In this document: positions 1 to 52,876 of the stretch, piece after piece | How positions within the stretch are numbered: position 1 is the stretch's first letter | How the letters are laid out: every line of letters starts with the position of its first letter | Assembly: GCA_039714075.1 (NCBI GenBank) | Contig: JBDLKA010000013.1 | Coordinates: 1-52,876 of the forward strand | Direction: 5' to 3' | DNA from: Candidatus Krumholzibacteriota bacterium | GTDB lineage: Bacteria > Krumholzibacteriota > Krumholzibacteriia > LZORAL124-64-63 | Length of the DNA stretch: 52,876 nt | The notes under the pieces: generated by a model | What the model was told of the DNA's origin: nothing | The model's database searches: none | Seen by the model: only the letters and a program-made list of their open reading frames with translations | Position numbers and translations under genes: made by a program

Positions 1-1039
1 AAATATTGCGATGGAGTTCGCCGTTGCGGTAAATGGCGACCTTGGTACGACCGGCGGCAATACCTAGATCAGCAGCCTTGGCCTCACCGGGACCATTGAC
101 GATGCAGCCCATGACCGAGATGACGCGGTTGGCCGGAAGATCACGGGCCAATTCTTCGACGCGGGTGGCCAGGGCGACGACGTCTACTTCTACGCGGCCG
201 CAGGTTGGACAGGCCACAACCCGCGCAAACCCCTCGCGCAGCCCCAGGGACTGAAGCATGTGGAAGGCGACGGTCACTTCGTGCACCGGATCGTCGGCCA
301 GGCTGATGCGCACCGTGTCGCCGATGCCCTCGCTCAAAAGAACCGACATGGCGGAAATGGAAATGGCCGTACCCGCCAGCAGGGTGCCCGCCTCGGTCAC
401 GCCCAGGTGCTGGGGCACGTCGCTGATCTCGGCGAAGCGGCGGCATGCCGCGACCACCTCGCCGGGGTCGCTGCTTTTCAGGCTGACGGCCACGTCGTGA
501 AAACCGACGGCGGACAGGGTTTCGATTTCGTCGACCGCGCTCTGGACCAGGGCGCCGGCGGGATCATCCTTCGCCATCTCTTCATAGCGGCGATGCAGGC
601 TGCCCTTGTTAACGCCGATGCGGATGGGCACGTTCTTGTCGGCGGCCGCGGCGGCCACTTCGCGGACGTATTCCTTGCGCCCGATGTTGCCCGGGTTGAT
701 GCGCAGCTTGGCGATCCCGGCGTCCAGAGCGGCCAAAGCCAGCTTGTGGTCGTAGTGGATGTCAGCGACCAAGGGAACGCCCACGTTGCCCATGATCCAG
801 GGCAGGGCGTCGGCGGCGGCCTGGTCGTTCACGGTCACGCGCACGAACTCGGCCCCGGCGGTGGCCAGTTCCTTGACCTGCTGGATGGTGGCCTCGGAGT
901 CCCCGGTTTTGGTGGTGGTCATGCTCTGCACGCGCACCGGTGCGTCGCCGCCCACGGTGACGCCGCCCACGGATATCTGACGCGTAACCCGGCGGGGAGC
1001 GCAGGTCGGCCTGTTACTGCTTTTCAGGTTGTCGCTCAT
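1..1039 (-). CDS. ispG: (E)-4-hydroxy-3-methylbut-2-enyl-diphosphate synthase IspG, 3' end outside window
   Basis: Manual translation from ATG at 1039: MSDNLKSSNRPTCAPRRVTRQISVGGVTVGGDAPVRVQSMTTTKT..., with CPTCGR and GCIVNGPGEA Fe-S motifs near 200 and 100. Missing from the ORF track because it runs off the window edge. Confidence 0.95.
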   Translation of the reverse strand, partial: MSDNLKSSNRPTCAPRRVTRQISVGGVTVGGDAPVRVQSMTTTKTGDSEATIQQVKELATAGAEFVRVTVNDQAAADALPWIMGNVGVPLVADIHYDHKLALAALDAGIAKLRINPGNIGRKEYVREVAAAAADKNVPIRIGVNKGSLHRRYEEMAKDDPAGALVQSAVDEIETLSAVGFHDVAVSLKSSDPGEVVAACRRFAEISDVPQHLGVTEAGTLLAGTAISISAMSVLLSEGIGDTVRISLADDPVHEVTVAFHMLQSLGLREGFARVVACPTCGRVEVDVVALATRVEELARDLPANRVISVMGCIVNGPGEAKAADLGIAAGRTKVAIYRNGELHRNI

Positions 1040-2953
1040 CTAATCATCCTCGAGGGAAGGGCCGGCGACGCGAATGTCTCCTTTGCGCACCGTCACTCCT
1101 GTCTGATCCAGGTACTCCAGCATGGGGATGCCCAGCTTGCGCGTCAGGCCGCTCACTTCCCGGAAAGTCGCGAATGCCATTTCCGCTTCACCCGCGAAAT
1201 ATTCCCGCAGTTTCTGCAGCAGTTCGCGCCAGGCGGCGGCGGCCACAATGTAGTCGTTGTTGATCGGCACGGCATGCCCGTGGTCGACCAGGTGGCGCAG
1301 GACCTCGACCGTCTTAAAATCCTTCAGGGCCGGGTCCGTGGCCGCAGTTTTGAACGCCGGTGAATCATCGGCCCAGTTGTCCAGCCCCGGCCAGTTCAGG
1401 CCGAAGGTTCCCAACTCAGCCACAGCCTTCGCCAAAGCCCCCGACATGCCCGCGCTCAGCTCCGGACCCTGCTCCGAGGGACCGATGCGATCCCCCACCA
1501 CGGCCCAGGGCGCATCGTCCTGCAGGGCGGTCACGATCTGGTTCCACTCGTTGGCGCCCGCCTTGAACTTGCATTTGCGGCGTGCCTCTTCCTTGGGGAT
1601 GCCGGTCCGCAGGGGAAATTTTCCCGCGTAATCGTCCACCAGGCCGGTAATCTTCCCGGTCAGATCCCCCACCAGTTCCTGATGATAGAGCCGCTTGCCG
1701 ATCTGGACGGCCTGCGGGTCGTCCTGCTGGCCCAGCGCCTCGCCCAGGGACAGGCCTGAGTAACCGGCCTCTTTGAGATTCTGCCGAAAGAGTTCCGCCG
1801 GATCGCCGGATTCCAGAACGTCGAGCATGGCCAGCGCCTTGTCCTCGAACCGCTTGTGTCGTCCCGGCTGGGGATCGAGCACCACCCCGCCCGCGATGCT
1901 GGTGACCGGGGAGTAGAAGCGCAGGACCAGGCGGTCGTCCCGCATGGCCACCAGTTCGTCCTCGAGATGCAGCTGGGCCAGCCCCGTGCGCGAACCGCCG
2001 TCGCCGCCCAGTTCCTTTTCGTCCAGCAGCACGATGCGGCCGAGCACTTCCCGCCCGGCGTGATGGATGTGCAGCCGTTGCCTATTCTTGATGATGCCCT
2101 GGTAGTGGGCCATCATGTTCACGCGGATGTCCAACCGGCGCGTGGTCCGCGCCGCCCCCGCCGCGGCGATCTGGAAGCCGCGCTCGATCTCGTCCTTCTT
2201 GATGCCGTGCAGGGCCAGGGCCAGACGCTGGCCCGAGGCCCCCCGGGGGGCCTTCTGTCCGTGCACCTGGACCTCACGGATACGCACCGGCTTGTGACCC
2301 GGCAGCACCTCCAGCCTGTCCCCGACTTTGACCGCTCCGCCCCAACAGGTCCCCGTCACCACGACGCCGGCGCCGGGCAGGGTGAAAATGCGGTCGACCG
2401 GGAGGCGGAAATCTCCTTCCTCCGCCCGGGCCGGCAAAGCCAGGGCTTCGGCCTTGAGGGCGGCCTTCAGTTCGTCCAGCCCCGTCCCCTGGTGGGCCGA
2501 CACCGGAACAATGGGCTTGCCTTCCAGGAACGTGCCTTCGACCAGTTCCATGGCCTCTTCACTGGCGATGGCGACAAAATCCTCGTCCGCCATGTCGGTC
2601 TTGGTGATCACCACCACGCCGCTTTTCACGCCCAGGGAGTCTAGGATTTCCAGATGTTCGATGGTCTGCGGCATGACGCTCTCGTCGGCCGCGATCACCA
2701 GAAAAGCCAGGTCCACTCCGCCCGCCCCGGAAACCATCTGCTTGACGAACTTCTCGTGGCCGGGCATGTCCACCACGCCCAGCAGCACGCCGTCGCCCAA
2801 ATCGAATTCCGCGAAACCCAGCTCGATGCTGATGCCCCGCTCCTGCTCTTCCTTCAGGCGGTCGGTGTGGGTGCCGGTCAGGGCGGTGATCAGCGCCGTC
2901 TTGCCGTGGTCGACGTGGCCGGCGGCGCCCAGGATGTAGTGGCGGTCGGTCAT
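1040..2953 (-). CDS. selB: Selenocysteine-specific translation elongation factor SelB
   Basis: GHVDHGKT, RGISIELGF, DMPGHEKF and TKTD GTPase motifs; 637 aa; C-terminal winged helix TRKLGIPMLEYLD...RKGDIR typical of the SECIS-binding domain. Confidence 0.95.
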   Translation of the reverse strand: MTDRHYILGAAGHVDHGKTALITALTGTHTDRLKEEQERGISIELGFAEFDLGDGVLLGVVDMPGHEKFVKQMVSGAGGVDLAFLVIAADESVMPQTIEHLEILDSLGVKSGVVVITKTDMADEDFVAIASEEAMELVEGTFLEGKPIVPVSAHQGTGLDELKAALKAEALALPARAEEGDFRLPVDRIFTLPGAGVVVTGTCWGGAVKVGDRLEVLPGHKPVRIREVQVHGQKAPRGASGQRLALALHGIKKDEIERGFQIAAAGAARTTRRLDIRVNMMAHYQGIIKNRQRLHIHHAGREVLGRIVLLDEKELGGDGGSRTGLAQLHLEDELVAMRDDRLVLRFYSPVTSIAGGVVLDPQPGRHKRFEDKALAMLDVLESGDPAELFRQNLKEAGYSGLSLGEALGQQDDPQAVQIGKRLYHQELVGDLTGKITGLVDDYAGKFPLRTGIPKEEARRKCKFKAGANEWNQIVTALQDDAPWAVVGDRIGPSEQGPELSAGMSGALAKAVAELGTFGLNWPGLDNWADDSPAFKTAATDPALKDFKTVEVLRHLVDHGHAVPINNDYIVAAAAWRELLQKLREYFAGEAEMAFATFREVSGLTRKLGIPMLEYLDQTGVTVRKGDIRVAGPSLEDD

Positions 2954-3133
2954 GGGATCCTGTCATCGGGGTTGGGGTGATCCGGGTATCAGGTCAGGAA
3001 GATAACACAGGGGAGCGGGAGCGGAAAGACGGTCCCGGCACGGGAATTGATGACTCCGACGGAATATTTGGTTAGTGTTCCTTGGCCCGGGCAAACCGGC
3101 CGGCGCATAATTGGATCTTCTCCGGAGCAGTTC

Positions 3134-4981
<1,848 letters not shown>

Positions 4982-4983
4982 GG

Positions 4984-5616
4984 TCAGCCGGGGACGCCGT
5001 CGAAGAATTCGACCATTCCGGTTTCCAGGCAGTACTCGGCGCCCACCACGAGCAGTTCATTTCCCCGGGTCAACTGTTCGAGCATTTCCGATCCGTGCCG
5101 CAGCCCGTCCGCCGCCACCCGGACGTTGGCCCGGACCGCTTCCTTGATCAGGGCGTCAGGATCGCCATTCGGTCCGGTAGCCAGCAAAGGCTCGACCGCC
5201 GGCCGGATGCGCGAGACGATGGAGTGCAGCAGCAGCGATTGTTTCTTCTGCGGCTTCCTGATTTCCCCGATGGTTGCTTCCACCGCACCGCAGAAGGTGT
5301 GGCCCAGGACCACCACCAGCCGCGTTCCCATTTTTTCCACGGCGAACTCGACGCTGGCGATCTGGGAATTCGCGACGATATTCCCGGCAACGCGGATGAC
5401 AAACAAATCACCCAGCCCCTGGTCGAAAACCATTTCCACCGGCGCCCGCGAGTCGGAGCAACCCAGAATTACCGCAAAGGGATTCTGGCCGTCCAAAAGT
5501 TTGCTGCGGATCGCTCCCGTCGCGCCGGCATGGTTGCTGTGAACCCCTGCGACATAACGCAGGTTTCCCTCTTTCAGGCGCTCCAGACCTTCAGCTGCCG
5601 AGATCATTGGTTTCAT
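4984..5616 (-). CDS. Beta-class carbonic anhydrase
   Basis: GCSDSR, RVAGN and HTFCGAV Zn-binding motifs; ATGA overlap with the murA stop. Confidence 0.93.
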   Translation of the reverse strand: MKPMISAAEGLERLKEGNLRYVAGVHSNHAGATGAIRSKLLDGQNPFAVILGCSDSRAPVEMVFDQGLGDLFVIRVAGNIVANSQIASVEFAVEKMGTRLVVVLGHTFCGAVEATIGEIRKPQKKQSLLLHSIVSRIRPAVEPLLATGPNGDPDALIKEAVRANVRVAADGLRHGSEMLEQLTRGNELLVVGAEYCLETGMVEFFDGVPG

Positions 5617-6869
5617 TCCTTTTCCCGTCGGATATTCGCCCCCAGGGCCGCCAGGCGCACCTCGATCCGCTCGTAACCACGGTCGATGTGGTAGACCCGG
5701 TTCACGGTGGTCGTGCCCTGGGCCGCGCAGCCGGCGATCACCAGGGCCGCCGAGGCCCGCAGGTCCGTCGCCATCACGGGCGCCCCCTGCAACCGGTCCA
5801 CGCCGAAAACAGCGGCCCGCGCCCCGGCCAGGCGAATATCCGCGCCCAGACGCTGCAACTCGGCCACGTGGGTGAAACGATCGGTGTAGATGGTCTCGGT
5901 GATGAAGCTGGTGCCCTCGGCCAGGCAGCAGGCCGCCATGACCTGGGCCTGCATGTCGGTCGGGAAACCCGGATAGGGACGGGTGACCACTTCCACGGGG
6001 CGCGGCCGGGCGCTCGCTTCAATGGTCAGCAGATCACCGTCGGGGATGATTTCGCAACCCATGTCCTGCAGCACCGAAGTCACCGGGCTCAGATGTTCGG
6101 GATCGATCCCCGCCAGCGTGACCCGGCCCGTGGCCAGGGCCACCCCCGCCATGAAGGTGCCGGCTTCGATGCGGTCGGCCATCACCCGGTGGGCCAAGGG
6201 AGCAATCTCCGCGACCCCGGTCACGGTCAGGGTGCCGGTGCCCACGCCTTCAATCCGGGCGCCGGCGGCAACCAGCGCTTCCACCAGCTGGGTCACCTCG
6301 GGTTCGACGGCGCAGTTCTCCAGGACCGACTCGCCCTCGGCGAGAACCGCGGCCATCAGCACGTTGCAGGTGCCGCCCACGGACGAGGGTTCGAAACGGA
6401 AGCGCCCCCCCTTCAGTTTTCCCGGGCAGCGGCCGCTGATATAACCTTCATCAAGCGTGAACTCGGCGCCCAGAGCCGTCATGCCTTCGATGTGCAGATT
6501 CACCGGTCGCGGTCCCCAGGCGCAGCCCCCGGGCATGGAGACCCGCGCCTCGCCCAGGGAACCCAGCAACGGGCCCAGCACGTAGATGCTCGCCCGCATC
6601 TTGCGCACCAGATCGTACGGGGCTTCCGGACTGTCCACGTCCGTGGTGTCGATGGTCAGCCGATGATCCTCGAAACGGCACCGCGCCCCCAGGCCTTCCA
6701 GGATGGTGGCGAAAAAACGCACGTCCTGCAGGTCGGGCACGTTGTCGATCACCGATTCGCCCCGGGCCAGCAGGGCCGCGGCCATCAGGGGCAGCACGGC
6801 GTTCTTGGCGCCGCCGATCTTCAGTTCGCCCTCCAGGGGCGTGGGGCCTTCGATAAAGAATTTATCCAC
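5613..6869 (-). CDS. murA: UDP-N-acetylglucosamine 1-carboxyvinyltransferase
   Basis: GAKNAVLP, MRAS, PGGCAWGPRP (active-site Cys), PYPGFPTDMQAQ, ATDLRASA, HIDRGYE; GTG start. Confidence 0.97.
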   Translation of the reverse strand: MDKFFIEGPTPLEGELKIGGAKNAVLPLMAAALLARGESVIDNVPDLQDVRFFATILEGLGARCRFEDHRLTIDTTDVDSPEAPYDLVRKMRASIYVLGPLLGSLGEARVSMPGGCAWGPRPVNLHIEGMTALGAEFTLDEGYISGRCPGKLKGGRFRFEPSSVGGTCNVLMAAVLAEGESVLENCAVEPEVTQLVEALVAAGARIEGVGTGTLTVTGVAEIAPLAHRVMADRIEAGTFMAGVALATGRVTLAGIDPEHLSPVTSVLQDMGCEIIPDGDLLTIEASARPRPVEVVTRPYPGFPTDMQAQVMAACCLAEGTSFITETIYTDRFTHVAELQRLGADIRLAGARAAVFGVDRLQGAPVMATDLRASAALVIAGCAAQGTTTVNRVYHIDRGYERIEVRLAALGANIRREKE

Positions 6870-7770
6870 GGTCTTCCTCCGCTGCTGCGAATCTTGCGGT
6901 CACGACCCGGTCCCGGTCGGCGTAATCCCTGATCACCCTGATGTCCTCCAGGCCGGAAGCGGTAAGGATATCTTCCACATCCTGACCCTGATCGTCACCG
7001 ATTTCCACTGCTACATGGCCACCCGGCCGCAGCCAGCCGCCCACCGCCGAGGCCAGCGCCCGGTAGAACACCAGACCGTCTTCACCACCGTCCAGCGCTT
7101 CGGCGGGGTCATGCTCCGAAACTTCCGTGGCCAGACCGGGGATATCCGCCGCCCTGACATAGGGCGGATTGCTGACAACCAGGTCCACCTGCCCCTTCAA
7201 GTGGGCCGGCAAAGGATCGAACCGGTTGCCCGGCAAAACCTGGACCCGGGCCTCGGCGCCCAGGGTGTGGGCGTTGTGTTTGGCCAGTTGGATCGCCGCG
7301 GGATTGATGTCCGTGGCATACACCGACAGGCGGGGAACCTCCAGGGCCAGGGAAATCCCGATAATGCCGGTGCCACACCCGATTTCCACCGCCACCGGGG
7401 CCAGCAGCCGCCGGTCCGGAGGAGCCAGCAGGGCCACCGCCTCTTCCACCAGCCGTTCGGTCTCGGGCCGGGGAATGAACACGCCTTGCACCACCTTGAA
7501 CACGCGAGAATAGAACTCGGTCTCCCCCAGGATCTGCTGCAGGGGTTCACCCTGCGCGCGCCGGCGGACCAGATTCCGGAATTGATCGAGTTCGGCGCCC
7601 AGGACCGGGCGGTCATGCTGGAAGAAGAGTTCGATGCGCGACAGCCCCAGCACGTCGGCCAGCAGCCGTTCGGTGTTCAGCTTGGCCGAGGCCACACCTT
7701 TGCCTTCCAGGTACTCGCTGGTGACCCGGATCAGTTCCCGAATGGTCTTGTGGGGGCCGGTTTTTTTCAT
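6862..7770 (-). CDS. prmC: Release factor glutamine methyltransferase
   Basis: GEPLQQILG, IPRPETE, EIGCGTG, SNPPY; directly downstream of prfA. Confidence 0.96.
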   Translation of the reverse strand: MKKTGPHKTIRELIRVTSEYLEGKGVASAKLNTERLLADVLGLSRIELFFQHDRPVLGAELDQFRNLVRRRAQGEPLQQILGETEFYSRVFKVVQGVFIPRPETERLVEEAVALLAPPDRRLLAPVAVEIGCGTGIIGISLALEVPRLSVYATDINPAAIQLAKHNAHTLGAEARVQVLPGNRFDPLPAHLKGQVDLVVSNPPYVRAADIPGLATEVSEHDPAEALDGGEDGLVFYRALASAVGGWLRPGGHVAVEIGDDQGQDVEDILTASGLEDIRVIRDYADRDRVVTARFAAAEEDRG

Positions 7771-7792
7771 GGACGTTCCGGGATCGGGGTCG

Positions 7793-8862
<1,070 letters not shown>

Positions 8863-8866
<4 letters not shown>

Positions 8867-9960
8867 GCCGTGGCTCCTTCTTTTTCCGCCGTGAAGTCGT
8901 CGGGCAGATCGTAATACGTCCGTTCCTTGAAGTCATCCCCTTCCGGGGTCAGGACCGCCTTCAGGGCCGCCATGCTCACCGTCAGCTGGTCGTCGTCCGG
9001 TTCGCTGGTGGTGATCTTCTGCATCATCAGGCCGGGAAAGATGAACGGTTTGATCAACCACGATTTGGCGAATTTGCCCGACAGCTTGATGGCCTCGTAG
9101 GCCAGCCCCCCGATCAGCGGCACGAAGGCCAGCCTTTCCAGGCGGTCGGCGATGGATTCGGGCCGGCCCAGGAAGGAGAACACCACGATGGAGATCAGCA
9201 TGACGAAAAACAGGAAGCTGGTGCCGCACCGCGGATGAAGGGTGGTGAAGGAGCGCGCGCCGTTCGCGTCGAGGGTGCGGCCGTTCTCGAAGGCGTGGAT
9301 ACTCTTGTGTTCGGCGCCGTGGTACTCGAACACCCGCGCCATGTCCGGCAGCTTGCTCACGAAGAACAGGTAGAGGACGAACATGAGCACCCGGAAGAAC
9401 CCGTCCACGATGTTCCACACGACGCTGCCCTCGCCCTCGGCGACCACCAGGTCGGTCAGCAGGATGGGAATGTAGAAGAACAGCCCCATGCTCAGGGCGA
9501 AGGACAGGACCACCGTGCCCCACATCAGCACCGAGTCCCAGAACGAGGATTTTTTCTGGTCCACCCTGTCCTCGCTGGTCGCCTGGTCGGCCGAGAACAT
9601 CAAGGCGTCGATGCCCAGGGCCATGCTCTCGATCAGGTGGATGCCGCCGCGCAGCACCGGGATGTTCAAAAACGGCAGCTTCCGCATGACGCTTTTGAAG
9701 ATCTTCTTGCGGATCACGATCCTTTTGTCGGGCGTGCGCACGGCCATGGCCATGTAGGACGGGCTGCGCATCATCACGCCCTCGATGAGGGCCTGTCCGC
9801 CGACGGCCAGGTCCATCTGCCGGGCCTCGGCCGCATCCACTTTGTCCGGGGCTCCGGCCTGCTCAGGGTTTTCCCCGCCGATCAGGTTTTCCGCTGCAGA
9901 TTCGCTCATGTCGTCACTTTCGATGTTGCCCCCCGGTGCCGGAGGTTTGCCGCCCGTCAT
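8863..9960 (-). CDS. DUF1385 family membrane protein (YqhQ-like)
   Basis: [39 protein letters not shown]; usual position between rpmE and prfA. True start may be ATG 9909. Confidence 0.9.
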
Positions 9961-9983
9961 GATCGGGCTACAGGATAACTGAA

Positions 9984-10016
9984 AAAGAGCGCCGGGACAT
10001 CAGCCCGGCGCTCTTT
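9984..10016 (-). terminator. Intrinsic terminator after rpmE (likely bidirectional)
   Basis: Perfect hairpin AAAGAGCGCCGGG-acatcag-CCCGGCGCTCTTT ending in a T-tract on the minus strand. Confidence 0.8.
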
Positions 10017-10113
10017 CTGGATTTTTTCTGGATATTCTGGATGTATTCGGATCTCCATCTTCCAGCCCGGCGGACCGGGTCCTTCCAAAACCGGACAATT
10101 TATCCGGACAGCC

Positions 10114-10329
10114 CTACTTCTTGTTGTAATCCGCCTTTTCGTACCGCTTGCGGAAACGCTCGACGCGTCCGGCGGTATCGACGATCTTCTGCTGCCCCGT
10201 AAAGAAGGGATGGCAGTTGGAGCAGATCTCGACGTTGAGCTTGTCCTTGGTCGAACGCGTATTGATCACGTTGCCGCACAGGCAGGTGATCGTACAGTCG
10301 ACGTATTTCGGATGGATGTTGTTCTTCAT
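10114..10329 (-). CDS. rpmE: 50S ribosomal protein L31, Zn-binding type
   Basis: [42 protein letters not shown] 10329 behind GGAGAGG. Confidence 0.97.
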
Positions 10330-10491
10330 TGTTCTAGCTGCCTCTCCGGACATACCAGCCCGGACATCTTGCCATTGATCCTGGCTTGACTGGACTCTGA
10401 CTGAATGGCGTCAGGTTGAGGCCAAAAAGAAATAAGGAAAGGCGGTTTTAGCAAGAAAATTTTACGTTTCCCGTCCTGTTCCGCCCCCCCG

Positions 10492-11739
10492 TCAGGCGTT
10501 CATTGCGGCCAGGAACTGCTCGTTATCCTTGGTTTTACCCAATTTGTCGATGAGGAATTCCATGGCTTCGATGGGGTTGTAATCGCTCAGGTACTTGCGC
10601 AAAACCCATATCTTGGCCAGGTCCTTGCCCTCGATGAGCAGATCCTCCTTGCGCGTCCCCGATTTGAAGATGTCGATGGCGGGATAGACCCTGCGTTCGG
10701 CGATCTTGCGGTCCAGAACCAGCTCCATGTTGCCGGTGCCCTTGAACTCCTCGAAGATCACTTCGTCCATGCGGCTGCCGGTCTCGATCAGGGCCGTGGC
10801 GATGATGGTCAGCGAGCCGCCGTCCTCGATGTTCCGCGCCGCGCCGAAGAAACGCTTGGGCTTCTGCAGGGCGTTCGAGTCGACACCACCGGACAGGATC
10901 TTGCCCGAGTGCGGCACCACCGCGTTGTGGGCGCGCGCCAACCGCGTGATGGAATCCAGCAGGATCACCACGTCCATGCCGTTCTCGACCAGGCGCCGGG
11001 ATTTGGCCAGCACCATGTTCGCCACCTGCACGTGGCGTTCGGCGGGCTCGTCGAAGGTCGAGCTGACGACCTCGCCGTCCACCGACCGCGCCATGTCCGT
11101 CACTTCCTCCGGCCGCTCGTCGATCAGCAGGACGATCAGATGAACTTCGGGATGATTCGTGGTGATGGCGTTGGCGATCTTCTGCAGGATCATCGTCTTG
11201 CCCGCACGAGGCGGCGACACGATCAGGCCGCGCTGGCCCTTGCCGATGGGACTGAGCAGGTTGATCAGCCGGGTGGTCATGTTCTTGGCGCTGTGCTCGA
11301 GGTTGAGCATCTGCTCCGGATAAAGGGGAGTCAGGTTGTCGAAGAGGGTGACCTTCTTGGCGGTCTCGGGGTCGTTGTAGTTGACCGACTCCACCTTCAA
11401 CAGGGCGAAATAGCGTTCGTTGTCCTTGGGCGGACGCACCTGTCCGGAAATGGTGTCACCCGTCTTCAGGTCGAACTTCTTGATCTGGGAAGGGGACAGG
11501 TAGATGTCGTCGGGACCGGGCAGGTAGTTGAACTTCGCCGAGCGCAGGAAGCCGTATCCCTCGGCCAGGACCTGCAGCACGCCTTCGGCGTAGATCAGAC
11601 CGTTCTTTTCGGTCTGCCCCTCGAGAATCTTGAAGATGAGTTCGGATTTACGAAGGGTGCTGAGCGCCTCGATATTCATTCCGCGAGCGACTTCCACCAA
11701 CTCGTGGATGTTCATCTCCTGAAGTTCCTTGATGTCCAT
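10492..11739 (-). CDS. rho: Transcription termination factor Rho
   Basis: [56 protein letters not shown]; 415 aa with no N-terminal insertion. Confidence 0.98.
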
Positions 11740-11929
11740 TTTGCTCCTCGAACCTGACAGTTGAACAGAGTGATTGTGGCCGAAGCCGGACGTGCCGTGG
11801 CAGCCCTAACGGATGGGATGAGTTCCCTTAAAAAAGTGTGGTTTTTCCCCTGGGTATTCCCTAGCCAAGTTTTGCTACTAGCTTGATTGATAAGCGGTGT
11901 GGGCTCCCATGCCCTGGATAGGTGCCACC

Positions 11930-11940
11930 ATCATAGCACA
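11930..11940 (-). promoter_or_regulatory. Probable extended -10 promoter for rho
   Basis: TGTGCTATGAT (TGn-TATGAT) about 190 nt upstream of the rho ATG; no good -35. Confidence 0.45.
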
Positions 11941-11996
11941 TATCATGCAAGAAGGCCATTCACCACTTGATTTTTTCAAAAAGCGGGGCCCGCCGT

Positions 11997-13214
11997 CTAC
12001 TGCGGGCCTGCCTGAAGTTCCTCGAAAGCCTTGTTGTTGACCTCGGCTGCGGCAAAGTCGCCAATTTCGATCTGGGCCAGACTCAAGAAGAGGAATCCGT
12101 CCGCGGTACCCGGGAAATTATTGGTCATGGCCAACCCGATTTCAACCGCCCGGTTGAACAATTCGGTGGATCTGGTCTCCAGTTCGGCCTTGGCCACGGG
12201 GTCGGTTTCCTCCTGGCCCTTCGTCTTGACTTCCTTGCCGTAATAATAGTACGTCCGCAAACGCATCAGCATGGTGTTGGGCGTCGGGATCGATTCCAGA
12301 TCGGCGGCCCGGTCCAGCACCACGATGGCTTCGTCGAAACGCCCGATGTTCGGCGACGAATACCAGGTCCCCGCGGCCACCAGCATGGCCTTGTTGTCGG
12401 CGTCGTTGGTGGCGTCGGTGTCGGCCTCGTTCAGGTCCACGACCTGGACGTAGAAATCGGCGGCGCGGGCATAGTCCCCGTCGTCGATGGCCAGGTTGGC
12501 GATATCGAGGAGCAGTTCCGTATCCTCGCCGTGCTCGGCCAGCAGCGTATCGAATATCTGCTTGGCCTCTTCGTTCCGGCCCAGGGCGGCCAACACGTTG
12601 GCCTTGTTCACCTGCAGTTCGTAGGCCTCGGGGTTCTCGGCCAGTACCTGGTCGATCAGGACCAGCGCCTCGTTCAGGAGTTCGTCGCGGTTTTCCATGT
12701 AACGGTCATCCTGGGACATCTGCATCTTCATGCGGGCGATGTTCTTGATGGGCGCCATGGAATCGGGCAGGGCGGCGTAGGCCAGTCTCATGTGACCTTC
12801 GGCCTGTTCGAAATAGTCCTCGTCCCAGTCCAGGGAGGCCTGCCGCACCCGGTTGTTGTAGTTGTAGGTCAGGGACTGGTCGACCTTCTCGGTGAACTCT
12901 TCGGGATCCAGTTCCTCGCACCGCCGGTAGGCTTCGTAGGCGAGTTCATAATTCTTGAAGGCTTCGTCGTATTCGTCGTTCTCCACCGCCTCTTCGGCCA
13001 GGTGGCTGTACGCCTCTCCCAGATAGTAGAAGGCGTCGGGCTCATCGTCGCGATACTGGAATCCCTCGTGGATCACCTGCACGGCCTTGTCGTAGTTTTG
13101 CTCATCGATATAGAGGATGGCGCTGGTGGTATGGGCCGACCGGCATCCGGCCAATCCCGACATTCCAACCAGAACAAGCAGACCGGCAAACAGGATGATT
13201 CGCACTTTAATCAT
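11997..13214 (-). CDS. Tetratricopeptide-repeat lipoprotein
   Basis: Start ATG 13214 behind GAGGGG; signal MIKVRIILFAGLLVLVGMSGLAGC (lipobox); TPR-like helices (AFYYLGEAY, KANVLAALGRNEEA). Confidence 0.8.
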   Translation of the reverse strand: MIKVRIILFAGLLVLVGMSGLAGCRSAHTTSAILYIDEQNYDKAVQVIHEGFQYRDDEPDAFYYLGEAYSHLAEEAVENDEYDEAFKNYELAYEAYRRCEELDPEEFTEKVDQSLTYNYNNRVRQASLDWDEDYFEQAEGHMRLAYAALPDSMAPIKNIARMKMQMSQDDRYMENRDELLNEALVLIDQVLAENPEAYELQVNKANVLAALGRNEEAKQIFDTLLAEHGEDTELLLDIANLAIDDGDYARAADFYVQVVDLNEADTDATNDADNKAMLVAAGTWYSSPNIGRFDEAIVVLDRAADLESIPTPNTMLMRLRTYYYYGKEVKTKGQEETDPVAKAELETRSTELFNRAVEIGLAMTNNFPGTADGFLFLSLAQIEIGDFAAAEVNNKAFEELQAGPQ

Positions 13215-13400
13215 GATGAGTCCCCCCTCGGGACAATTCTGGGACATACGGAATTCAAGGACATTCGCGCCGCTGCCTCGGCGAGCAACAGCAACCGATG
13301 ATACCCTGATGGGGGTGGGGAACAGTTGGGTCGCCGCAGGGTCGAACCCCTTCAGCGCCTTTAATAAGTAAGAAATCGGGACCTTGGCTGTCAACCAGGA

Positions 13401-13952
13401 TTATTGGTGACGCGCCCCCCGGCCTCCGGGGCCGCGCCGGGGACCCCCTCCGCCTTTGTCAAAGGGCAGCAATTCCAGGTAGCGGGCCCGTTGGCCGGGT
13501 TCCAGGATTTCCATTTCCTGCAACACCGTTTCGGCCACCAAAGAGTCCAGAACCGCCTGCTGGCGCCCCAGTTCGGCAATGGCCTCGCGGATGCCGTCCT
13601 GGTCGATCCGCTCACTGGTCACCAGGGTATGCAAAAGGCCCCGTTTTTCGGCGATAAGAACCCTTTTCTGCATCAGCATGCGTCCCGTTTTCATATGGAC
13701 CTCCCGGAAGACCTCCCGCTGCTCCGGGTCCAGGCCCAGCGCGTCGGCGATCCGCTCCAGGCGGCGGGTGAACATTTTTTTCCGGGCGACGGAATCCTGT
13801 TTGGCCCACCGGCCGCGCGGACCCCTGATTTCCCCGACCAACCGGGAATCAGGACACCTGTCAGCCCCCCCGCGGTCCCCCAGCAGGCGAACTCCCAGCC
13901 CCAGGTTCAAGCCCAGGGAAATCAACAGCACCAATACCCAGCCCTTTTTCAT
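13401..13952 (-). CDS. Periplasmic heavy-metal sensor / Spy-CpxP-like protein (CnrX-like)
   Basis: N-terminal TM LLISLGLNLG, LGLDPEQR and ILEPGQR (LTxxQ-like) motifs; coupled to the anti-sigma gene by an ATGA overlap. Confidence 0.75.
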   Translation of the reverse strand: MKKGWVLVLLISLGLNLGLGVRLLGDRGGADRCPDSRLVGEIRGPRGRWAKQDSVARKKMFTRRLERIADALGLDPEQREVFREVHMKTGRMLMQKRVLIAEKRGLLHTLVTSERIDQDGIREAIAELGRQQAVLDSLVAETVLQEMEILEPGQRARYLELLPFDKGGGGPRRGPGGRGARHQ

Positions 13953-14452
13953 GATCCATTCACCTCGTCCTGCAGGTCGGCCCCCAGCAGAAAATCATCG
14001 ATGCCCGGAGCGCCGTCACCACCCAGCCAACTGGAGTCCGAAAGCCAGCTGGATTCCGACAACCAACCGGATTCATCATAGTCGGAGGATGCCGAGCCCA
14101 CGTTATCACCATTCTCCACCAGACCCTCTTGGGACGGCATCAGGACACCCAGAGCCAGTCCCGCGGCCACCGCGGTGGCGGCCAGGGTACCCCGGACCAG
14201 GCTTCCGGAGCCGAAGAACCATTTCTGTTCCGTACCCCCGGCCCCGAAGGTCCGCGCCTGGACAGCCGGCCAAACGCTGCCGGTCACGGACGGCTGTCCC
14301 ACCGTACCGAGGTCCTCCCACATCCGGCGGACCTGGCCCGCCTCGGCCCGGCAGGCGGGGCATTTCTCCAGGTGCTCCTCGAGCATGTCCTTTCGCGGCT
14401 GGTCCAGTTCGCCGGAAACGAAAAGTTGAAGCAGTTCCGTGACGTGTTTCAT
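13949..14452 (-). CDS. Zinc-finger (ZAS/zf-HC2) membrane anti-sigma factor
   Basis: N-terminal His plus HLEKCPAC (HxxxCxxC); one TM segment; follows the ECF sigma gene. Confidence 0.85.
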   Translation of the reverse strand: MKHVTELLQLFVSGELDQPRKDMLEEHLEKCPACRAEAGQVRRMWEDLGTVGQPSVTGSVWPAVQARTFGAGGTEQKWFFGSGSLVRGTLAATAVAAGLALGVLMPSQEGLVENGDNVGSASSDYDESGWLSESSWLSDSSWLGGDGAPGIDDFLLGADLQDEVNGS

Positions 14453-15009
14453 ATCAGATCACCCTTTCCGGCAAGGTCCGCCCGCAAGGCCGCCATCGCC
14501 CTCTGGATGAGGGATTCGACTCCCGGTACCGTGGTTCCCATGGCCTCGGCCACCTCCTGGTAGCGCAGCCCTTGGAACCGATGCAGAACCAGGGCTTCTT
14601 TTTGCCGCTGCGGCAGGCGGACCAGGGAGGCCTGGATCGCCTCTTTCCGCTGACTTTGCTCCAGGGCCGCGTCCGGGGCCGGATCCGGACTCCCGATATC
14701 GTGGTCCACCGGATCGAAACGGACCCAGCGCAGGATTTTCCGGCGCCGCAGCCGGCTGCGGGCCAGATTGCCGGCAACCCTGAACAGCCAGCTCTTGAAT
14801 TTGCCCTCCGCCCGGTAGGACTCCGCTTTCCGGAATACCTGCACGAACGTTTCCTGAAGCAGATCCTCCGCTTCCTCCACCGAACCCATCATGTGGACCA
14901 AAAAGCTCAATACTTCCGGCTCCCAACGCAGGACCAGGAGGCGGAAAGCCGCCTCTTGCCCCTGCGCCGTCCGGATCATGAGAGCATCGTCGTCCATGGT
15001 CTGGGACAC
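14449..15009 (-). CDS. ECF-type RNA polymerase sigma-70 factor
   Basis: AEDLLQETF, FKSWLFRVAGN, LPQRQKEAL, YQEVAEAMG (regions 2 and 4); 186 aa. Confidence 0.93.
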   Translation of the reverse strand: MSQTMDDDALMIRTAQGQEAAFRLLVLRWEPEVLSFLVHMMGSVEEAEDLLQETFVQVFRKAESYRAEGKFKSWLFRVAGNLARSRLRRRKILRWVRFDPVDHDIGSPDPAPDAALEQSQRKEAIQASLVRLPQRQKEALVLHRFQGLRYQEVAEAMGTTVPGVESLIQRAMAALRADLAGKGDLI

Positions 15010-15045
15010 TTGCCACCATCCTGCAGGAAGTGATCATCGCCGGCG

Positions 15046-15660
15046 TTACCGGTTGCCCCGGCCGCCTCCGGATCCCTTGCCGCAACCGGGGGTTTCGCAA
15101 CCACCGCGCCCGCCGGGACCACCCCGGTGTCCGCCGCCGTGACGACCCTTGCCCGGTTTGAATCTCTCCTTGAGCATCAGCATCTTGTCACGCTGCTCGG
15201 GTGTCAACAGTTGGCGCACTTCCAATCTGTTCTTCAGGCGGTTCGACTTCATCTCCGTCCGCAGGGCCCCGATCTTTCCCACCAGGTCCAGGGCGGCTTT
15301 CTCGGAGGGCTCGTCCTTCAACAGCTCACCCTGCAGATCGTGGTTCAGCCGGATCAATTTTTTCCGCAGACCCAGGTTCTTTTCCTGACCCGCTTCGCGG
15401 ATGCCCTTGATGGCGGCGATCTGTTCCTCGGTCAGTTCCAGGCGCTCGGCAAGGATTTCCAGCCGGTGGCCGGGACCGAATTCCCCGCCCATTCCATGAC
15501 CCATACCCGGGCCGAACTCGCCGTCACAGTGACCGGATCCTTTACCCGGACCCCTCGGGCCGGGTCCCTGGGCCAGGGCCGTCCCCACGATCAAGAGTGC
15601 GGCGGTGGCCAGGGTCAGAATAACCAGGGATCGCCTTTTCATATTGATTCTGTTCCGCAT
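15046..15660 (-). CDS. Spy/CpxP/ZraP family periplasmic chaperone
   Basis: Start ATG 15660 behind GGAGG; signal peptide; LELTEEQ and LLTPEQR motifs; Gly/His/Met-rich termini. Confidence 0.85.
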   Translation of the reverse strand: MRNRINMKRRSLVILTLATAALLIVGTALAQGPGPRGPGKGSGHCDGEFGPGMGHGMGGEFGPGHRLEILAERLELTEEQIAAIKGIREAGQEKNLGLRKKLIRLNHDLQGELLKDEPSEKAALDLVGKIGALRTEMKSNRLKNRLEVRQLLTPEQRDKMLMLKERFKPGKGRHGGGHRGGPGGRGGCETPGCGKGSGGGRGNR

Positions 15661-15783
15661 GATTTTTTCCTCCGTTGCGGCCTTGCGGCCGTTCAGACAA
15701 TTGCCAACTACCTCGTTCACAGGACCAAACGTGGCAGAAAGCAAAAACCAGCGGAAAACTTGGAAAAAACTTGAAGGAAGGAA

Positions 15784-16839
15784 TCACACGCTGAATCTGA
15801 TTTCCAGGATATCACCATCCTGGACCTCGTAACCCTTTCCCTCCAGGCGCACCTGGTTGGCCTGCTTGGCGGCGGCCATGGAACCGGAGGCGATCAGATC
15901 ATCGTAGGCCGTGACCTCGGCCCTGATGAAACCCCGCTGAAGATCGGAATGGATGACGCCCGCGGCCACGGGCGCGGGCGAGCCCTTGCGGACGGCCCAG
16001 GCGCGGCACTCGTCCTCGCCGACGGTGAAAAAGCTGTGCAGGTCGAGAGCACCGTAGGAAGCCCGGATCATCCGGTTCAAAGCGGGTTCGGCGATACCCA
16101 TGTCGGCCAGGAATTCGGCGGCTTCGTCGGCATCCAGTTCGGCCAGCTCTTCCTCGACGCCGGCGCAAAGGGAAACCGTTTCCGCTCCGGCGGCCCGGGC
16201 CGCGGCGAGGACATCGGCGGGAGCTTCAGCGCCTTCCTCATGATTCAGGACCACGATCATGGGCTTCTGGGTCAAAAAAGTGTAGCCCGAAGAGAGCTTG
16301 ACTTCGTCCGGATTGAGTTCGAGATCCCGCAGGGGGCGGTCGTTTTCAAGTTGCTCACGGAATCGTTCCATCATGGGCGGTTCCAGGGGATTGGCCACCT
16401 TGCCCATGCGGGCTTTTTCCTTTTCCAGCCGTTCCAGCCGGTTTTCCACGATCTGCAGGTCCGCCAGGGCAAGCTCCAGGGCCATGGTCTCCAGTTCCCC
16501 CAGGGGATCCGGTGTGCCGTAGCCGCCGTCGAAACAGCGGATGACCTGGGCCAGGGCATCGACCTTGCGGCCGTGCTCCAGGAACCTGGTCGCTTCCCGG
16601 CCGCCGTCGGCGGCGCCGCCGCCCTTGAAGCCGGGGATGTCCACCCACTCGACGGTGGCATGGACAGTGCGTTTGGGCTGGAACATTTCGGTCAGCCGGT
16701 CCAGGCGGGGATCGGGCACGCGGCCCACGGCCAGATGAGGATCCACGCCACCCTGCCCGGTGGGCAATCCCGCGCCGGTGATCACATTGAAAAGAGTGGT
16801 TTTGCCGGTGAACTTGACCCCGATGATCCCGATCTGCAC
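15784..16839 (-). CDS. ychF: YchF/Obg-like ATPase with DUF933 (TGS-like) C-terminus
   Basis: GTG 16839 behind GGGAGG gives MQIGIIG..GKTTLFN; VPDPRLD, FFTVGEDECRAW, IHSDLQRGFIRAE, RLEGKGYEVQDGD. Confidence 0.88.
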   Translation of the reverse strand: MQIGIIGVKFTGKTTLFNVITGAGLPTGQGGVDPHLAVGRVPDPRLDRLTEMFQPKRTVHATVEWVDIPGFKGGGAADGGREATRFLEHGRKVDALAQVIRCFDGGYGTPDPLGELETMALELALADLQIVENRLERLEKEKARMGKVANPLEPPMMERFREQLENDRPLRDLELNPDEVKLSSGYTFLTQKPMIVVLNHEEGAEAPADVLAAARAAGAETVSLCAGVEEELAELDADEAAEFLADMGIAEPALNRMIRASYGALDLHSFFTVGEDECRAWAVRKGSPAPVAAGVIHSDLQRGFIRAEVTAYDDLIASGSMAAAKQANQVRLEGKGYEVQDGDILEIRFSV

Positions 16840-16950
16840 ATCTGCCTCCCGGATACAAACCACAGGTCCGAGGACCCGGAACACACCTCGACGCGAAGGG
16901 ACTGAATAATACACTCCCGGCCAAGGAATTCCAGTGGGGTGAATTTCAGA

Positions 16951-17322
16951 TCAGAATCCGGGCGGAGCCAGTTCGGGAGTATAGGGCAGCGACCACAGTG
17001 AGTGGGGCCCCTGGACTCCGGCCGCATCGACCGCCGCGACCCTGACCCGGTATTTGTTCCCGTAGACCACCGGCAACATGATCGACTCCGACGGCACCGG
17101 GTCGAATACCCGGGTGTCCCGTTCGTTGATCAGCACCTCGACCACGTAATGGTGGACGGCTGTTCCGGTTGTGGGCGCGGTCCAGGTGAATTCCGTGTCG
17201 GGAGCACTCTGGCTGTTGAAGGTCTTGTTTTCCTGGACCAGAGCGGTTCCGATTCCCACCGCCAGGATAAGGACCACCGCCAGGAGGACCTTCATCACCA
17301 TCGACCTTGTTTTCTTTTCCAT
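16951..17322 (-). CDS. Small secreted fibronectin type III-like protein
   Basis: Hydrophobic N-terminus, FTWTAP, YRVRVAAVDAAG..GP.S (FN3 signature); start 17322 or nearby. Confidence 0.7.
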   Translation of the reverse strand: MEKKTRSMVMKVLLAVVLILAVGIGTALVQENKTFNSQSAPDTEFTWTAPTTGTAVHHYVVEVLINERDTRVFDPVPSESIMLPVVYGNKYRVRVAAVDAAGVQGPHSLWSLPYTPELAPPGF

Positions 17323-17608
17323 TTTTTTACTTCCGTAATTTAAGCAGTTGCGAAACCGGGCGATTTTCAGGTCCGAAACTATTCCGTTCTCCAACAAATA
17401 TATAACTGTTTTTCCTCAGATGCAAAATCAGGCATGAAAACAAAAATCACCTCGAATTAGCCAATTTGTGGCAATAAAATGAATTTCAGGGTTGCCAAAC
17501 CCGGGTGGAGATCCCCATATTTACCCCGGCGGGAGAAGGAACGCCGGTGAGTTCGGCCCCTTGGAGGGAGGTTGGAAGCTCAGACAATTCACGGAGGATT
17601 TTGATATA

Positions 17609-19354
17609 ATGACAGGTAAAGCCCTTACAGCCCTTGGCTTTATTTTAGTTCTTTCTCAAACCTCTTTAATAGCCCACGCGGGCACTCTTTTGGTGCCCGG
17701 GGAATACGCCACCATCGGTGACGCGATGGAAATCTCCCAACCCGGCGACCGCATTGAAGTCTCCCCCGGGGTTTACCGGGAAAATAATCTGGTCATGACC
17801 GAGGGCGTCGTCCTTATCGGCATGGGAACCGGACCCGGGGACGTGGTCCTCGACGGGGGCGGCTCGGGGCGGATCATCCTCTGCGAAAGCATCATCCAAT
17901 CCAGTTATATCGAGAACCTAACTTTGGCCAACGGCCGGGCCTTCGGCGCCTCGAGCTACGACCAGAGCGGCGGCGCCCTGCTGTCCAGCAACAGCAGCCT
18001 GCGCATTTCGAAATGCATTTTCTCGGCCAACGAGGCCGAAAGCCACGGCGGCGCCATTCGCTGCAACAATTCCACGCTTCTGATCAACGACTGCCTGTTT
18101 ACCGGCAACAGCGCCCCCAACGGCGGCGGCGGGGCGGTTGATTGCAGCTACGGATCTTCTCCCCTGTTCCGGAATTGCGACTTCGAGAACAACAGCGCCT
18201 CCTGGGGCGGGGCCTTGTCCTGCCGCGCGGACTCGTCCCCCATGGTCGCCGACAGCCACTTCAAGAACAACACCGCCATGGGCGACCTGGGCTTCGGCGG
18301 GGCCGTGTTTTCCGATTTTCAAGCCACCCCCGTCTTCACCTATTCCACCTTCTCCGGGAATCAAGCCCTCTACGGCGGGGCGCTGGCCAGCTTCCAGGAC
18401 GCGGAAACAAACCTGGAAAACTGCACCGTCACCGGGAATTCGGCCGAATTCAGCGGCGGCGGCCTTTTTTGCCACGAATCGTCGCCGCGGGTGACCGGCT
18501 CCATCATCGCCTTCCAGGAAGGCACCGGCATCGCGGCCCAGGGAGGGGCCGTGCCCATGATTTCCTGCACCGATCTTTTCGGCAACAGCCAGGGAGATTG
18601 GGTGGGGAACATTTCCGATCAGGCCGGTGTCCAGGAAAACCTGTCCGCCGACCCCGTGTTCTGCTCCGAAAACCCCCTCACCGACAACGAGTTTTCCCTC
18701 CAGGACAATTCCCCCTGCGGACCCGAAGTGAATTCCTGCGGCGCCCTGGGCGCCTGGCCCGTCGGCTGTGACGCGGTCGCCGCCCGGGTGACCCTTTTCG
18801 AAGCCGACTGGAGCGGCAGGCACGCCCGGCTTTCCTGGCAGACCCTGTCCAACGGGGAAGCCCCCGTGTTCCGCCTGACCGGCGTCGTGGACGAGGAAGG
18901 CGCCAAGGAGTGGGAAATCCCCTACCAGGACGAGGGCGGCGGATTTTTCGCGGCGGAAGACCAGCAGTCCCGAACCGACAGCGGCAAGCAATACATCTTC
19001 CGCCTGTACCTGGTGGACAATCGTGGCGGGATGTCTCTGCTGGGTGAAACCAAGCTGGTGGCGGTGCCCGATTTTCCGGGTATCAGGGACTTGAAGGCCT
19101 CGCCCAATCCCTTCAACCCCTTGACTTCCATTTCCTTCAACCTCGGCAGTTCCCAGCGGACGCGGGTTTCCATCTATACCGTGGACGGACGCCGGGTCAG
19201 GACCCTGGCCAGCCGCGAGTTCGGCTCCGGGCCCCAGGAAATCAAGTGGGACGGCACCGACGAAAACGGCCGTCATTGCAGCACCGGCGCCTACATCGCC
19301 CTGGTGGAAGGCGAGCGTCAGATGAAAACCATCAAGCTGACCCTGATGAAGTAA
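17609..19354 (+). CDS. Secreted right-handed beta-helix protein with C-terminal FlgD-Ig/T9SS-like domain
   Basis: ATG 17609 behind GGAGG; VPGEYATI..A start; FxxN/GGA repeats; C-terminal PNPFNPLTSISF...WDGTDENG...KLTLMK. Confidence 0.85.
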   Translation: MTGKALTALGFILVLSQTSLIAHAGTLLVPGEYATIGDAMEISQPGDRIEVSPGVYRENNLVMTEGVVLIGMGTGPGDVVLDGGGSGRIILCESIIQSSYIENLTLANGRAFGASSYDQSGGALLSSNSSLRISKCIFSANEAESHGGAIRCNNSTLLINDCLFTGNSAPNGGGGAVDCSYGSSPLFRNCDFENNSASWGGALSCRADSSPMVADSHFKNNTAMGDLGFGGAVFSDFQATPVFTYSTFSGNQALYGGALASFQDAETNLENCTVTGNSAEFSGGGLFCHESSPRVTGSIIAFQEGTGIAAQGGAVPMISCTDLFGNSQGDWVGNISDQAGVQENLSADPVFCSENPLTDNEFSLQDNSPCGPEVNSCGALGAWPVGCDAVAARVTLFEADWSGRHARLSWQTLSNGEAPVFRLTGVVDEEGAKEWEIPYQDEGGGFFAAEDQQSRTDSGKQYIFRLYLVDNRGGMSLLGETKLVAVPDFPGIRDLKASPNPFNPLTSISFNLGSSQRTRVSIYTVDGRRVRTLASREFGSGPQEIKWDGTDENGRHCSTGAYIALVEGERQMKTIKLTLMK

Positions 19355-19382
19355 CCGGTCGGGGCCGTTTCCGAACCATACC

Positions 19383-20276
19383 CTATTTTTTGCGAGCCAC
19401 GATCCCGGCGGCAGGCCGCCCGTCAGGATCGTGGCTTTCTTCGTGAGCCAGGATCTCGCACTGGCCCGCGGGAAAATACCGCGGCAGTTCGTGGGGCCGC
19501 AGCCGGTAGCGGGGGCTCGGGTGCCCCTCGTAACCCGGGGCCGCACGGAAGGTCCGGATCAGGGCCACGCCGCCTTTTTGAAGCAGACCGGGAATTTTTT
19601 CCAGGAGATCCGGCTGCCGAAAACGGAAATTGAGGATGACCGCCCAGGGCCCTTCCGGCAGCGCTTGCGGATCACGAAGATCCCCCGCCAGGAAATTGCA
19701 GGTAACCCCACGGTCGGCAGCCAGCCTTCTGCCCAGGTCGAGGGCTTCGACCTGCCAGTCGATCCCCGTGACCCGATAGCCTTTTTGCGCCAGCCACACC
19801 GCGGCCCGTCCGCTGCCGCAGGCCAGATCCAGCACCGGCCCCGCCGCCGGGGGCGGAAGCAGATCCGCGTGCCGACGCAACCAGAGCGGAGCCTTCCACA
19901 GGCACCGGGATGAAGACCCCGTCTCCTTCAGGTCGGCCGGCAATTGGTCCACCGCTGCCGGCGGAAGGGCCAGACCGGTCACCTCGGCCCGGTCCCGGCC
20001 GGCAAGATGCCGCGCCAGGCGGTCGGCCCGCTCCTGCCGGGCCGCGATCACCACCAGGGGTTCATGCCGGGGCGGCAGGAAAATCGAGGGCAATTCCCTT
20101 TCCAGGTACTCCGCCTCCCGGGGTGGCTTGACATCCTCCAGGGGATGGCTGGACGACCCCGCCAGATGACCTTCCGTAAACGATTGGCTGGTACGGATAT
20201 CCAGCACATTGGCGGCCGCCCAGCCGGGCGCGGACTGCAGTTCCGTCAGAAAATCCTTTATATTGTATCGATCCAT
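19383..20276 (-). CDS. Rhodanese-like domain fused to a class I SAM methyltransferase (TehB-like)
   Basis: VLDIRT..F..GHLAGS rhodanese start; VLDLACGSGR..VTGID SAM motif; start probably ATG 20276. Confidence 0.75.
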   Translation of the reverse strand: MDRYNIKDFLTELQSAPGWAAANVLDIRTSQSFTEGHLAGSSSHPLEDVKPPREAEYLERELPSIFLPPRHEPLVVIAARQERADRLARHLAGRDRAEVTGLALPPAAVDQLPADLKETGSSSRCLWKAPLWLRRHADLLPPPAAGPVLDLACGSGRAAVWLAQKGYRVTGIDWQVEALDLGRRLAADRGVTCNFLAGDLRDPQALPEGPWAVILNFRFRQPDLLEKIPGLLQKGGVALIRTFRAAPGYEGHPSPRYRLRPHELPRYFPAGQCEILAHEESHDPDGRPAAGIVARKK

Positions 20277-20470
20277 GATACCTCTTCCCGGGGCGGGTTG
20301 AAGAGACCTGATCCCGCTTGGACTAATCCCGGCATTGGCCGTCACCGGGTCCTGCTTTATTATGGACCAAAATTGCCGATGTCAAAGAGGCAAGACGCCC
20401 CCAAGGGAATTCGGGGGCCGGCCGCGCTACAAACCGATCATTTGCTTGGACCGGATTCCAGGAGACCGCA

Positions 20471-23095
20471 ATGCCAACGATCCAGACTTTCATTGTCACA
20501 CCGAACCTTCCGGAGCCCCTGAAGCCCCTGCTGGACATCGCCCGCAACGTCTGGTGGTCCTGGAACGTGGAAGCCATTTCCCTGCTGCGGCGGGTCGACC
20601 CCGACCTGTGGGACAAACACGAAGGCAACCCGGTGGCCGTCCTGGGTTCCCTGTCCGCCGAACGGGTCAGCGAACTGGAACGCGACAAGGCTTTCCTGGC
20701 CCATCTGGAAAGGGTGCGCAACGACCTGGACCGGTACCTCAACCTCGATTCCTGGTTCGAAGGCGAGCATGAAGACCTAAAAAGCGGCCTGATCGGTTAT
20801 TTCTCCCTGGAGTTCGGTCTCCATGAATCACTGCCCCTGTACTCGGGCGGCCTGGGCATCCTGGCCGGCGACCACCTGAAATCCGCCACCGACCTGGGCC
20901 TGCCCCTGGTGGGGATGGGCCTGGCCTACCAGTACGGTTATTTCCGCCAGTACCTCAACCATGACGGCTGGCAGATGGAAGAGTATTCGGTCAACGATTT
21001 CTACAACATGTCCATGTCCCTGGAAAAGGATCGTGAAGGGAGGGAACGCACCATCGAGGTCCACTACCCCGGGCGGGTGGTGAAGGCCCGGATCTGGCGC
21101 CTCCAGGTGGGGCGCAACCCCCTGTTCCTGCTGGACACGAACATCCCCGAAAACCGGCCCGAGGACCGCGAGCTGACCAGCCGCCTGTACAGCGGCGACA
21201 ACGACATGCGCATCCGGCAGGAAATCCTGCTGGGCATCGGCGGCCTGCGCGCGCTGATCGAGCTCGGTCTCGAGCCCACGGTCTGCCATCTGAACGAAGG
21301 GCACTCCGCATTCCTCGCCCTGGAACGCATCAACCTGCTGATGAAGAACAAGGGCCTGGATTTCGACACCGCCTTCGAGCTGGTGCGCGCCAGCAACGTG
21401 TTCACCACGCACACGCCGGTCCCGGCGGGCAACGATCATTTTCACCCCGACCTGGTCAGGACCTATCTGAAACGCAAGGTCGACGAACTGGGTATCGACA
21501 TGGAACGCCTGCTGGCCCTGGGTCGCCAGGACCCGGACAACAAGGCGGAAACCTTCTGCATGACCGTGCTGGCGCTGCGCCTGAGCCGCTTCGTCAACGG
21601 CGTCAGCGAACTCCATGGGCACGTGTCCCGCAAGATGTGGCAGCAGGTCTGGCCCGAAGCCCCGGCCGAAGAGATCCCCATCACCCACGTGACCAACGGC
21701 ATCCATACCCGCAGTTGGCTGTGCACGGAAATCGCCCGCCTCTACGACCGCTACCTGGGCCCCCGCTGGTACGAGGACCCCACCAACAAGACCCTCTGGG
21801 ACCGGGTGGACCACATCCCCGACGCCGAGCTGTGGCGCTCCCACGAGCGGATGCGGGAACGTCTGGTCGGGTTCGTGCGGCGACGCCTGCGCCGACAGCT
21901 GCGCAACCGCGGCGCCAACCGCGCCTGGATCAAGCAGGCCTCCGAAGTGCTGGATCCCGAAGCGTTGACCATCGGTTTCGCGCGCCGCTTCGCCACCTAC
22001 AAACGGGCCGCCCTGATCCTGAGCGATCCCGCCCGTCTGAGCCGGATCCTGAACAACCCGGACCGTCCGGTCCAACTCATCTTCGCGGGCAAGGCCCACC
22101 CCAAGGACCATCCGGGCAAGGAGTTGATCCGGCAGCTGATCCACCTGGCCGAGCGGGAGGAATTCCGCAAGCGCATCGTCTTTGTCGAGGACTACAACAT
22201 CGAGGTGGCCCGCTACCTGGTGCAGGGAGTGGACATCTGGCTGAACAATCCCCGCCGGCCCCTCGAAGCCAGCGGCACCAGCGGCATGAAGGTCCCCCCC
22301 AACGGGGGCATCAACCTGTCCGTGCTCGACGGCTGGTGGTGCGAAGGCTACCAGCAGGACAACGGCTGGGCCATCGGCGCCGGAGAGGACTACGAGGACC
22401 AGGCCTACCAGGACGACGTGGAAAGCACCGCCCTTTTGGACCTGCTCGAGAACGAGATCGTGCCCACGTTCTACGAACGCAGCAGCGACGACGTGCCCCG
22501 GGAATGGACGCGCATCATGAAGAATTCCATGCGGACGGTGAACGCCGAGTTCAACACCAACCGCATGGTCGAGGAATACACCGAGCGGTTCTACATCCCC
22601 TGCGTCGAAAATGCCGCGCGGTTGAGCGCCAACGACTATGCCCGGGCCAAGGAGCTTGCCGACTGGCGCCGCGGGATCAAGGCCGGGTGGGATAAACTGA
22701 GGATCATGCAGGTCGAAGCCCCGCCGCTTTCGGCCCAACCCATGGGGTCCAACCTGCCGGTCAAGGCGACCGTCCAGCTGGGCAACATCCCGGCGGACGA
22801 AGTGCTGGTCGAGGTTTACCACGGACTGCTGGATTCAGCGGGAGATATCGTCAACGGCGAAACGGCCACCCTGTTCCCCGGTGACATCGGAAATGACGGG
22901 ACCGCTGTCTACACCGGTGACATTCCCTGCCGCCGGGCCGGTCGCCGCGGTTTCACGTTGCGGGCGGTCCCCCGCAAGGAAGGCTACCCCCTGGACAGGT
23001 TCGAGACCGGCCTGGTCTCCTGGTGGGACGATCCCGCGGCCGGCGTGCACGAGGCGGGCGAAAACGCCCCGGGCGTCACCGTTCACCGCGCCTGA
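20471..23095 (+). CDS. glgP: Alpha-glucan (glycogen/maltodextrin) phosphorylase
   Basis: YSGGLGILAGD, HLNEGH, FARRFATYKR, FAGKAHP, EASGTSGMK (PLP lysine); RBS AGGAG. Confidence 0.96.
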   Translation: MPTIQTFIVTPNLPEPLKPLLDIARNVWWSWNVEAISLLRRVDPDLWDKHEGNPVAVLGSLSAERVSELERDKAFLAHLERVRNDLDRYLNLDSWFEGEHEDLKSGLIGYFSLEFGLHESLPLYSGGLGILAGDHLKSATDLGLPLVGMGLAYQYGYFRQYLNHDGWQMEEYSVNDFYNMSMSLEKDREGRERTIEVHYPGRVVKARIWRLQVGRNPLFLLDTNIPENRPEDRELTSRLYSGDNDMRIRQEILLGIGGLRALIELGLEPTVCHLNEGHSAFLALERINLLMKNKGLDFDTAFELVRASNVFTTHTPVPAGNDHFHPDLVRTYLKRKVDELGIDMERLLALGRQDPDNKAETFCMTVLALRLSRFVNGVSELHGHVSRKMWQQVWPEAPAEEIPITHVTNGIHTRSWLCTEIARLYDRYLGPRWYEDPTNKTLWDRVDHIPDAELWRSHERMRERLVGFVRRRLRRQLRNRGANRAWIKQASEVLDPEALTIGFARRFATYKRAALILSDPARLSRILNNPDRPVQLIFAGKAHPKDHPGKELIRQLIHLAEREEFRKRIVFVEDYNIEVARYLVQGVDIWLNNPRRPLEASGTSGMKVPPNGGINLSVLDGWWCEGYQQDNGWAIGAGEDYEDQAYQDDVESTALLDLLENEIVPTFYERSSDDVPREWTRIMKNSMRTVNAEFNTNRMVEEYTERFYIPCVENAARLSANDYARAKELADWRRGIKAGWDKLRIMQVEAPPLSAQPMGSNLPVKATVQLGNIPADEVLVEVYHGLLDSAGDIVNGETATLFPGDIGNDGTAVYTGDIPCRRAGRRGFTLRAVPRKEGYPLDRFETGLVSWWDDPAAGVHEAGENAPGVTVHRA

Positions 23096-24300
23096 TAGCT
23101 GGGCCGATTGCCCCCGTAGGAACCGGCCCGGCTCAACATTTCCGCCATGACTTCCCACTCCGTGGTAGCCGTCCCGGCCGTATTCGCGGCCATGGACCCG
23201 GACCGGTTTTCGGCCTGGACCAGGGCTCTGTAGGACGAATAATTCCCATCCAGTTCGCTGCGCAGCCGGGCTGCCTCTTCGGTCCGTCCCAGTTCCTCGC
23301 ACAATTCCATGGCCCGAATCGCATACTGGGAAGGCGCAGGGTCGAGCCGGTGGGCGCCCTGGGCCAGTTTCAGGGGAATGAGCCGGAATCCGTTTTCCTG
23401 CAGAACGACGCTGCCGCCGTCCATGTGCACGGCCATGGTGGAGGGATCCCAGACCACGAGCATCCCCAGGAGGGTGCACAACAAGGCTGCCGAGTACCAG
23501 TCTCCGCGCATCCGGTGCCGAATGCCCGGCTCGCCCATCATCTGACGGGCGCCTTCGAGCGCCTGGGCGATCCAGCCGATCACACCTGCCAGCAGGATTC
23601 CGGCGGCCAGCATGAATATGATTTCCATGGTCATCGGATTCATTGATCCCGGCCCCGCCGCCTGGTTGCTGGCCCAGATTCCCGGGCCTCCGGCCAGAAT
23701 CATCGCCGCACCGACGATCACCCAGCCCGTCCAGATCACCGCGGCGCCCCGCTTGGCACATCCCGCCATGAGGAGGCCCAGCCCGGGGGCGACCAGTCCG
23801 GTCACGCCCACGGCCCAGGACTTGCGAAAAATCGAGGGCAACCGGTACTGGGGTTGCCGCTCTCCCTGAACGACCAGTTGCGCGGCACGAGCCCAGATGG
23901 AGGAGGCGGTCACCATGACGACGGCCCCAGTCAGAGCCCAGGGCCACAGGGGCCAACCATTGGCGATCAGGTCTAGGATGAGGCCGCGCCCGGCGAACAA
24001 CCCCAGTCCGGCCATGCCGCTGATCAGGCCGGCGAACATCAGACCCTTGCTCCTCCGGTTTCCGGGGTTCAGATGGACGGAAAACGGCCCCAGCAGATAA
24101 GTGAGAAGAATCAGGGGAGCAAATTGCAATTCGCCGCGGGGCGCTTTGCTTTCCCTGGTTGTCCTGGGCTTGGCGGCTTTTTTGGGCGACTTTGCCTTGG
24201 GTGCACCGGCCGCAGTAGTGGCTCGTGGTTCCCTCTGGGGGTTCGTCGGTCCGAGATCTTCCCCCAATTCGATCGAATAAATTTTTTCGTTGTCATACAT
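23083..24300 (-). CDS. Multi-pass membrane protein with short C-terminal TPR-like segment, function unknown
   Basis: 405 aa; K/P/A-rich N-terminus, several hydrophobic segments, C-terminal AMELCEELGRTEEA; RBS GAGGA; 13-bp convergent overlap with glgP. Confidence 0.65.
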   Translation of the reverse strand: MYDNEKIYSIELGEDLGPTNPQREPRATTAAGAPKAKSPKKAAKPRTTRESKAPRGELQFAPLILLTYLLGPFSVHLNPGNRRSKGLMFAGLISGMAGLGLFAGRGLILDLIANGWPLWPWALTGAVVMVTASSIWARAAQLVVQGERQPQYRLPSIFRKSWAVGVTGLVAPGLGLLMAGCAKRGAAVIWTGWVIVGAAMILAGGPGIWASNQAAGPGSMNPMTMEIIFMLAAGILLAGVIGWIAQALEGARQMMGEPGIRHRMRGDWYSAALLCTLLGMLVVWDPSTMAVHMDGGSVVLQENGFRLIPLKLAQGAHRLDPAPSQYAIRAMELCEELGRTEEAARLRSELDGNYSSYRALVQAENRSGSMAANTAGTATTEWEVMAEMLSRAGSYGGNRPSYQAR

Positions 24301-24392
24301 GGCTATGTCCTCAGGGTCTTAAATTGCATGTTTCAGCTGTGTTTTTTCATCCCAAGCTGTTCCATCGCCATATCTTGCAATTAGTATTCCTG

Positions 24393-24749
24393 TTATTTCG
24401 ACGGACCCAGACCGGGAACGATTCCCTGCAGATCCGCCACGTATTGCTTGAAGAGTTTTCTACCGGCGGGCGTGACCCGGACCAGGGTCCGGGGTTTTTT
24501 GCCTTCGAAGGTTTTTTCGATGCTGACGACCCCTCCCTCCTCCAGCTTGCTCAGGTGCACCGAGAGGGTGCCGTCGGTCAGACCGAGGCCGTCGCGCAGG
24601 GCGGTAAAGAGGTGGGCTTTCCTGGTGCGCAGCAAAAAGGACAGGATCAGCAATCTGACCCTGCCGTGAATCAGTGGCGATAAGGGAGCCCGGGTCCGGT
24701 TGCCCGGAGACCCAGGATCGGGATTGCCCGAATGTTCGGTACCCGCCAC
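24393..24749 (-). CDS. Winged-helix transcriptional regulator (HTH_34 / ArsR-MarR-like)
   Basis: LIHGRVRLLILSFL..FTALRDGLGLTDGTLSVHLSKLEEGG.V...KTFEGKKPRT....T.AGR; GTG start behind AAGGAG. Confidence 0.88.
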   Translation of the reverse strand: MAGTEHSGNPDPGSPGNRTRAPLSPLIHGRVRLLILSFLLRTRKAHLFTALRDGLGLTDGTLSVHLSKLEEGGVVSIEKTFEGKKPRTLVRVTPAGRKLFKQYVADLQGIVPGLGPSK

Positions 24750-25227
24750 GACTTCCGGCCTCCTTGCCGGGCGTCATCGCCTCCACTGCGTCCCTCGGCC
24801 ACATCCTTGTGGCCACACGGTGCGAAGTGGCTTCGCTGTGCAGGGACCGGTCGTCCCGGGTTCGAACCCTGAAGTCCCGGTCCCTGTGTCTCAGGAAAGG
24901 CCGCCCTGCCTTTCCTGAAGCGGGTCTGTCTAATGGCCGTGGCCTCCGCCCGCCAGTCGAACTCCCTCGAATCCTTTCGAGTGAAGTTGGCTGACGAGGG
25001 GGCGGCTGGCACCCAGGACCAGTGATCCGCCCCCCGTTTGCCGTTCGGAGATCCTTCTCCGGCCCCATGCGGGGGTCCTTGGCCTAAGCCAATGCTCCGT
25101 CGGGACCCGGCGAAACCATTTCGACAAACCAAACCCGGAATACCAATAATCCCCTCCGGGTCGTTTTTGCGGTGGTCCTTCGTCGCCGGAAATCCTTTCC
25201 GGCCAGGAGGTCCAATGACCAGCCGCA
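24750..25227 (-). ncRNA. Candidate CsrB/Rsm-like structured RNA or long structured 5' leader with multiple AAGGA-loop hairpins
   Basis: About ten consecutive GC-rich stems read by eye; AAGGA(U/G)-loop hairpins at 25185-25203, 25046-25061, 24966-24981, 24797-24814 and 24755-24770; promoter directly upstream; no convincing protein. Confidence 0.65.
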
Positions 25228-25249
25228 GTACTTTAATATTCCAAGTACT
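25227..25249. promoter_or_regulatory. Palindromic operator overlapping the -10 element
   Basis: AGTACTT-taatattcc-AAGTACT inverted repeat. Confidence 0.6.
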
Positions 25250-25261
25250 TTTAAATTTCAA
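25233..25261 (-). promoter_or_regulatory. Sigma70 promoter driving the structured RNA and wHTH gene
   Basis: TTGAAA (25261-25256), 17 bp, TATTAA (25238-25233); predicted +1 near 25226, at the first base pairs of the first RNA stem. Confidence 0.7.
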
Positions 25262-25457
25262 GTAGAAAAAACAATTATTTCAAAGTTTTTTTACGGTTGG
25301 ATAAATGGTCTCGCGGATGGGCAAATTAACTGTCGCAAACGGGGCTTCAGGGCTGGACTTGGAGTCCGGCGGAGTTATCTTGGTCCGGACAGATTCAAGC
25401 GGGCGAACCCTCCCGCAGAACCACCAGTAAGCGAAGAAACCCACGAAGGAGGTTGCC

Positions 25458-26654
25458 ATGAAGGCGGATAAGCTCATCAGGATCGAGGACCAGTACGGGG
25501 CCGACAATTACCATCCCCTGGACATTGTCATCAAGAAGGCCGAAGGAGTCTGGGTCGAAGACGTCGAGGGCAACCGGTTCATGGACTTCCTGGCCGCCTA
25601 CAGCGCCGTGAACCAGGGCCACTGCCATCCCCGGCTGCTGAAGGCCCTGCGCCGCCAGGCCGCCAAGGTCACCCTGACCAGCCGCGCCTTCCGCAACGAC
25701 CAGCTGCCGTTCTTCTGCCAGGAAGTCTGCGAGCTGACCGGTTACGAGAAGGTTCTGCCCATGAATTCGGGCGCCGAGGCCGTCGAGACCGCCATCAAGG
25801 CCGCGCGCAAGTGGGGCGAGAAGATCAAGGGCATCAGGAAGAACAAGGCCGAGATCATCGTCTGCGCCGACAACTTCCACGGACGCACCACGACCATCGT
25901 CGGTTTTTCCACCGAGGCCCAGTACCAGGACGGTTTCGGGCCCTTCACCCCCGGGTTCAAGATCATCCCCTTCGGTGACGCCAAAGCTCTCGAGAAGGCC
26001 ATCAACAAGAACACGGCGGCCTTCATGGTCGAGCCCGTGCAGGGCGAAGCCGGCATCAACGTGCCGCCCAAGGGATTCTTGAAGAAGGCCGCGGCGCTGT
26101 GCAAGAAGAACAACGTGCTGTTCATCGCCGACGAGATCCAGTCGGGTCTGGGCCGCACCGGCAAGATGTTCGCCTTCGAGCACGAAGGCGTGCGGCCGGA
26201 CGGCGTGATCATCGGTAAGGCTTTGAGCGGCGGGTTCTACCCCGTGTCGGCCTTCCTGTCGAACGAGAAAGTCATGAGCGTCTTCAAACCGGGCGACCAC
26301 GGTTCGACCTTCGGCGGCAACCCGCTGGGCATGGCCGTCGCGCGCGAGGCCCTCAAGGTGCTGACCGAGGAAAAACTGGTCCAGAACAGCGCCAAGCTGG
26401 GTCCCTGGTTCATGGGCGAACTCAAGGCCATGAAGTACAAGAGCATCAAGAAGGTGCGCGGCCAGGGGCTGTTCATCGGGCTGGTGCTCGATCGTCCGGC
26501 GCGGCCCTACTGCGAGGCTTTGATGGCCGAGGGGATGCTGTGCAAGGAGACCCACGAGAACGTGATCCGGTTCGCGCCGCCGCTGACGGTTTCGAAGAAG
26601 GAACTGAACATGGCGTTGCGGAAGATCAACAAGGTGTTCAAGATGCTGGGTTGA
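25458..26654 (+). CDS. rocD: Ornithine--oxo-acid aminotransferase
   Basis: YGADNYHPL, DFLAAYSAVNQGHCHP, LTSRAF, PMNSGAEAVETAIK, DEIQSGLGRTG, GKALSGG, HGSTFGGNPL; RBS AAGGAGG. Confidence 0.95.
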   Translation: MKADKLIRIEDQYGADNYHPLDIVIKKAEGVWVEDVEGNRFMDFLAAYSAVNQGHCHPRLLKALRRQAAKVTLTSRAFRNDQLPFFCQEVCELTGYEKVLPMNSGAEAVETAIKAARKWGEKIKGIRKNKAEIIVCADNFHGRTTTIVGFSTEAQYQDGFGPFTPGFKIIPFGDAKALEKAINKNTAAFMVEPVQGEAGINVPPKGFLKKAAALCKKNNVLFIADEIQSGLGRTGKMFAFEHEGVRPDGVIIGKALSGGFYPVSAFLSNEKVMSVFKPGDHGSTFGGNPLGMAVAREALKVLTEEKLVQNSAKLGPWFMGELKAMKYKSIKKVRGQGLFIGLVLDRPARPYCEALMAEGMLCKETHENVIRFAPPLTVSKKELNMALRKINKVFKMLG

Positions 26655-26709
26655 GTCGGATCATTTCCGAGTGATCTAGGGAAGGCCCGGGGCCGAATGG
26701 TTCCGGGCC
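26636..26709 (+). repeat. Direct repeat copy 1 (rocD 3' end plus terminator)
   Basis: 26658-26709 matches 32441-32492 at 50 of 52 positions; includes hairpin GGCCCGGGGCC-gaat-GGTTCCGGGCC followed by aatttttt. Confidence 0.9.
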
Positions 26710-26925
26710 AATTTTTTAACCTACGGTATTTCCTTCCGATGGAATTTATGGAATGGATACCGGTTCAGTTTGACATTGGCTTATCGATAGGTCAGAATCA
26801 ATCTGTTAGTCATTTGGCTGGTTTGTGTTACGAAAATATTTCATGAAATTCGGGCCGCAGGATCGCCCCCTCGCCTGCACGCCGGAAATTCACAGGTGGA
26901 CTGAACGCCTATTCGGGGAGGCAAC

Positions 26926-29352
26926 ATGGGCATACTGGCACCAGGCGGTCAACGCTGGCCCCGATTCGCCAGGAGTACTTCCCACTGGTTGCACATCGCC
27001 TTCGCGATTACGGCCCTCGGATTGTACATCCTGGGCGGGATGGCCCATTCCAAGGTGTCGGGACTGCCACCGGATTTCCAGCTGGATCAACTCACTTACC
27101 CCCTTGCGGTCGGACAATACACGGTCAACAGCGAGCCCGAACTTCTCGCCCGGGTCGCCGGTGAACCCGTCGGGTCTCCCCTATTGCTGCGCAGCACCGA
27201 TAGCGCCACCAACGTCATGGTCATCACCCAGAAACTCTATACATCCTTCCACGATGTAATCATCATGATCAATGGCCTATTCTTCCTGGCGGTCTCCCTG
27301 ATCGTGTTTGCGCCCAGGATTGAGAAGGTCCCCGCCCGCGACCTTTTCTGGGCCTGTTTACTTTATGGCCTGGCCATCATGATCGGCGACATCCACCAGC
27401 CCCAGGGCGAGGTGTGGCCCGGAGCCCTGGTGCCGCTGACCCGCATCGTGGCCCTGGTGTTTCTGCCGACCTTGATGCTCCACGTGGGGCTGAGTTTTCC
27501 ACCACGGACCTCCATCTTCGACCGCTTACCGTGGTTTGTGCCTACCGTCATGATCATCGGATTTGCCGTGGCGGGATGGCAGTTCTGGGCCTGGGCGCAG
27601 TGGTTCGAGGGTGTGGGCGACTGGGGCACAATCGACATCCCACGCCGTGCCGGTGCCCTTTATCTGGCCCTTTTTGTCGGTTCGGGCTACGTGGGCATGA
27701 TCTACGGCTACCAACACTCGGAACAGGAACGCCAGCGCGAACAGGCGAAATGGCTGCTCTGGGGAATCTCCATGGGTTCGGTGCCGTTTGTTTTCCTGCA
27801 CGCCCTTCCTTTGGCGCTCGGCCACACCCCGCTTCTTCCCATCGAGATCACGCGTCTGTTCTCGATCGTGATCCCCATCTCCATGAGTTTCGTGGTGATC
27901 CGCCACAGATTTCTCGACGTCGACATCATCATCCGGCGCAGTCTGCTATATGTGCTTCTGGCCAGCATGATGGTGGGGATCTACGCGGTGATCGGGATCT
28001 TAATCGGCCACCGGGTCGAGGAGCGGTGGCCTGAAACCGGTCCCTTTGTTCCGATCGTGGCCACCATTGTCGCCGCCACACTGTTTACCCCGACGCGATT
28101 GGGGTTCGCCCAGATGATCGACCGGGTCTTTTTCAAGATCCGTTACAATCATGCCCAGGCTCTCGACGTGTTCAGGGGAGAACTCCGGGGATCCGAAAAC
28201 CAACAGCAGATAGTCGACAGCCTCGCCGCGTTTCTCGTCAATCATTTGGGACCAGATGTTAGCTCCGTGGTTCTGCATCACGAAGACCAGCATTTCCGTG
28301 CCGGCAAGGAGATGAATGACGCCCCCCCCAGTCCATTGTTTCCGAACGGCGTACTGATCATGGCGCTGCCGGGCAGCACGGCCCGTCCAGGTATCGAAAC
28401 TGACGGATTTCCTGCACATTGGAGGGATGAAAACTTTGTCCTGGCACATTCGATCGAGGCGGATGGCAATCATTTTGGTCATCTGACAATAGGGGAAAAA
28501 AGCACCAGACGCAGCTATGTGGCTGAAGACCTCGATCTGCTGGCCGCCGCCTCACGGGAGGCCGCCATATGTGTGCATCGCATGAACCTGAAACAGGATT
28601 TTGTCGATGAGGTCGTCGCCCGACACCAGGTAGAAGAAATGAACCGGTTCCGTACCCAATTCTTTGCGCAATTCGCACATGATTTGCGCAGTCCGCTGAC
28701 CTCGATCAACTGGGCGGCGCAAAATCTGCTGGACGGCGTGGTGGGGGAAGTCAGCCCCCCTCAGGTGACCTACCTGCAGGGCATCGAAACCTCGGCTCGC
28801 CAACTCGTGCGCCTGGTCAACAACCTGCTCGAGGCCACGCGGCTTGAGTCCGGAATGCCGGAAATCGAATTCTCCGAGGTGGATCTTTCAGTAACGGTGA
28901 AGGAGTCGGTCTCGAAACTAAGGGTCACCGCCGAGACCAAGAACATCATGCTGGAGATCCAGTCCCCGGAGGTTACAACGGTTTTCGGAAACGAGGAAAA
29001 ACTTCTCGAAGTGATCGACAACCTGATCGAAAACGCGATCCGTTACGCCCCGCCGGAAACCCGGATCGATATCACAATCTCCACGACAGGGAATCAAACA
29101 CGGTTTGTAGTCGAGGACCGGGGGCCGGGACTCGATCCGCTGGACCTGGATGCCATCTTCGAGCCCTATCGTCAAGGTGCGGCGAGCCCCCATTCCACCC
29201 AGCAGGGATTCGGCCTCGGACTCTTTGTCGTCAGGAGCTGGGTGGAGCGGATGGGCGGCGAAGTCCAGGCCGACAACCGCGAAGGCGGCGGCGCCATTTT
29301 CACTATTGATCTCCCCACCAGGGAAACGGATGAACCCCAGGAGACCTCATGA
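26926..29352 (+). CDS. Multi-TM sensor histidine kinase
   Basis: Many TM segments, GAF-like region, H-box FAHDLRSPLT, NLIENAIRY, DRGPG, GFGLGL. Confidence 0.92.
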   Translation: MGILAPGGQRWPRFARSTSHWLHIAFAITALGLYILGGMAHSKVSGLPPDFQLDQLTYPLAVGQYTVNSEPELLARVAGEPVGSPLLLRSTDSATNVMVITQKLYTSFHDVIIMINGLFFLAVSLIVFAPRIEKVPARDLFWACLLYGLAIMIGDIHQPQGEVWPGALVPLTRIVALVFLPTLMLHVGLSFPPRTSIFDRLPWFVPTVMIIGFAVAGWQFWAWAQWFEGVGDWGTIDIPRRAGALYLALFVGSGYVGMIYGYQHSEQERQREQAKWLLWGISMGSVPFVFLHALPLALGHTPLLPIEITRLFSIVIPISMSFVVIRHRFLDVDIIIRRSLLYVLLASMMVGIYAVIGILIGHRVEERWPETGPFVPIVATIVAATLFTPTRLGFAQMIDRVFFKIRYNHAQALDVFRGELRGSENQQQIVDSLAAFLVNHLGPDVSSVVLHHEDQHFRAGKEMNDAPPSPLFPNGVLIMALPGSTARPGIETDGFPAHWRDENFVLAHSIEADGNHFGHLTIGEKSTRRSYVAEDLDLLAAASREAAICVHRMNLKQDFVDEVVARHQVEEMNRFRTQFFAQFAHDLRSPLTSINWAAQNLLDGVVGEVSPPQVTYLQGIETSARQLVRLVNNLLEATRLESGMPEIEFSEVDLSVTVKESVSKLRVTAETKNIMLEIQSPEVTTVFGNEEKLLEVIDNLIENAIRYAPPETRIDITISTTGNQTRFVVEDRGPGLDPLDLDAIFEPYRQGAASPHSTQQGFGLGLFVVRSWVERMGGEVQADNREGGGAIFTIDLPTRETDEPQETS

Positions 29353-30737
29353 CCAGCCTGAATGCCCGCATCCTTATCGTCGACGACGAACCTATGCTGC
29401 GCCGTACTATGAGTGACCGCATGAAGTTCTGGGACTGCACCACCGAGGAGGCTTCGTCGGGCGAAGAAGCCCTCGAAATGCTCGGCCGGAAGTCCTACGA
29501 CCTGGTTCTTTTGGACATCAAAATGCCGGGAATCAGTGGGCTTGAGGTCCTGGCGGCAATGAGGGAGCGCAACGACATGACCGACGTCGTGGTTCTGACC
29601 GCCCACGCCTCGGTCGAGGCCGCCGTCGAAGCGATCCAGAACGGGGCGATTGATTTCCTCCTGAAACCCGCGGATTTCGAGTTGGTGAAAAATACCGTCA
29701 GTCGGGTGCTGAAATCCCGCCGCCTGGCCAGGGCCCACGACGCCTTGCGCGAGCAATACTCACTGAACGAACCTTTCGTGATCGGGGATTCCCCGGCCAT
29801 GAAGGCCTTGGTCGATGGCGCGGGGCGGGCTGCCCAGAGCAAGGCCACGATCCTCCTTCGCGGTGAGAGTGGATCGGGAAAGGGCGTGATCGCCGAATTC
29901 GTACACCGGGAAAGCAGTCGGAGCAAGGGCCCCTTCGTTTATGTGAACTGTGTCGCCCTCAGCGACGAATTGATCGAAAGTACCCTGTTCGGACATGAGC
30001 GAGGCGCTTTTACCGGCGCGGTGGCGCGTAAGACCGGGAGATTCGAAGCGGCGAATTCCGGAACCGCCTTCCTCGACGAGATCGGAGACATTTCGCCCCG
30101 TCTTCAGGCGAAGCTCCTGCATTTCCTCGAGACCGGGGAATTCGAACGCGTGGGTGGCACCCGCACCCTGTCCGTCGACTGCCGGATCGTCGCGGCGACA
30201 AACCGCGATCTCGAAGCGGCGGTCCGCGACGGCGGCTTCCGTGAGGACCTTCTCTACCGACTGAACGTGATCGGCCTGGAAGTGCCCCCACTCCGGGAAC
30301 GGGGCAAGGATATCTCGGCCCTCGCCGAATTCTTCCTCGCGCGTTTCGCTTCCGAACTCAAACGGCCGAATCTGAAGATCGCCCCGGAAACCCACGCCAT
30401 CATGCTCGCCTATTGCTGGCCCGGCAATGTGCGGCAAATGAAAAACGCCATGGAAAGAATGGTCGTGATGGCCCCTGGCAACGTGCTGACCCCGGATCTG
30501 CTGCCACCTGAGGTGTTTCGCGGAGAAGATCCCGCGGCTCCGCCGATATTCGACAATGACGGTCTGTTGCCCTTGCGCGAGGCCGAACTGGCCTTTCGGA
30601 AGCAGCACCTTCGTCGCGCCCTGGCCATGACCGACGGCAACCAGACCAAGGCCGCGGAGCTACTCGGAATCCAGCGCAGTTCGCTGAATCGTCAGATGAA
30701 AGAACTCTGCCTGCGGAATGAGGAGCCCGCGGACTGA
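29349..30737 (+). CDS. Sigma54-dependent response regulator (NtrC/AtoC family)
   Basis: REC (ILIVDDE, DIKMP), GESGSGK, GAFTGA, FLDEIG, FREDLLYRL, WPGNVRQ, C-terminal Fis-type HTH; ATGA overlap with the kinase. Confidence 0.95.
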   Translation: MTSLNARILIVDDEPMLRRTMSDRMKFWDCTTEEASSGEEALEMLGRKSYDLVLLDIKMPGISGLEVLAAMRERNDMTDVVVLTAHASVEAAVEAIQNGAIDFLLKPADFELVKNTVSRVLKSRRLARAHDALREQYSLNEPFVIGDSPAMKALVDGAGRAAQSKATILLRGESGSGKGVIAEFVHRESSRSKGPFVYVNCVALSDELIESTLFGHERGAFTGAVARKTGRFEAANSGTAFLDEIGDISPRLQAKLLHFLETGEFERVGGTRTLSVDCRIVAATNRDLEAAVRDGGFREDLLYRLNVIGLEVPPLRERGKDISALAEFFLARFASELKRPNLKIAPETHAIMLAYCWPGNVRQMKNAMERMVVMAPGNVLTPDLLPPEVFRGEDPAAPPIFDNDGLLPLREAELAFRKQHLRRALAMTDGNQTKAAELLGIQRSSLNRQMKELCLRNEEPAD

Positions 30738-30765
30738 ACATTCTTCAACCCAATCGATAAAAACC

Positions 30766-30792
30766 GGGGCCGCGTGGATTTCACGCGGCCCC
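30766..30792. terminator. Hairpin between convergent genes, probable terminator
   Basis: GGGGCCGCGTG-gattt-CACGCGGCCCC with an A-tract on the left (T-tract on the minus strand). Confidence 0.7.
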
Positions 30793-30819
30793 TTCGGATC
30801 TCCCTCCTGATTTCCGAAC

Positions 30820-32070
30820 CTAGTGTGACAGAGCCATGGTCCCACCGGCCAAGGCTTTGACTCGCAGGTCCATCAGAGCCTCCGCCGCCTCGTCCGCCGC
30901 TTCATTCGCGGGGAAGTCGGTATGGGCGTTGCGCTCCATTACGCGCAGCTCCAGATTGTGGCTGTAACCCGCGGCGGCGACCTTGGCCGCGTAGAGCCCC
31001 TCATGGAACAGGGGCACCACAGGATCATGCCGGTTGTGTACGGCAATCATGGGGACCGTCAACTGTCCACTGGGTTCGTAGTAACGGTCAAACAACTCGT
31101 CGGTTGGGATCGAGCGGTCGAAACGCTGCACGTACGCGTTGATCATAGCCAGCAAATCGGGCGGCAACAGTCCGGTGTCGGCTGCAACGTACTCCGTATC
31201 GAAGTTGTCGACCGGGCAGGCGCCATTCGTGCGCTCGAGGACATCCTGGAAACCGCGGAAATTGAAAGCCAGCGCGGTCACCAGTGATTCCACAAGCTCA
31301 TTGGCGTTACGGCCAGGCAGCGGTGTCTGTTTGATCCTGCTGATGGCCCCAAGGCCGGTCGGATCCGCCGTAACCGCCATGATAACAGGCATGATTACGT
31401 CATTGTAGATGTCAAAGTCCTCGGGTACATCGATCACTGTTCCGGACAGGACCCCAGGGTAAAAGAAATCAAACAAAACCCGAACATGGGCCACATAATC
31501 CAACTCGGCTTTGGTTCCACCGACCATCCCGTTCAGCGTCACGATGCCGTCGTAATCACGGGCATGCGTCTCGGTGAGTTCAACGCCGATCAACCCGCCC
31601 AGGCTGTTGCCCATGAGCCAGGTATGGCTCGGCGTGGTCTTCACCGAAGAAACAAACAGGTACTGGAGCTGCCGGGTGGCCCAGGCACCGTCCTTGACGG
31701 CCAGACCGTTCTCCCGGTAACTGCAGTAGGCCCACGCAAAGCCCATCTCCACGATCCGGTCGCGAATCTCCGGGGCGTTGTCCTTCTCGGGCAGGACCAG
31801 AGGCTCACCGGAATCAACGAAGCCGTGGGCATAGACAACCAACTCTCCGTTCCAGTCATCGGGAACCAGGATGGCGTACAGGTTTTCGCCGCCGATAACG
31901 CCCTCATAGCTGGTGACACCATCCCCCTGGACAACACTGGTCTGCTTGGCCGTGACCTCTCCGTCGAATGTGCTTTCGACCGGGCCGGTAATGTCTTCGC
32001 TGCAACCTGCGAGAGCGAAGAGAAAAATAGCGAAGGTGCACAGCAAAATGTTTCGCATGTCAGTTCTCAT
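30820..32070 (-). CDS. Alpha/beta-hydrolase-fold lipoprotein
   Basis: ATG 32070 behind AAGGAG; lipobox LAGC; HGF oxyanion loop, GNSLGG nucleophile elbow, D (HDPVVP) and H (AHTDF). Confidence 0.8.
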   Translation of the reverse strand: MRTDMRNILLCTFAIFLFALAGCSEDITGPVESTFDGEVTAKQTSVVQGDGVTSYEGVIGGENLYAILVPDDWNGELVVYAHGFVDSGEPLVLPEKDNAPEIRDRIVEMGFAWAYCSYRENGLAVKDGAWATRQLQYLFVSSVKTTPSHTWLMGNSLGGLIGVELTETHARDYDGIVTLNGMVGGTKAELDYVAHVRVLFDFFYPGVLSGTVIDVPEDFDIYNDVIMPVIMAVTADPTGLGAISRIKQTPLPGRNANELVESLVTALAFNFRGFQDVLERTNGACPVDNFDTEYVAADTGLLPPDLLAMINAYVQRFDRSIPTDELFDRYYEPSGQLTVPMIAVHNRHDPVVPLFHEGLYAAKVAAAGYSHNLELRVMERNAHTDFPANEAADEAAEALMDLRVKALAGGTMALSH

Positions 32071-32157
32071 GGTATTGACTCCTTGTTTTGGCCATGAGGC
32101 CGTTCTGTCGGGCGAGGACTGAATTGCGAGGTTCTTATCCCCCGTTGACCCTGTTAA

Positions 32158-32174
32158 CCCAAGGAATGCGCCAG
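32158..32174 (-). promoter_or_regulatory. Putative sigma54 -24/-12 promoter for the hydrolase
   Basis: CTGGCGC-ATTCC-TTGG (GG-N10-GG; consensus GG-N10-GC) about 90 nt upstream of the ATG. Confidence 0.5.
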
Positions 32175-32423
32175 CTTTCAGGGTGATCAGCACTTCATCT
32201 GCAACTGTTTTTATTTCAGTGGATTGCCTAAAATGACACAGGCTGGGGCAAGGTCCCTTTCTCCAGGGAAAGTATGAGCGCAGTCACACGGCTGTAACGG
32301 TGGCGTCACACGGGACCGATATCAGCAGGCCTTCGCAACAGGGTAGCGGCAATTTTCAATACCAGATTGATTTCTGATCCGTACCCTCTTCTTCCCCTCA
32401 TGCGAACGGGAAAAGGCAGGCAG

Positions 32424-32492
32424 GTTCAAGCTGGGTTAGTGGATCATTTCCGAGTGATCTAGGGAAGGCCCGGAGCCGATTGGTTCCGGGCC
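32424..32492 (+). repeat. Direct repeat copy 2 (decayed rocD 3' end plus terminator)
   Basis: gttcaagctgggttagtggatcatttccgagtgatctagggaaggcccggagccgattggttccgggcc, versus copy 1 at 26636-26709. Confidence 0.9.
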
Positions 32493-32509
32493 TTGTTCAT
32501 GGGTGTTGC

Positions 32510-33643
32510 CTACAGGCTATCCACAAACCTGATTCCCGACAGTTGGAGAGTGAATCCCGTCCGTCCACCTGGTTGGGGATCTTCATACCAGATCCGTACG
32601 TGGGTCACCGATTCAAGATTGGGCTCCGCCCCCATGCTGACCGAATCAACAGCTATCAGGGGAATGCGGTATTGTCGCCAGGCGATGTTGGCGTTCACCA
32701 GTTCCTGAACGTCGTCATAGTCGTAGACCACATCCACCAGGGCATCCGAATCCTTCAGGTCGATGGTAACGGTGAAATAACCATTGTCGGTGTAAAGCCG
32801 GGAGTCGCCGTTCAGGTCTTCGTCATCTTCGCGGCCGTTGCGGGCGGTGCCGTTGATCCCCGGGTAGGGGCTGTCCCCGGCGATCTCGAAGTCTGCCTGA
32901 AATAGCTGGGGTCCGTGCTCCCTGCCATCCAAGCCTATATCCTCTTCCGGAGCGTAAAAAACACCATCGGCCGATCCGTCCACGATACCGTCTTCCCTCT
33001 CCCATCTGCCGACCACGGGGTCACCGTTGTCATCCACCGGCCAGAAGCCATCCTCGTTGATGTACCCGAAATCGATGTGCAGCTTCCCCCGCCGCAGCTC
33101 CAGGTCCGGGATACCATCATTGACCCAGATCTCCAGGTACTGGGCGTTGGAAAAGTCCTCGCCGAGCCGGCCGAGGCCCTGCATGATGCCGCCCCAGTCC
33201 TCCGGATCCCAGACACCGTCGTCCGCCCTGAGATAAAGATCCAGGGAAGGTTGGGTTTTATCACGATCCTGGTTGATCAGATCGGGGTTCAGGTACCAGC
33301 GCAAGACCCGTTCCTTGGGCTGGAACCAGCGGACCGACTCGACCCGGTCCTCGGGATTGAAGATCCGAAAATCGGGGTTTTCCGCCAGGTATTCCGCACC
33401 CTGGTACGGAGCGCTGGACCAGAACCAGCTGATTCTGTCCAAAGAAATGGTGCCTGGGTCATCAACTATGACAACAGGTGCAACGGGATTGGGTTCTTCC
33501 TCGGAACAACCCCAAAAGACCAAGGCCAGAGCCGTCAGCAGGATAGCTGCTGCCAGGCAGGAGGCAGCTCGAACCAAAGGTTTCCGAATCACTGCAGAAA
33601 CCATCCGCCGCTTATCGATATTGGAAGTATTTGACCTGAGCAT
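32510..33643 (-). CDS. Lipoprotein made of a stand-alone SprA (T9SS translocon)-like internal domain
   Basis: Lipobox-like VFWGC; motif series WGGIMQ, DFSNAQYLEIWV, LHIDFG.INED, EDIGLDG, EDLNGD, WRQYRIPL, VRIW recalled from SprA/Sov proteins. Confidence 0.6.
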   Translation of the reverse strand: MLRSNTSNIDKRRMVSAVIRKPLVRAASCLAAAILLTALALVFWGCSEEEPNPVAPVVIVDDPGTISLDRISWFWSSAPYQGAEYLAENPDFRIFNPEDRVESVRWFQPKERVLRWYLNPDLINQDRDKTQPSLDLYLRADDGVWDPEDWGGIMQGLGRLGEDFSNAQYLEIWVNDGIPDLELRRGKLHIDFGYINEDGFWPVDDNGDPVVGRWEREDGIVDGSADGVFYAPEEDIGLDGREHGPQLFQADFEIAGDSPYPGINGTARNGREDDEDLNGDSRLYTDNGYFTVTIDLKDSDALVDVVYDYDDVQELVNANIAWRQYRIPLIAVDSVSMGAEPNLESVTHVRIWYEDPQPGGRTGFTLQLSGIRFVDSL

Positions 33644-33913
33644 ATTCGTTCTCGTTTCCAGGGGTGATTGGAAGCTACGAGTTTCCGGGCATCAGGGGTG
33701 CTGAAGAGGTTGGCGACAGTATGATATTAACAGAATTTCACAATTTGGACTTCGATTTTCTTTTCCTCCCAGGCCGCCAGCGCAAGTGCCGTCAGGATTG
33801 ATCCTCTTCAACTCCAAGCATCAGGCCCCCATGCGTGGTCAACACTGTTGACAGGACATATTCAATGAATTACGGTACTTAATGAGGATTCGCGCTGTCT
33901 ATATTATGAAAGT

Positions 33914-35494
33914 ATGTCACTGAAACTGGAGGTCATCAGCCAAAAGTCGAGTGATATCATGATTGGGGACGAGCAGGAGACGGTATTGTTGACAGGGGCC
34001 TCCGGCTTCATCGGAAAGCACCTCATCGAGGTCCTGCAGGATCAATTCACCATTTTCGCCCTGGCGCGTCGCACGGAAAAAGAAGCGGGAATCCCCTCCC
34101 ATCCCAACCTCCACTGGAACCTGGTCGATATCACCAATGATGAAGAGCTGACCCGTACGGTTCTGGAGACCATCCGCGCTCAAAGCAGGATCGATTACGT
34201 CATTCACCTGGCCGCCTTTTACGATTTCGGGGACCAGGTCTACAACGAGACCTATGAGAAGACCAATGTTGTGGCCACGCGCCGGATCCTGGAGCTATGC
34301 AAGGAATGCGGCATCAAGCGCTTCATTTTCGCCAGTTCCCTGGTGGCCAGTGATTTTCCCGACCCGGGCGACCTCGTTTACGAGAAGTCGGTCTTGAACG
34401 CCGTATTCCCCTATGCCCTCACCAAACAGAAAGGGGAAGATTTCACCCGGGAATTTTCCGAATTCTTCCCCTGCACCGTCATCCGCCTGGCCGCGGTGTT
34501 CAGTGATTGGTGTGAATACGAACCTTTGTACTATTTCCTGAAAACCTGGCTTTCCAACCGCTGGAACGCCCGCATTTTCGCCGGCCATCAGGGCATGTCC
34601 ATTCCATATATCCATATCAACTGTGTCACGGGCATCATTCGGGCCATCATCCAGAAAACGGATGACATGAAACAGTTCGACGTTTTCCTGGTGAGCCCGG
34701 ATCATCCCACATCACTCCTGGACTTATTCAAGGCTTCGACCCGGCTTTATCTGGGAGAGCAGCGCGAGCCCATTCGCCTACCCATCTGGTTTGCCAAACT
34801 GGGGGTTTTGTTGCGGGATATTCTGGGAAGATTGAAAGGCAACCGACCCTTCGAGCGGATGTGGATGACCAGGTATATCGACAAGGAATTCCCCACCGAC
34901 TGTTCCTACACCCGGCATGAGATCGGATGGCAACCCCGGGATCGACACCGCATCGAGCGCCGAATCCTGTACCTGATCGAAAACATGAAGAGTGTTCCGG
35001 AGGAATGGCATCGGAAAAACCTGGCCCGGGTCATGCGCTTCAGGACCCAGCGCCCGACTCTGACTCTTGCTCAGCAGATGCACAGGCTGCGCAACGAATT
35101 GGTGGATGAAATCATTGCCTATCTCACCTCACCCGAGAACAAATCGGTATTCCCCTATTACCAGCAGCTGGAAAAGGAAAGGCTGCGTTACTATGTCGAC
35201 CGCCAGTATGGAAACCTGTTTACATCAGTGCGTCACGGCGACCGTTCGGTGATGATCGGGTTCGGGCATGATCTGGCCAAGGCGCGGCACGGTGAAGGGG
35301 TTGGTGTTACCGAACTATGCAAGGCTCTCCAATCGTCCGGCAACATCATCACACAGCGTCTTTACGATGACCCGCGGCTCAAGGGCATCAAGCAGATGGT
35401 TCACGACCACATCACCCTGGCCATTCAGATTGCCGTCGATGAGATCGAGGACACTTACGAGCAGTTGAGCCAGAGCAACGGGTGCATATCCTAG
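33914..35494 (+). CDS. NAD-dependent epimerase/dehydratase (extended SDR) with C-terminal helical RsbRD-N/globin-like domain
   Basis: LTGASGFIG, VIHLAA, YALTK (YxxxK); extra C-terminal domain of about 140 aa (HDLAKARHGEGV..TELC.AL). Confidence 0.8.
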   Translation: MSLKLEVISQKSSDIMIGDEQETVLLTGASGFIGKHLIEVLQDQFTIFALARRTEKEAGIPSHPNLHWNLVDITNDEELTRTVLETIRAQSRIDYVIHLAAFYDFGDQVYNETYEKTNVVATRRILELCKECGIKRFIFASSLVASDFPDPGDLVYEKSVLNAVFPYALTKQKGEDFTREFSEFFPCTVIRLAAVFSDWCEYEPLYYFLKTWLSNRWNARIFAGHQGMSIPYIHINCVTGIIRAIIQKTDDMKQFDVFLVSPDHPTSLLDLFKASTRLYLGEQREPIRLPIWFAKLGVLLRDILGRLKGNRPFERMWMTRYIDKEFPTDCSYTRHEIGWQPRDRHRIERRILYLIENMKSVPEEWHRKNLARVMRFRTQRPTLTLAQQMHRLRNELVDEIIAYLTSPENKSVFPYYQQLEKERLRYYVDRQYGNLFTSVRHGDRSVMIGFGHDLAKARHGEGVGVTELCKALQSSGNIITQRLYDDPRLKGIKQMVHDHITLAIQIAVDEIEDTYEQLSQSNGCIS

Positions 35495-35518
35495 CGGACT
35501 GGATCTACCTCTGGGGCG

Positions 35519-38500
35519 TCAACGCATCCTTCTACCCGATGTCCAGGGGACGCCCGCCGCATCCAAAGCGCTCTCCAGGGCCGGCAACTCCTCATCCAGG
35601 ATGACTGTTAAATCCTTGCGGGCCCCTTCGAACTGCTCCTGGGCGAATTCGTACTGCTCCAGATGCATGGGGGTCGGACCATAGGTAGAGCGGAATCCGC
35701 CGCTCTGCACGGTTCGCAGACGCTGGCCCACCGAGGCCGGCCCGGGGTCCTTGTACCGGGAACGGATCTGATGGCCGCGCATGCGTTCGATCAGTTGTTC
35801 CAGACGCTTCTCCAAACCAGCGGCCGTCGTGTAGAGTTCCGGATCATCATGGACCGCGCGTTCCAGGGCGGCCTTGATCCTGTCGAGGCGCTCACGGCTT
35901 TCGTTCAGGACGGCGTTCAAGTCACCCACCTGGTTGGAAAATTCCGCCAGCTCGAGCTGAAAAGTCTCCAGTTCCGCGGGTCCCATCCCCGGCTGGGAGC
36001 GATCGCGCAGGCGGTCCACTTCGAAGGTGACCGGACCGGCCAACGGCTCCAATACCCCTTCCTGGCGCTTGGCCACCTCCACACTGTAGATGCCCGGCGC
36101 CACCGGTACGCCGCCCGTGTTGCGGTTCGACCGGGGGCCGGTCTCCGGACGCAGATTGGCATGGCGCAGGTCCCAGGCCAGGCGGTGAAGGCCCGGCGAC
36201 CCGGATCCATACAGTTGCCGCACGACCGTTCCCATTTCATCGCGTACGGTCAGGACCAACGCCGGCGAATCCTCCAGTTCTTCGCGACGCAATTCTTCCC
36301 AACCGGGATAGGGCGTGTCCTCGCCCTCGGCGGCCAGTTCCTTCTCACGGTCCTGGCGCACACCCTTGGCCGTCTGGAGGGAGTCCTTCAGGAAATAGGT
36401 GAAAACCGCCCCGTACGGTGGATTGGGAGCCGTAAAATAGGCCGCCCCCTGAGCAGCCTTTTCGTTCCCGCCGAGCACCTGACGCTGGGTGTACGACAGC
36501 GCACGCCGGGGGGTGAAGAGCAAGGCCGGTTCCGCCAACGCCTCTTCGCTGATCTCGCGCAACGGCGTGTAATCGTCCAGCACGTAGAACCCCCGCCCGA
36601 ACGAGGCGCCGACCAGATCGTTCTCCCGCTCCTGGATCACCAGGTCGCGGAACGGAATGTTGGGCGCGCCGCCCTGGAGCTTCACCCAGCGCGTACCGCC
36701 GTCGACGGTGACGAAAATTCCGAATTCCGTGCCCAGGAAGAGAAGGTCCGGCTTGACGGTGTCCTGAACCAGCCGCCACACGATGTGCCGCTCGGGAAGG
36801 TCGCCGACGATGGATTCCCAGGACTTGCCGGCGTTGGTACTCCTGTAAACCAGCGGCCGGAAGTCGCCGGCCTTGTGCAGGTCGATCACCGCGTAGACCG
36901 TGTTGCGGTCGAAACGATCGGCGGTCAGATCGTTCACGTAGAAATGGTCCGGCAGCCCCTTCGGGCGGCCCGCCTCCCGCCAGGTCGCGCCCCCGTCTTC
37001 GCTGACCTGGATCAGGCCGTCATCGGTGCCCACGTAGAGCAGATTCTCGTCCAGCGGCGATTCGGCGATATTGGTGATGGTGCCGTACATGGACATGGCC
37101 ACCAGATCCCAGGCCGCGTCGATGCTCCACACCCGTCCCATCATCGGCCGCAGCAGGCGGTCTTCGTCCCTGGTCAGATCGCCGGACACCGCGCGCCAGC
37201 TGTCCCCCCGGTCGTCACTGCGCCACAACCGCTGGCTGGCCACGTACAGCCGCGCCGGATCGTGTCTGCTGATCAGGATGGGACCGTCCCAGTTCCAGCG
37301 GTCCTCCGGTTCATCGGCGCCGGGCGCGGGCCGGATCGGCAGCACTTCGCCGGTGCCCCGGTCCACCCGCCAATGATTGCACTGCTGCAGGCTGGAATAG
37401 ATGATGTCGGGGTTCGTGGGGTCTATGGCCGGTTGGTGGCCGTCACCGAACAGGGTCACGCGCCAATCCGCGTTGCGCAGCCCGTGCACGTTGTCGGTGC
37501 GGGACGGACCATACTGCGTGTTGTTGTCCTGCGTGCCGCCGATGATGTGATAGAAGGGCTCGTCGTAGTCCACAGCCACCTTGTAGAACTGGGTCAGGGG
37601 CAGGTTGGCGGCGAATTTCCAGTTTTTGCCCCGGTCCCACGATTCGTAGATGCCGCCGTCGCACCCGGCCAGCAGATAGTCCGGATCGGTGGGGCTGAAG
37701 GCCAGGGCGTGGTTGTCCACGTGCTTGTGCTTCTCGCCGACGGGCTGGAAGGTCTTACCGCCATCGTCGGTGTAGGACATGTTTACTTCCATGAAATAGA
37801 CCAGATCGAAGGCGTGGGGACTGGCGAAGATCTCGGTGTAGTAATGGGGGCCGGTGCCGCCGGCCACCTTGTCGCTGCGCTTCGCCCAGCTTTCGCCGCC
37901 ATCCGTTGAGCGCCAGAAGCCACCCTTGCGCGCTCCCAGTTCGATAGCCGCGTACAGTACGCCCGACTGCTGGGGAGAGGCCGCCAAACCGATCTTGCCC
38001 ATGTCTGCGGTGGGCAACCCGGCCGTCAGTTCGCGCCAGGTGCGGCCGCCGTCGGTGGATTTGTGGATACCCGACTCGGGACCGCCGTCCATCAACGCGG
38101 CCACGTCACGGAAGCGCTGCCAGGTACTTGCGTACAGCACATTGGAATCGAAGGGATCCATCACCACTTCGTTCACGCCGGTGTACTCGCCGCCGCCCAG
38201 CACCTTTTCCCAGTTGGCGCCGCCGTCGGTGCTCAGGTACAGCCCGCGTTCACCCCCGGCCGACCACAGCGGACCCTGGGCCGCCACGTAAACCACGTTC
38301 GGATCTTCCGGATGGACCAAGATGATCCCGATGTGCTCGCTTTCCTTCAGACCCAGGTTCTCCCAGGTCATGCCTCCGTCCCGGCTGCGGTACACGCCGT
38401 CGCCATAGCCCACGTGCCGCCCGCTCACATTCTCACCGCTGCCGACCCAGATGGTCTTCGGCTGGTGCGGATCGATGGTCAGGCACCCGACGGAATAGCT

Positions 38501-38800
38501 GCCCTCACCGGTGAAGATGGGCTGCCAGGTGGTGCCGCTGTTGACCGTCTTCCACACGCCGCCGCTGCCGGCGGCCACGTACCAGGTACCCGGGTCGTCC
38601 GGGACCATGGCGATATCCGCGATGCGGCCGGACATCAGGGCCGGCCCGATGCTGCGCAGTTCGAGGCCCGCCAGAGCCGAAGCGTTGAGGGGAGACTCCT
38701 CTTCTTCATCCGCGGCCGCGGTCGCCACCGGGGCGGCGGTAAATATAATCATGAGGAGCAGGGCGAGCAGGAAAACGGGGAGCGCGATCCGGGAAGTCAT
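35519..38800 (-). CDS. Secreted VPS10/BNR-repeat beta-propeller protein (glycosyl hydrolase-like)
   Basis: ATG 38800 behind AAAGGAG; signal peptide; RSIGPALMSGRI; many S-x-D-G-G-x-T/S-W Asp-boxes; helical C-terminus. Confidence 0.88.
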   Translation of the reverse strand: MTSRIALPVFLLALLLMIIFTAAPVATAAADEEEESPLNASALAGLELRSIGPALMSGRIADIAMVPDDPGTWYVAAGSGGVWKTVNSGTTWQPIFTGEGSYSVGCLTIDPHQPKTIWVGSGENVSGRHVGYGDGVYRSRDGGMTWENLGLKESEHIGIILVHPEDPNVVYVAAQGPLWSAGGERGLYLSTDGGANWEKVLGGGEYTGVNEVVMDPFDSNVLYASTWQRFRDVAALMDGGPESGIHKSTDGGRTWRELTAGLPTADMGKIGLAASPQQSGVLYAAIELGARKGGFWRSTDGGESWAKRSDKVAGGTGPHYYTEIFASPHAFDLVYFMEVNMSYTDDGGKTFQPVGEKHKHVDNHALAFSPTDPDYLLAGCDGGIYESWDRGKNWKFAANLPLTQFYKVAVDYDEPFYHIIGGTQDNNTQYGPSRTDNVHGLRNADWRVTLFGDGHQPAIDPTNPDIIYSSLQQCNHWRVDRGTGEVLPIRPAPGADEPEDRWNWDGPILISRHDPARLYVASQRLWRSDDRGDSWRAVSGDLTRDEDRLLRPMMGRVWSIDAAWDLVAMSMYGTITNIAESPLDENLLYVGTDDGLIQVSEDGGATWREAGRPKGLPDHFYVNDLTADRFDRNTVYAVIDLHKAGDFRPLVYRSTNAGKSWESIVGDLPERHIVWRLVQDTVKPDLLFLGTEFGIFVTVDGGTRWVKLQGGAPNIPFRDLVIQERENDLVGASFGRGFYVLDDYTPLREISEEALAEPALLFTPRRALSYTQRQVLGGNEKAAQGAAYFTAPNPPYGAVFTYFLKDSLQTAKGVRQDREKELAAEGEDTPYPGWEELRREELEDSPALVLTVRDEMGTVVRQLYGSGSPGLHRLAWDLRHANLRPETGPRSNRNTGGVPVAPGIYSVEVAKRQEGVLEPLAGPVTFEVDRLRDRSQPGMGPAELETFQLELAEFSNQVGDLNAVLNESRERLDRIKAALERAVHDDPELYTTAAGLEKRLEQLIERMRGHQIRSRYKDPGPASVGQRLRTVQSGGFRSTYGPTPMHLEQYEFAQEQFEGARKDLTVILDEELPALESALDAAGVPWTSGRRMR

Positions 38801-38996
38801 CAAGGCAGGTCTCCTTTGACGGAAGGCCGGGCTTACCATTGGCCGGGTGCGCGTAGAATAGCACGTTCAGGGAAAGCTGGGCGGTTTGTCATCCTCTTCG
38901 GCGGTGAAGCCTAGACATATCTTTCCAACCAGTTTGGTATGAATTACACTGTAAATCGTCCTGAATATCTGAATCCATTCCATCCAAAGGCCTCCG

Positions 38997-41612
38997 ATGA
39001 TTGGCAAGAGCCTGGCCCATTACCAAATCCTCGATAAAATCGGGGCCGGCGGCATGGGTGAAGTCTACCGCGCTTTGGACACCAAGCTGGACCGCGATGT
39101 CGCCATCAAGGTCCTGCCCCCCGGTCTGGACCGTGATCCCGAGCGATTGGCCCGCTTCCAGCGCGAAGCCCGGACCCTGGCCTCCCTGCAGCATCAGAAC
39201 GTGGCCTCGATCTACGGACTCGAAACCGTGGCCGACCAGGCCCTTCTGGTCATGGAACTCGTGGAAGGCGAGGACCTTTCACAACGCCTGGCGCGGAAGA
39301 CCTTCACCCTGGATCGGGTGCTGGAAATCGCGGGGCAGATGGCCGCGGGGCTCGAAGCGGCTCACGAGAGAGGCATCGTCCATCGCGATCTCAAGCCCGC
39401 CAACATCAAGATCACCCCGGACGGCGACGTCAAGATTCTCGACTTCGGACTCGCCCGAGTTTACCACAGCGAGGAAGAAACGCCCGCTGCCGACGCCGAT
39501 GCACCCACCATCGCCCCGCCGACGACCCGGGCCGGGACCATCCTGGGGACAACTCCCTACATGAGTCCGGAGCAGGCGCGGGGCGAGATCCTGGACAAAC
39601 GCTCCGACGTCTGGGCTTTCGGTTGTGTTCTGTTCGAGATGCTGACCGGAAAGAGATGCTTCGAGGGCGAAAGCGTCACCGATGTCCTGGCGGGCATCGT
39701 GACCAGGGAGCCCGATTGGAATCTTTTGCCCGCCGATCTACCGGCCAGAGGGCGGGAGCTGTTGCAGCAGACCCTGGAAAAGGATTCCCGGCAACGCCTG
39801 CGCGACATGGGCGATATCGGGCTCATGATCGAGAGGACCAGGAAGGACATTGGCCGCCCCTCCCCGGCGGCCAATACCGGTCGGCCTACCTCCCGGTCCT
39901 GGATCTGGATAGTCCTGGGTTTGATCCTCGGAGCCGTTGTCGGCGGCGCCATCACGCGGCCCTGGTCCGACAGGGCCGGGCCCGTCAACCTGCTTTCGGG
40001 CGCGACCTTCAAACGCATCACCGACTTCGCGGGGGCGGAGACGGACGCCACCATCTCGCGCGACGGCAAGAGCGTGGCCTTCCTGTCCGACCGCGACGGG
40101 CAGGCCGACGTCTGGGCGATCCAGATCGGAACCGGACAACCTTTCAACCTGACCAAGGGTAACGCCGGGGAGATCCAATCGCAGCTGCGGTCCATCGGCT
40201 TCACCTACGACGGCTCGGAAGTATGGTTGGGCGGGCCCAAGGCCAGGCTCAGGCGCGTTCCCTTGACCGGCGGACCCATCCGAAACTGGCTGGAGCCGGA
40301 GGCTTTCCTCGCCTCCTGGTCTCCCGACGGGAACCGGATCGTTTATCGCACCATCGAACCCGGTGATCCGATGTATGTGGCCGACCACAAGGGAGCCAAC
40401 CGCCGGGAGATCCTGTCCACCCGCCCGGGAAATCATCAGCACTTCCCGATCTGGGGGAACGACGGCTGGATCTACCTGACTCGCGGACTGGATGCCACCG
40501 CTGAAATGCATTTGTGGCGTGTCCGTCCCGACGGATCCGACGGCGAACAGTTGACCACCGACGTGCGCAATCCCGCCTACCCGACTCCCATCGACTCGAA
40601 AACACTTCTGTTCACGGCACAGGAACAGGACGGGGCCGGGCCCTGGCTGTGGATCCTGGACCTGGAGACCGGAATCCACCGCCGCTTGAGCTTCGGGCTG
40701 GAGCAGTACACATCACTTTCCGCGAGTGCTGACGGACGACGCCTGGTTGCCAGCGTCGCGACCCCCCAAGCGAGCTTGTGGCAGTTGCCGATCGGCGAAG
40801 GGTTGGCGACCGAAAACGACGTGGAGCCATTCGATCTTCCGACCGCGAGAGCTCTTGCCCCCCGCTTCGGGCCCGAGGATCTGTTCTACCTGTCTTCGCG
40901 GGGCAGCGAGGACGGGCTGTGGCGATATCGGGACGGAAAAGTGCTCGAGGTCTGGAAGGGTACCGAAGTGCCTCTCATGGAACCGGCGGCCGTGTCGGCG
41001 GATGGTTCCGCGGTTGCCCTGATCCTCCGGCAGAACGGTCGGCAAGTGCTCCACGTGCTGAGTTCGGACGGGGCCCAGGTGCGCGCGCTCTCCAACGCTG
41101 TCGACATTCGTGGCTCGGTGTCATGGTCGCCGGACGGAACGTGGATCGTCGCCGGAGGATTGGATGCCGAGGGCCAAGCCGGGCTGTTCAAATTCAGCGT
41201 CGACGAGGACATCGTCGAGAAAATCGTGGAAGATCAGGCCTACAATCCTGTCTGGTCGCCCGACGGGGACCTCATCGTATACAGAGGCACGCAGGTGAAT
41301 GCCACCGCACCGCTTATGGGAATCCGTCCCGACGGAACTAAGGTCGAGCTGCCTCGGATCGAACTGTTGACCCGCGGCGAGCGCTTGAGGTTTCTGCCGA
41401 ACGGGAAGGGCCTGGTCTACATGCAGGGCATGGTCCTCTACCAGGACTTCTGGCTTCTGGATCTGGAAACCATGGAGTCCCGTCAACTGACCCGGCTGGA
41501 CGATCACCGCCTCATGCGGACCTTCGACATCACCCCCGATGGAACACGGATCGTATTCGACCGGTTGCGCGACAATTCGGACATCGTCCTGATCGACCTC
41601 GCCGACCGCTAG
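38997..41612 (+). CDS. Hanks-type Ser/Thr protein kinase with TM segment and TolB/PD40 beta-propeller
   Basis: GAGGMGEVY, VAIK, HRDLKPANI, DFGLA, YMSPEQ, DVWAFG; TM WIWIVLGLILGAVVGG; repeated WSPDG. Confidence 0.93.
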   Translation: MIGKSLAHYQILDKIGAGGMGEVYRALDTKLDRDVAIKVLPPGLDRDPERLARFQREARTLASLQHQNVASIYGLETVADQALLVMELVEGEDLSQRLARKTFTLDRVLEIAGQMAAGLEAAHERGIVHRDLKPANIKITPDGDVKILDFGLARVYHSEEETPAADADAPTIAPPTTRAGTILGTTPYMSPEQARGEILDKRSDVWAFGCVLFEMLTGKRCFEGESVTDVLAGIVTREPDWNLLPADLPARGRELLQQTLEKDSRQRLRDMGDIGLMIERTRKDIGRPSPAANTGRPTSRSWIWIVLGLILGAVVGGAITRPWSDRAGPVNLLSGATFKRITDFAGAETDATISRDGKSVAFLSDRDGQADVWAIQIGTGQPFNLTKGNAGEIQSQLRSIGFTYDGSEVWLGGPKARLRRVPLTGGPIRNWLEPEAFLASWSPDGNRIVYRTIEPGDPMYVADHKGANRREILSTRPGNHQHFPIWGNDGWIYLTRGLDATAEMHLWRVRPDGSDGEQLTTDVRNPAYPTPIDSKTLLFTAQEQDGAGPWLWILDLETGIHRRLSFGLEQYTSLSASADGRRLVASVATPQASLWQLPIGEGLATENDVEPFDLPTARALAPRFGPEDLFYLSSRGSEDGLWRYRDGKVLEVWKGTEVPLMEPAAVSADGSAVALILRQNGRQVLHVLSSDGAQVRALSNAVDIRGSVSWSPDGTWIVAGGLDAEGQAGLFKFSVDEDIVEKIVEDQAYNPVWSPDGDLIVYRGTQVNATAPLMGIRPDGTKVELPRIELLTRGERLRFLPNGKGLVYMQGMVLYQDFWLLDLETMESRQLTRLDDHRLMRTFDITPDGTRIVFDRLRDNSDIVLIDLADR

Positions 41613-41616
41613 CCCT

Positions 41617-42525
41617 CTACAAGTCTCCAAAGGGGTTCTTGATGATGAAGTTGGCCATGAACACGAAGGTCGATTCGCTCCCGATGCTGTCCGGCGAAAT
41701 GAGGGAGTACTGGTATTCGGCCATCAGCATCACCGGCATGGGGCCGATTTTTATCATCTTGCCGACACCCAGCCCGATCGGGAAAGTCAGTTTTTCGCCA
41801 CTGCCCGCTTTCCAGTCGATCCGAACGTGAGGACTGGCGCGAAGCTGCCACGAATCTGGCAGGTGATGCACGGCGAAGTACTGGATGTCCGTGTGATTGA
41901 TGTCTCTGGCGTGGGCGGCGGCGATCAGCGGATCGTCATCCGACTTGCCGTCGTTGCCGATGCCCCACCAATGCTGCAGATGCGCACCGAACATCCAATT
42001 CTCGTTGGCCCACAGACCAAGGGCCGTCGGTCCGGCCTGGTACTGATGCGAACCCAGCAGGTCGTTCTGGGAAGTAGGCAGAATGAACGTCAGGCCCGCG
42101 CCATAGGACCAGCCCAGCATCTGGACCTTTCCGAAACCCACCGGCAGGATTGTATCGCCGAATTCGGTGGTGCGGTCGGTGCCGTGGCCGATGGGATCGG
42201 TCGGCGTGCCGCCGCTGATCATGCCGCTGGACGGGCCGTTGATCAGGGTTACGACGGGACGGGCGAAAAAGGTATACGTGTCGCCCGCCGGAATGGGCAG
42301 AACCGGCTGGAACAGTGTGGTGTTGACGCGATCATCTCCGTCCAGGAGATCACCCGAAACAAGGGTGCGATTGTGCTGAAAGGAAAGATTCCAGATCTGC
42401 GCCAGTGGATTGGCGATCTCCTTGCTCAGCTCTTCCATGGTTTTGTCCGCTGCTTCTTCGGCAATAGCACCGGCCGGCCCCAACCCCACAACCGTCAGGA
42501 CCAGAATTGCAATCATCATCTTCAT
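41617..42525 (-). CDS. Outer-membrane beta-barrel protein (so-called neuromedin U / MetA-pathway-like family)
   Basis: Signal peptide; ELSKEIANPLA, FQPVLP, FILPT..LLG....AGPT, FPIGLGVGK. Confidence 0.7.
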   Translation of the reverse strand: MKMMIAILVLTVVGLGPAGAIAEEAADKTMEELSKEIANPLAQIWNLSFQHNRTLVSGDLLDGDDRVNTTLFQPVLPIPAGDTYTFFARPVVTLINGPSSGMISGGTPTDPIGHGTDRTTEFGDTILPVGFGKVQMLGWSYGAGLTFILPTSQNDLLGSHQYQAGPTALGLWANENWMFGAHLQHWWGIGNDGKSDDDPLIAAAHARDINHTDIQYFAVHHLPDSWQLRASPHVRIDWKAGSGEKLTFPIGLGVGKMIKIGPMPVMLMAEYQYSLISPDSIGSESTFVFMANFIIKNPFGDL

Positions 42526-42697
42526 TTGGTTGGCCTCCCCGCGAGCCTTCGCATGATTTTGAATAATTCAGGACAATTTCGGCCAGATTAGATTCTTTTG
42601 CTTTTCCGGTCCACCCTATTTGCAATAAATCGCAACGTCGGACCTGAATTGGCGTATCATTCCCCATCGCCAACCCCAACCCAATCACGGAGCCGTC

Positions 42698-43489
42698 ATG
42701 AATAGGGTCCAACGCCATGTCTCGGTCATCCTGCTCATCCTTTGCACCGCCTTTCCGGCCCAAGCGGTCCGGTCTCCTTCCGAAACGAATCTCGAGGAGA
42801 TCAATCACCACCAGGCCGGCGCCGCGGCGGCCCTGCTCATGGGCGATCATACCTTATTGGAACAGGGTAGAATCGCCGTATCGGGCCATGTCCATGTAAG
42901 CGGATGGGGCGCCGACGGCTTCTATGGCGCCTGGGGCCTTTCCGCCCAGAAGAATTTGAGTGAAAAATTCGGCCTGGGCCTGGCCTACGGCTACACCGAC
43001 GCCCAGCTGCACACACGGGCCTGGGTGCTCGATGTCCAGTACTCTCCCTTGTCCGGACCCACCCCCTGGTTGCATTTGCAGGCCGCTGTCGGCCACCAGG
43101 CCCTGGTTTCATCCGAATCGGAAAACGTGATGATCTTCGAGTTCGACAACCCTTGGCCCATTCGAGACGGCAACCCCGAAATCCTGCTGGACGACATGAC
43201 CTGGACCCACGGGTATCTGAACGCACTGGTCAATGTCCCGGTCTGGAAATTTCGGCCGCAGGCCAGCCTGGGATACGTCCACAGCCACTATTCGTGGTCG
43301 GGTTGGGAAATGGTCGTCAGCGGGCAGGAGATCGTGAAAGGGCCCGCCCTGGAAGATTCGGACGATATCGGCACCTGGACCGGATCACTGGGTTTGGGTT
43401 TGGACCTGGGACCGGTCAGACCGTACGCGGGTATTGGGGCTTTCTCGGGCAGCGGGCTGTTTCTGGCCCGGATGACCGTTGTTTTCTGA
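42698..43489 (+). CDS. Secreted hypothetical protein, probable small outer-membrane beta-barrel
   Basis: Signal peptide (AQA), alternating amphipathic strands, C-terminal ..RMTVVF. Confidence 0.6.
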   Translation: MNRVQRHVSVILLILCTAFPAQAVRSPSETNLEEINHHQAGAAAALLMGDHTLLEQGRIAVSGHVHVSGWGADGFYGAWGLSAQKNLSEKFGLGLAYGYTDAQLHTRAWVLDVQYSPLSGPTPWLHLQAAVGHQALVSSESENVMIFEFDNPWPIRDGNPEILLDDMTWTHGYLNALVNVPVWKFRPQASLGYVHSHYSWSGWEMVVSGQEIVKGPALEDSDDIGTWTGSLGLGLDLGPVRPYAGIGAFSGSGLFLARMTVVF

Positions 43490-43548
43490 GAGTCTCGTGA
43501 GTTGAATAAGGAAGGGAAATCAGTTACCCGAAATTTTCAAGCCCCGAG

Positions 43549-43863
43549 TCAGCTGAAACCCAAAGCGAATCGCACCGCCGGTCCGACTTCAGCCATTTTT
43601 TCGGCCGACAAGGTCGTAATTATCGAACCGATCCTTCCCTTGGACACCGTTTGCAGGTGATCGCAATTGACCGCACAATCCGTGGGTACGCCATCCAATT
43701 CCGTCAAAACCACTTCCGTCGGAATGGAGCGGATGGTTCTGGTCACCGGAGCAATAGTCACTTCGTTGAGGTACTCGATGATGGTATCCCTGGTCAAAAT
43801 CAACACGGGCCGCTTTTTATCCGGTTGTTGAAATCTGTACCAGCGAATTTCGCCTCGTATCAT
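43549..43863 (-). CDS. Type II toxin, PemK/MazF family endoribonuclease
   Basis: MIRGEIRW..PDKKRPVLILT..VTIAPVT..PTEV..NCDHLQTVSK. Confidence 0.92.
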   Translation of the reverse strand: MIRGEIRWYRFQQPDKKRPVLILTRDTIIEYLNEVTIAPVTRTIRSIPTEVVLTELDGVPTDCAVNCDHLQTVSKGRIGSIITTLSAEKMAEVGPAVRFALGFS

Positions 43864-44093
43864 TCTTCACCCCACACCTGTTCGGTTTCCCAATCTCCGA
43901 ATTCTTCGGAAACCCGTGGGTGATTTTCATAACCAAGGCGGTGTTGCTTTTCCTGCAGCTGCCGATGGTGTTTGGCGAGGGCATCCCTCAGTGCCTGCCG
44001 TGTAAATGCGGAGCGGTTTGTTTGCAGCTCTTCGGAGACACGGTCCACCGCAGCAACGAGATCATCGTCGAGTGTCATTTGGATTGTTCTCAT
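43860..44093 (-). CDS. Ribbon-helix-helix (CopG-like) antitoxin
   Basis: MRTIQMTLDDDLVAAVD...NRSAFTRQAL; ATGA overlap with the toxin gene. Confidence 0.88.
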   Translation of the reverse strand: MRTIQMTLDDDLVAAVDRVSEELQTNRSAFTRQALRDALAKHHRQLQEKQHRLGYENHPRVSEEFGDWETEQVWGEE

Positions 44094-44140
44094 AGTTACT
44101 CGATTCCATGGTCAGGGTTGTGGGATCCGACCCTTCGCTT

Positions 44141-44187
44141 ATGTGTATAATTATAGCTATAATAATACACATTCAGGTGGGTATCAA
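44141..44187 (-). promoter_or_regulatory. Toxin-antitoxin promoter with long palindromic operator
   Basis: TTGATA (44187-44182), 17 bp, TATTAT (44164-44159); near-perfect 32-bp palindrome at 44141-44172. Confidence 0.75.
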
Positions 44188-44312
44188 CAGGGATTACAGG
44201 CCAAACACAAATTCAGAGGCACAACCAGACAAGAAAATTAGGTGGAAATGGGTGCACGGAATATAGTATAGTTTTTTGATAGGATATATTCATCAAATAA
44301 GGGGAGTTGATT

Positions 44313-46034
44313 GTGACCACGCATAAGACATTTTGTTTAGTCATCGGAATCGCCATCACCGTTCTCTTCGCCCCCACAGCAATGGCCGCCTGGCCCACCG
44401 GTGAAACGACCATCGCCACCAACACCAGCCAGTATCTGCAGGCGGGCGTCATTGATGATGAAACCGGAGGCGCCATCCTCACCTGGTTCAGCTCCAACAT
44501 CCTTATGGCCCAGCGCTTTGCTCCCGACGGGACCATGCTTTGGACTGCGGGAGGGGCCGACGTGGGCGACCTCACCAACGCCTGGCTGTACGGCAGATCA
44601 GTGGTCGCCGACGGGAGCGGCGGATTCATCTACGCCTTTCGGCGGGACAACGACATCTACGCCCAGCATGTGGACAGCACCGGCGCTGCCGACTGGGATC
44701 ATTTGGGGTACGGGTTCCCCAATCCCGTGCCGGTGTGCACCAATCCCGCCAATCAGTATCACCAGAGTATGGACACCGACGGCGCCGGGGGCGTCATCAT
44801 CGCCTGGACGGACTACCGTGACGGCAACATGATCATCCATGCCCAGCATATCGATGCGACCGGCACGCCGCAGTGGACCCTGGACGGGGTTCCCCTCGGC
44901 ACGACGGCACTCAGCCACATCTATCCCCTTGTTCTTGCCGACGGTTACGGCGGGGCGTTCGTCTCCTGTAATGCCTATGTCTCCGGGGGATGGTCGTACG
45001 TCTATTGCCAGCATGTCGATGCGACGGGCACCACCACGTGGGGTCCGGACGGCATCCAGGTTTCCGAGACCCATGCCGGTTCCATTCCGACCGCCACTAA
45101 CGATCACAACTGGAATCTGCTGAGCGACGGGGCCGGTGGCATCCTCTCGACCTGGCGGCACACCCCCTACACGAATCAGGTTTCCATCCAGGCGAGTCGT
45201 CTCACCGCGGCCGGCGCCAGGGTCTGGGCCGACTCGGTCGTGGCCCTGACGCCCGCGTTGCCGAGTGAGATAATCGCGGGCTCGACCACGTCCGCGGCAA
45301 CCGGGGACGGAGGCCTGGTCTCGGGCTGGTCCGAGCCGCGGAACTTCGCCGTGTCCGGTTACGATCTCTTCATCAACCGCCTGGACGGCGCCGGGAATCT
45401 GGTGTGGTCCGCCTCGACGGCCGGAATCCCCCTCTGCACCGAGACCAACAACCAGAACACCCTGGCCCTGTCCGTGGACCCCGCGGGCGTGACTTGGGCG
45501 ACGTGGAAGGACGGTCGTTCCGGTAGCTGGCAACTCTACAGTCAGCATATCGACGCCGGCGGCACGGCTCTGGGCGCGGTGGACGGCGATGCGTTCGACC
45601 TGAATCGCGATCCTGTCACCAGCGGCCCCGTCCAGGTTTCCGGCGGGGTGTTCGTGGCCTATTCCGACAAGCGTAACCCGGCTCCCGACATCACCACCAA
45701 CCTCTACGCCAAGGTTCTTGGGGGCCCGGTTTCCGCCGTGGGGCCGGTCTTTGCCTCGGACCTGACCTTGTCTCCCAACTGGCCCAATCCCTTCAGTTCC
45801 GAGACCAGGATCGGCTATGCCACCGGTCGGCCGGGTTTCATCGACCTGTCGGTCTACGATTTAAGGGGGCGCCGGGTCCGAACCCTGTTCGGCGATGCGG
45901 TCGATTCCGGGGACCACGTTGCCAGGTGGGACGGCCGGGACAGGCAGGGCAATCCCTTGGCGGCCGGGGTGTACTTCGTGCGGTTGCGGTCCGGCGGCGA
46001 GATTGTTTCGCGGCGCATGACGCTTCTTCGCTGA
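44313..46034 (+). CDS. Secreted repeat (probable beta-propeller) protein with C-terminal FlgD-Ig/T9SS-like domain
   Basis: Signal peptide (AMA); repeats DG.GG.II.W.D.R...IYAQHVD..G...W; C-terminal PNPFS..T.I...YDLRGRRVRTL...WDGRD..G..LAAGVYFVRL; GTG 44313 behind GGGGAG (track start 44307). Confidence 0.82.
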   Translation: MTTHKTFCLVIGIAITVLFAPTAMAAWPTGETTIATNTSQYLQAGVIDDETGGAILTWFSSNILMAQRFAPDGTMLWTAGGADVGDLTNAWLYGRSVVADGSGGFIYAFRRDNDIYAQHVDSTGAADWDHLGYGFPNPVPVCTNPANQYHQSMDTDGAGGVIIAWTDYRDGNMIIHAQHIDATGTPQWTLDGVPLGTTALSHIYPLVLADGYGGAFVSCNAYVSGGWSYVYCQHVDATGTTTWGPDGIQVSETHAGSIPTATNDHNWNLLSDGAGGILSTWRHTPYTNQVSIQASRLTAAGARVWADSVVALTPALPSEIIAGSTTSAATGDGGLVSGWSEPRNFAVSGYDLFINRLDGAGNLVWSASTAGIPLCTETNNQNTLALSVDPAGVTWATWKDGRSGSWQLYSQHIDAGGTALGAVDGDAFDLNRDPVTSGPVQVSGGVFVAYSDKRNPAPDITTNLYAKVLGGPVSAVGPVFASDLTLSPNWPNPFSSETRIGYATGRPGFIDLSVYDLRGRRVRTLFGDAVDSGDHVARWDGRDRQGNPLAAGVYFVRLRSGGEIVSRRMTLLR

Positions 46035-46141
46035 AATGTAATCTAAAAGGTCTCAAACCAGACTCAAGTCTATTGATAGAACTCACTTCCCCACGAATAG
46101 GATAATTGTGCCCACCACCCATTAAGGTTGTTTTTATAACT

Positions 46142-46180
46142 ATTGACATTTCGTTTGTTGTACTTTAAACTATTGTCAAT
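46142..46180 (+). promoter_or_regulatory. marR promoter bracketed by an inverted repeat
   Basis: TTGACA (46143-46148), 17 bp, TAAACT (46166-46171); ATTGACA...TGTCAAT inverted repeat. Confidence 0.7.
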
Positions 46181-46197
46181 CAAACAAAGGAGTCGCC

Positions 46198-46683
46198 ATG
46201 TCCGCCCCCAATGACATTCCGCTCACTTTCGAAAACGTGCCCCACGAGGCTCTCATGAACATCCTGTGGACCGGCACCCTGCTCAAGCGCACCGCGCGCA
46301 CCTTCTTCAGGGAAGCGCCGTTGACCGAGGCCGAATTCAATCTGCTGATGGTTTTGCACCACAGCTCTGATTCCCTGAGCCAAAAGGACCTGAGCGAGCG
46401 CCTGCTGGTGGACAAATCCAACATAACCGGGCTTATCGACAGGCTGCAGAAATCCGGCTACATCATGCGCAACCCCGTGCCGAACGACCGGCGGCGGTAC
46501 GACATCACCTTGACGGAGGCGGGCCGCAAGCTGATAACGCGAGCAGATCCTGTCTATCATCGGCTGGTGGACCAGGTCATGGACGGCCTGAGCGAACGTG
46601 AATGCCGTACCCTGGTCAGCCTGACCCGCAAGGTTCGCCAGGGGCTGCGTGCGTCGAATCTCGTCTACCCCGAGGGAGGTTGA
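46198..46683 (+). CDS. MarR family transcriptional regulator
   Basis: LTEAEFNLL, LSQKDLSERLLVDKSNITGLIDRLQKSGYI, DRR..LTEAG; RBS AAGGAG. Confidence 0.92.
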   Translation: MSAPNDIPLTFENVPHEALMNILWTGTLLKRTARTFFREAPLTEAEFNLLMVLHHSSDSLSQKDLSERLLVDKSNITGLIDRLQKSGYIMRNPVPNDRRRYDITLTEAGRKLITRADPVYHRLVDQVMDGLSERECRTLVSLTRKVRQGLRASNLVYPEGG

Positions 46684-46687
46684 AGTC

Positions 46688-48967
46688 ATGGAAGTGTTGT
46701 ACATCCTGTTTGGTTTGTTGTTTTTCGTGACTGGTCCGATAGGCCTGATCGTCGCCATCATCGCTTTCCGCCGGGCGGGTCGCCTGCAACGGGAGTTGTT
46801 CACGTTGCGGACCTCGATGGCAGCGGATTCTCCCGCTGAATCGACGGCAACGGCCATGGCCAAACCGGCACCGGCCCAACAACCGGCACCGGCACCTCCG
46901 CGTGCCGAACCTGGCGCGCCTCCGGCTCCGCCCAGACCGGCTCCCGGTGCTGCAAAAACCGGCACTCCTCGCAAGGTCCGCGATCTCGAAGCGGTGCTTG
47001 GCGGTCAATGGCTGACCTGGGCGGGCATTCTGGCCCTGTTCTTCGGTTCGGCGTTTTTTCTGGGGGTCGACCTCGGGGACAACGTTCTGTCGGGGTGGCC
47101 CCAGATCGGTATCGGCGCCCTGGTGGCCGTCGCCTTTCATCTGGTCGGTCGGCGCCTGTGCCTGCGCCGCGAAAAACTGTTGGGCCTGGGTCTGTTGGGC
47201 GGTGGTGTGGCGCTGGCATTCCTGGTGATCTTCGCTGCCTACGGCTTCCATCATCTGGTGCCCCTGGTGGTGACCTTGCCTCTGCTGTTGGTGGTCGCCA
47301 CGCTGGGCGCCCTGGTGGCCTTGCGGCACGATTCGTTGACGATCGCCTCGTTGACCCTGATTGGCGCAGTGGTTACCCCTGTGATTCTGGTAAATCTTGC
47401 GGGTGAAGCGGCAGCTTATGACAGCCTCCTGCCGTATCTGATCGGGGTCAACCTGGGCGCGGTTCTGGCCGGTCTGCGGCGACGCTGGGCAGGTTTGCCT
47501 CTGGCTGCATTTGTCGCCACCGTGGTCCTGGTCGCCGGATGGTGGGATGCCCATCCCCGTTACGACATCTGGGTGTTTCTGTCGGTGACCGGCTCCTGGC
47601 TGGTGCATGCGACGGCTCCCTGGTTGCAGAAAGAGAGACAGCGGGTCTGGAGCTACGCACGAGCCGCGGTTCTGACGGCCAATGGTCTGTTCTTTGCGCT
47701 ATTCTGCCACGCCCAGTTGGCAGCCGGAGGACCGGGCGCCCGAGGCGGCGCGATCTTCACCCTGGCCGTCATCTATGTCGGTCTGAGCATGGTGATGAAA
47801 CGCCGACGCGGCGAAGATCCGGCCACTCGCCTGGCATACACGACCGGGGCCGCCCTGGCCGCAATTGCGGTACCGGTGGTGCTCGACCTGGTTTGGGTCA
47901 CCGTGGGATGGACGGCGCTGGCAGCCATCCTGTTGCTGGCGGGGCTGCGTGAGCGTGACCTGTGGCAACGCGCCACCGGCCTGGCGATTTTGGCGATCGG
48001 ACTGCTGCGGGTTGCCTTCGTCGATGCGCCGTTGGCGGCAAGCAGAAACATCCCGTTTTCACCCTTGATCAACGGTGAGTTCCTGGCCGGTGTGGCAACT
48101 CTCGCCCTGATCGGGTGGACCTTCTGGGCCTACTACCGTTATGCCGACCGTCTGGTTGCGGCCGAACTGAAGGCGCGCCCGGTGCTCTTGTTGACGGCGG
48201 TGGTGACTCTCCTGTGGCGTCTGTCATTGGAAGTTGCGGCGTTCTGTCGGTGGGGCGCCGGGGATTCGCCCTATGAGACCGAACCGGCCGTCTGGTTGTG
48301 GGTGTTGCTGTTGTGGACGGTATATGGTCTGGCGGTGATCCTGTCCGGCCTGCGCGCCCGATATGTGCTGTTACGCCGCACCGGATATCTGATTCTCGCC
48401 CTGGCCGTTCTCTGTACGCTGAATTTTGTGACCACCATCGATGCGTTCCGGGAACTATCCTACCTGCCGGTTCTGAATCTGCCTCTTCTGCAAGGAGTGG
48501 CGTTGACGGCGGCTCTCGGCATGTTGGCCTGGCGATTGCGAAAGGACGCCGGGTCGCTGCCGGCCGGCGAAGCGGGTTTGAGGACACCGGTCATGCTGCT
48601 GGCCATCATTCTGCTATTGATCAAAATCTCGGTGGAAGTGGTGGCGTACTTCAAGTATGGCGGCCTGACACCGGCGCCGAATCTTGTTTTCAAGAGTCAG
48701 CTCAGTCTGTCGGTCGTGTGGGGACTTTATGCGGGCGTAGTCATCTGGGCAGGGTTTGCACGCCGCTTCAAACCCGTTCGGCTGCTGGGAATGACTATGC
48801 TGGGAATAACGGTGCTCAAGGTCTTTCTGTTGGACATGCAGTCGTTGGACCGCGGTTACCGGATTGTCGCCTTCCTGGCCCTTGGCGTGCTCTTGTTGAT
48901 TGTCTCGCTGTTGTATCAGCGGGAGCGTCGCGCAGGGGAAGCTCAGGTTATTGAAAAAAAACCTTAA
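46688..48967 (+). CDS. DUF2339 family multi-pass membrane protein
   Basis: ATG 46688 behind GGAGG; P/A-rich linker, LEAVLGGQWL, many TMs, C-terminal KVFLLDM..L...YRIVAF..LG.LLL.VS.LYQR. Confidence 0.85.
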   Translation: MEVLYILFGLLFFVTGPIGLIVAIIAFRRAGRLQRELFTLRTSMAADSPAESTATAMAKPAPAQQPAPAPPRAEPGAPPAPPRPAPGAAKTGTPRKVRDLEAVLGGQWLTWAGILALFFGSAFFLGVDLGDNVLSGWPQIGIGALVAVAFHLVGRRLCLRREKLLGLGLLGGGVALAFLVIFAAYGFHHLVPLVVTLPLLLVVATLGALVALRHDSLTIASLTLIGAVVTPVILVNLAGEAAAYDSLLPYLIGVNLGAVLAGLRRRWAGLPLAAFVATVVLVAGWWDAHPRYDIWVFLSVTGSWLVHATAPWLQKERQRVWSYARAAVLTANGLFFALFCHAQLAAGGPGARGGAIFTLAVIYVGLSMVMKRRRGEDPATRLAYTTGAALAAIAVPVVLDLVWVTVGWTALAAILLLAGLRERDLWQRATGLAILAIGLLRVAFVDAPLAASRNIPFSPLINGEFLAGVATLALIGWTFWAYYRYADRLVAAELKARPVLLLTAVVTLLWRLSLEVAAFCRWGAGDSPYETEPAVWLWVLLLWTVYGLAVILSGLRARYVLLRRTGYLILALAVLCTLNFVTTIDAFRELSYLPVLNLPLLQGVALTAALGMLAWRLRKDAGSLPAGEAGLRTPVMLLAIILLLIKISVEVVAYFKYGGLTPAPNLVFKSQLSLSVVWGLYAGVVIWAGFARRFKPVRLLGMTMLGITVLKVFLLDMQSLDRGYRIVAFLALGVLLLIVSLLYQRERRAGEAQVIEKKP

Positions 48968-49024
48968 AACATGTAGATTCATTGGGCAAAAACAGGGGCA
49001 TGACAATGATGATCAAAGGGGATT

Positions 49025-49510
49025 ATGATGAAAACCACCACTAGGATCTTTTTGTTTTTCCCATTGTTCCTGGCCGTGTCTGCAATACCTGCTTGGGCCG
49101 ATTCCCCTATTCTGACGGTCTGGGCCAATCCCGGTTACGGCACCTGGGTCTTTGACGGATCAGACCCCACACCAGTGGTCATCAGCTTCCCTGCCGGCGA
49201 CCCACTCGGCATCGGATTCAGTTGGCTGGGCAATGCCGACCCATACGGTGGAACCATAGCCGGATACCGGTTTGGATGGGACATTATGGACCCAGGCGAC
49301 CCCAACGATCCGGGATGGGCGAGTGCAGATTTTGGCCCGTGGGAGTTTACGGCGCAAAAGGTATTCAGTGACGGCTTGCATAGCTTCACGTTGGTCGTTA
49401 AGGATACTGCCGGTGCTACAACGATGGCTTCATTTATCATTGATGTGCAGGACCCTGTTGGCACAATTTCGGTTTCCTGGGGGCAACTGAAAGCCGGGTT
49501 TTGGAAATGA
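49025..49510 (+). CDS. Small secreted protein with C-terminal SWGQLKAGF motif
   Basis: Signal peptide (AWA-D), Ig/Y_Y_Y-like body (GYRFGWD, GLHSFTL), C-terminal PVGTISVSWGQLKAGFWK. Confidence 0.7.
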   Translation: MMKTTTRIFLFFPLFLAVSAIPAWADSPILTVWANPGYGTWVFDGSDPTPVVISFPAGDPLGIGFSWLGNADPYGGTIAGYRFGWDIMDPGDPNDPGWASADFGPWEFTAQKVFSDGLHSFTLVVKDTAGATTMASFIIDVQDPVGTISVSWGQLKAGFWK

Positions 49511-49594
49511 TGGATTAACGCCGGCTTCAAAACGATTCACTGCATAATTTGAGACTTGGTCGAACACCTGCCCTCGGTTTAAGGAGGTCCGGAC

Positions 49595-50221
49595 CTACCG
49601 GCAGGCCGAACCTATGTTCTGGGCCATGAATGGCAGGTCCGACAGATTGACCAGGCCGTCCGCGTTGAAATCGCTGCGGTAATCGTAACTGCCGAAAAAA
49701 TCACCGGCAAACAGCTGGACATCGGCAAGGTCGACCTTCAAATCGCCGGTGATGTCCGGACTGTTGAAGTAGACGCCTTCCAGCAATTCGAGATGCTGAT
49801 TGGGACAAAACCCCATCATCGCCAACAACAGATGGGTCGCCTCGCCGGGTTCGCGGTGGCCGCCGCCCTGGATTTCCGGGGTCCAGGTCACCCAGCCCTC
49901 TGAATCACTGGACAAGACGACCTCGTTGATTCCGCAGATGACTTCCGGTCCATAGAGCAATTCCACATGCACGTAAGGGAAGGGCGGGTCGCTGGTCCAA
50001 CTCTCGACGCGGAAGTGCAGCACCGGGTTGATCTCCTGTCCGGAGGACAAATACGAAAATATCCGAACCTCACCGTCCGGCAGCACGCAGAACGATATAG
50101 GCCCAGGGGGATCCCAACTGTAGTCCTGGATCATCTCGATCGTTGGAACGCAGGCCTGAATGGGGCTGAAGAATCCCGCGGCCGAAACCATCAAAATTGC
50201 GAGGGTCATCAATATCTTCAT
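49595..50221 (-). CDS. Secreted protein with C-terminal dockerin/EF-hand-like pair
   Basis: Signal peptide; SPDITGDLKVDLADV and SDFNADGLVNLSDL Ca-binding repeats. Confidence 0.7.
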   Translation of the reverse strand: MKILMTLAILMVSAAGFFSPIQACVPTIEMIQDYSWDPPGPISFCVLPDGEVRIFSYLSSGQEINPVLHFRVESWTSDPPFPYVHVELLYGPEVICGINEVVLSSDSEGWVTWTPEIQGGGHREPGEATHLLLAMMGFCPNQHLELLEGVYFNSPDITGDLKVDLADVQLFAGDFFGSYDYRSDFNADGLVNLSDLPFMAQNIGSACR

Positions 50222-50465
50222 GATCAGTCATCCGGTTCCCAGGGGTCTTGAAAACGAAACGACTTCGAAATTGGGGATTACATTGAGTATAGCAAATCAA
50301 TTGCCTGCGGGCAATTCAGACAATTTGACAGCTCAAAATCAATGTTGATATAATCAACTCTTCCTTTGGGATTGGTGGGTGGCATTTCGTCGTCGTGGTG
50401 CAATGATTCATTGCTCCAGCACCCCTGATCATCAGAACCCTGCTCGACAACATCGGAGTTTTGAC

Positions 50466-51929
50466 GTGAAGAACCTCCTCGCCCTCTGTCTTGTGCTCAT
50501 CCCCCAGCTTGTTTTTTCCCAAACCGATGTCAGCGGCAACCAGTCCGGTACCTGGACCGCCGCCGCTTCGCCCTATCGTGTCATCGGTGAGATCGTGGTG
50601 CCCGGCGGCCAGACGCTGATCATCGAACCTGGTGTGGAAGTCAATTTCCAGGACCACTATAAATTCACGGTCAACGGTTACCTGGAGGCGGTCGGGGCGG
50701 AAAACGATTCCATCTATTTCACCACGGACATCCCCGCTACCGGCTGGGGCGGCATTCGCATAGACTCCACCGACATCAGCCAACTGGGTTACTGCCGGAT
50801 CGAATACGGCAAGACCGCCGGTGAATTCCCCGACATGCACGGCGGCGGGTTGGCCCTGCTGGGGTCCGACGCCGTGGTTTCCAACTGTGTTTTTGCGGAC
50901 AACGACGCCACGGCCGACGACCTGGGTATGGGGGGCGCGGTGTATTGCATCAGTACCGGAAGCGGCTCCGGACCGCTGACTCGTTTTACGGATTGCCGGT
51001 TCATTCGCAATCACTGCTACGGTGAAGGCGGGGCCATCAAATTCACGGGCGACATGAACACCGAAATCACGAACTGCGAGTTCATTCAGAATGATTGCAA
51101 TTATGGAGGGGGCGCCATTTCCTGCTATTCGATTTACGGGACGAAACTGACCAGCTGCCTATTTGTCGACAACTACACGATGCACGGTGCCGGTGGCGCT
51201 CTGAATACACTCGGCAGCGGCAATGTGCTGTACCTGGCCAACTGCACCATTACCGGGAACACCGCCGTTACCGGTGATGGCGGCGCCGTCAATCTGGCTT
51301 ACGCCGAGGCCTTCATCGCCAATACCATCGTGTATGACAACCCTGGTATGTTCAGCGACGACATCAACCTGGATTTTGGAGGTTTCGCCGAAATCCACTT
51401 CAGCAATCTGACCATGCCGGGGGGTGCGACCGGTGCCAACAACATCGATGTCGACCCCCAGTTTGTCGACGCGGCCAACTACGACTTCCATCTGGCCGAA
51501 ACTTCGGACTGCGTCAATGCCGGTACGGATTACATCGTTCTCAATGGCGTGACGCTGGTTGATCTGGCGCCGGGGGAGTACTGCGACACGGCGCCGGACA
51601 TGGGCGTGTACGAATTCTGTTCCGCGTCCGGGGTGGAGGACCGCTCGTTGTCCCTGTTCGAGGTGGACCAGAACCATCCCAACCCGTTCAGCATCCGCAC
51701 GGCCGTCAATTACCGGCTGGCCACCGATGTGTTCGTCTCGGCCAAGGTATACGACCTCCGCGGGCATGAGATCCGGACTTTGCTGGGCACCAACCAGGCG
51801 GCTGGACCTTATTCGGTTTTCTGGAACGGTTTGAACAACTCCGGGCAGAAAGTCAGCCAGGGTCTGTATTTTTTACGGTTGCAGGCCGGGGATGAAGTGC
51901 GCAGCGTGCGGATGTTGCTGACGGATTAG
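50466..51929 (+). CDS. Secreted right-handed beta-helix protein with C-terminal FlgD-Ig/T9SS-like domain
   Basis: GTG 50466 behind GGAG; GTWTAAASPY.V.G..V..G.TLIIEPGV, FxxN/GGA repeats, DPQFVD; C-terminal QNHPNPFS..T...YDLRG..IRTL..WNG. Confidence 0.85.
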   Translation: MKNLLALCLVLIPQLVFSQTDVSGNQSGTWTAAASPYRVIGEIVVPGGQTLIIEPGVEVNFQDHYKFTVNGYLEAVGAENDSIYFTTDIPATGWGGIRIDSTDISQLGYCRIEYGKTAGEFPDMHGGGLALLGSDAVVSNCVFADNDATADDLGMGGAVYCISTGSGSGPLTRFTDCRFIRNHCYGEGGAIKFTGDMNTEITNCEFIQNDCNYGGGAISCYSIYGTKLTSCLFVDNYTMHGAGGALNTLGSGNVLYLANCTITGNTAVTGDGGAVNLAYAEAFIANTIVYDNPGMFSDDINLDFGGFAEIHFSNLTMPGGATGANNIDVDPQFVDAANYDFHLAETSDCVNAGTDYIVLNGVTLVDLAPGEYCDTAPDMGVYEFCSASGVEDRSLSLFEVDQNHPNPFSIRTAVNYRLATDVFVSAKVYDLRGHEIRTLLGTNQAAGPYSVFWNGLNNSGQKVSQGLYFLRLQAGDEVRSVRMLLTD

Positions 51930-52063
51930 TCGGCTGAATGGAATTGGTCGGCCCCATCGATTGGCATGGTCAGCCCCGTTTCCTTATCATCTTGAGGTAG
52001 CATTGTGGGGCAGGAATCCTTGCGAGCCGACACCTGGCAGGCTCAACTGTGAGGTGAAAAACC

Positions 52064-52876
52064 ATGTCTATACGGCAAATTCCCAGATCCATTCCGTTTC
52101 TTTTTATTCTCATTCTCACCCTCTTGACTGGCTGTTCCGACACGACCGAACCTGTACTGGACCAGAATGACGGCTCCGGCCGAATCGACCCGGCCGCCGG
52201 CTCCTTCATCCTGAAGTCGGTTGACGTGTCCATGGCAAACGGCCGCTTCGGGCGGCTTGACCTGGTGGGTTCGGATCTTGAGCTCGACGACGACGGCTTC
52301 CACATCGACCTGACCGTGGCCGTGCGCAACGCCGCCAACATCGGGTTGCCCGGACCGGTCACCCTGTGGCTGGGGCCCTTCAATCCCAACTCCGTTTTCG
52401 TAGCCAATCCCGACACGAGCCTACCGGTCGGATCCCTCATTCCGATTGACGGTTTCATTTACGATGCGGAATTCGGCGACGACCACATCCTCGAACCCGG
52501 CGAAACGTCGGCGGGAAAAACCTGGCGCTTCCGAACGCCGGATCAGGACTCGTTTTCCTTCGGCATCCGGGCCGTCACCAGCGCCGATCCCAACGGCCCG
52601 GTCATCGCGGGGATCTGCTTCATGGACCCGAACCGCAACGGTGTGCTGGATCCCGGCGAACGTACCCTGGCGCTCGGCCATATCAACGTCACCGCCCCGG
52701 ACAGCAAGCAGACCGTGATAACCATCGGCGGCGAAGGTCGTTACGTCTACCCGCTACATACAGCCGGGTTGCATCGTGTGGAGTACATTCCCTTTGACAC
52801 CTTTGCTCCCCTGGCCTACAGCACGCCGAATCCTCGTCACGTGCTCATCACACCTGGTCCGGACGGAGTGCTCCGC
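52064..52876 (+). CDS. Lipoprotein with SdrD B-like domain, 3' end outside window
   Basis: Manual translation from ATG 52064 behind GAGGTG: MSIRQIPRSIPFLFILILTLLTGCSD...IAGICFMDPNRNGVLDPGE...; open to the window end. Confidence 0.75.
   Translation, partial: MSIRQIPRSIPFLFILILTLLTGCSDTTEPVLDQNDGSGRIDPAAGSFILKSVDVSMANGRFGRLDLVGSDLELDDDGFHIDLTVAVRNAANIGLPGPVTLWLGPFNPNSVFVANPDTSLPVGSLIPIDGFIYDAEFGDDHILEPGETSAGKTWRFRTPDQDSFSFGIRAVTSADPNGPVIAGICFMDPNRNGVLDPGERTLALGHINVTAPDSKQTVITIGGEGRYVYPLHTAGLHRVEYIPFDTFAPLAYSTPNPRHVLITPGPDGVLR

Follow-up and report, generated by a model that had tools for sequence, protein, structure and literature searches.

A conserved structured leader with candidate CsrA sites precedes a putatively autorepressed winged-helix regulator gene in Krumholzibacteriia

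A cassette of promoter, long structured leader and regulator gene was located on a contig of a Candidatus Krumholzibacteriota bacterium. The whole stretch of 52,876 nucleotides was analysed and is called the window here; all cassette coordinates refer to its minus strand (Table 1). The most likely explanation, to which we assign a rough probability of 0.42, is that a CsrA-type protein controls the leader of a dimeric winged-helix (wHTH) regulator, which in turn represses its own promoter. Such wiring would form a negative feedback, strong or weak. As parts of the same joint explanation, and at the same probability, the cassette would be a conserved one-transcript unit of Krumholzibacteriia-type bacteria, with a predicted transcript, and the regulator is modelled as a small dimeric PadR/HTH_34-type winged-helix protein. 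The sequence features listed in an earlier note on this DNA (promoter, palindrome, leader, Shine-Dalgarno loop and HTH_34 gene) are real, and most of them are conserved.

Table 1. Features of the cassette in the window
Feature	Position	Strand	Remarks
-35-like hexamer TTGAAA	25256..25261	-	T-rich tract before; CTTGAmA kept in 62/63 loci
-10-like hexamer TATTAA	25233..25238	-	17 nt after the -35; TATTAA or TTATAA conserved
Inverted repeat AGTACTT-N9-AAGTACT, candidate operator	25227..25249	-	Conserved core (T)ACTT-N9-AAGT(A)
5' leader RNA, about 477 nt	24750..25226	-	Ends predicted
GGA hairpin 1, CCGGAAAGGATTTCCGG	25186..25202	-	Stem covaries (columns 32-34 with 41-43, 21-leader alignment)
Core domain, four helices	25040..25111	-	72 nt; compensatory changes
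G-rich stem with invariant 15-nt loop CUGGUCCUGGGUGCC	24998..25035	-	Stem changes compensated
GGA hairpin CTCGAAAGGATTCGAG	24966..24981	-	Pair 293:300 AU in 11, CG in 10 sequences; pair 289:306 four pair types
Two conserved hairpins without GGA loop	24892-24917; 24841-24886 (tip variable)	-	Alignment helices 368-394 and 401-449
Hairpin GGCCACAAGGATGTGGCC carrying ACAAGGAUGU	24797..24814	-	Pair 505:523 AU in 13, GC in 8 sequences
Shine-Dalgarno hairpin CCGGC-AAGGAG-GCCGG	24755..24770	-	Shine-Dalgarno AAGGAGG at 24765-24759
118-aa wHTH regulator gene (HTH_34), GTG start	24393..24749	-	Pfam PF13601

Results

Occurrence of the cassette

The cassette was present in all of 63 related loci, mostly from Krumholzibacteriia MAGs; these loci were collected via the wHTH protein, so the co-occurrence of the gene with leader and operator is no independent test. 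Its usual neighbours are a divergent ornithine aminotransferase gene on one side (59/63 loci) and a convergent glucan phosphorylase gene on the other (44/63). In close relatives, conservation runs unbroken from the promoter to the Shine-Dalgarno hairpin and the start codon. The leader had been expected to precede orthologous wHTH genes as well; its core domain was found in 63/63 loci and the promoter motif in 62/63, the remaining locus being without upstream DNA. Full-text literature searches (Krumholzibacteri, CsrA, sRNA/riboswitch, sponge/autorepression/homeostasis and flagella) returned no description of the RNA or of the circuit. GGA hairpins at the start of the neighbouring aminotransferase gene were also considered and rejected by eye; an ordinary Shine-Dalgarno sequence and a separate TATCTT-like -10 lie there.

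Structure and conservation of the leader

The leader measures about 477 nt in the window and 234-534 nt among 55 loci and the window. Its predicted fold has a z-score of -5.04, and none of 100 shuffled sequences was as stable. An nhmmer profile of the leader matched 62 of the 63 loci, and RNAalifold on 21 leaders yielded 93 pairs, 38 of which showed compensatory change. The window and 20 of the 63 loci were searched with Rfam 15, which gave no match at the gathering score; at E <= 10, positions 24200-25500 gave eight weak matches, all to other families, with no Csr/Rsm family among them. By comparative sequence analysis, the leader is a well-defined RNA family beyond Rfam, apparently phylum-wide.

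Within the core domain lie the GGA hairpin CGGAGAAGGATCTCCG (25046-25061) and GACGGAGC, an invariant stretch that stays single-stranded. In the core alignment (59 sequences), 11 of the 16 pairs showed compensatory change. The cells were paired in 97.9% of cases, versus 90.4% in shuffles (0 of 500 reached the observed value) and at most 58.9% in slid controls. The covariance model of the core (R1) scored 91.1 bits in the window; one strong match each (46.3-91.1 bits) was obtained in the window and 62 loci, and the match in the locus L050 was truncated at its 5' end (26.8 bits). With R1, no second copy of the RNA was found in the window or the loci, all other matches being at most 20 bits.

The 15-nt loop CUGGUCCUGGGUGCC was found in 40/63 loci (at most two mismatches). 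A search of the window for its complement as a possible target returned only the locus itself and matches with 2-3 mismatches inside coding DNA. Pairing of this loop with the core helix was rejected by eye; the helix changes from GGGUCC to GGAUCC and the loop stays constant. Large conserved domains of the leader, with several helices and the invariant 15-nt loop, have no GGA loops.

The earlier note had stated that no U-tailed terminator separates the RNA from the gene, and the scan of the minus strand from 25226 to 24749 for terminator-like sites was indeed empty; such a site lies inside the ORF at 24665-24640. It had also raised a separate proximal promoter as a point against the circuit; no second promoter-like site was seen in the leader. 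The leader was also considered as coding (a 196-aa ORF, 24671-25261). This was rejected because single-base indels separate close relatives along this ORF.

GGA hairpins and the CsrA consensus

The raw GGA count of the leader is unexceptional (23 in 480 nt; up to 26 are reached elsewhere on this strand). Hairpins of at least 5 bp with AGGA in their loop number five in 24727-25226, the maximum of either strand; the background on the minus strand is 0.31 per 500 nt (mean; sd 0.66). Six GGA-loop hairpins are contained in the MFE fold of the window leader. The MFE folds of 56 leaders contain 269 such hairpins, versus 78.8 in dinucleotide shuffles. Each leader carries 2-7 of them (mean 4.8) in the CsrA-preferred context CANGGAUG, and their stems covary. 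Counted by one script, GGA-loop hairpins per 100 nt amount to 1.2 in the window leader, 2.4 in E. coli CsrB and 0.4 in the pgaA leader; the shortest leaders of relatives (L032) reach 2.1.

The CsrA consensus obtained by SELEX is given in the available text of PMC7652899 as RUACARGGAUGU, with the GGA in a hairpin loop. According to this consensus, ACAAGGAUGU of the hairpin at 24797-24814 is identical to the consensus core. The frequency of the consensus word CANGGANG is 6.29/kb across 55 leaders and 0.35/kb in the remaining sequence of the loci, an 18-fold difference; for ACARGGAUGU, the 21 kb of leaders yielded 17 occurrences and 568 kb elsewhere yielded one. The leader is seen to carry hairpins that match the recognition consensus of CsrA, a global RNA-binding regulator; these hairpins are candidate binding sites.

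The last hairpin of the leader presents the Shine-Dalgarno sequence. AAGGAG (24765-24760), 10 nt before the GTG at 24749, forms the loop of CCGGC/GCCGG, as had been described; the motif GGC-A[AG]GGAG-GCC is found in 63/63 loci. The stem has three invariant GC pairs, and past these it is paired in only about half of the distinct sequences (27 of the 48 distinct rows form the fourth pair, as CG in 17, GC in 5, AU in 4 and GU in 1). The invariant AAGGAGG could equally be kept for ribosome binding alone. The GGA of the hairpin at 24797-24814 sits 43 nt upstream of the GGA of the Shine-Dalgarno sequence; among 56 leaders, the median distance from the latter to the nearest upstream hairpin GGA is 52.5 nt. 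Of 57 start codons, 52 are GTG.

A tblastn search of the window and the 63 loci with E. coli CsrA gave no match at E <= 10, and Pfam scans of 43 larger ORFs found no csrA in the window. CsrA homologs have been reported in Krumholzibacteriota, and in the available text of that survey a predictor based on B. subtilis rates most of them as non-functional (PMC13443453).

Promoter and candidate operator

The hexamers of the proposed TTGAAA-17-TATTAA promoter and their 17-nt spacer were located at 25261-25233, and the motif is kept in 62/63 loci. They match the consensus in 5/6 (-35) and 4/6 (-10) positions. A sigma-70 scan of the minus strand (23000-25600) called no promoter, TTGAAA-17-TATTAA included, because its rule demands T as the last base of the -10, where TATTAA has A. 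The +1 near 25226 is only predicted. It had been placed at the 5' end of the first stem; this stem, the first of the MFE fold, lacks conservation.

The arms AGTACTT (25249-25243) and AAGTACT (25233-25227) form a perfect 7-bp repeat that spans the -10. Among 63 sequences (62 loci and the window), the inner three base pairs are complementary in all 63, the fourth in 54, the fifth in 41 and the outer two in 19 and 20; all seven positions pair in just four sequences. The mean is 5.13 of 7 paired positions, versus 1.1-2.4 when the arms are slid. The palindrome claimed earlier stands in the window as a perfect repeat, whereas in relatives conservation is confined to the innermost 4-5 bp per arm. Bases in the spacer and after the -10 with which RNA polymerase can dispense are conserved and mutually complementary.

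With at most one mismatch, AAAGTACTT gave 121 matches at these promoters versus 10 matches, near chance, elsewhere in 351,540 bp of loci. No further operator copies were found in the window beyond the promoter, and the motif is essentially restricted to the cassette promoter. Upstream of the -35, a T-rich tract is the only conserved element. It is solely from the absence of another conserved upstream element that a circuit without BarA/UvrY input, as proposed in the earlier note, might be suggested.

The regulator

The regulator matches Pfam PF13601 (HTH_34) over residues 31-111 with 82.5 bits (E 2.4e-23), far above the cut-off of 27, and the HTH_34-type identity proposed earlier is borne out. 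A total of 293 homologs was obtained, with an alignment that covers the N-terminus from the start. The AF2 model has a pLDDT of 83. Its best Foldseek match is 1ub9 (E 1.1e-5, TM 0.69/0.81), and small wHTH proteins of the PadR/MarR/HxlR type (PDB 1ub9, 4ejo and 5zi8) come nearest in fold. The N-terminus is a disordered Gly/Pro-rich extension of about 22 residues, with pLDDT below 50 at residues 1-9 and 13-17.

The homodimer model scored 0.47, and the best of three controls scored 0.19. Among proteins with solved structures, 20 of 30 one-chain pairs and 1 of 23 single chains reached the mark for a homodimer, counts that hold only roughly here since our own alignment was fed to the model. At least 87% of the contacts are shared between runs, with a partner pLDDT of at least 88, and the predicted contacts involve the N-terminal segment and the C-terminal helix; as similar complexes have already been solved, the pass may reflect memory. 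The recognition helix (TDGTLSVHLSKL region) and the promoter repeat are both nearly invariant.

Discussion

Proposed mechanism

In the proposed mechanism, a CsrA-family dimer would bridge the consensus hairpin (24797-24814) and the Shine-Dalgarno hairpin 43 nt downstream. The bridging dimer would block ribosome access, and little regulator would be made. The regulator dimer would bind (T)ACTT-N9-AAGT(A) astride the -10 and repress its own promoter. More free CsrA would then lead to less repressor, more leader and more bound CsrA; since one RNA comprises both leader and repressor, the result would be negative feedback on free CsrA. From these sequence patterns we infer a homeostat of the kind drawn in the earlier note. 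The CsrA-consensus hairpins, the Shine-Dalgarno motif in 63/63 loci and the complementary promoter bases are consistent with it, whereas the GGA density, half that of CsrB, and the domains without GGA speak against a pure sponge. An extended version of this idea is unlikely: throughout a class of uncultured bacteria, the CsrA antagonist RNA might be the 5' leader of its own repressor's mRNA instead of a free sRNA governed by a two-component system, sensing free CsrA at its Shine-Dalgarno hairpin, setting its own synthesis via the repressor and buffering CsrA, with the non-GGA domains (four-helix core and 15-nt loop) adding a second input.

Alternative explanations

The leader may instead be a cis-acting, multi-site CsrA-repressed 5' UTR, like those of glgC, pgaA and hag, in front of an autoregulated transcription factor that acts downstream of CsrA and whose main job is the control of other genes. 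The RNA would then be too scarce to titrate CsrA, and there would be no homeostat. We regard this as somewhat unlikely. A high-affinity upstream hairpin and a Shine-Dalgarno site 43 nt apart are the classic repression layout, the GGA-loop density is half that of CsrB, and transcription factors are commonly CsrA targets according to the available text of PMC7652899. However, the near-consensus -35 and spacing with the T-rich tract, set against a weak and partly buried GTG, fit an RNA made in excess of protein, and short leaders reach a CsrB-like density (L032, 2.1 per 100 nt). Moreover, no operator copy was seen near the neighbouring genes, though a 5-bp arm is hard to find. Quite improbable, in our view, is a structured leader that is bound by something other than CsrA: another RNA-binding protein, the 30S subunit (via Shine-Dalgarno-like AAGGA loops) or a riboswitch-like ligand tied to the neighbouring ornithine aminotransferase and glucan phosphorylase genes. 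The GGA loops would be part of that other architecture, and AAGGA is also the Shine-Dalgarno core. The covarying four-helix core with its invariant GACGGAGC, the invariant 15-nt loop on a covarying G-rich stem (40/63 loci), the conserved synteny (aminotransferase 59/63, phosphorylase 44/63) and the lack of a csrA in the window and the 63 loci would suit such a leader. Against it, the loops fit the CsrA consensus past the GGA (CA..GGA.G; ACARGGAUGU 17 in 21 kb versus 1 in 568 kb), and no Rfam riboswitch or other family was matched. The short stems with loops of 4-6 nt also resemble the SELEX ligands described in the available text of PMC7652899.

It is very unlikely that the promoter repeat is something other than a wHTH operator, such as the site of another regulator, a lineage-specific promoter element, or a site from which the wHTH protein activates. 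The conserved arms of 4-5 bp would be compatible with this, as would the atypical -10 in a phylum whose promoter rules are undefined. In addition, the left element AAAGTACTT can pair with itself, and AAAGTA also forms a direct repeat at a distance of 17 nt, so that several readings fit. Yet the repeat overlaps the -10 and the +1, a position typical of repressors; the product of the adjacent gene has a fold shared by small dimeric regulators, and its dimer model passes the controls; and the recognition helix (TDGTLSVHLSKL region) is nearly invariant together with the repeat. Two separate genes are hardly to be expected, with the GGA RNA as a free-standing sRNA that is terminated or processed before the ORF and a regulator expressed on its own. 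Terminators of GC-rich organisms can be without U-tails, a Rho gene lies in the window (10492-11739), and in the nearest relatives a hairpin with a T-run just inside the ORF (24633-24665) could end an RNA of about 590 nt. Just 9 of 57 sequences have that T-run, however, and neither a terminator-like site between leader and start nor a promoter-like site in the leader was seen. The unbroken conservation from promoter through Shine-Dalgarno hairpin to start codon in close relatives also argues for the preferred reading, a single transcript of leader and regulator.

Comparison with known systems

The leader resembles CsrB/CsrC and RsmX/Y/Z in having multiple GGA motifs in short hairpin loops in the CANGGAUG context, which are candidates for binding several CsrA dimers. 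Unlike those RNAs, it matches no Rfam family, has no terminator of its own, is fused to a protein-coding gene and contains extra conserved domains without GGA. Its GGA-loop density is half that of CsrB, and no conserved upstream activator box was seen among the conserved positions inspected at the cassette. The leaders of E. coli glgC and pgaA and of B. subtilis hag share with it a GGA over the Shine-Dalgarno sequence and a stronger upstream hairpin within bridging distance, a distance that is reportedly that of Mercante and colleagues in 2009 for the CsrA dimer. The cassette leader is far longer than these (234-534 nt), and it combines deep conservation with a core of several covarying helices; its gene encodes a transcription factor, and its promoter has a conserved inverted repeat.

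Two systems without a Csr sRNA or a two-component system are also related to the proposal. In the available text of PMC4894983, the flaA mRNA of Campylobacter jejuni is both a CsrA-repressed target and a CsrA titrator in a system without Csr sRNAs; the proposed leader would likewise be a repressed mRNA that can titrate CsrA. In contrast, flaA encodes flagellin and the main antagonist described there is FliW, whereas the cassette product would feed back on the transcription of its own RNA. The Hag-FliW-CsrA partner-switch homeostat of B. subtilis is a closed negative loop around CsrA with no two-component system, as described in the available text of PMC7652899, and a loop of that type is proposed for the cassette. 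That homeostat has a protein as antagonist and controls the amount of flagellin; the cassette loop would consist of RNA and a transcriptional repressor.

The wHTH protein has the architecture of small PadR/HxlR/MarR-like regulators, with H-H-H, a beta-wing and a C-terminal helix, and a dimer is predicted. Such regulators often autorepress via short inverted repeats. The protein differs from them by its disordered N-terminal extension of about 22 residues.

To our knowledge, the control of CsrA activity beyond Gammaproteobacteria is mostly obscure, and the answers so far are FliW and one mRNA case. A loop that works as drawn would make the cassette a minimal homeostat, built from an RNA and a repressor, for a global regulator. 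If the loop fails, the leader would still be a new structured class whose non-GGA domains need a partner. The leaders are also candidate natural ligands for the CsrAs of Krumholzibacteriota, which were surveyed as mostly non-functional in a heterologous predictor in the available text of PMC13443453. The locus offers an RNA family outside Rfam with textbook CsrA-type sites, and the wiring is simple and can be rebuilt in E. coli.

Conservation of the cassette and its neighbours

The sequence features are real, and the cassette (Table) is a conserved unit. One search of genome contigs with the wHTH protein gave 63 related loci, mostly from Krumholzibacteriia MAGs. A profile built from the upstream sequence in the window matches 62 of the 63 loci; the exception is L050, a locus cut at its 5' end, with only 304 nt of upstream DNA. 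The synteny check of palindrome, RNA and wHTH gene that the earlier note had called for came out positive: the promoter motif is found in 62/63 loci, and the 72-nt core domain of the leader is strong in 62 loci.

The upstream neighbour is a divergent ornithine aminotransferase gene (59/63 loci), and the downstream neighbour is a convergent alpha-glucan phosphorylase gene (44/63). The order aminotransferase, cassette, phosphorylase spans 20471-26654 of the window. The proximity of a CsrA-type RNA to a gene for glycogen breakdown is suggestive; the start of the aminotransferase gene showed no GGA hairpin. A predicted membrane protein of 405 aa (23083-24300, minus strand) lies 92 nt past the stop codon of the wHTH gene, and the minus strand between them has no terminator-like site. 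It has no Pfam or NCBIfam match, and its gene is limited to the six closest of the 63 loci. The record titles of L011, L016, L023, L039, L054 and other loci disagree on taxonomy (Fibrobacteraceae, Gemmatimonas sp., Kiritimatiellae, Latescibacterota, Krumholzibacteriia) despite the common cassette and synteny; these conflicting labels are probably unreliable.

Features of the cassette in the window (all coordinates on the minus strand)
Feature	Coordinates	Basis or remark
-35-like TTGAAA	25261-25256	sequence
-10-like TATTAA	25238-25233	17 nt after TTGAAA
Inverted repeat AGTACTT / AAGTACT	25249-25243 / 25233-25227	sequence; perfect, spans the -10
Leader RNA, ~477 nt	between predicted +1 and GTG 24749	predicted start
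Core domain, 72 nt	25040-25111	alignment of 59 sequences
G-rich stem with invariant 15-nt loop CUGGUCCUGGGUGCC	24998-25035	40/63 loci, compensated stem changes
Consensus hairpin, one in the window	24797-24814	GGA lies 43 nt before that of the SD
SD stem CCGGC/GCCGG, AAGGAG as loop	24770-24755	sequence
SD AAGGAG	24765-24760	10 nt before GTG 24749
wHTH gene, 118-aa ORF, GTG start	24393-24749	Pfam HTH_34

Leader RNA

The leaders are 234-534 nt long (median 370.5; 55 loci and the window). The window leader folds with z = -5.04 and is more stable than 100/100 shuffles. The scan of the minus strand found no terminator-like site from the predicted +1 to the ORF, in agreement with the earlier note. 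RNAalifold analysis of 21 full-length leaders predicted 93 pairs, 38 of which have compensatory changes; this pair set covers all GGA hairpins of the window leader. The core contains 16 pairs, with compensatory change in 11 across 59 sequences. Its cells are paired at 97.9%, compared with 90.4% in shuffles (0/500 reach the observed value) and at most 58.9% for slid partners. With the core covariance model, the window and 62 loci each had a single strong match (46.3-91.1 bits), and four of these loci lay outside the training set; L050 scored 26.8 bits, and all remaining hits were at or below 20 bits. No Rfam family matched in the window or in the 20 loci scanned.

Several conserved parts carry no GGA loop: the G-rich stem, for whose CUGGUCCUGGGUGCC loop a search of the window gave no complementary target, two more conserved hairpins without a GGA loop, and an invariant single-stranded GACGGAGC inside the core. 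A 196-aa ORF overlapping the leader was rejected as coding, on single-base indels between close relatives.

GGA hairpins as candidate CsrA sites

The plain GGA count of the leader is unexceptional (23 per 480 nt, compared with a maximum of 26 in other parts of the strand). AGGA in the loops of hairpins of at least 5 bp occurs five times in 24727-25226, the maximum on either strand of the 52.9-kb window; the minus-strand background is 0.31 per 500 nt (sd 0.66). In MFE folds, 56 leaders have a total of 269 GGA-loop hairpins, whereas dinucleotide shuffles give 78.8. The density of CANGGANG is 6.29/kb in 55 leaders and 0.35/kb in the remaining locus DNA (both strands). The word ACARGGAUGU was counted 17 times in 21 kb of leaders and once in 568 kb; it forms the core of the SELEX CsrA consensus RUACARGGAUGU, whose GGA sits in a hairpin loop (PMC7652899).

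With the same script applied to each RNA, the window leader has 1.2 GGA-loop hairpins per 100 nt, whereas E. coli CsrB has 2.4 and the pgaA leader 0.4; the shortest relatives reach 2.1. The pgaA leader in this comparison was taken as 234 nt long. A second local cluster, four AGGA loops in hairpins of at least 5 bp (29427-29976, minus strand), lies antisense to a sigma-54 response-regulator gene (29349-30737) and is probably due to chance.

The Shine-Dalgarno (SD) had been described as the loop of the last hairpin, and the window sequence agrees. GGC-A[AG]GGAG-GCC precedes the start codon in 63/63 loci. Three GC pairs of the stem are invariant, and thus compensatory change cannot test them. Of 48 distinct rows, 27 form the fourth pair, using four pair types, and 24 form the fifth; pair conservation thus gives the predicted stem moderate support. 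GTG serves as the start codon in 52/57 cases.

Promoter and inverted repeat

The hexamers and spacing of TTGAAA-17-TATTAA are as claimed (25261-25233), and CTTGAmA-N-AAAGTACTT-N-TATTAAAGTA is present in 62/63 loci. The sigma-70 scan of the window did not list this site because TATTAA has no terminal T, so it is called a candidate promoter by resemblance and conservation. Near-invariant bases also lie within the spacer and immediately past the -10; these are mutually complementary and dispensable for RNA polymerase.

Among 63 sequences (62 loci and the window), the arms of the repeat pair at the inner three positions in 63/63, at the fourth in 54, at the fifth in 41, and at the outer two in 19 and 20. 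On average 5.13 of 7 positions pair, compared with 1.1-2.4 in slid controls. The 7-bp palindrome of the earlier note is perfect in the window but has full arms in only 4/63 sequences, and what is conserved is the unit (T)ACTT-N9-AAGT(A). Alternative readings are possible, since the left element can pair with itself and AAAGTA is also present as a direct repeat. Allowing at most one mismatch, AAAGTACTT matches 121 times at cassette promoters and 10 times elsewhere (351,540 bp); no second occurrence was found in the window.

The wHTH protein

The assignment as an HTH_34-type regulator is well founded (82.5 bits, cut-off 27). From 317 candidates, 293 homologs were found at E <= 0.001, and those with names are Candidatus Krumholzibacteria. 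In an alignment of 31 proteins, the N-terminus aligns from the start codon onward. The AF2 model (pLDDT 83) has about 22 disordered N-terminal residues, three helices, a beta-wing and a C-terminal helix; the closest solved folds are small PadR/MarR/HxlR-type regulators, with 1ub9 first.

The homodimer model scored 0.47, compared with 0.19 for the best of three controls. The mark was reached by 20/30 solved same-chain pairs and 1/23 solved single chains, counts that apply only roughly as the model was built from our own alignment. The runs share at least 87% of contacts, with partner pLDDT at least 88. Like complexes are already solved, and the pass may therefore reflect structures memorised by the model. 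The modelled interface would involve the invariant PLIHGR segment and the C-terminal helix.

Inside the ORF, a terminator-like site (24633-24665, minus strand) consists of an 11-bp hairpin followed by CTTTTTG. The hairpin uses AGG/AGA arginine codons, unusual for a 61% GC genome. It is retained in close and some intermediate relatives, with the T-run in only 9/57 sequences, and could end an RNA of ~590 nt in the nearest clade.

Proposed mechanism

The most likely mechanism combines CsrA-type translational repression with wHTH autorepression, both bindings being putative. A CsrA-type protein would block translation at the SD hairpin, aided by the upstream consensus hairpin, and the wHTH dimer would repress its own promoter at the inverted repeat. 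Given both steps, the feedback loop proposed in the earlier note would follow from the wiring. Neither the window nor the 63 loci yielded a csrA gene. PMC13443453 counts Krumholzibacteriota among the phyla with CsrA homologs, and its prediction is that few of these would function in a B. subtilis assay.

CsrA-repressed leaders, the dual-function flaA mRNA (PMC4894983) and the Hag-FliW-CsrA loop are known precedents related to this idea. The earlier note knew of no described system with this layout; full-text literature searches likewise found no description of the leader RNA or circuit.

Other genes in the window

A MazF/PemK-like toxin ORF lies at 43549-43863 (minus strand; Pfam E 9.1e-18). 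A SelB-type selenocysteine elongation factor gene lies at 1040-2953 (minus strand), so some TGA codons are probably decoded as selenocysteine in this organism. Three large proteins (17492-19354, 44307-46034 and 50379-51929, plus strand) have a FlgD_ig-like domain at the C-terminal end, and two also contain beta-helix or PMP repeats; all three presumably resemble secreted or surface proteins of FCB-group bacteria.

Follow-up and report, generated by a model that had tools for sequence, protein, structure and literature searches.

The closest described counterparts of the RNA considered here are the mRNA leaders repressed by CsrA (those of E. coli glgC and pgaA and of B. subtilis hag), the Rfam families of sponge sRNAs CsrB, CsrC, RsmX, RsmY and RsmZ, and the large structured RNAs of the riboswitch type. 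To our knowledge, RNA antagonists of CsrA and well-mapped multi-site CsrA targets are known almost only from the Gammaproteobacteria; in other bacteria, the protein FliW is believed to keep CsrA in check. The accessible part of one review describes how RsmE contacts the conserved A and the GGA of an ANGGAN hexaloop in which the N positions vary, gives RUACARGGAUGU as the SELEX consensus of CsrA, reports four pairs or fewer for most SELEX hairpins, and explains the repression of glgC by a high-affinity hairpin combined with a site over the Shine-Dalgarno sequence (SD) (PMC7652899). In the accessible text of another paper, csrA is present in only about 30% of bacterial genomes, and homologs exist in Krumholzibacteriota, where they are mostly predicted to be non-functional in the B. 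subtilis hag assay (PMC13443453). One Krumholzibacteriota MAG has flagellar and chemotaxis genes, again according to the part of the source that was accessible (PMC10936416). In the literature that we searched, with subscription journals and bioRxiv supplements outside its reach, Krumholzibacteriota combined with CsrA returned work on the protein only (PMC13443453), Krumholzibacteriota combined with riboswitch returned nothing, and there was no report of a structured RNA in Krumholzibacteriia.

The window analyzed here is a stretch of 52,876 nucleotides from a Candidatus Krumholzibacteriota bacterium, and positions 24750-25227 of its minus strand are the 5' leader (~478 nt) of the mRNA for a 118-aa winged-helix (wHTH) regulator. 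In its architecture it resembles a CsrA-repressed leader and has some traits of a Csr sponge, and it falls outside every Rfam family. With the CsrA-repressed leaders, as covered by the accessible part of the review, it shares several GGA sites per leader, ANGGAN hexaloops and, in the form of candidate sites, an upstream high-affinity hairpin-loop site together with a site overlapping the SD (PMC7652899). There are also differences: at ~480 nt, the Krumholzibacteriia leader is much longer, a four-way junction and long-range helices make it far more structured, its stems are longer and GC-rich, a single RNA family is conserved across the retrieved loci, and the organisms belong to the FCB group, without a described Csr target in the literature searched. 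Like the Csr/Rsm sponges, the leader has many GGA-loop hairpins, stems that change under constant loops and a strong promoter. Unlike them, it continues into a coding gene and lacks a conserved terminator, matches no Rfam family, occurs outside the Gammaproteobacteria and contains a four-way-junction core and long-range helices, which sponges of the CsrB/RsmZ type lack. Riboswitch-type leaders resemble it in size, in having a multi-helix junction with invariant bases, in their covarying long-range helices, in their position in cis ahead of a gene and in an SD held in a hairpin. In contrast to them, the Krumholzibacteriia leader has invariant bases that almost all belong to A-N-GGA motifs recurring in loops, a sign of a protein partner, and it has no candidate ligand and no Rfam match.

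The transcription unit consists of the following elements.

25233-25261, minus strand: putative sigma-70-type promoter, read from the sequence (TTGAAA at 25256-25261, a 17-nt spacer and TATTAA at 25233-25238)
25243-25250, no strand assigned: 8-nt palindrome in the promoter spacer, read from the sequence
25227-25232, no strand assigned: half-related 6-nt palindrome across the probable transcription start, read from the sequence
24750-25227, minus strand: structured leader RNA, supported by the fold z score, conservation in relatives and a consensus fold
24755-24770, minus strand: SD hairpin, CCGGC[AAGGAG]GCCGG, found by the hairpin scan, with its frame kept in relatives
24393-24749, minus strand: wHTH regulator gene, 118 aa, with a GTG start at 24749 (Pfam HTH_34)

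The wHTH ORF matches Pfam HTH_34 (PF13601, E = 2.4e-23), and its N-terminus is common to homologs, the first residues included. By sequence, the nearest solved structure is the winged-helix protein PH1061 (1ub9), and the product also resembles MarR-type regulators. Since an AAGGAGG hairpin lies 9 nt ahead of the GTG of this ORF, AAGGAGG is the Shine-Dalgarno sequence of the gene and the structured region is its 5' leader; in the window, the SD occupies the loop and the 3' arm of the hairpin. Relatives were collected through the protein, which has 293 database relatives at E values up to 0.001, the few named ones being Candidatus Krumholzibacteria, and a profile scan yielded 58 loci with wHTH relatives (L001-L058), one genome per species. 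By title, most of these loci are Candidatus Krumholzibacteriia MAGs, and some carry the submitter names Fibrobacteraceae, Gemmatimonas, Latescibacterota or Kiritimatiellae; the lineage is little explored, as the sequence-only reading that preceded this analysis had supposed. A GGC-A[A/G]GGAG-GCC frame stands 2-10 nt ahead of the start codon in 56 of the 58 leaders, the outer pairs of the hairpin covary, and the start codon downstream of it is GTG in most loci and otherwise ATG or TTG. In the two leaders without the frame, the start codons are probably wrongly assigned. The candidate site overlapping the SD or start codon that marks a CsrA-repressed leader is found in 56/58 leaders.

Transcription would start at approximately 25226-25230. 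The promoter is near consensus, yet a stricter consensus scan does not list it, and a T-run (25266-25271) lies just upstream. The layout of T-run, TTGAAA or TTGACA, spacer, and TATTAA or TATAAT is kept in all loci except L046, where the contig ends, and blastn identity in this stretch is about 80-87% even in the most distant loci. The spacer palindrome is exact in 32 of the 45 promoter rows (44 loci and the window) and differs at one position in the other 13, and the promoter palindromes may be operators for the wHTH product. Upstream lies a divergent class-III aminotransferase gene (plus strand, from 25458), an arrangement found in 55/58 loci, and an alpha-glucan phosphorylase gene (Pfam Phosphorylase and DUF3417) converges downstream in 40/58; in the window, the wHTH gene is followed by a 405-aa ORF that recurs only in the six closest loci. 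The remainder of the window is ordinary chromosome that encodes SelB, an EPSP-synthase-family enzyme, PrmC, RF1, Rho and an ECF sigma factor, and also a histidine kinase with a sigma-54 activator.

A 196-aa ORF (24671-25261, minus strand) covers the leader, and the sequence-only reading had named its conservation as a protein as a finding that would overturn the RNA interpretation. The ORF proved not to be conserved. Neither it nor a 202-aa ORF has a Pfam match, and both were rejected as coding. In none of the six closest relatives is the sense frame at the corresponding distance from the leader start free of stops; only L002 has a stop-free sense frame at all, and not this one. The 28 indel runs are without exception 1-2 nt long, and substitutions are distributed 97/88/127 over the codon positions. 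The leader, measured from the -10 box to the start codon, varies from 241 to 541 nt among 57 loci (L046 is cut by a contig end), and its structure covaries. Apart from the existence of the open frame, nothing speaks for a coding function or for hairpins that are a chance product of the high G+C content, and we give this explanation practically no weight.

The earlier proposal had been either a Csr-type sRNA or a leader. The leader half is upheld by the SD of the wHTH gene in the last GGA hairpin; the free sRNA fails for want of a conserved terminator. Between the last hairpin and the wHTH start codon there is no terminator-like site, and the only such site on the minus strand here, the hairpin at 24640-24665, was rejected as the end of a free sRNA, as it lies inside the conserved HGRVRLLILS coding stretch and has a T-run in 2/41 loci. 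The independent transcript with its own terminator that defines a Csr/Rsm sponge sRNA is therefore not seen at this locus. Nor is this a known RNA family, in agreement with the suggestion of a new one: at gathering scores, Rfam gave no match in the whole window, cmscan of 24000-26000 at E values up to 1 gave only three chance-level matches to unrelated families, and the models of CsrB, CsrC, RsmX, RsmY and PrrB/RsmZ did not match the leader region. According to ARAGORN, the window also contains neither a tRNA nor a tmRNA.

The predicted fold of 24750-25227 (minus strand) has a minimum free energy of -238.4 kcal/mol, compared with a mean of -200.5 (standard deviation, 7.0) for 100 dinucleotide shuffles (z = -5.41), and none of the 100 shuffles folds as well, in line with the strong structure that had been claimed. 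An RNAalifold consensus of 20 long-form leaders (alignment A5) contains 89 pairs, 38 of them with compensatory changes, and includes two long-range helices, 25126-25130/24923-24927 and 25169-25171/24778-24780; for the A5 long-range pairs 139/359 and 140/358, both sides are changed in 4/20 and 7/20 sequences, respectively. In the window leader, with helix coordinates taken from alignment columns, the following parts are distinguished, all on the minus strand.

25173-25221, minus strand: H1, a 5' stem around the hairpin 25186-25202 with an AAGGAU loop at 25192-25197 (scan and consensus fold)
25132-25162, minus strand: H2, a hairpin (A5 columns 72-77 with 129-134; 3/6 pairs compensatory)
24923-25130, minus strand: domain closed by the long-range helix 25126-25130/24923-24927 and containing the core, P6 and one more stem (consensus fold)
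24993-25115, minus strand: conserved core, P1 to P5/P5b (hand-set structure and covariance model R1)
24962-24986, minus strand: P6, a hairpin with an AAGGAU loop at 24971-24976 (scan and consensus fold)
24892-24917, minus strand: H8, a hairpin with the loop AGGGCG in a GGC...GCC frame (consensus fold)
24841-24886, minus strand: H9, a long hairpin with a 10-bp base (3/10 pairs compensatory)
24798-24813, minus strand: H10, a hairpin with an AAGGAU loop at 24803-24808 in the context ACAAGGAUGU (scan and consensus fold)

Among the 20 long-form leaders, the H1 loop reads AAGGAU, AUGGAU, AAGGAA or AGGGAA on differing stems, the H10 loop reads AAGGAU, ACGGAU, AUGGAU or AGGGAU, and the pair closing the P6 loop is A-U in 10/20 sequences and C-G in 10/20. 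The degenerate loop of H8, present as previously described, is AUGGUG in relatives; the hairpin is shaped like the SD hairpin and lacks GGA.

Conservation of the leader is graded. A blastn query of 24640-25300 (minus strand) matched in 55 of the 58 loci; six loci have 83-87% identity along the entire leader, and in the most distant loci the matches are confined to the promoter and approximately 120 nt (25113-24996). The core consists of P1 (25108-25111/25040-25043), which closes a four-way junction; P2 (25073-25108), which surrounds the invariant, single-stranded G-A-N-G-G-A-G-C at 25094-25101 and an optional hairpin; P3, a short hairpin (25064-25072); P4, a hairpin (25046-25061) with an ANGGAN loop at 25051-25056; and, after the junction, the long hairpin P5/P5b (24997-25035) with the loop UCCUGGGUG. 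The core structure was set by hand on a sequence-only MAFFT alignment of 54 sequences (A3), in which 86.8% of the cells form standard pairs and both sides are changed in 22 of 35 pairs; sliding the 3' partners by 1-3 columns lowered pairing to 39-55%, and each of 500 shuffles fell short on every measure. From the hand-structured A3 we built a covariance model (R1), which in the 616,287 bases of the window and the loci gave a single strong match in the window, a single match in 57/58 loci and one other, weak match (L019, E = 0.3). Four of the loci matched were outside the seed (L031, L035, L037 and L039, with E values from 4.9e-11 to 5.9e-07). In the model-fitted alignment (A4), 94.5% of the cells are paired and 29 of 34 pairs are compensatory, with 40-57% for the slid controls; as A4 leans towards the R1 model, the counts from both alignments are given. 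RNAalifold on a plain MAFFT alignment of the core returned only 11 pairs, because indels shift the columns. It is close to certain that the RNA family exists, and the earlier idea of a conserved structured RNA, for which covariation had been the proposed check, is well supported by the covarying stems and the R1 matches.

The feature that recurs throughout the leader is the GGA hexaloop. Of the ANGGAN-hexaloop hairpins with a stem of at least 4 bp in the entire 52.9-kb window, 6 belong to the plus strand and 7 to the minus strand, and 4 of the latter 7 fall within 24750-25227. Three AAGGAT hexaloops, starting at 25056, 24976 and 24808 on the minus strand, have perfect stems of 5, 5 and 7 bp, and an AAGGAG hexaloop starting at 24765 has a 5-bp stem. 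With the additional AAGGAT at 25197 (minus strand), within the 7-bp hairpin 25186-25202, the window leader has five perfect-stem GGA hairpins. All of the hairpins listed by the sequence-only reading were recovered at their minus-strand positions, and the verbatim SELEX-like sequence that it had pointed out, ACAAGGATGT, is indeed found in the hairpin of loop 24808. The leader also holds 4 of the window's 19 minus-strand AAGGAT words (8.3 versus 0.36 per kb), and the clustering of GGA hairpins in it exceeds chance.

The same holds for the family. Minimum-free-energy folds of the 58 leaders have 567 hairpin loops of 3-10 nt, and 251 of these include GGA, compared with 242 of 2,097 in dinucleotide shuffles; there are 2-7 GGA loops per leader. 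The second position ahead of GGA is A in 205/251 loops, and the base directly before GGA is A in 146, C in 60, G in 25 and U in 20. In the P4 loop of the 58 aligned cores, GGA is present in all, the first position is A in 54, the second is A in 40, C in 10, U in 5 and G in 3, and the last is U in 33, A in 16, G in 5 and C in 4. The six named positions of the junction element G-A-N-G-G-A-x-C are invariant (58/58), and its N is C in 45, U in 8, A in 4 and G in 1. The loops are kept on changing stems, one pair of P4 being A-U in 32 sequences and G-C in 25, and the claim that one loop sits on variable stems takes a more exact form in the relatives, where A and GGA are constant and N is free. Hairpins with GGA are gained and lost between clades, varying in number and position, and the shortest leaders (about 240-260 nt) are hardly more than a chain of GGA sites that ends in the SD hairpin. 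Two hallmarks of a CsrA-binding RNA are accordingly present, namely several GGA motifs in hairpin loops and, at P4, an ANGGAN hexaloop that keeps A and GGA with N variable.

It could be argued that the loops are standby or decoy sites for the 3' end of 16S rRNA, at which 30S subunits would be loaded or trapped. In favor of this, AAGGA and AAGGAG resemble an SD, and their hairpin frame is also that of the true SD. However, 105/251 loops have a base other than A ahead of GGA, and these common ACGGA, AUGGA and AGGGA variants would form only 3-4 pairs with the anti-SD, which makes this explanation very unlikely.

Because the loop grammar is the published CsrA/RsmE grammar and the SD lies in such a loop, the most likely explanation is CsrA/RsmA-type translational control of the wHTH mRNA through the leader loops. 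We put the probability of this reading at about 45%. The fold would serve as a scaffold in which the four-way-junction core, the long hairpin and the long-range helices display several A-N-G-G-A-N hexaloop hairpins and the last hairpin displays the SD 6-10 nt ahead of a weak GTG start. A dimeric CsrA/RsmA-type protein would bind the loops and, tethered at upstream high-affinity hairpins, bridge to the SD hairpin and thereby exclude the 30S subunit. Translation of the wHTH mRNA, and probably its stability, would then be set by the CsrA-type protein, as in the glgC leader. It is plausible that the leader has the additional role of titrating such a protein, since an RNA with 2-7 loops behind a near-consensus promoter could act as a sponge borne by the mRNA. 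Which protein binds, and in which direction it would regulate, we infer, and the proposed link to CsrA comes from the motif grammar. The SELEX comparison is favorable for H10, which reads ACAAGGAUGU in the window. The CsrA homologs reported from Krumholzibacteriota (PMC13443453) and the flagellar and chemotaxis genes reported in one MAG (PMC10936416) also speak for the CsrA reading. Against it count the leader stems, which have 5-8 GC-rich pairs compared with mostly four or fewer in the SELEX hairpins, as well as the rarity of csrA among bacterial genomes (about 30%) and the predicted failure of most Krumholzibacteriota CsrAs in the hag assay (PMC13443453). Among the genes of the window there is no csrA and no flagellar gene, and tblastn with E. 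coli CsrA at E values up to 10 found no match in the window and the 58 loci (616,287 bases); such an absence says little, as this is far below one genome's worth of sequence.

A protein other than CsrA might bind the loops, be it a lineage-specific factor, the wHTH product itself in an autoregulatory circuit or an antiterminator of the ANTAR type. In favor of this, the motif is repeated and conserved, and in every case the RNA accompanies the wHTH gene. However, the wHTH product has by sequence an ordinary MarR/ArsR-like DNA-binding fold, and with the palindromes at its promoter it could already autoregulate at the DNA level. ANTAR targets are pairs of adjacent hexaloop hairpins, the second overlapping a terminator, and their hexaloops likewise have A at position 1 and G at position 4. 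The leader does not conform to this description: no conserved terminator, which ANTAR control needs, follows any of its hairpin pairs, Rfam gave no match at E values up to 1, and G3 and A5, which the ANTAR motif is not known to require, are also invariant in the leader loops. Taken over all of these candidates, we consider another loop-binding protein unlikely.

Equally doubtful, in our estimate, is a self-contained riboregulator, either sensing a ligand like a riboswitch or having a fixed tertiary fold. RNA-RNA contacts would then be the role of the GGA loops and of the G-A-N-GGA-G-C junction, with the SD hairpin as the expression platform. The P5b loop gives an example: its GUCCU is complementary to the AGGAU and AGGAG loops, and such a loop-loop contact could hide the SD. 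The invariant nucleotides of the four-way junction, the long-range helices, the identity of the P5b loop (UCCUGGGUG) in 39 of the 58 sequences and the position of the leader in cis with the SD inside a hairpin all fit such a device. However, the free variation at the second loop position suits recognition of A and GGA by a protein better than it suits base pairing, and the GGA hairpins differ in number and position between clades (2-7 per leader). Most of the other 19 sequences carry GGA in the P5b loop itself, and there is therefore no fixed kissing pair. The product of the downstream gene, a transcription factor, does not suggest any ligand, and no alternative pairing with covariation was found in the leader.

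These considerations also qualify the CsrA-type reading. The invariant junction core and the conserved UCCUGGGUG loop would be unneeded in a simple protein sponge and suggest an additional or a different function, and the long-range helices, the GUCCU-containing loop and the long GC-rich stems count against a pure sponge or clamp and leave room for a mechanism of the riboswitch or loop-loop kind or for a different protein partner. A bolder version, which we regard as speculative and rather improbable, is that this is the first Csr-type RNA partner outside the Proteobacteria, a dual-function mRNA present across the class, with a leader that would titrate CsrA, or a new protein binding GGA loops, and at the same time gate wHTH translation, the invariant four-way-junction core adding a second input in the form of a ligand or an internal contact with the anti-SD loop. 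The accessible part of the review begins to ask whether FliW and RNA antagonists of CsrA act together in any species (PMC7652899), and if the dual-function version with CsrA were true, it would bear on that question.

In conclusion, a covariation-supported family with CsrA-type loop grammar in an uncultured class of the FCB group offers a concrete candidate on which Csr-type riboregulation could be tested in a part of the tree where it would be new. Irrespective of its partner, the leader represents a new family of large structured RNAs (about 240-540 nt) that combine a junction core with long-range helices, for which a seed alignment and a covariance model are ready for curation in the manner of Rfam, and it would place a small transcription factor under heavy post-transcriptional control across the retrieved loci.

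Two hairpins of the structured 5' leader of the winged helix-turn-helix (wHTH) gene deserve separate comment, H8 and P5b, the latter being the end of the long hairpin in the conserved leader core.

24892-24917 (-): H8 hairpin, loop AGGGCG
25008-25020 (-): P5b loop, UCCUGGGUG

The loop of H8 lacks GGA, reading AGGGCG in the window and AUGGUG in one clade, and the hairpin shares its GGC...GCC frame with the SD hairpin, which carries the Shine-Dalgarno sequence in its loop; H8 looks like an imitation of the SD hairpin. The P5b loop is identical in 39 of 58 relatives, with a GGA-carrying loop in its place in most of the others. Its GUCCU segment is complementary to AGGAU loops, and both partners are invariant.

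Two further sites lie within the wHTH gene itself.

24747-24749 (-): GTG start codon
24640-24665 (-): terminator-like hairpin and T-run within the coding region

Most loci use GTG as the start codon of this gene, and a few have ATG or TTG instead. A perfect Shine-Dalgarno sequence, AAGGAGG, is here combined with a weak start codon. The terminator-like site is not conserved in the relatives, where the T-run was found in only 2 of 41 loci, and the hairpin is therefore probably a by-product of the codons encoding RVRLLILSFLL.

Two related palindromes lie at the inferred promoter of the unit.

25243-25250: perfect 8-nt palindrome in the promoter spacer
25227-25232: 6-nt palindrome spanning the inferred transcription start

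Among 45 registered promoters of relatives, the spacer palindrome was exact in 32 and had one mismatch in 13. Both palindromes are candidate operators, likely serving autoregulation by a wHTH dimer.

Elsewhere in the window, further genes were noted.

1040-2953 (-): SelB-type selenocysteine elongation factor
17492-19354, 44307-46034 and 50379-51929 (+): three large proteins ending in a FlgD_ig-like domain

The presence of the SelB-type gene indicates that the source organism probably uses selenocysteine; neither a SECIS element nor a tRNA-Sec was found within the window. The three large proteins, two of which carry Chlam_PMP or beta-helix repeats, look like a secreted or surface family with a common C-terminal tag.

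Three genes flank the leader-wHTH unit.

25458-26654 (+): class-III aminotransferase, divergent
20471-23095 (+): alpha-glucan phosphorylase, convergent with the wHTH gene
23083-24300 (-): 405-aa open reading frame directly 3' of the wHTH gene

The 405-aa frame gave no match in a Pfam search and has, as judged by eye, several long hydrophobic stretches; its homologs (53-70% identity) are confined to the six closest of the 58 loci. The divergent aminotransferase is kept in 55/58 loci and the convergent phosphorylase in 40/58. That a candidate target of a "carbon storage regulator" adjoins a glycogen-type phosphorylase is suggestive of a possible link.
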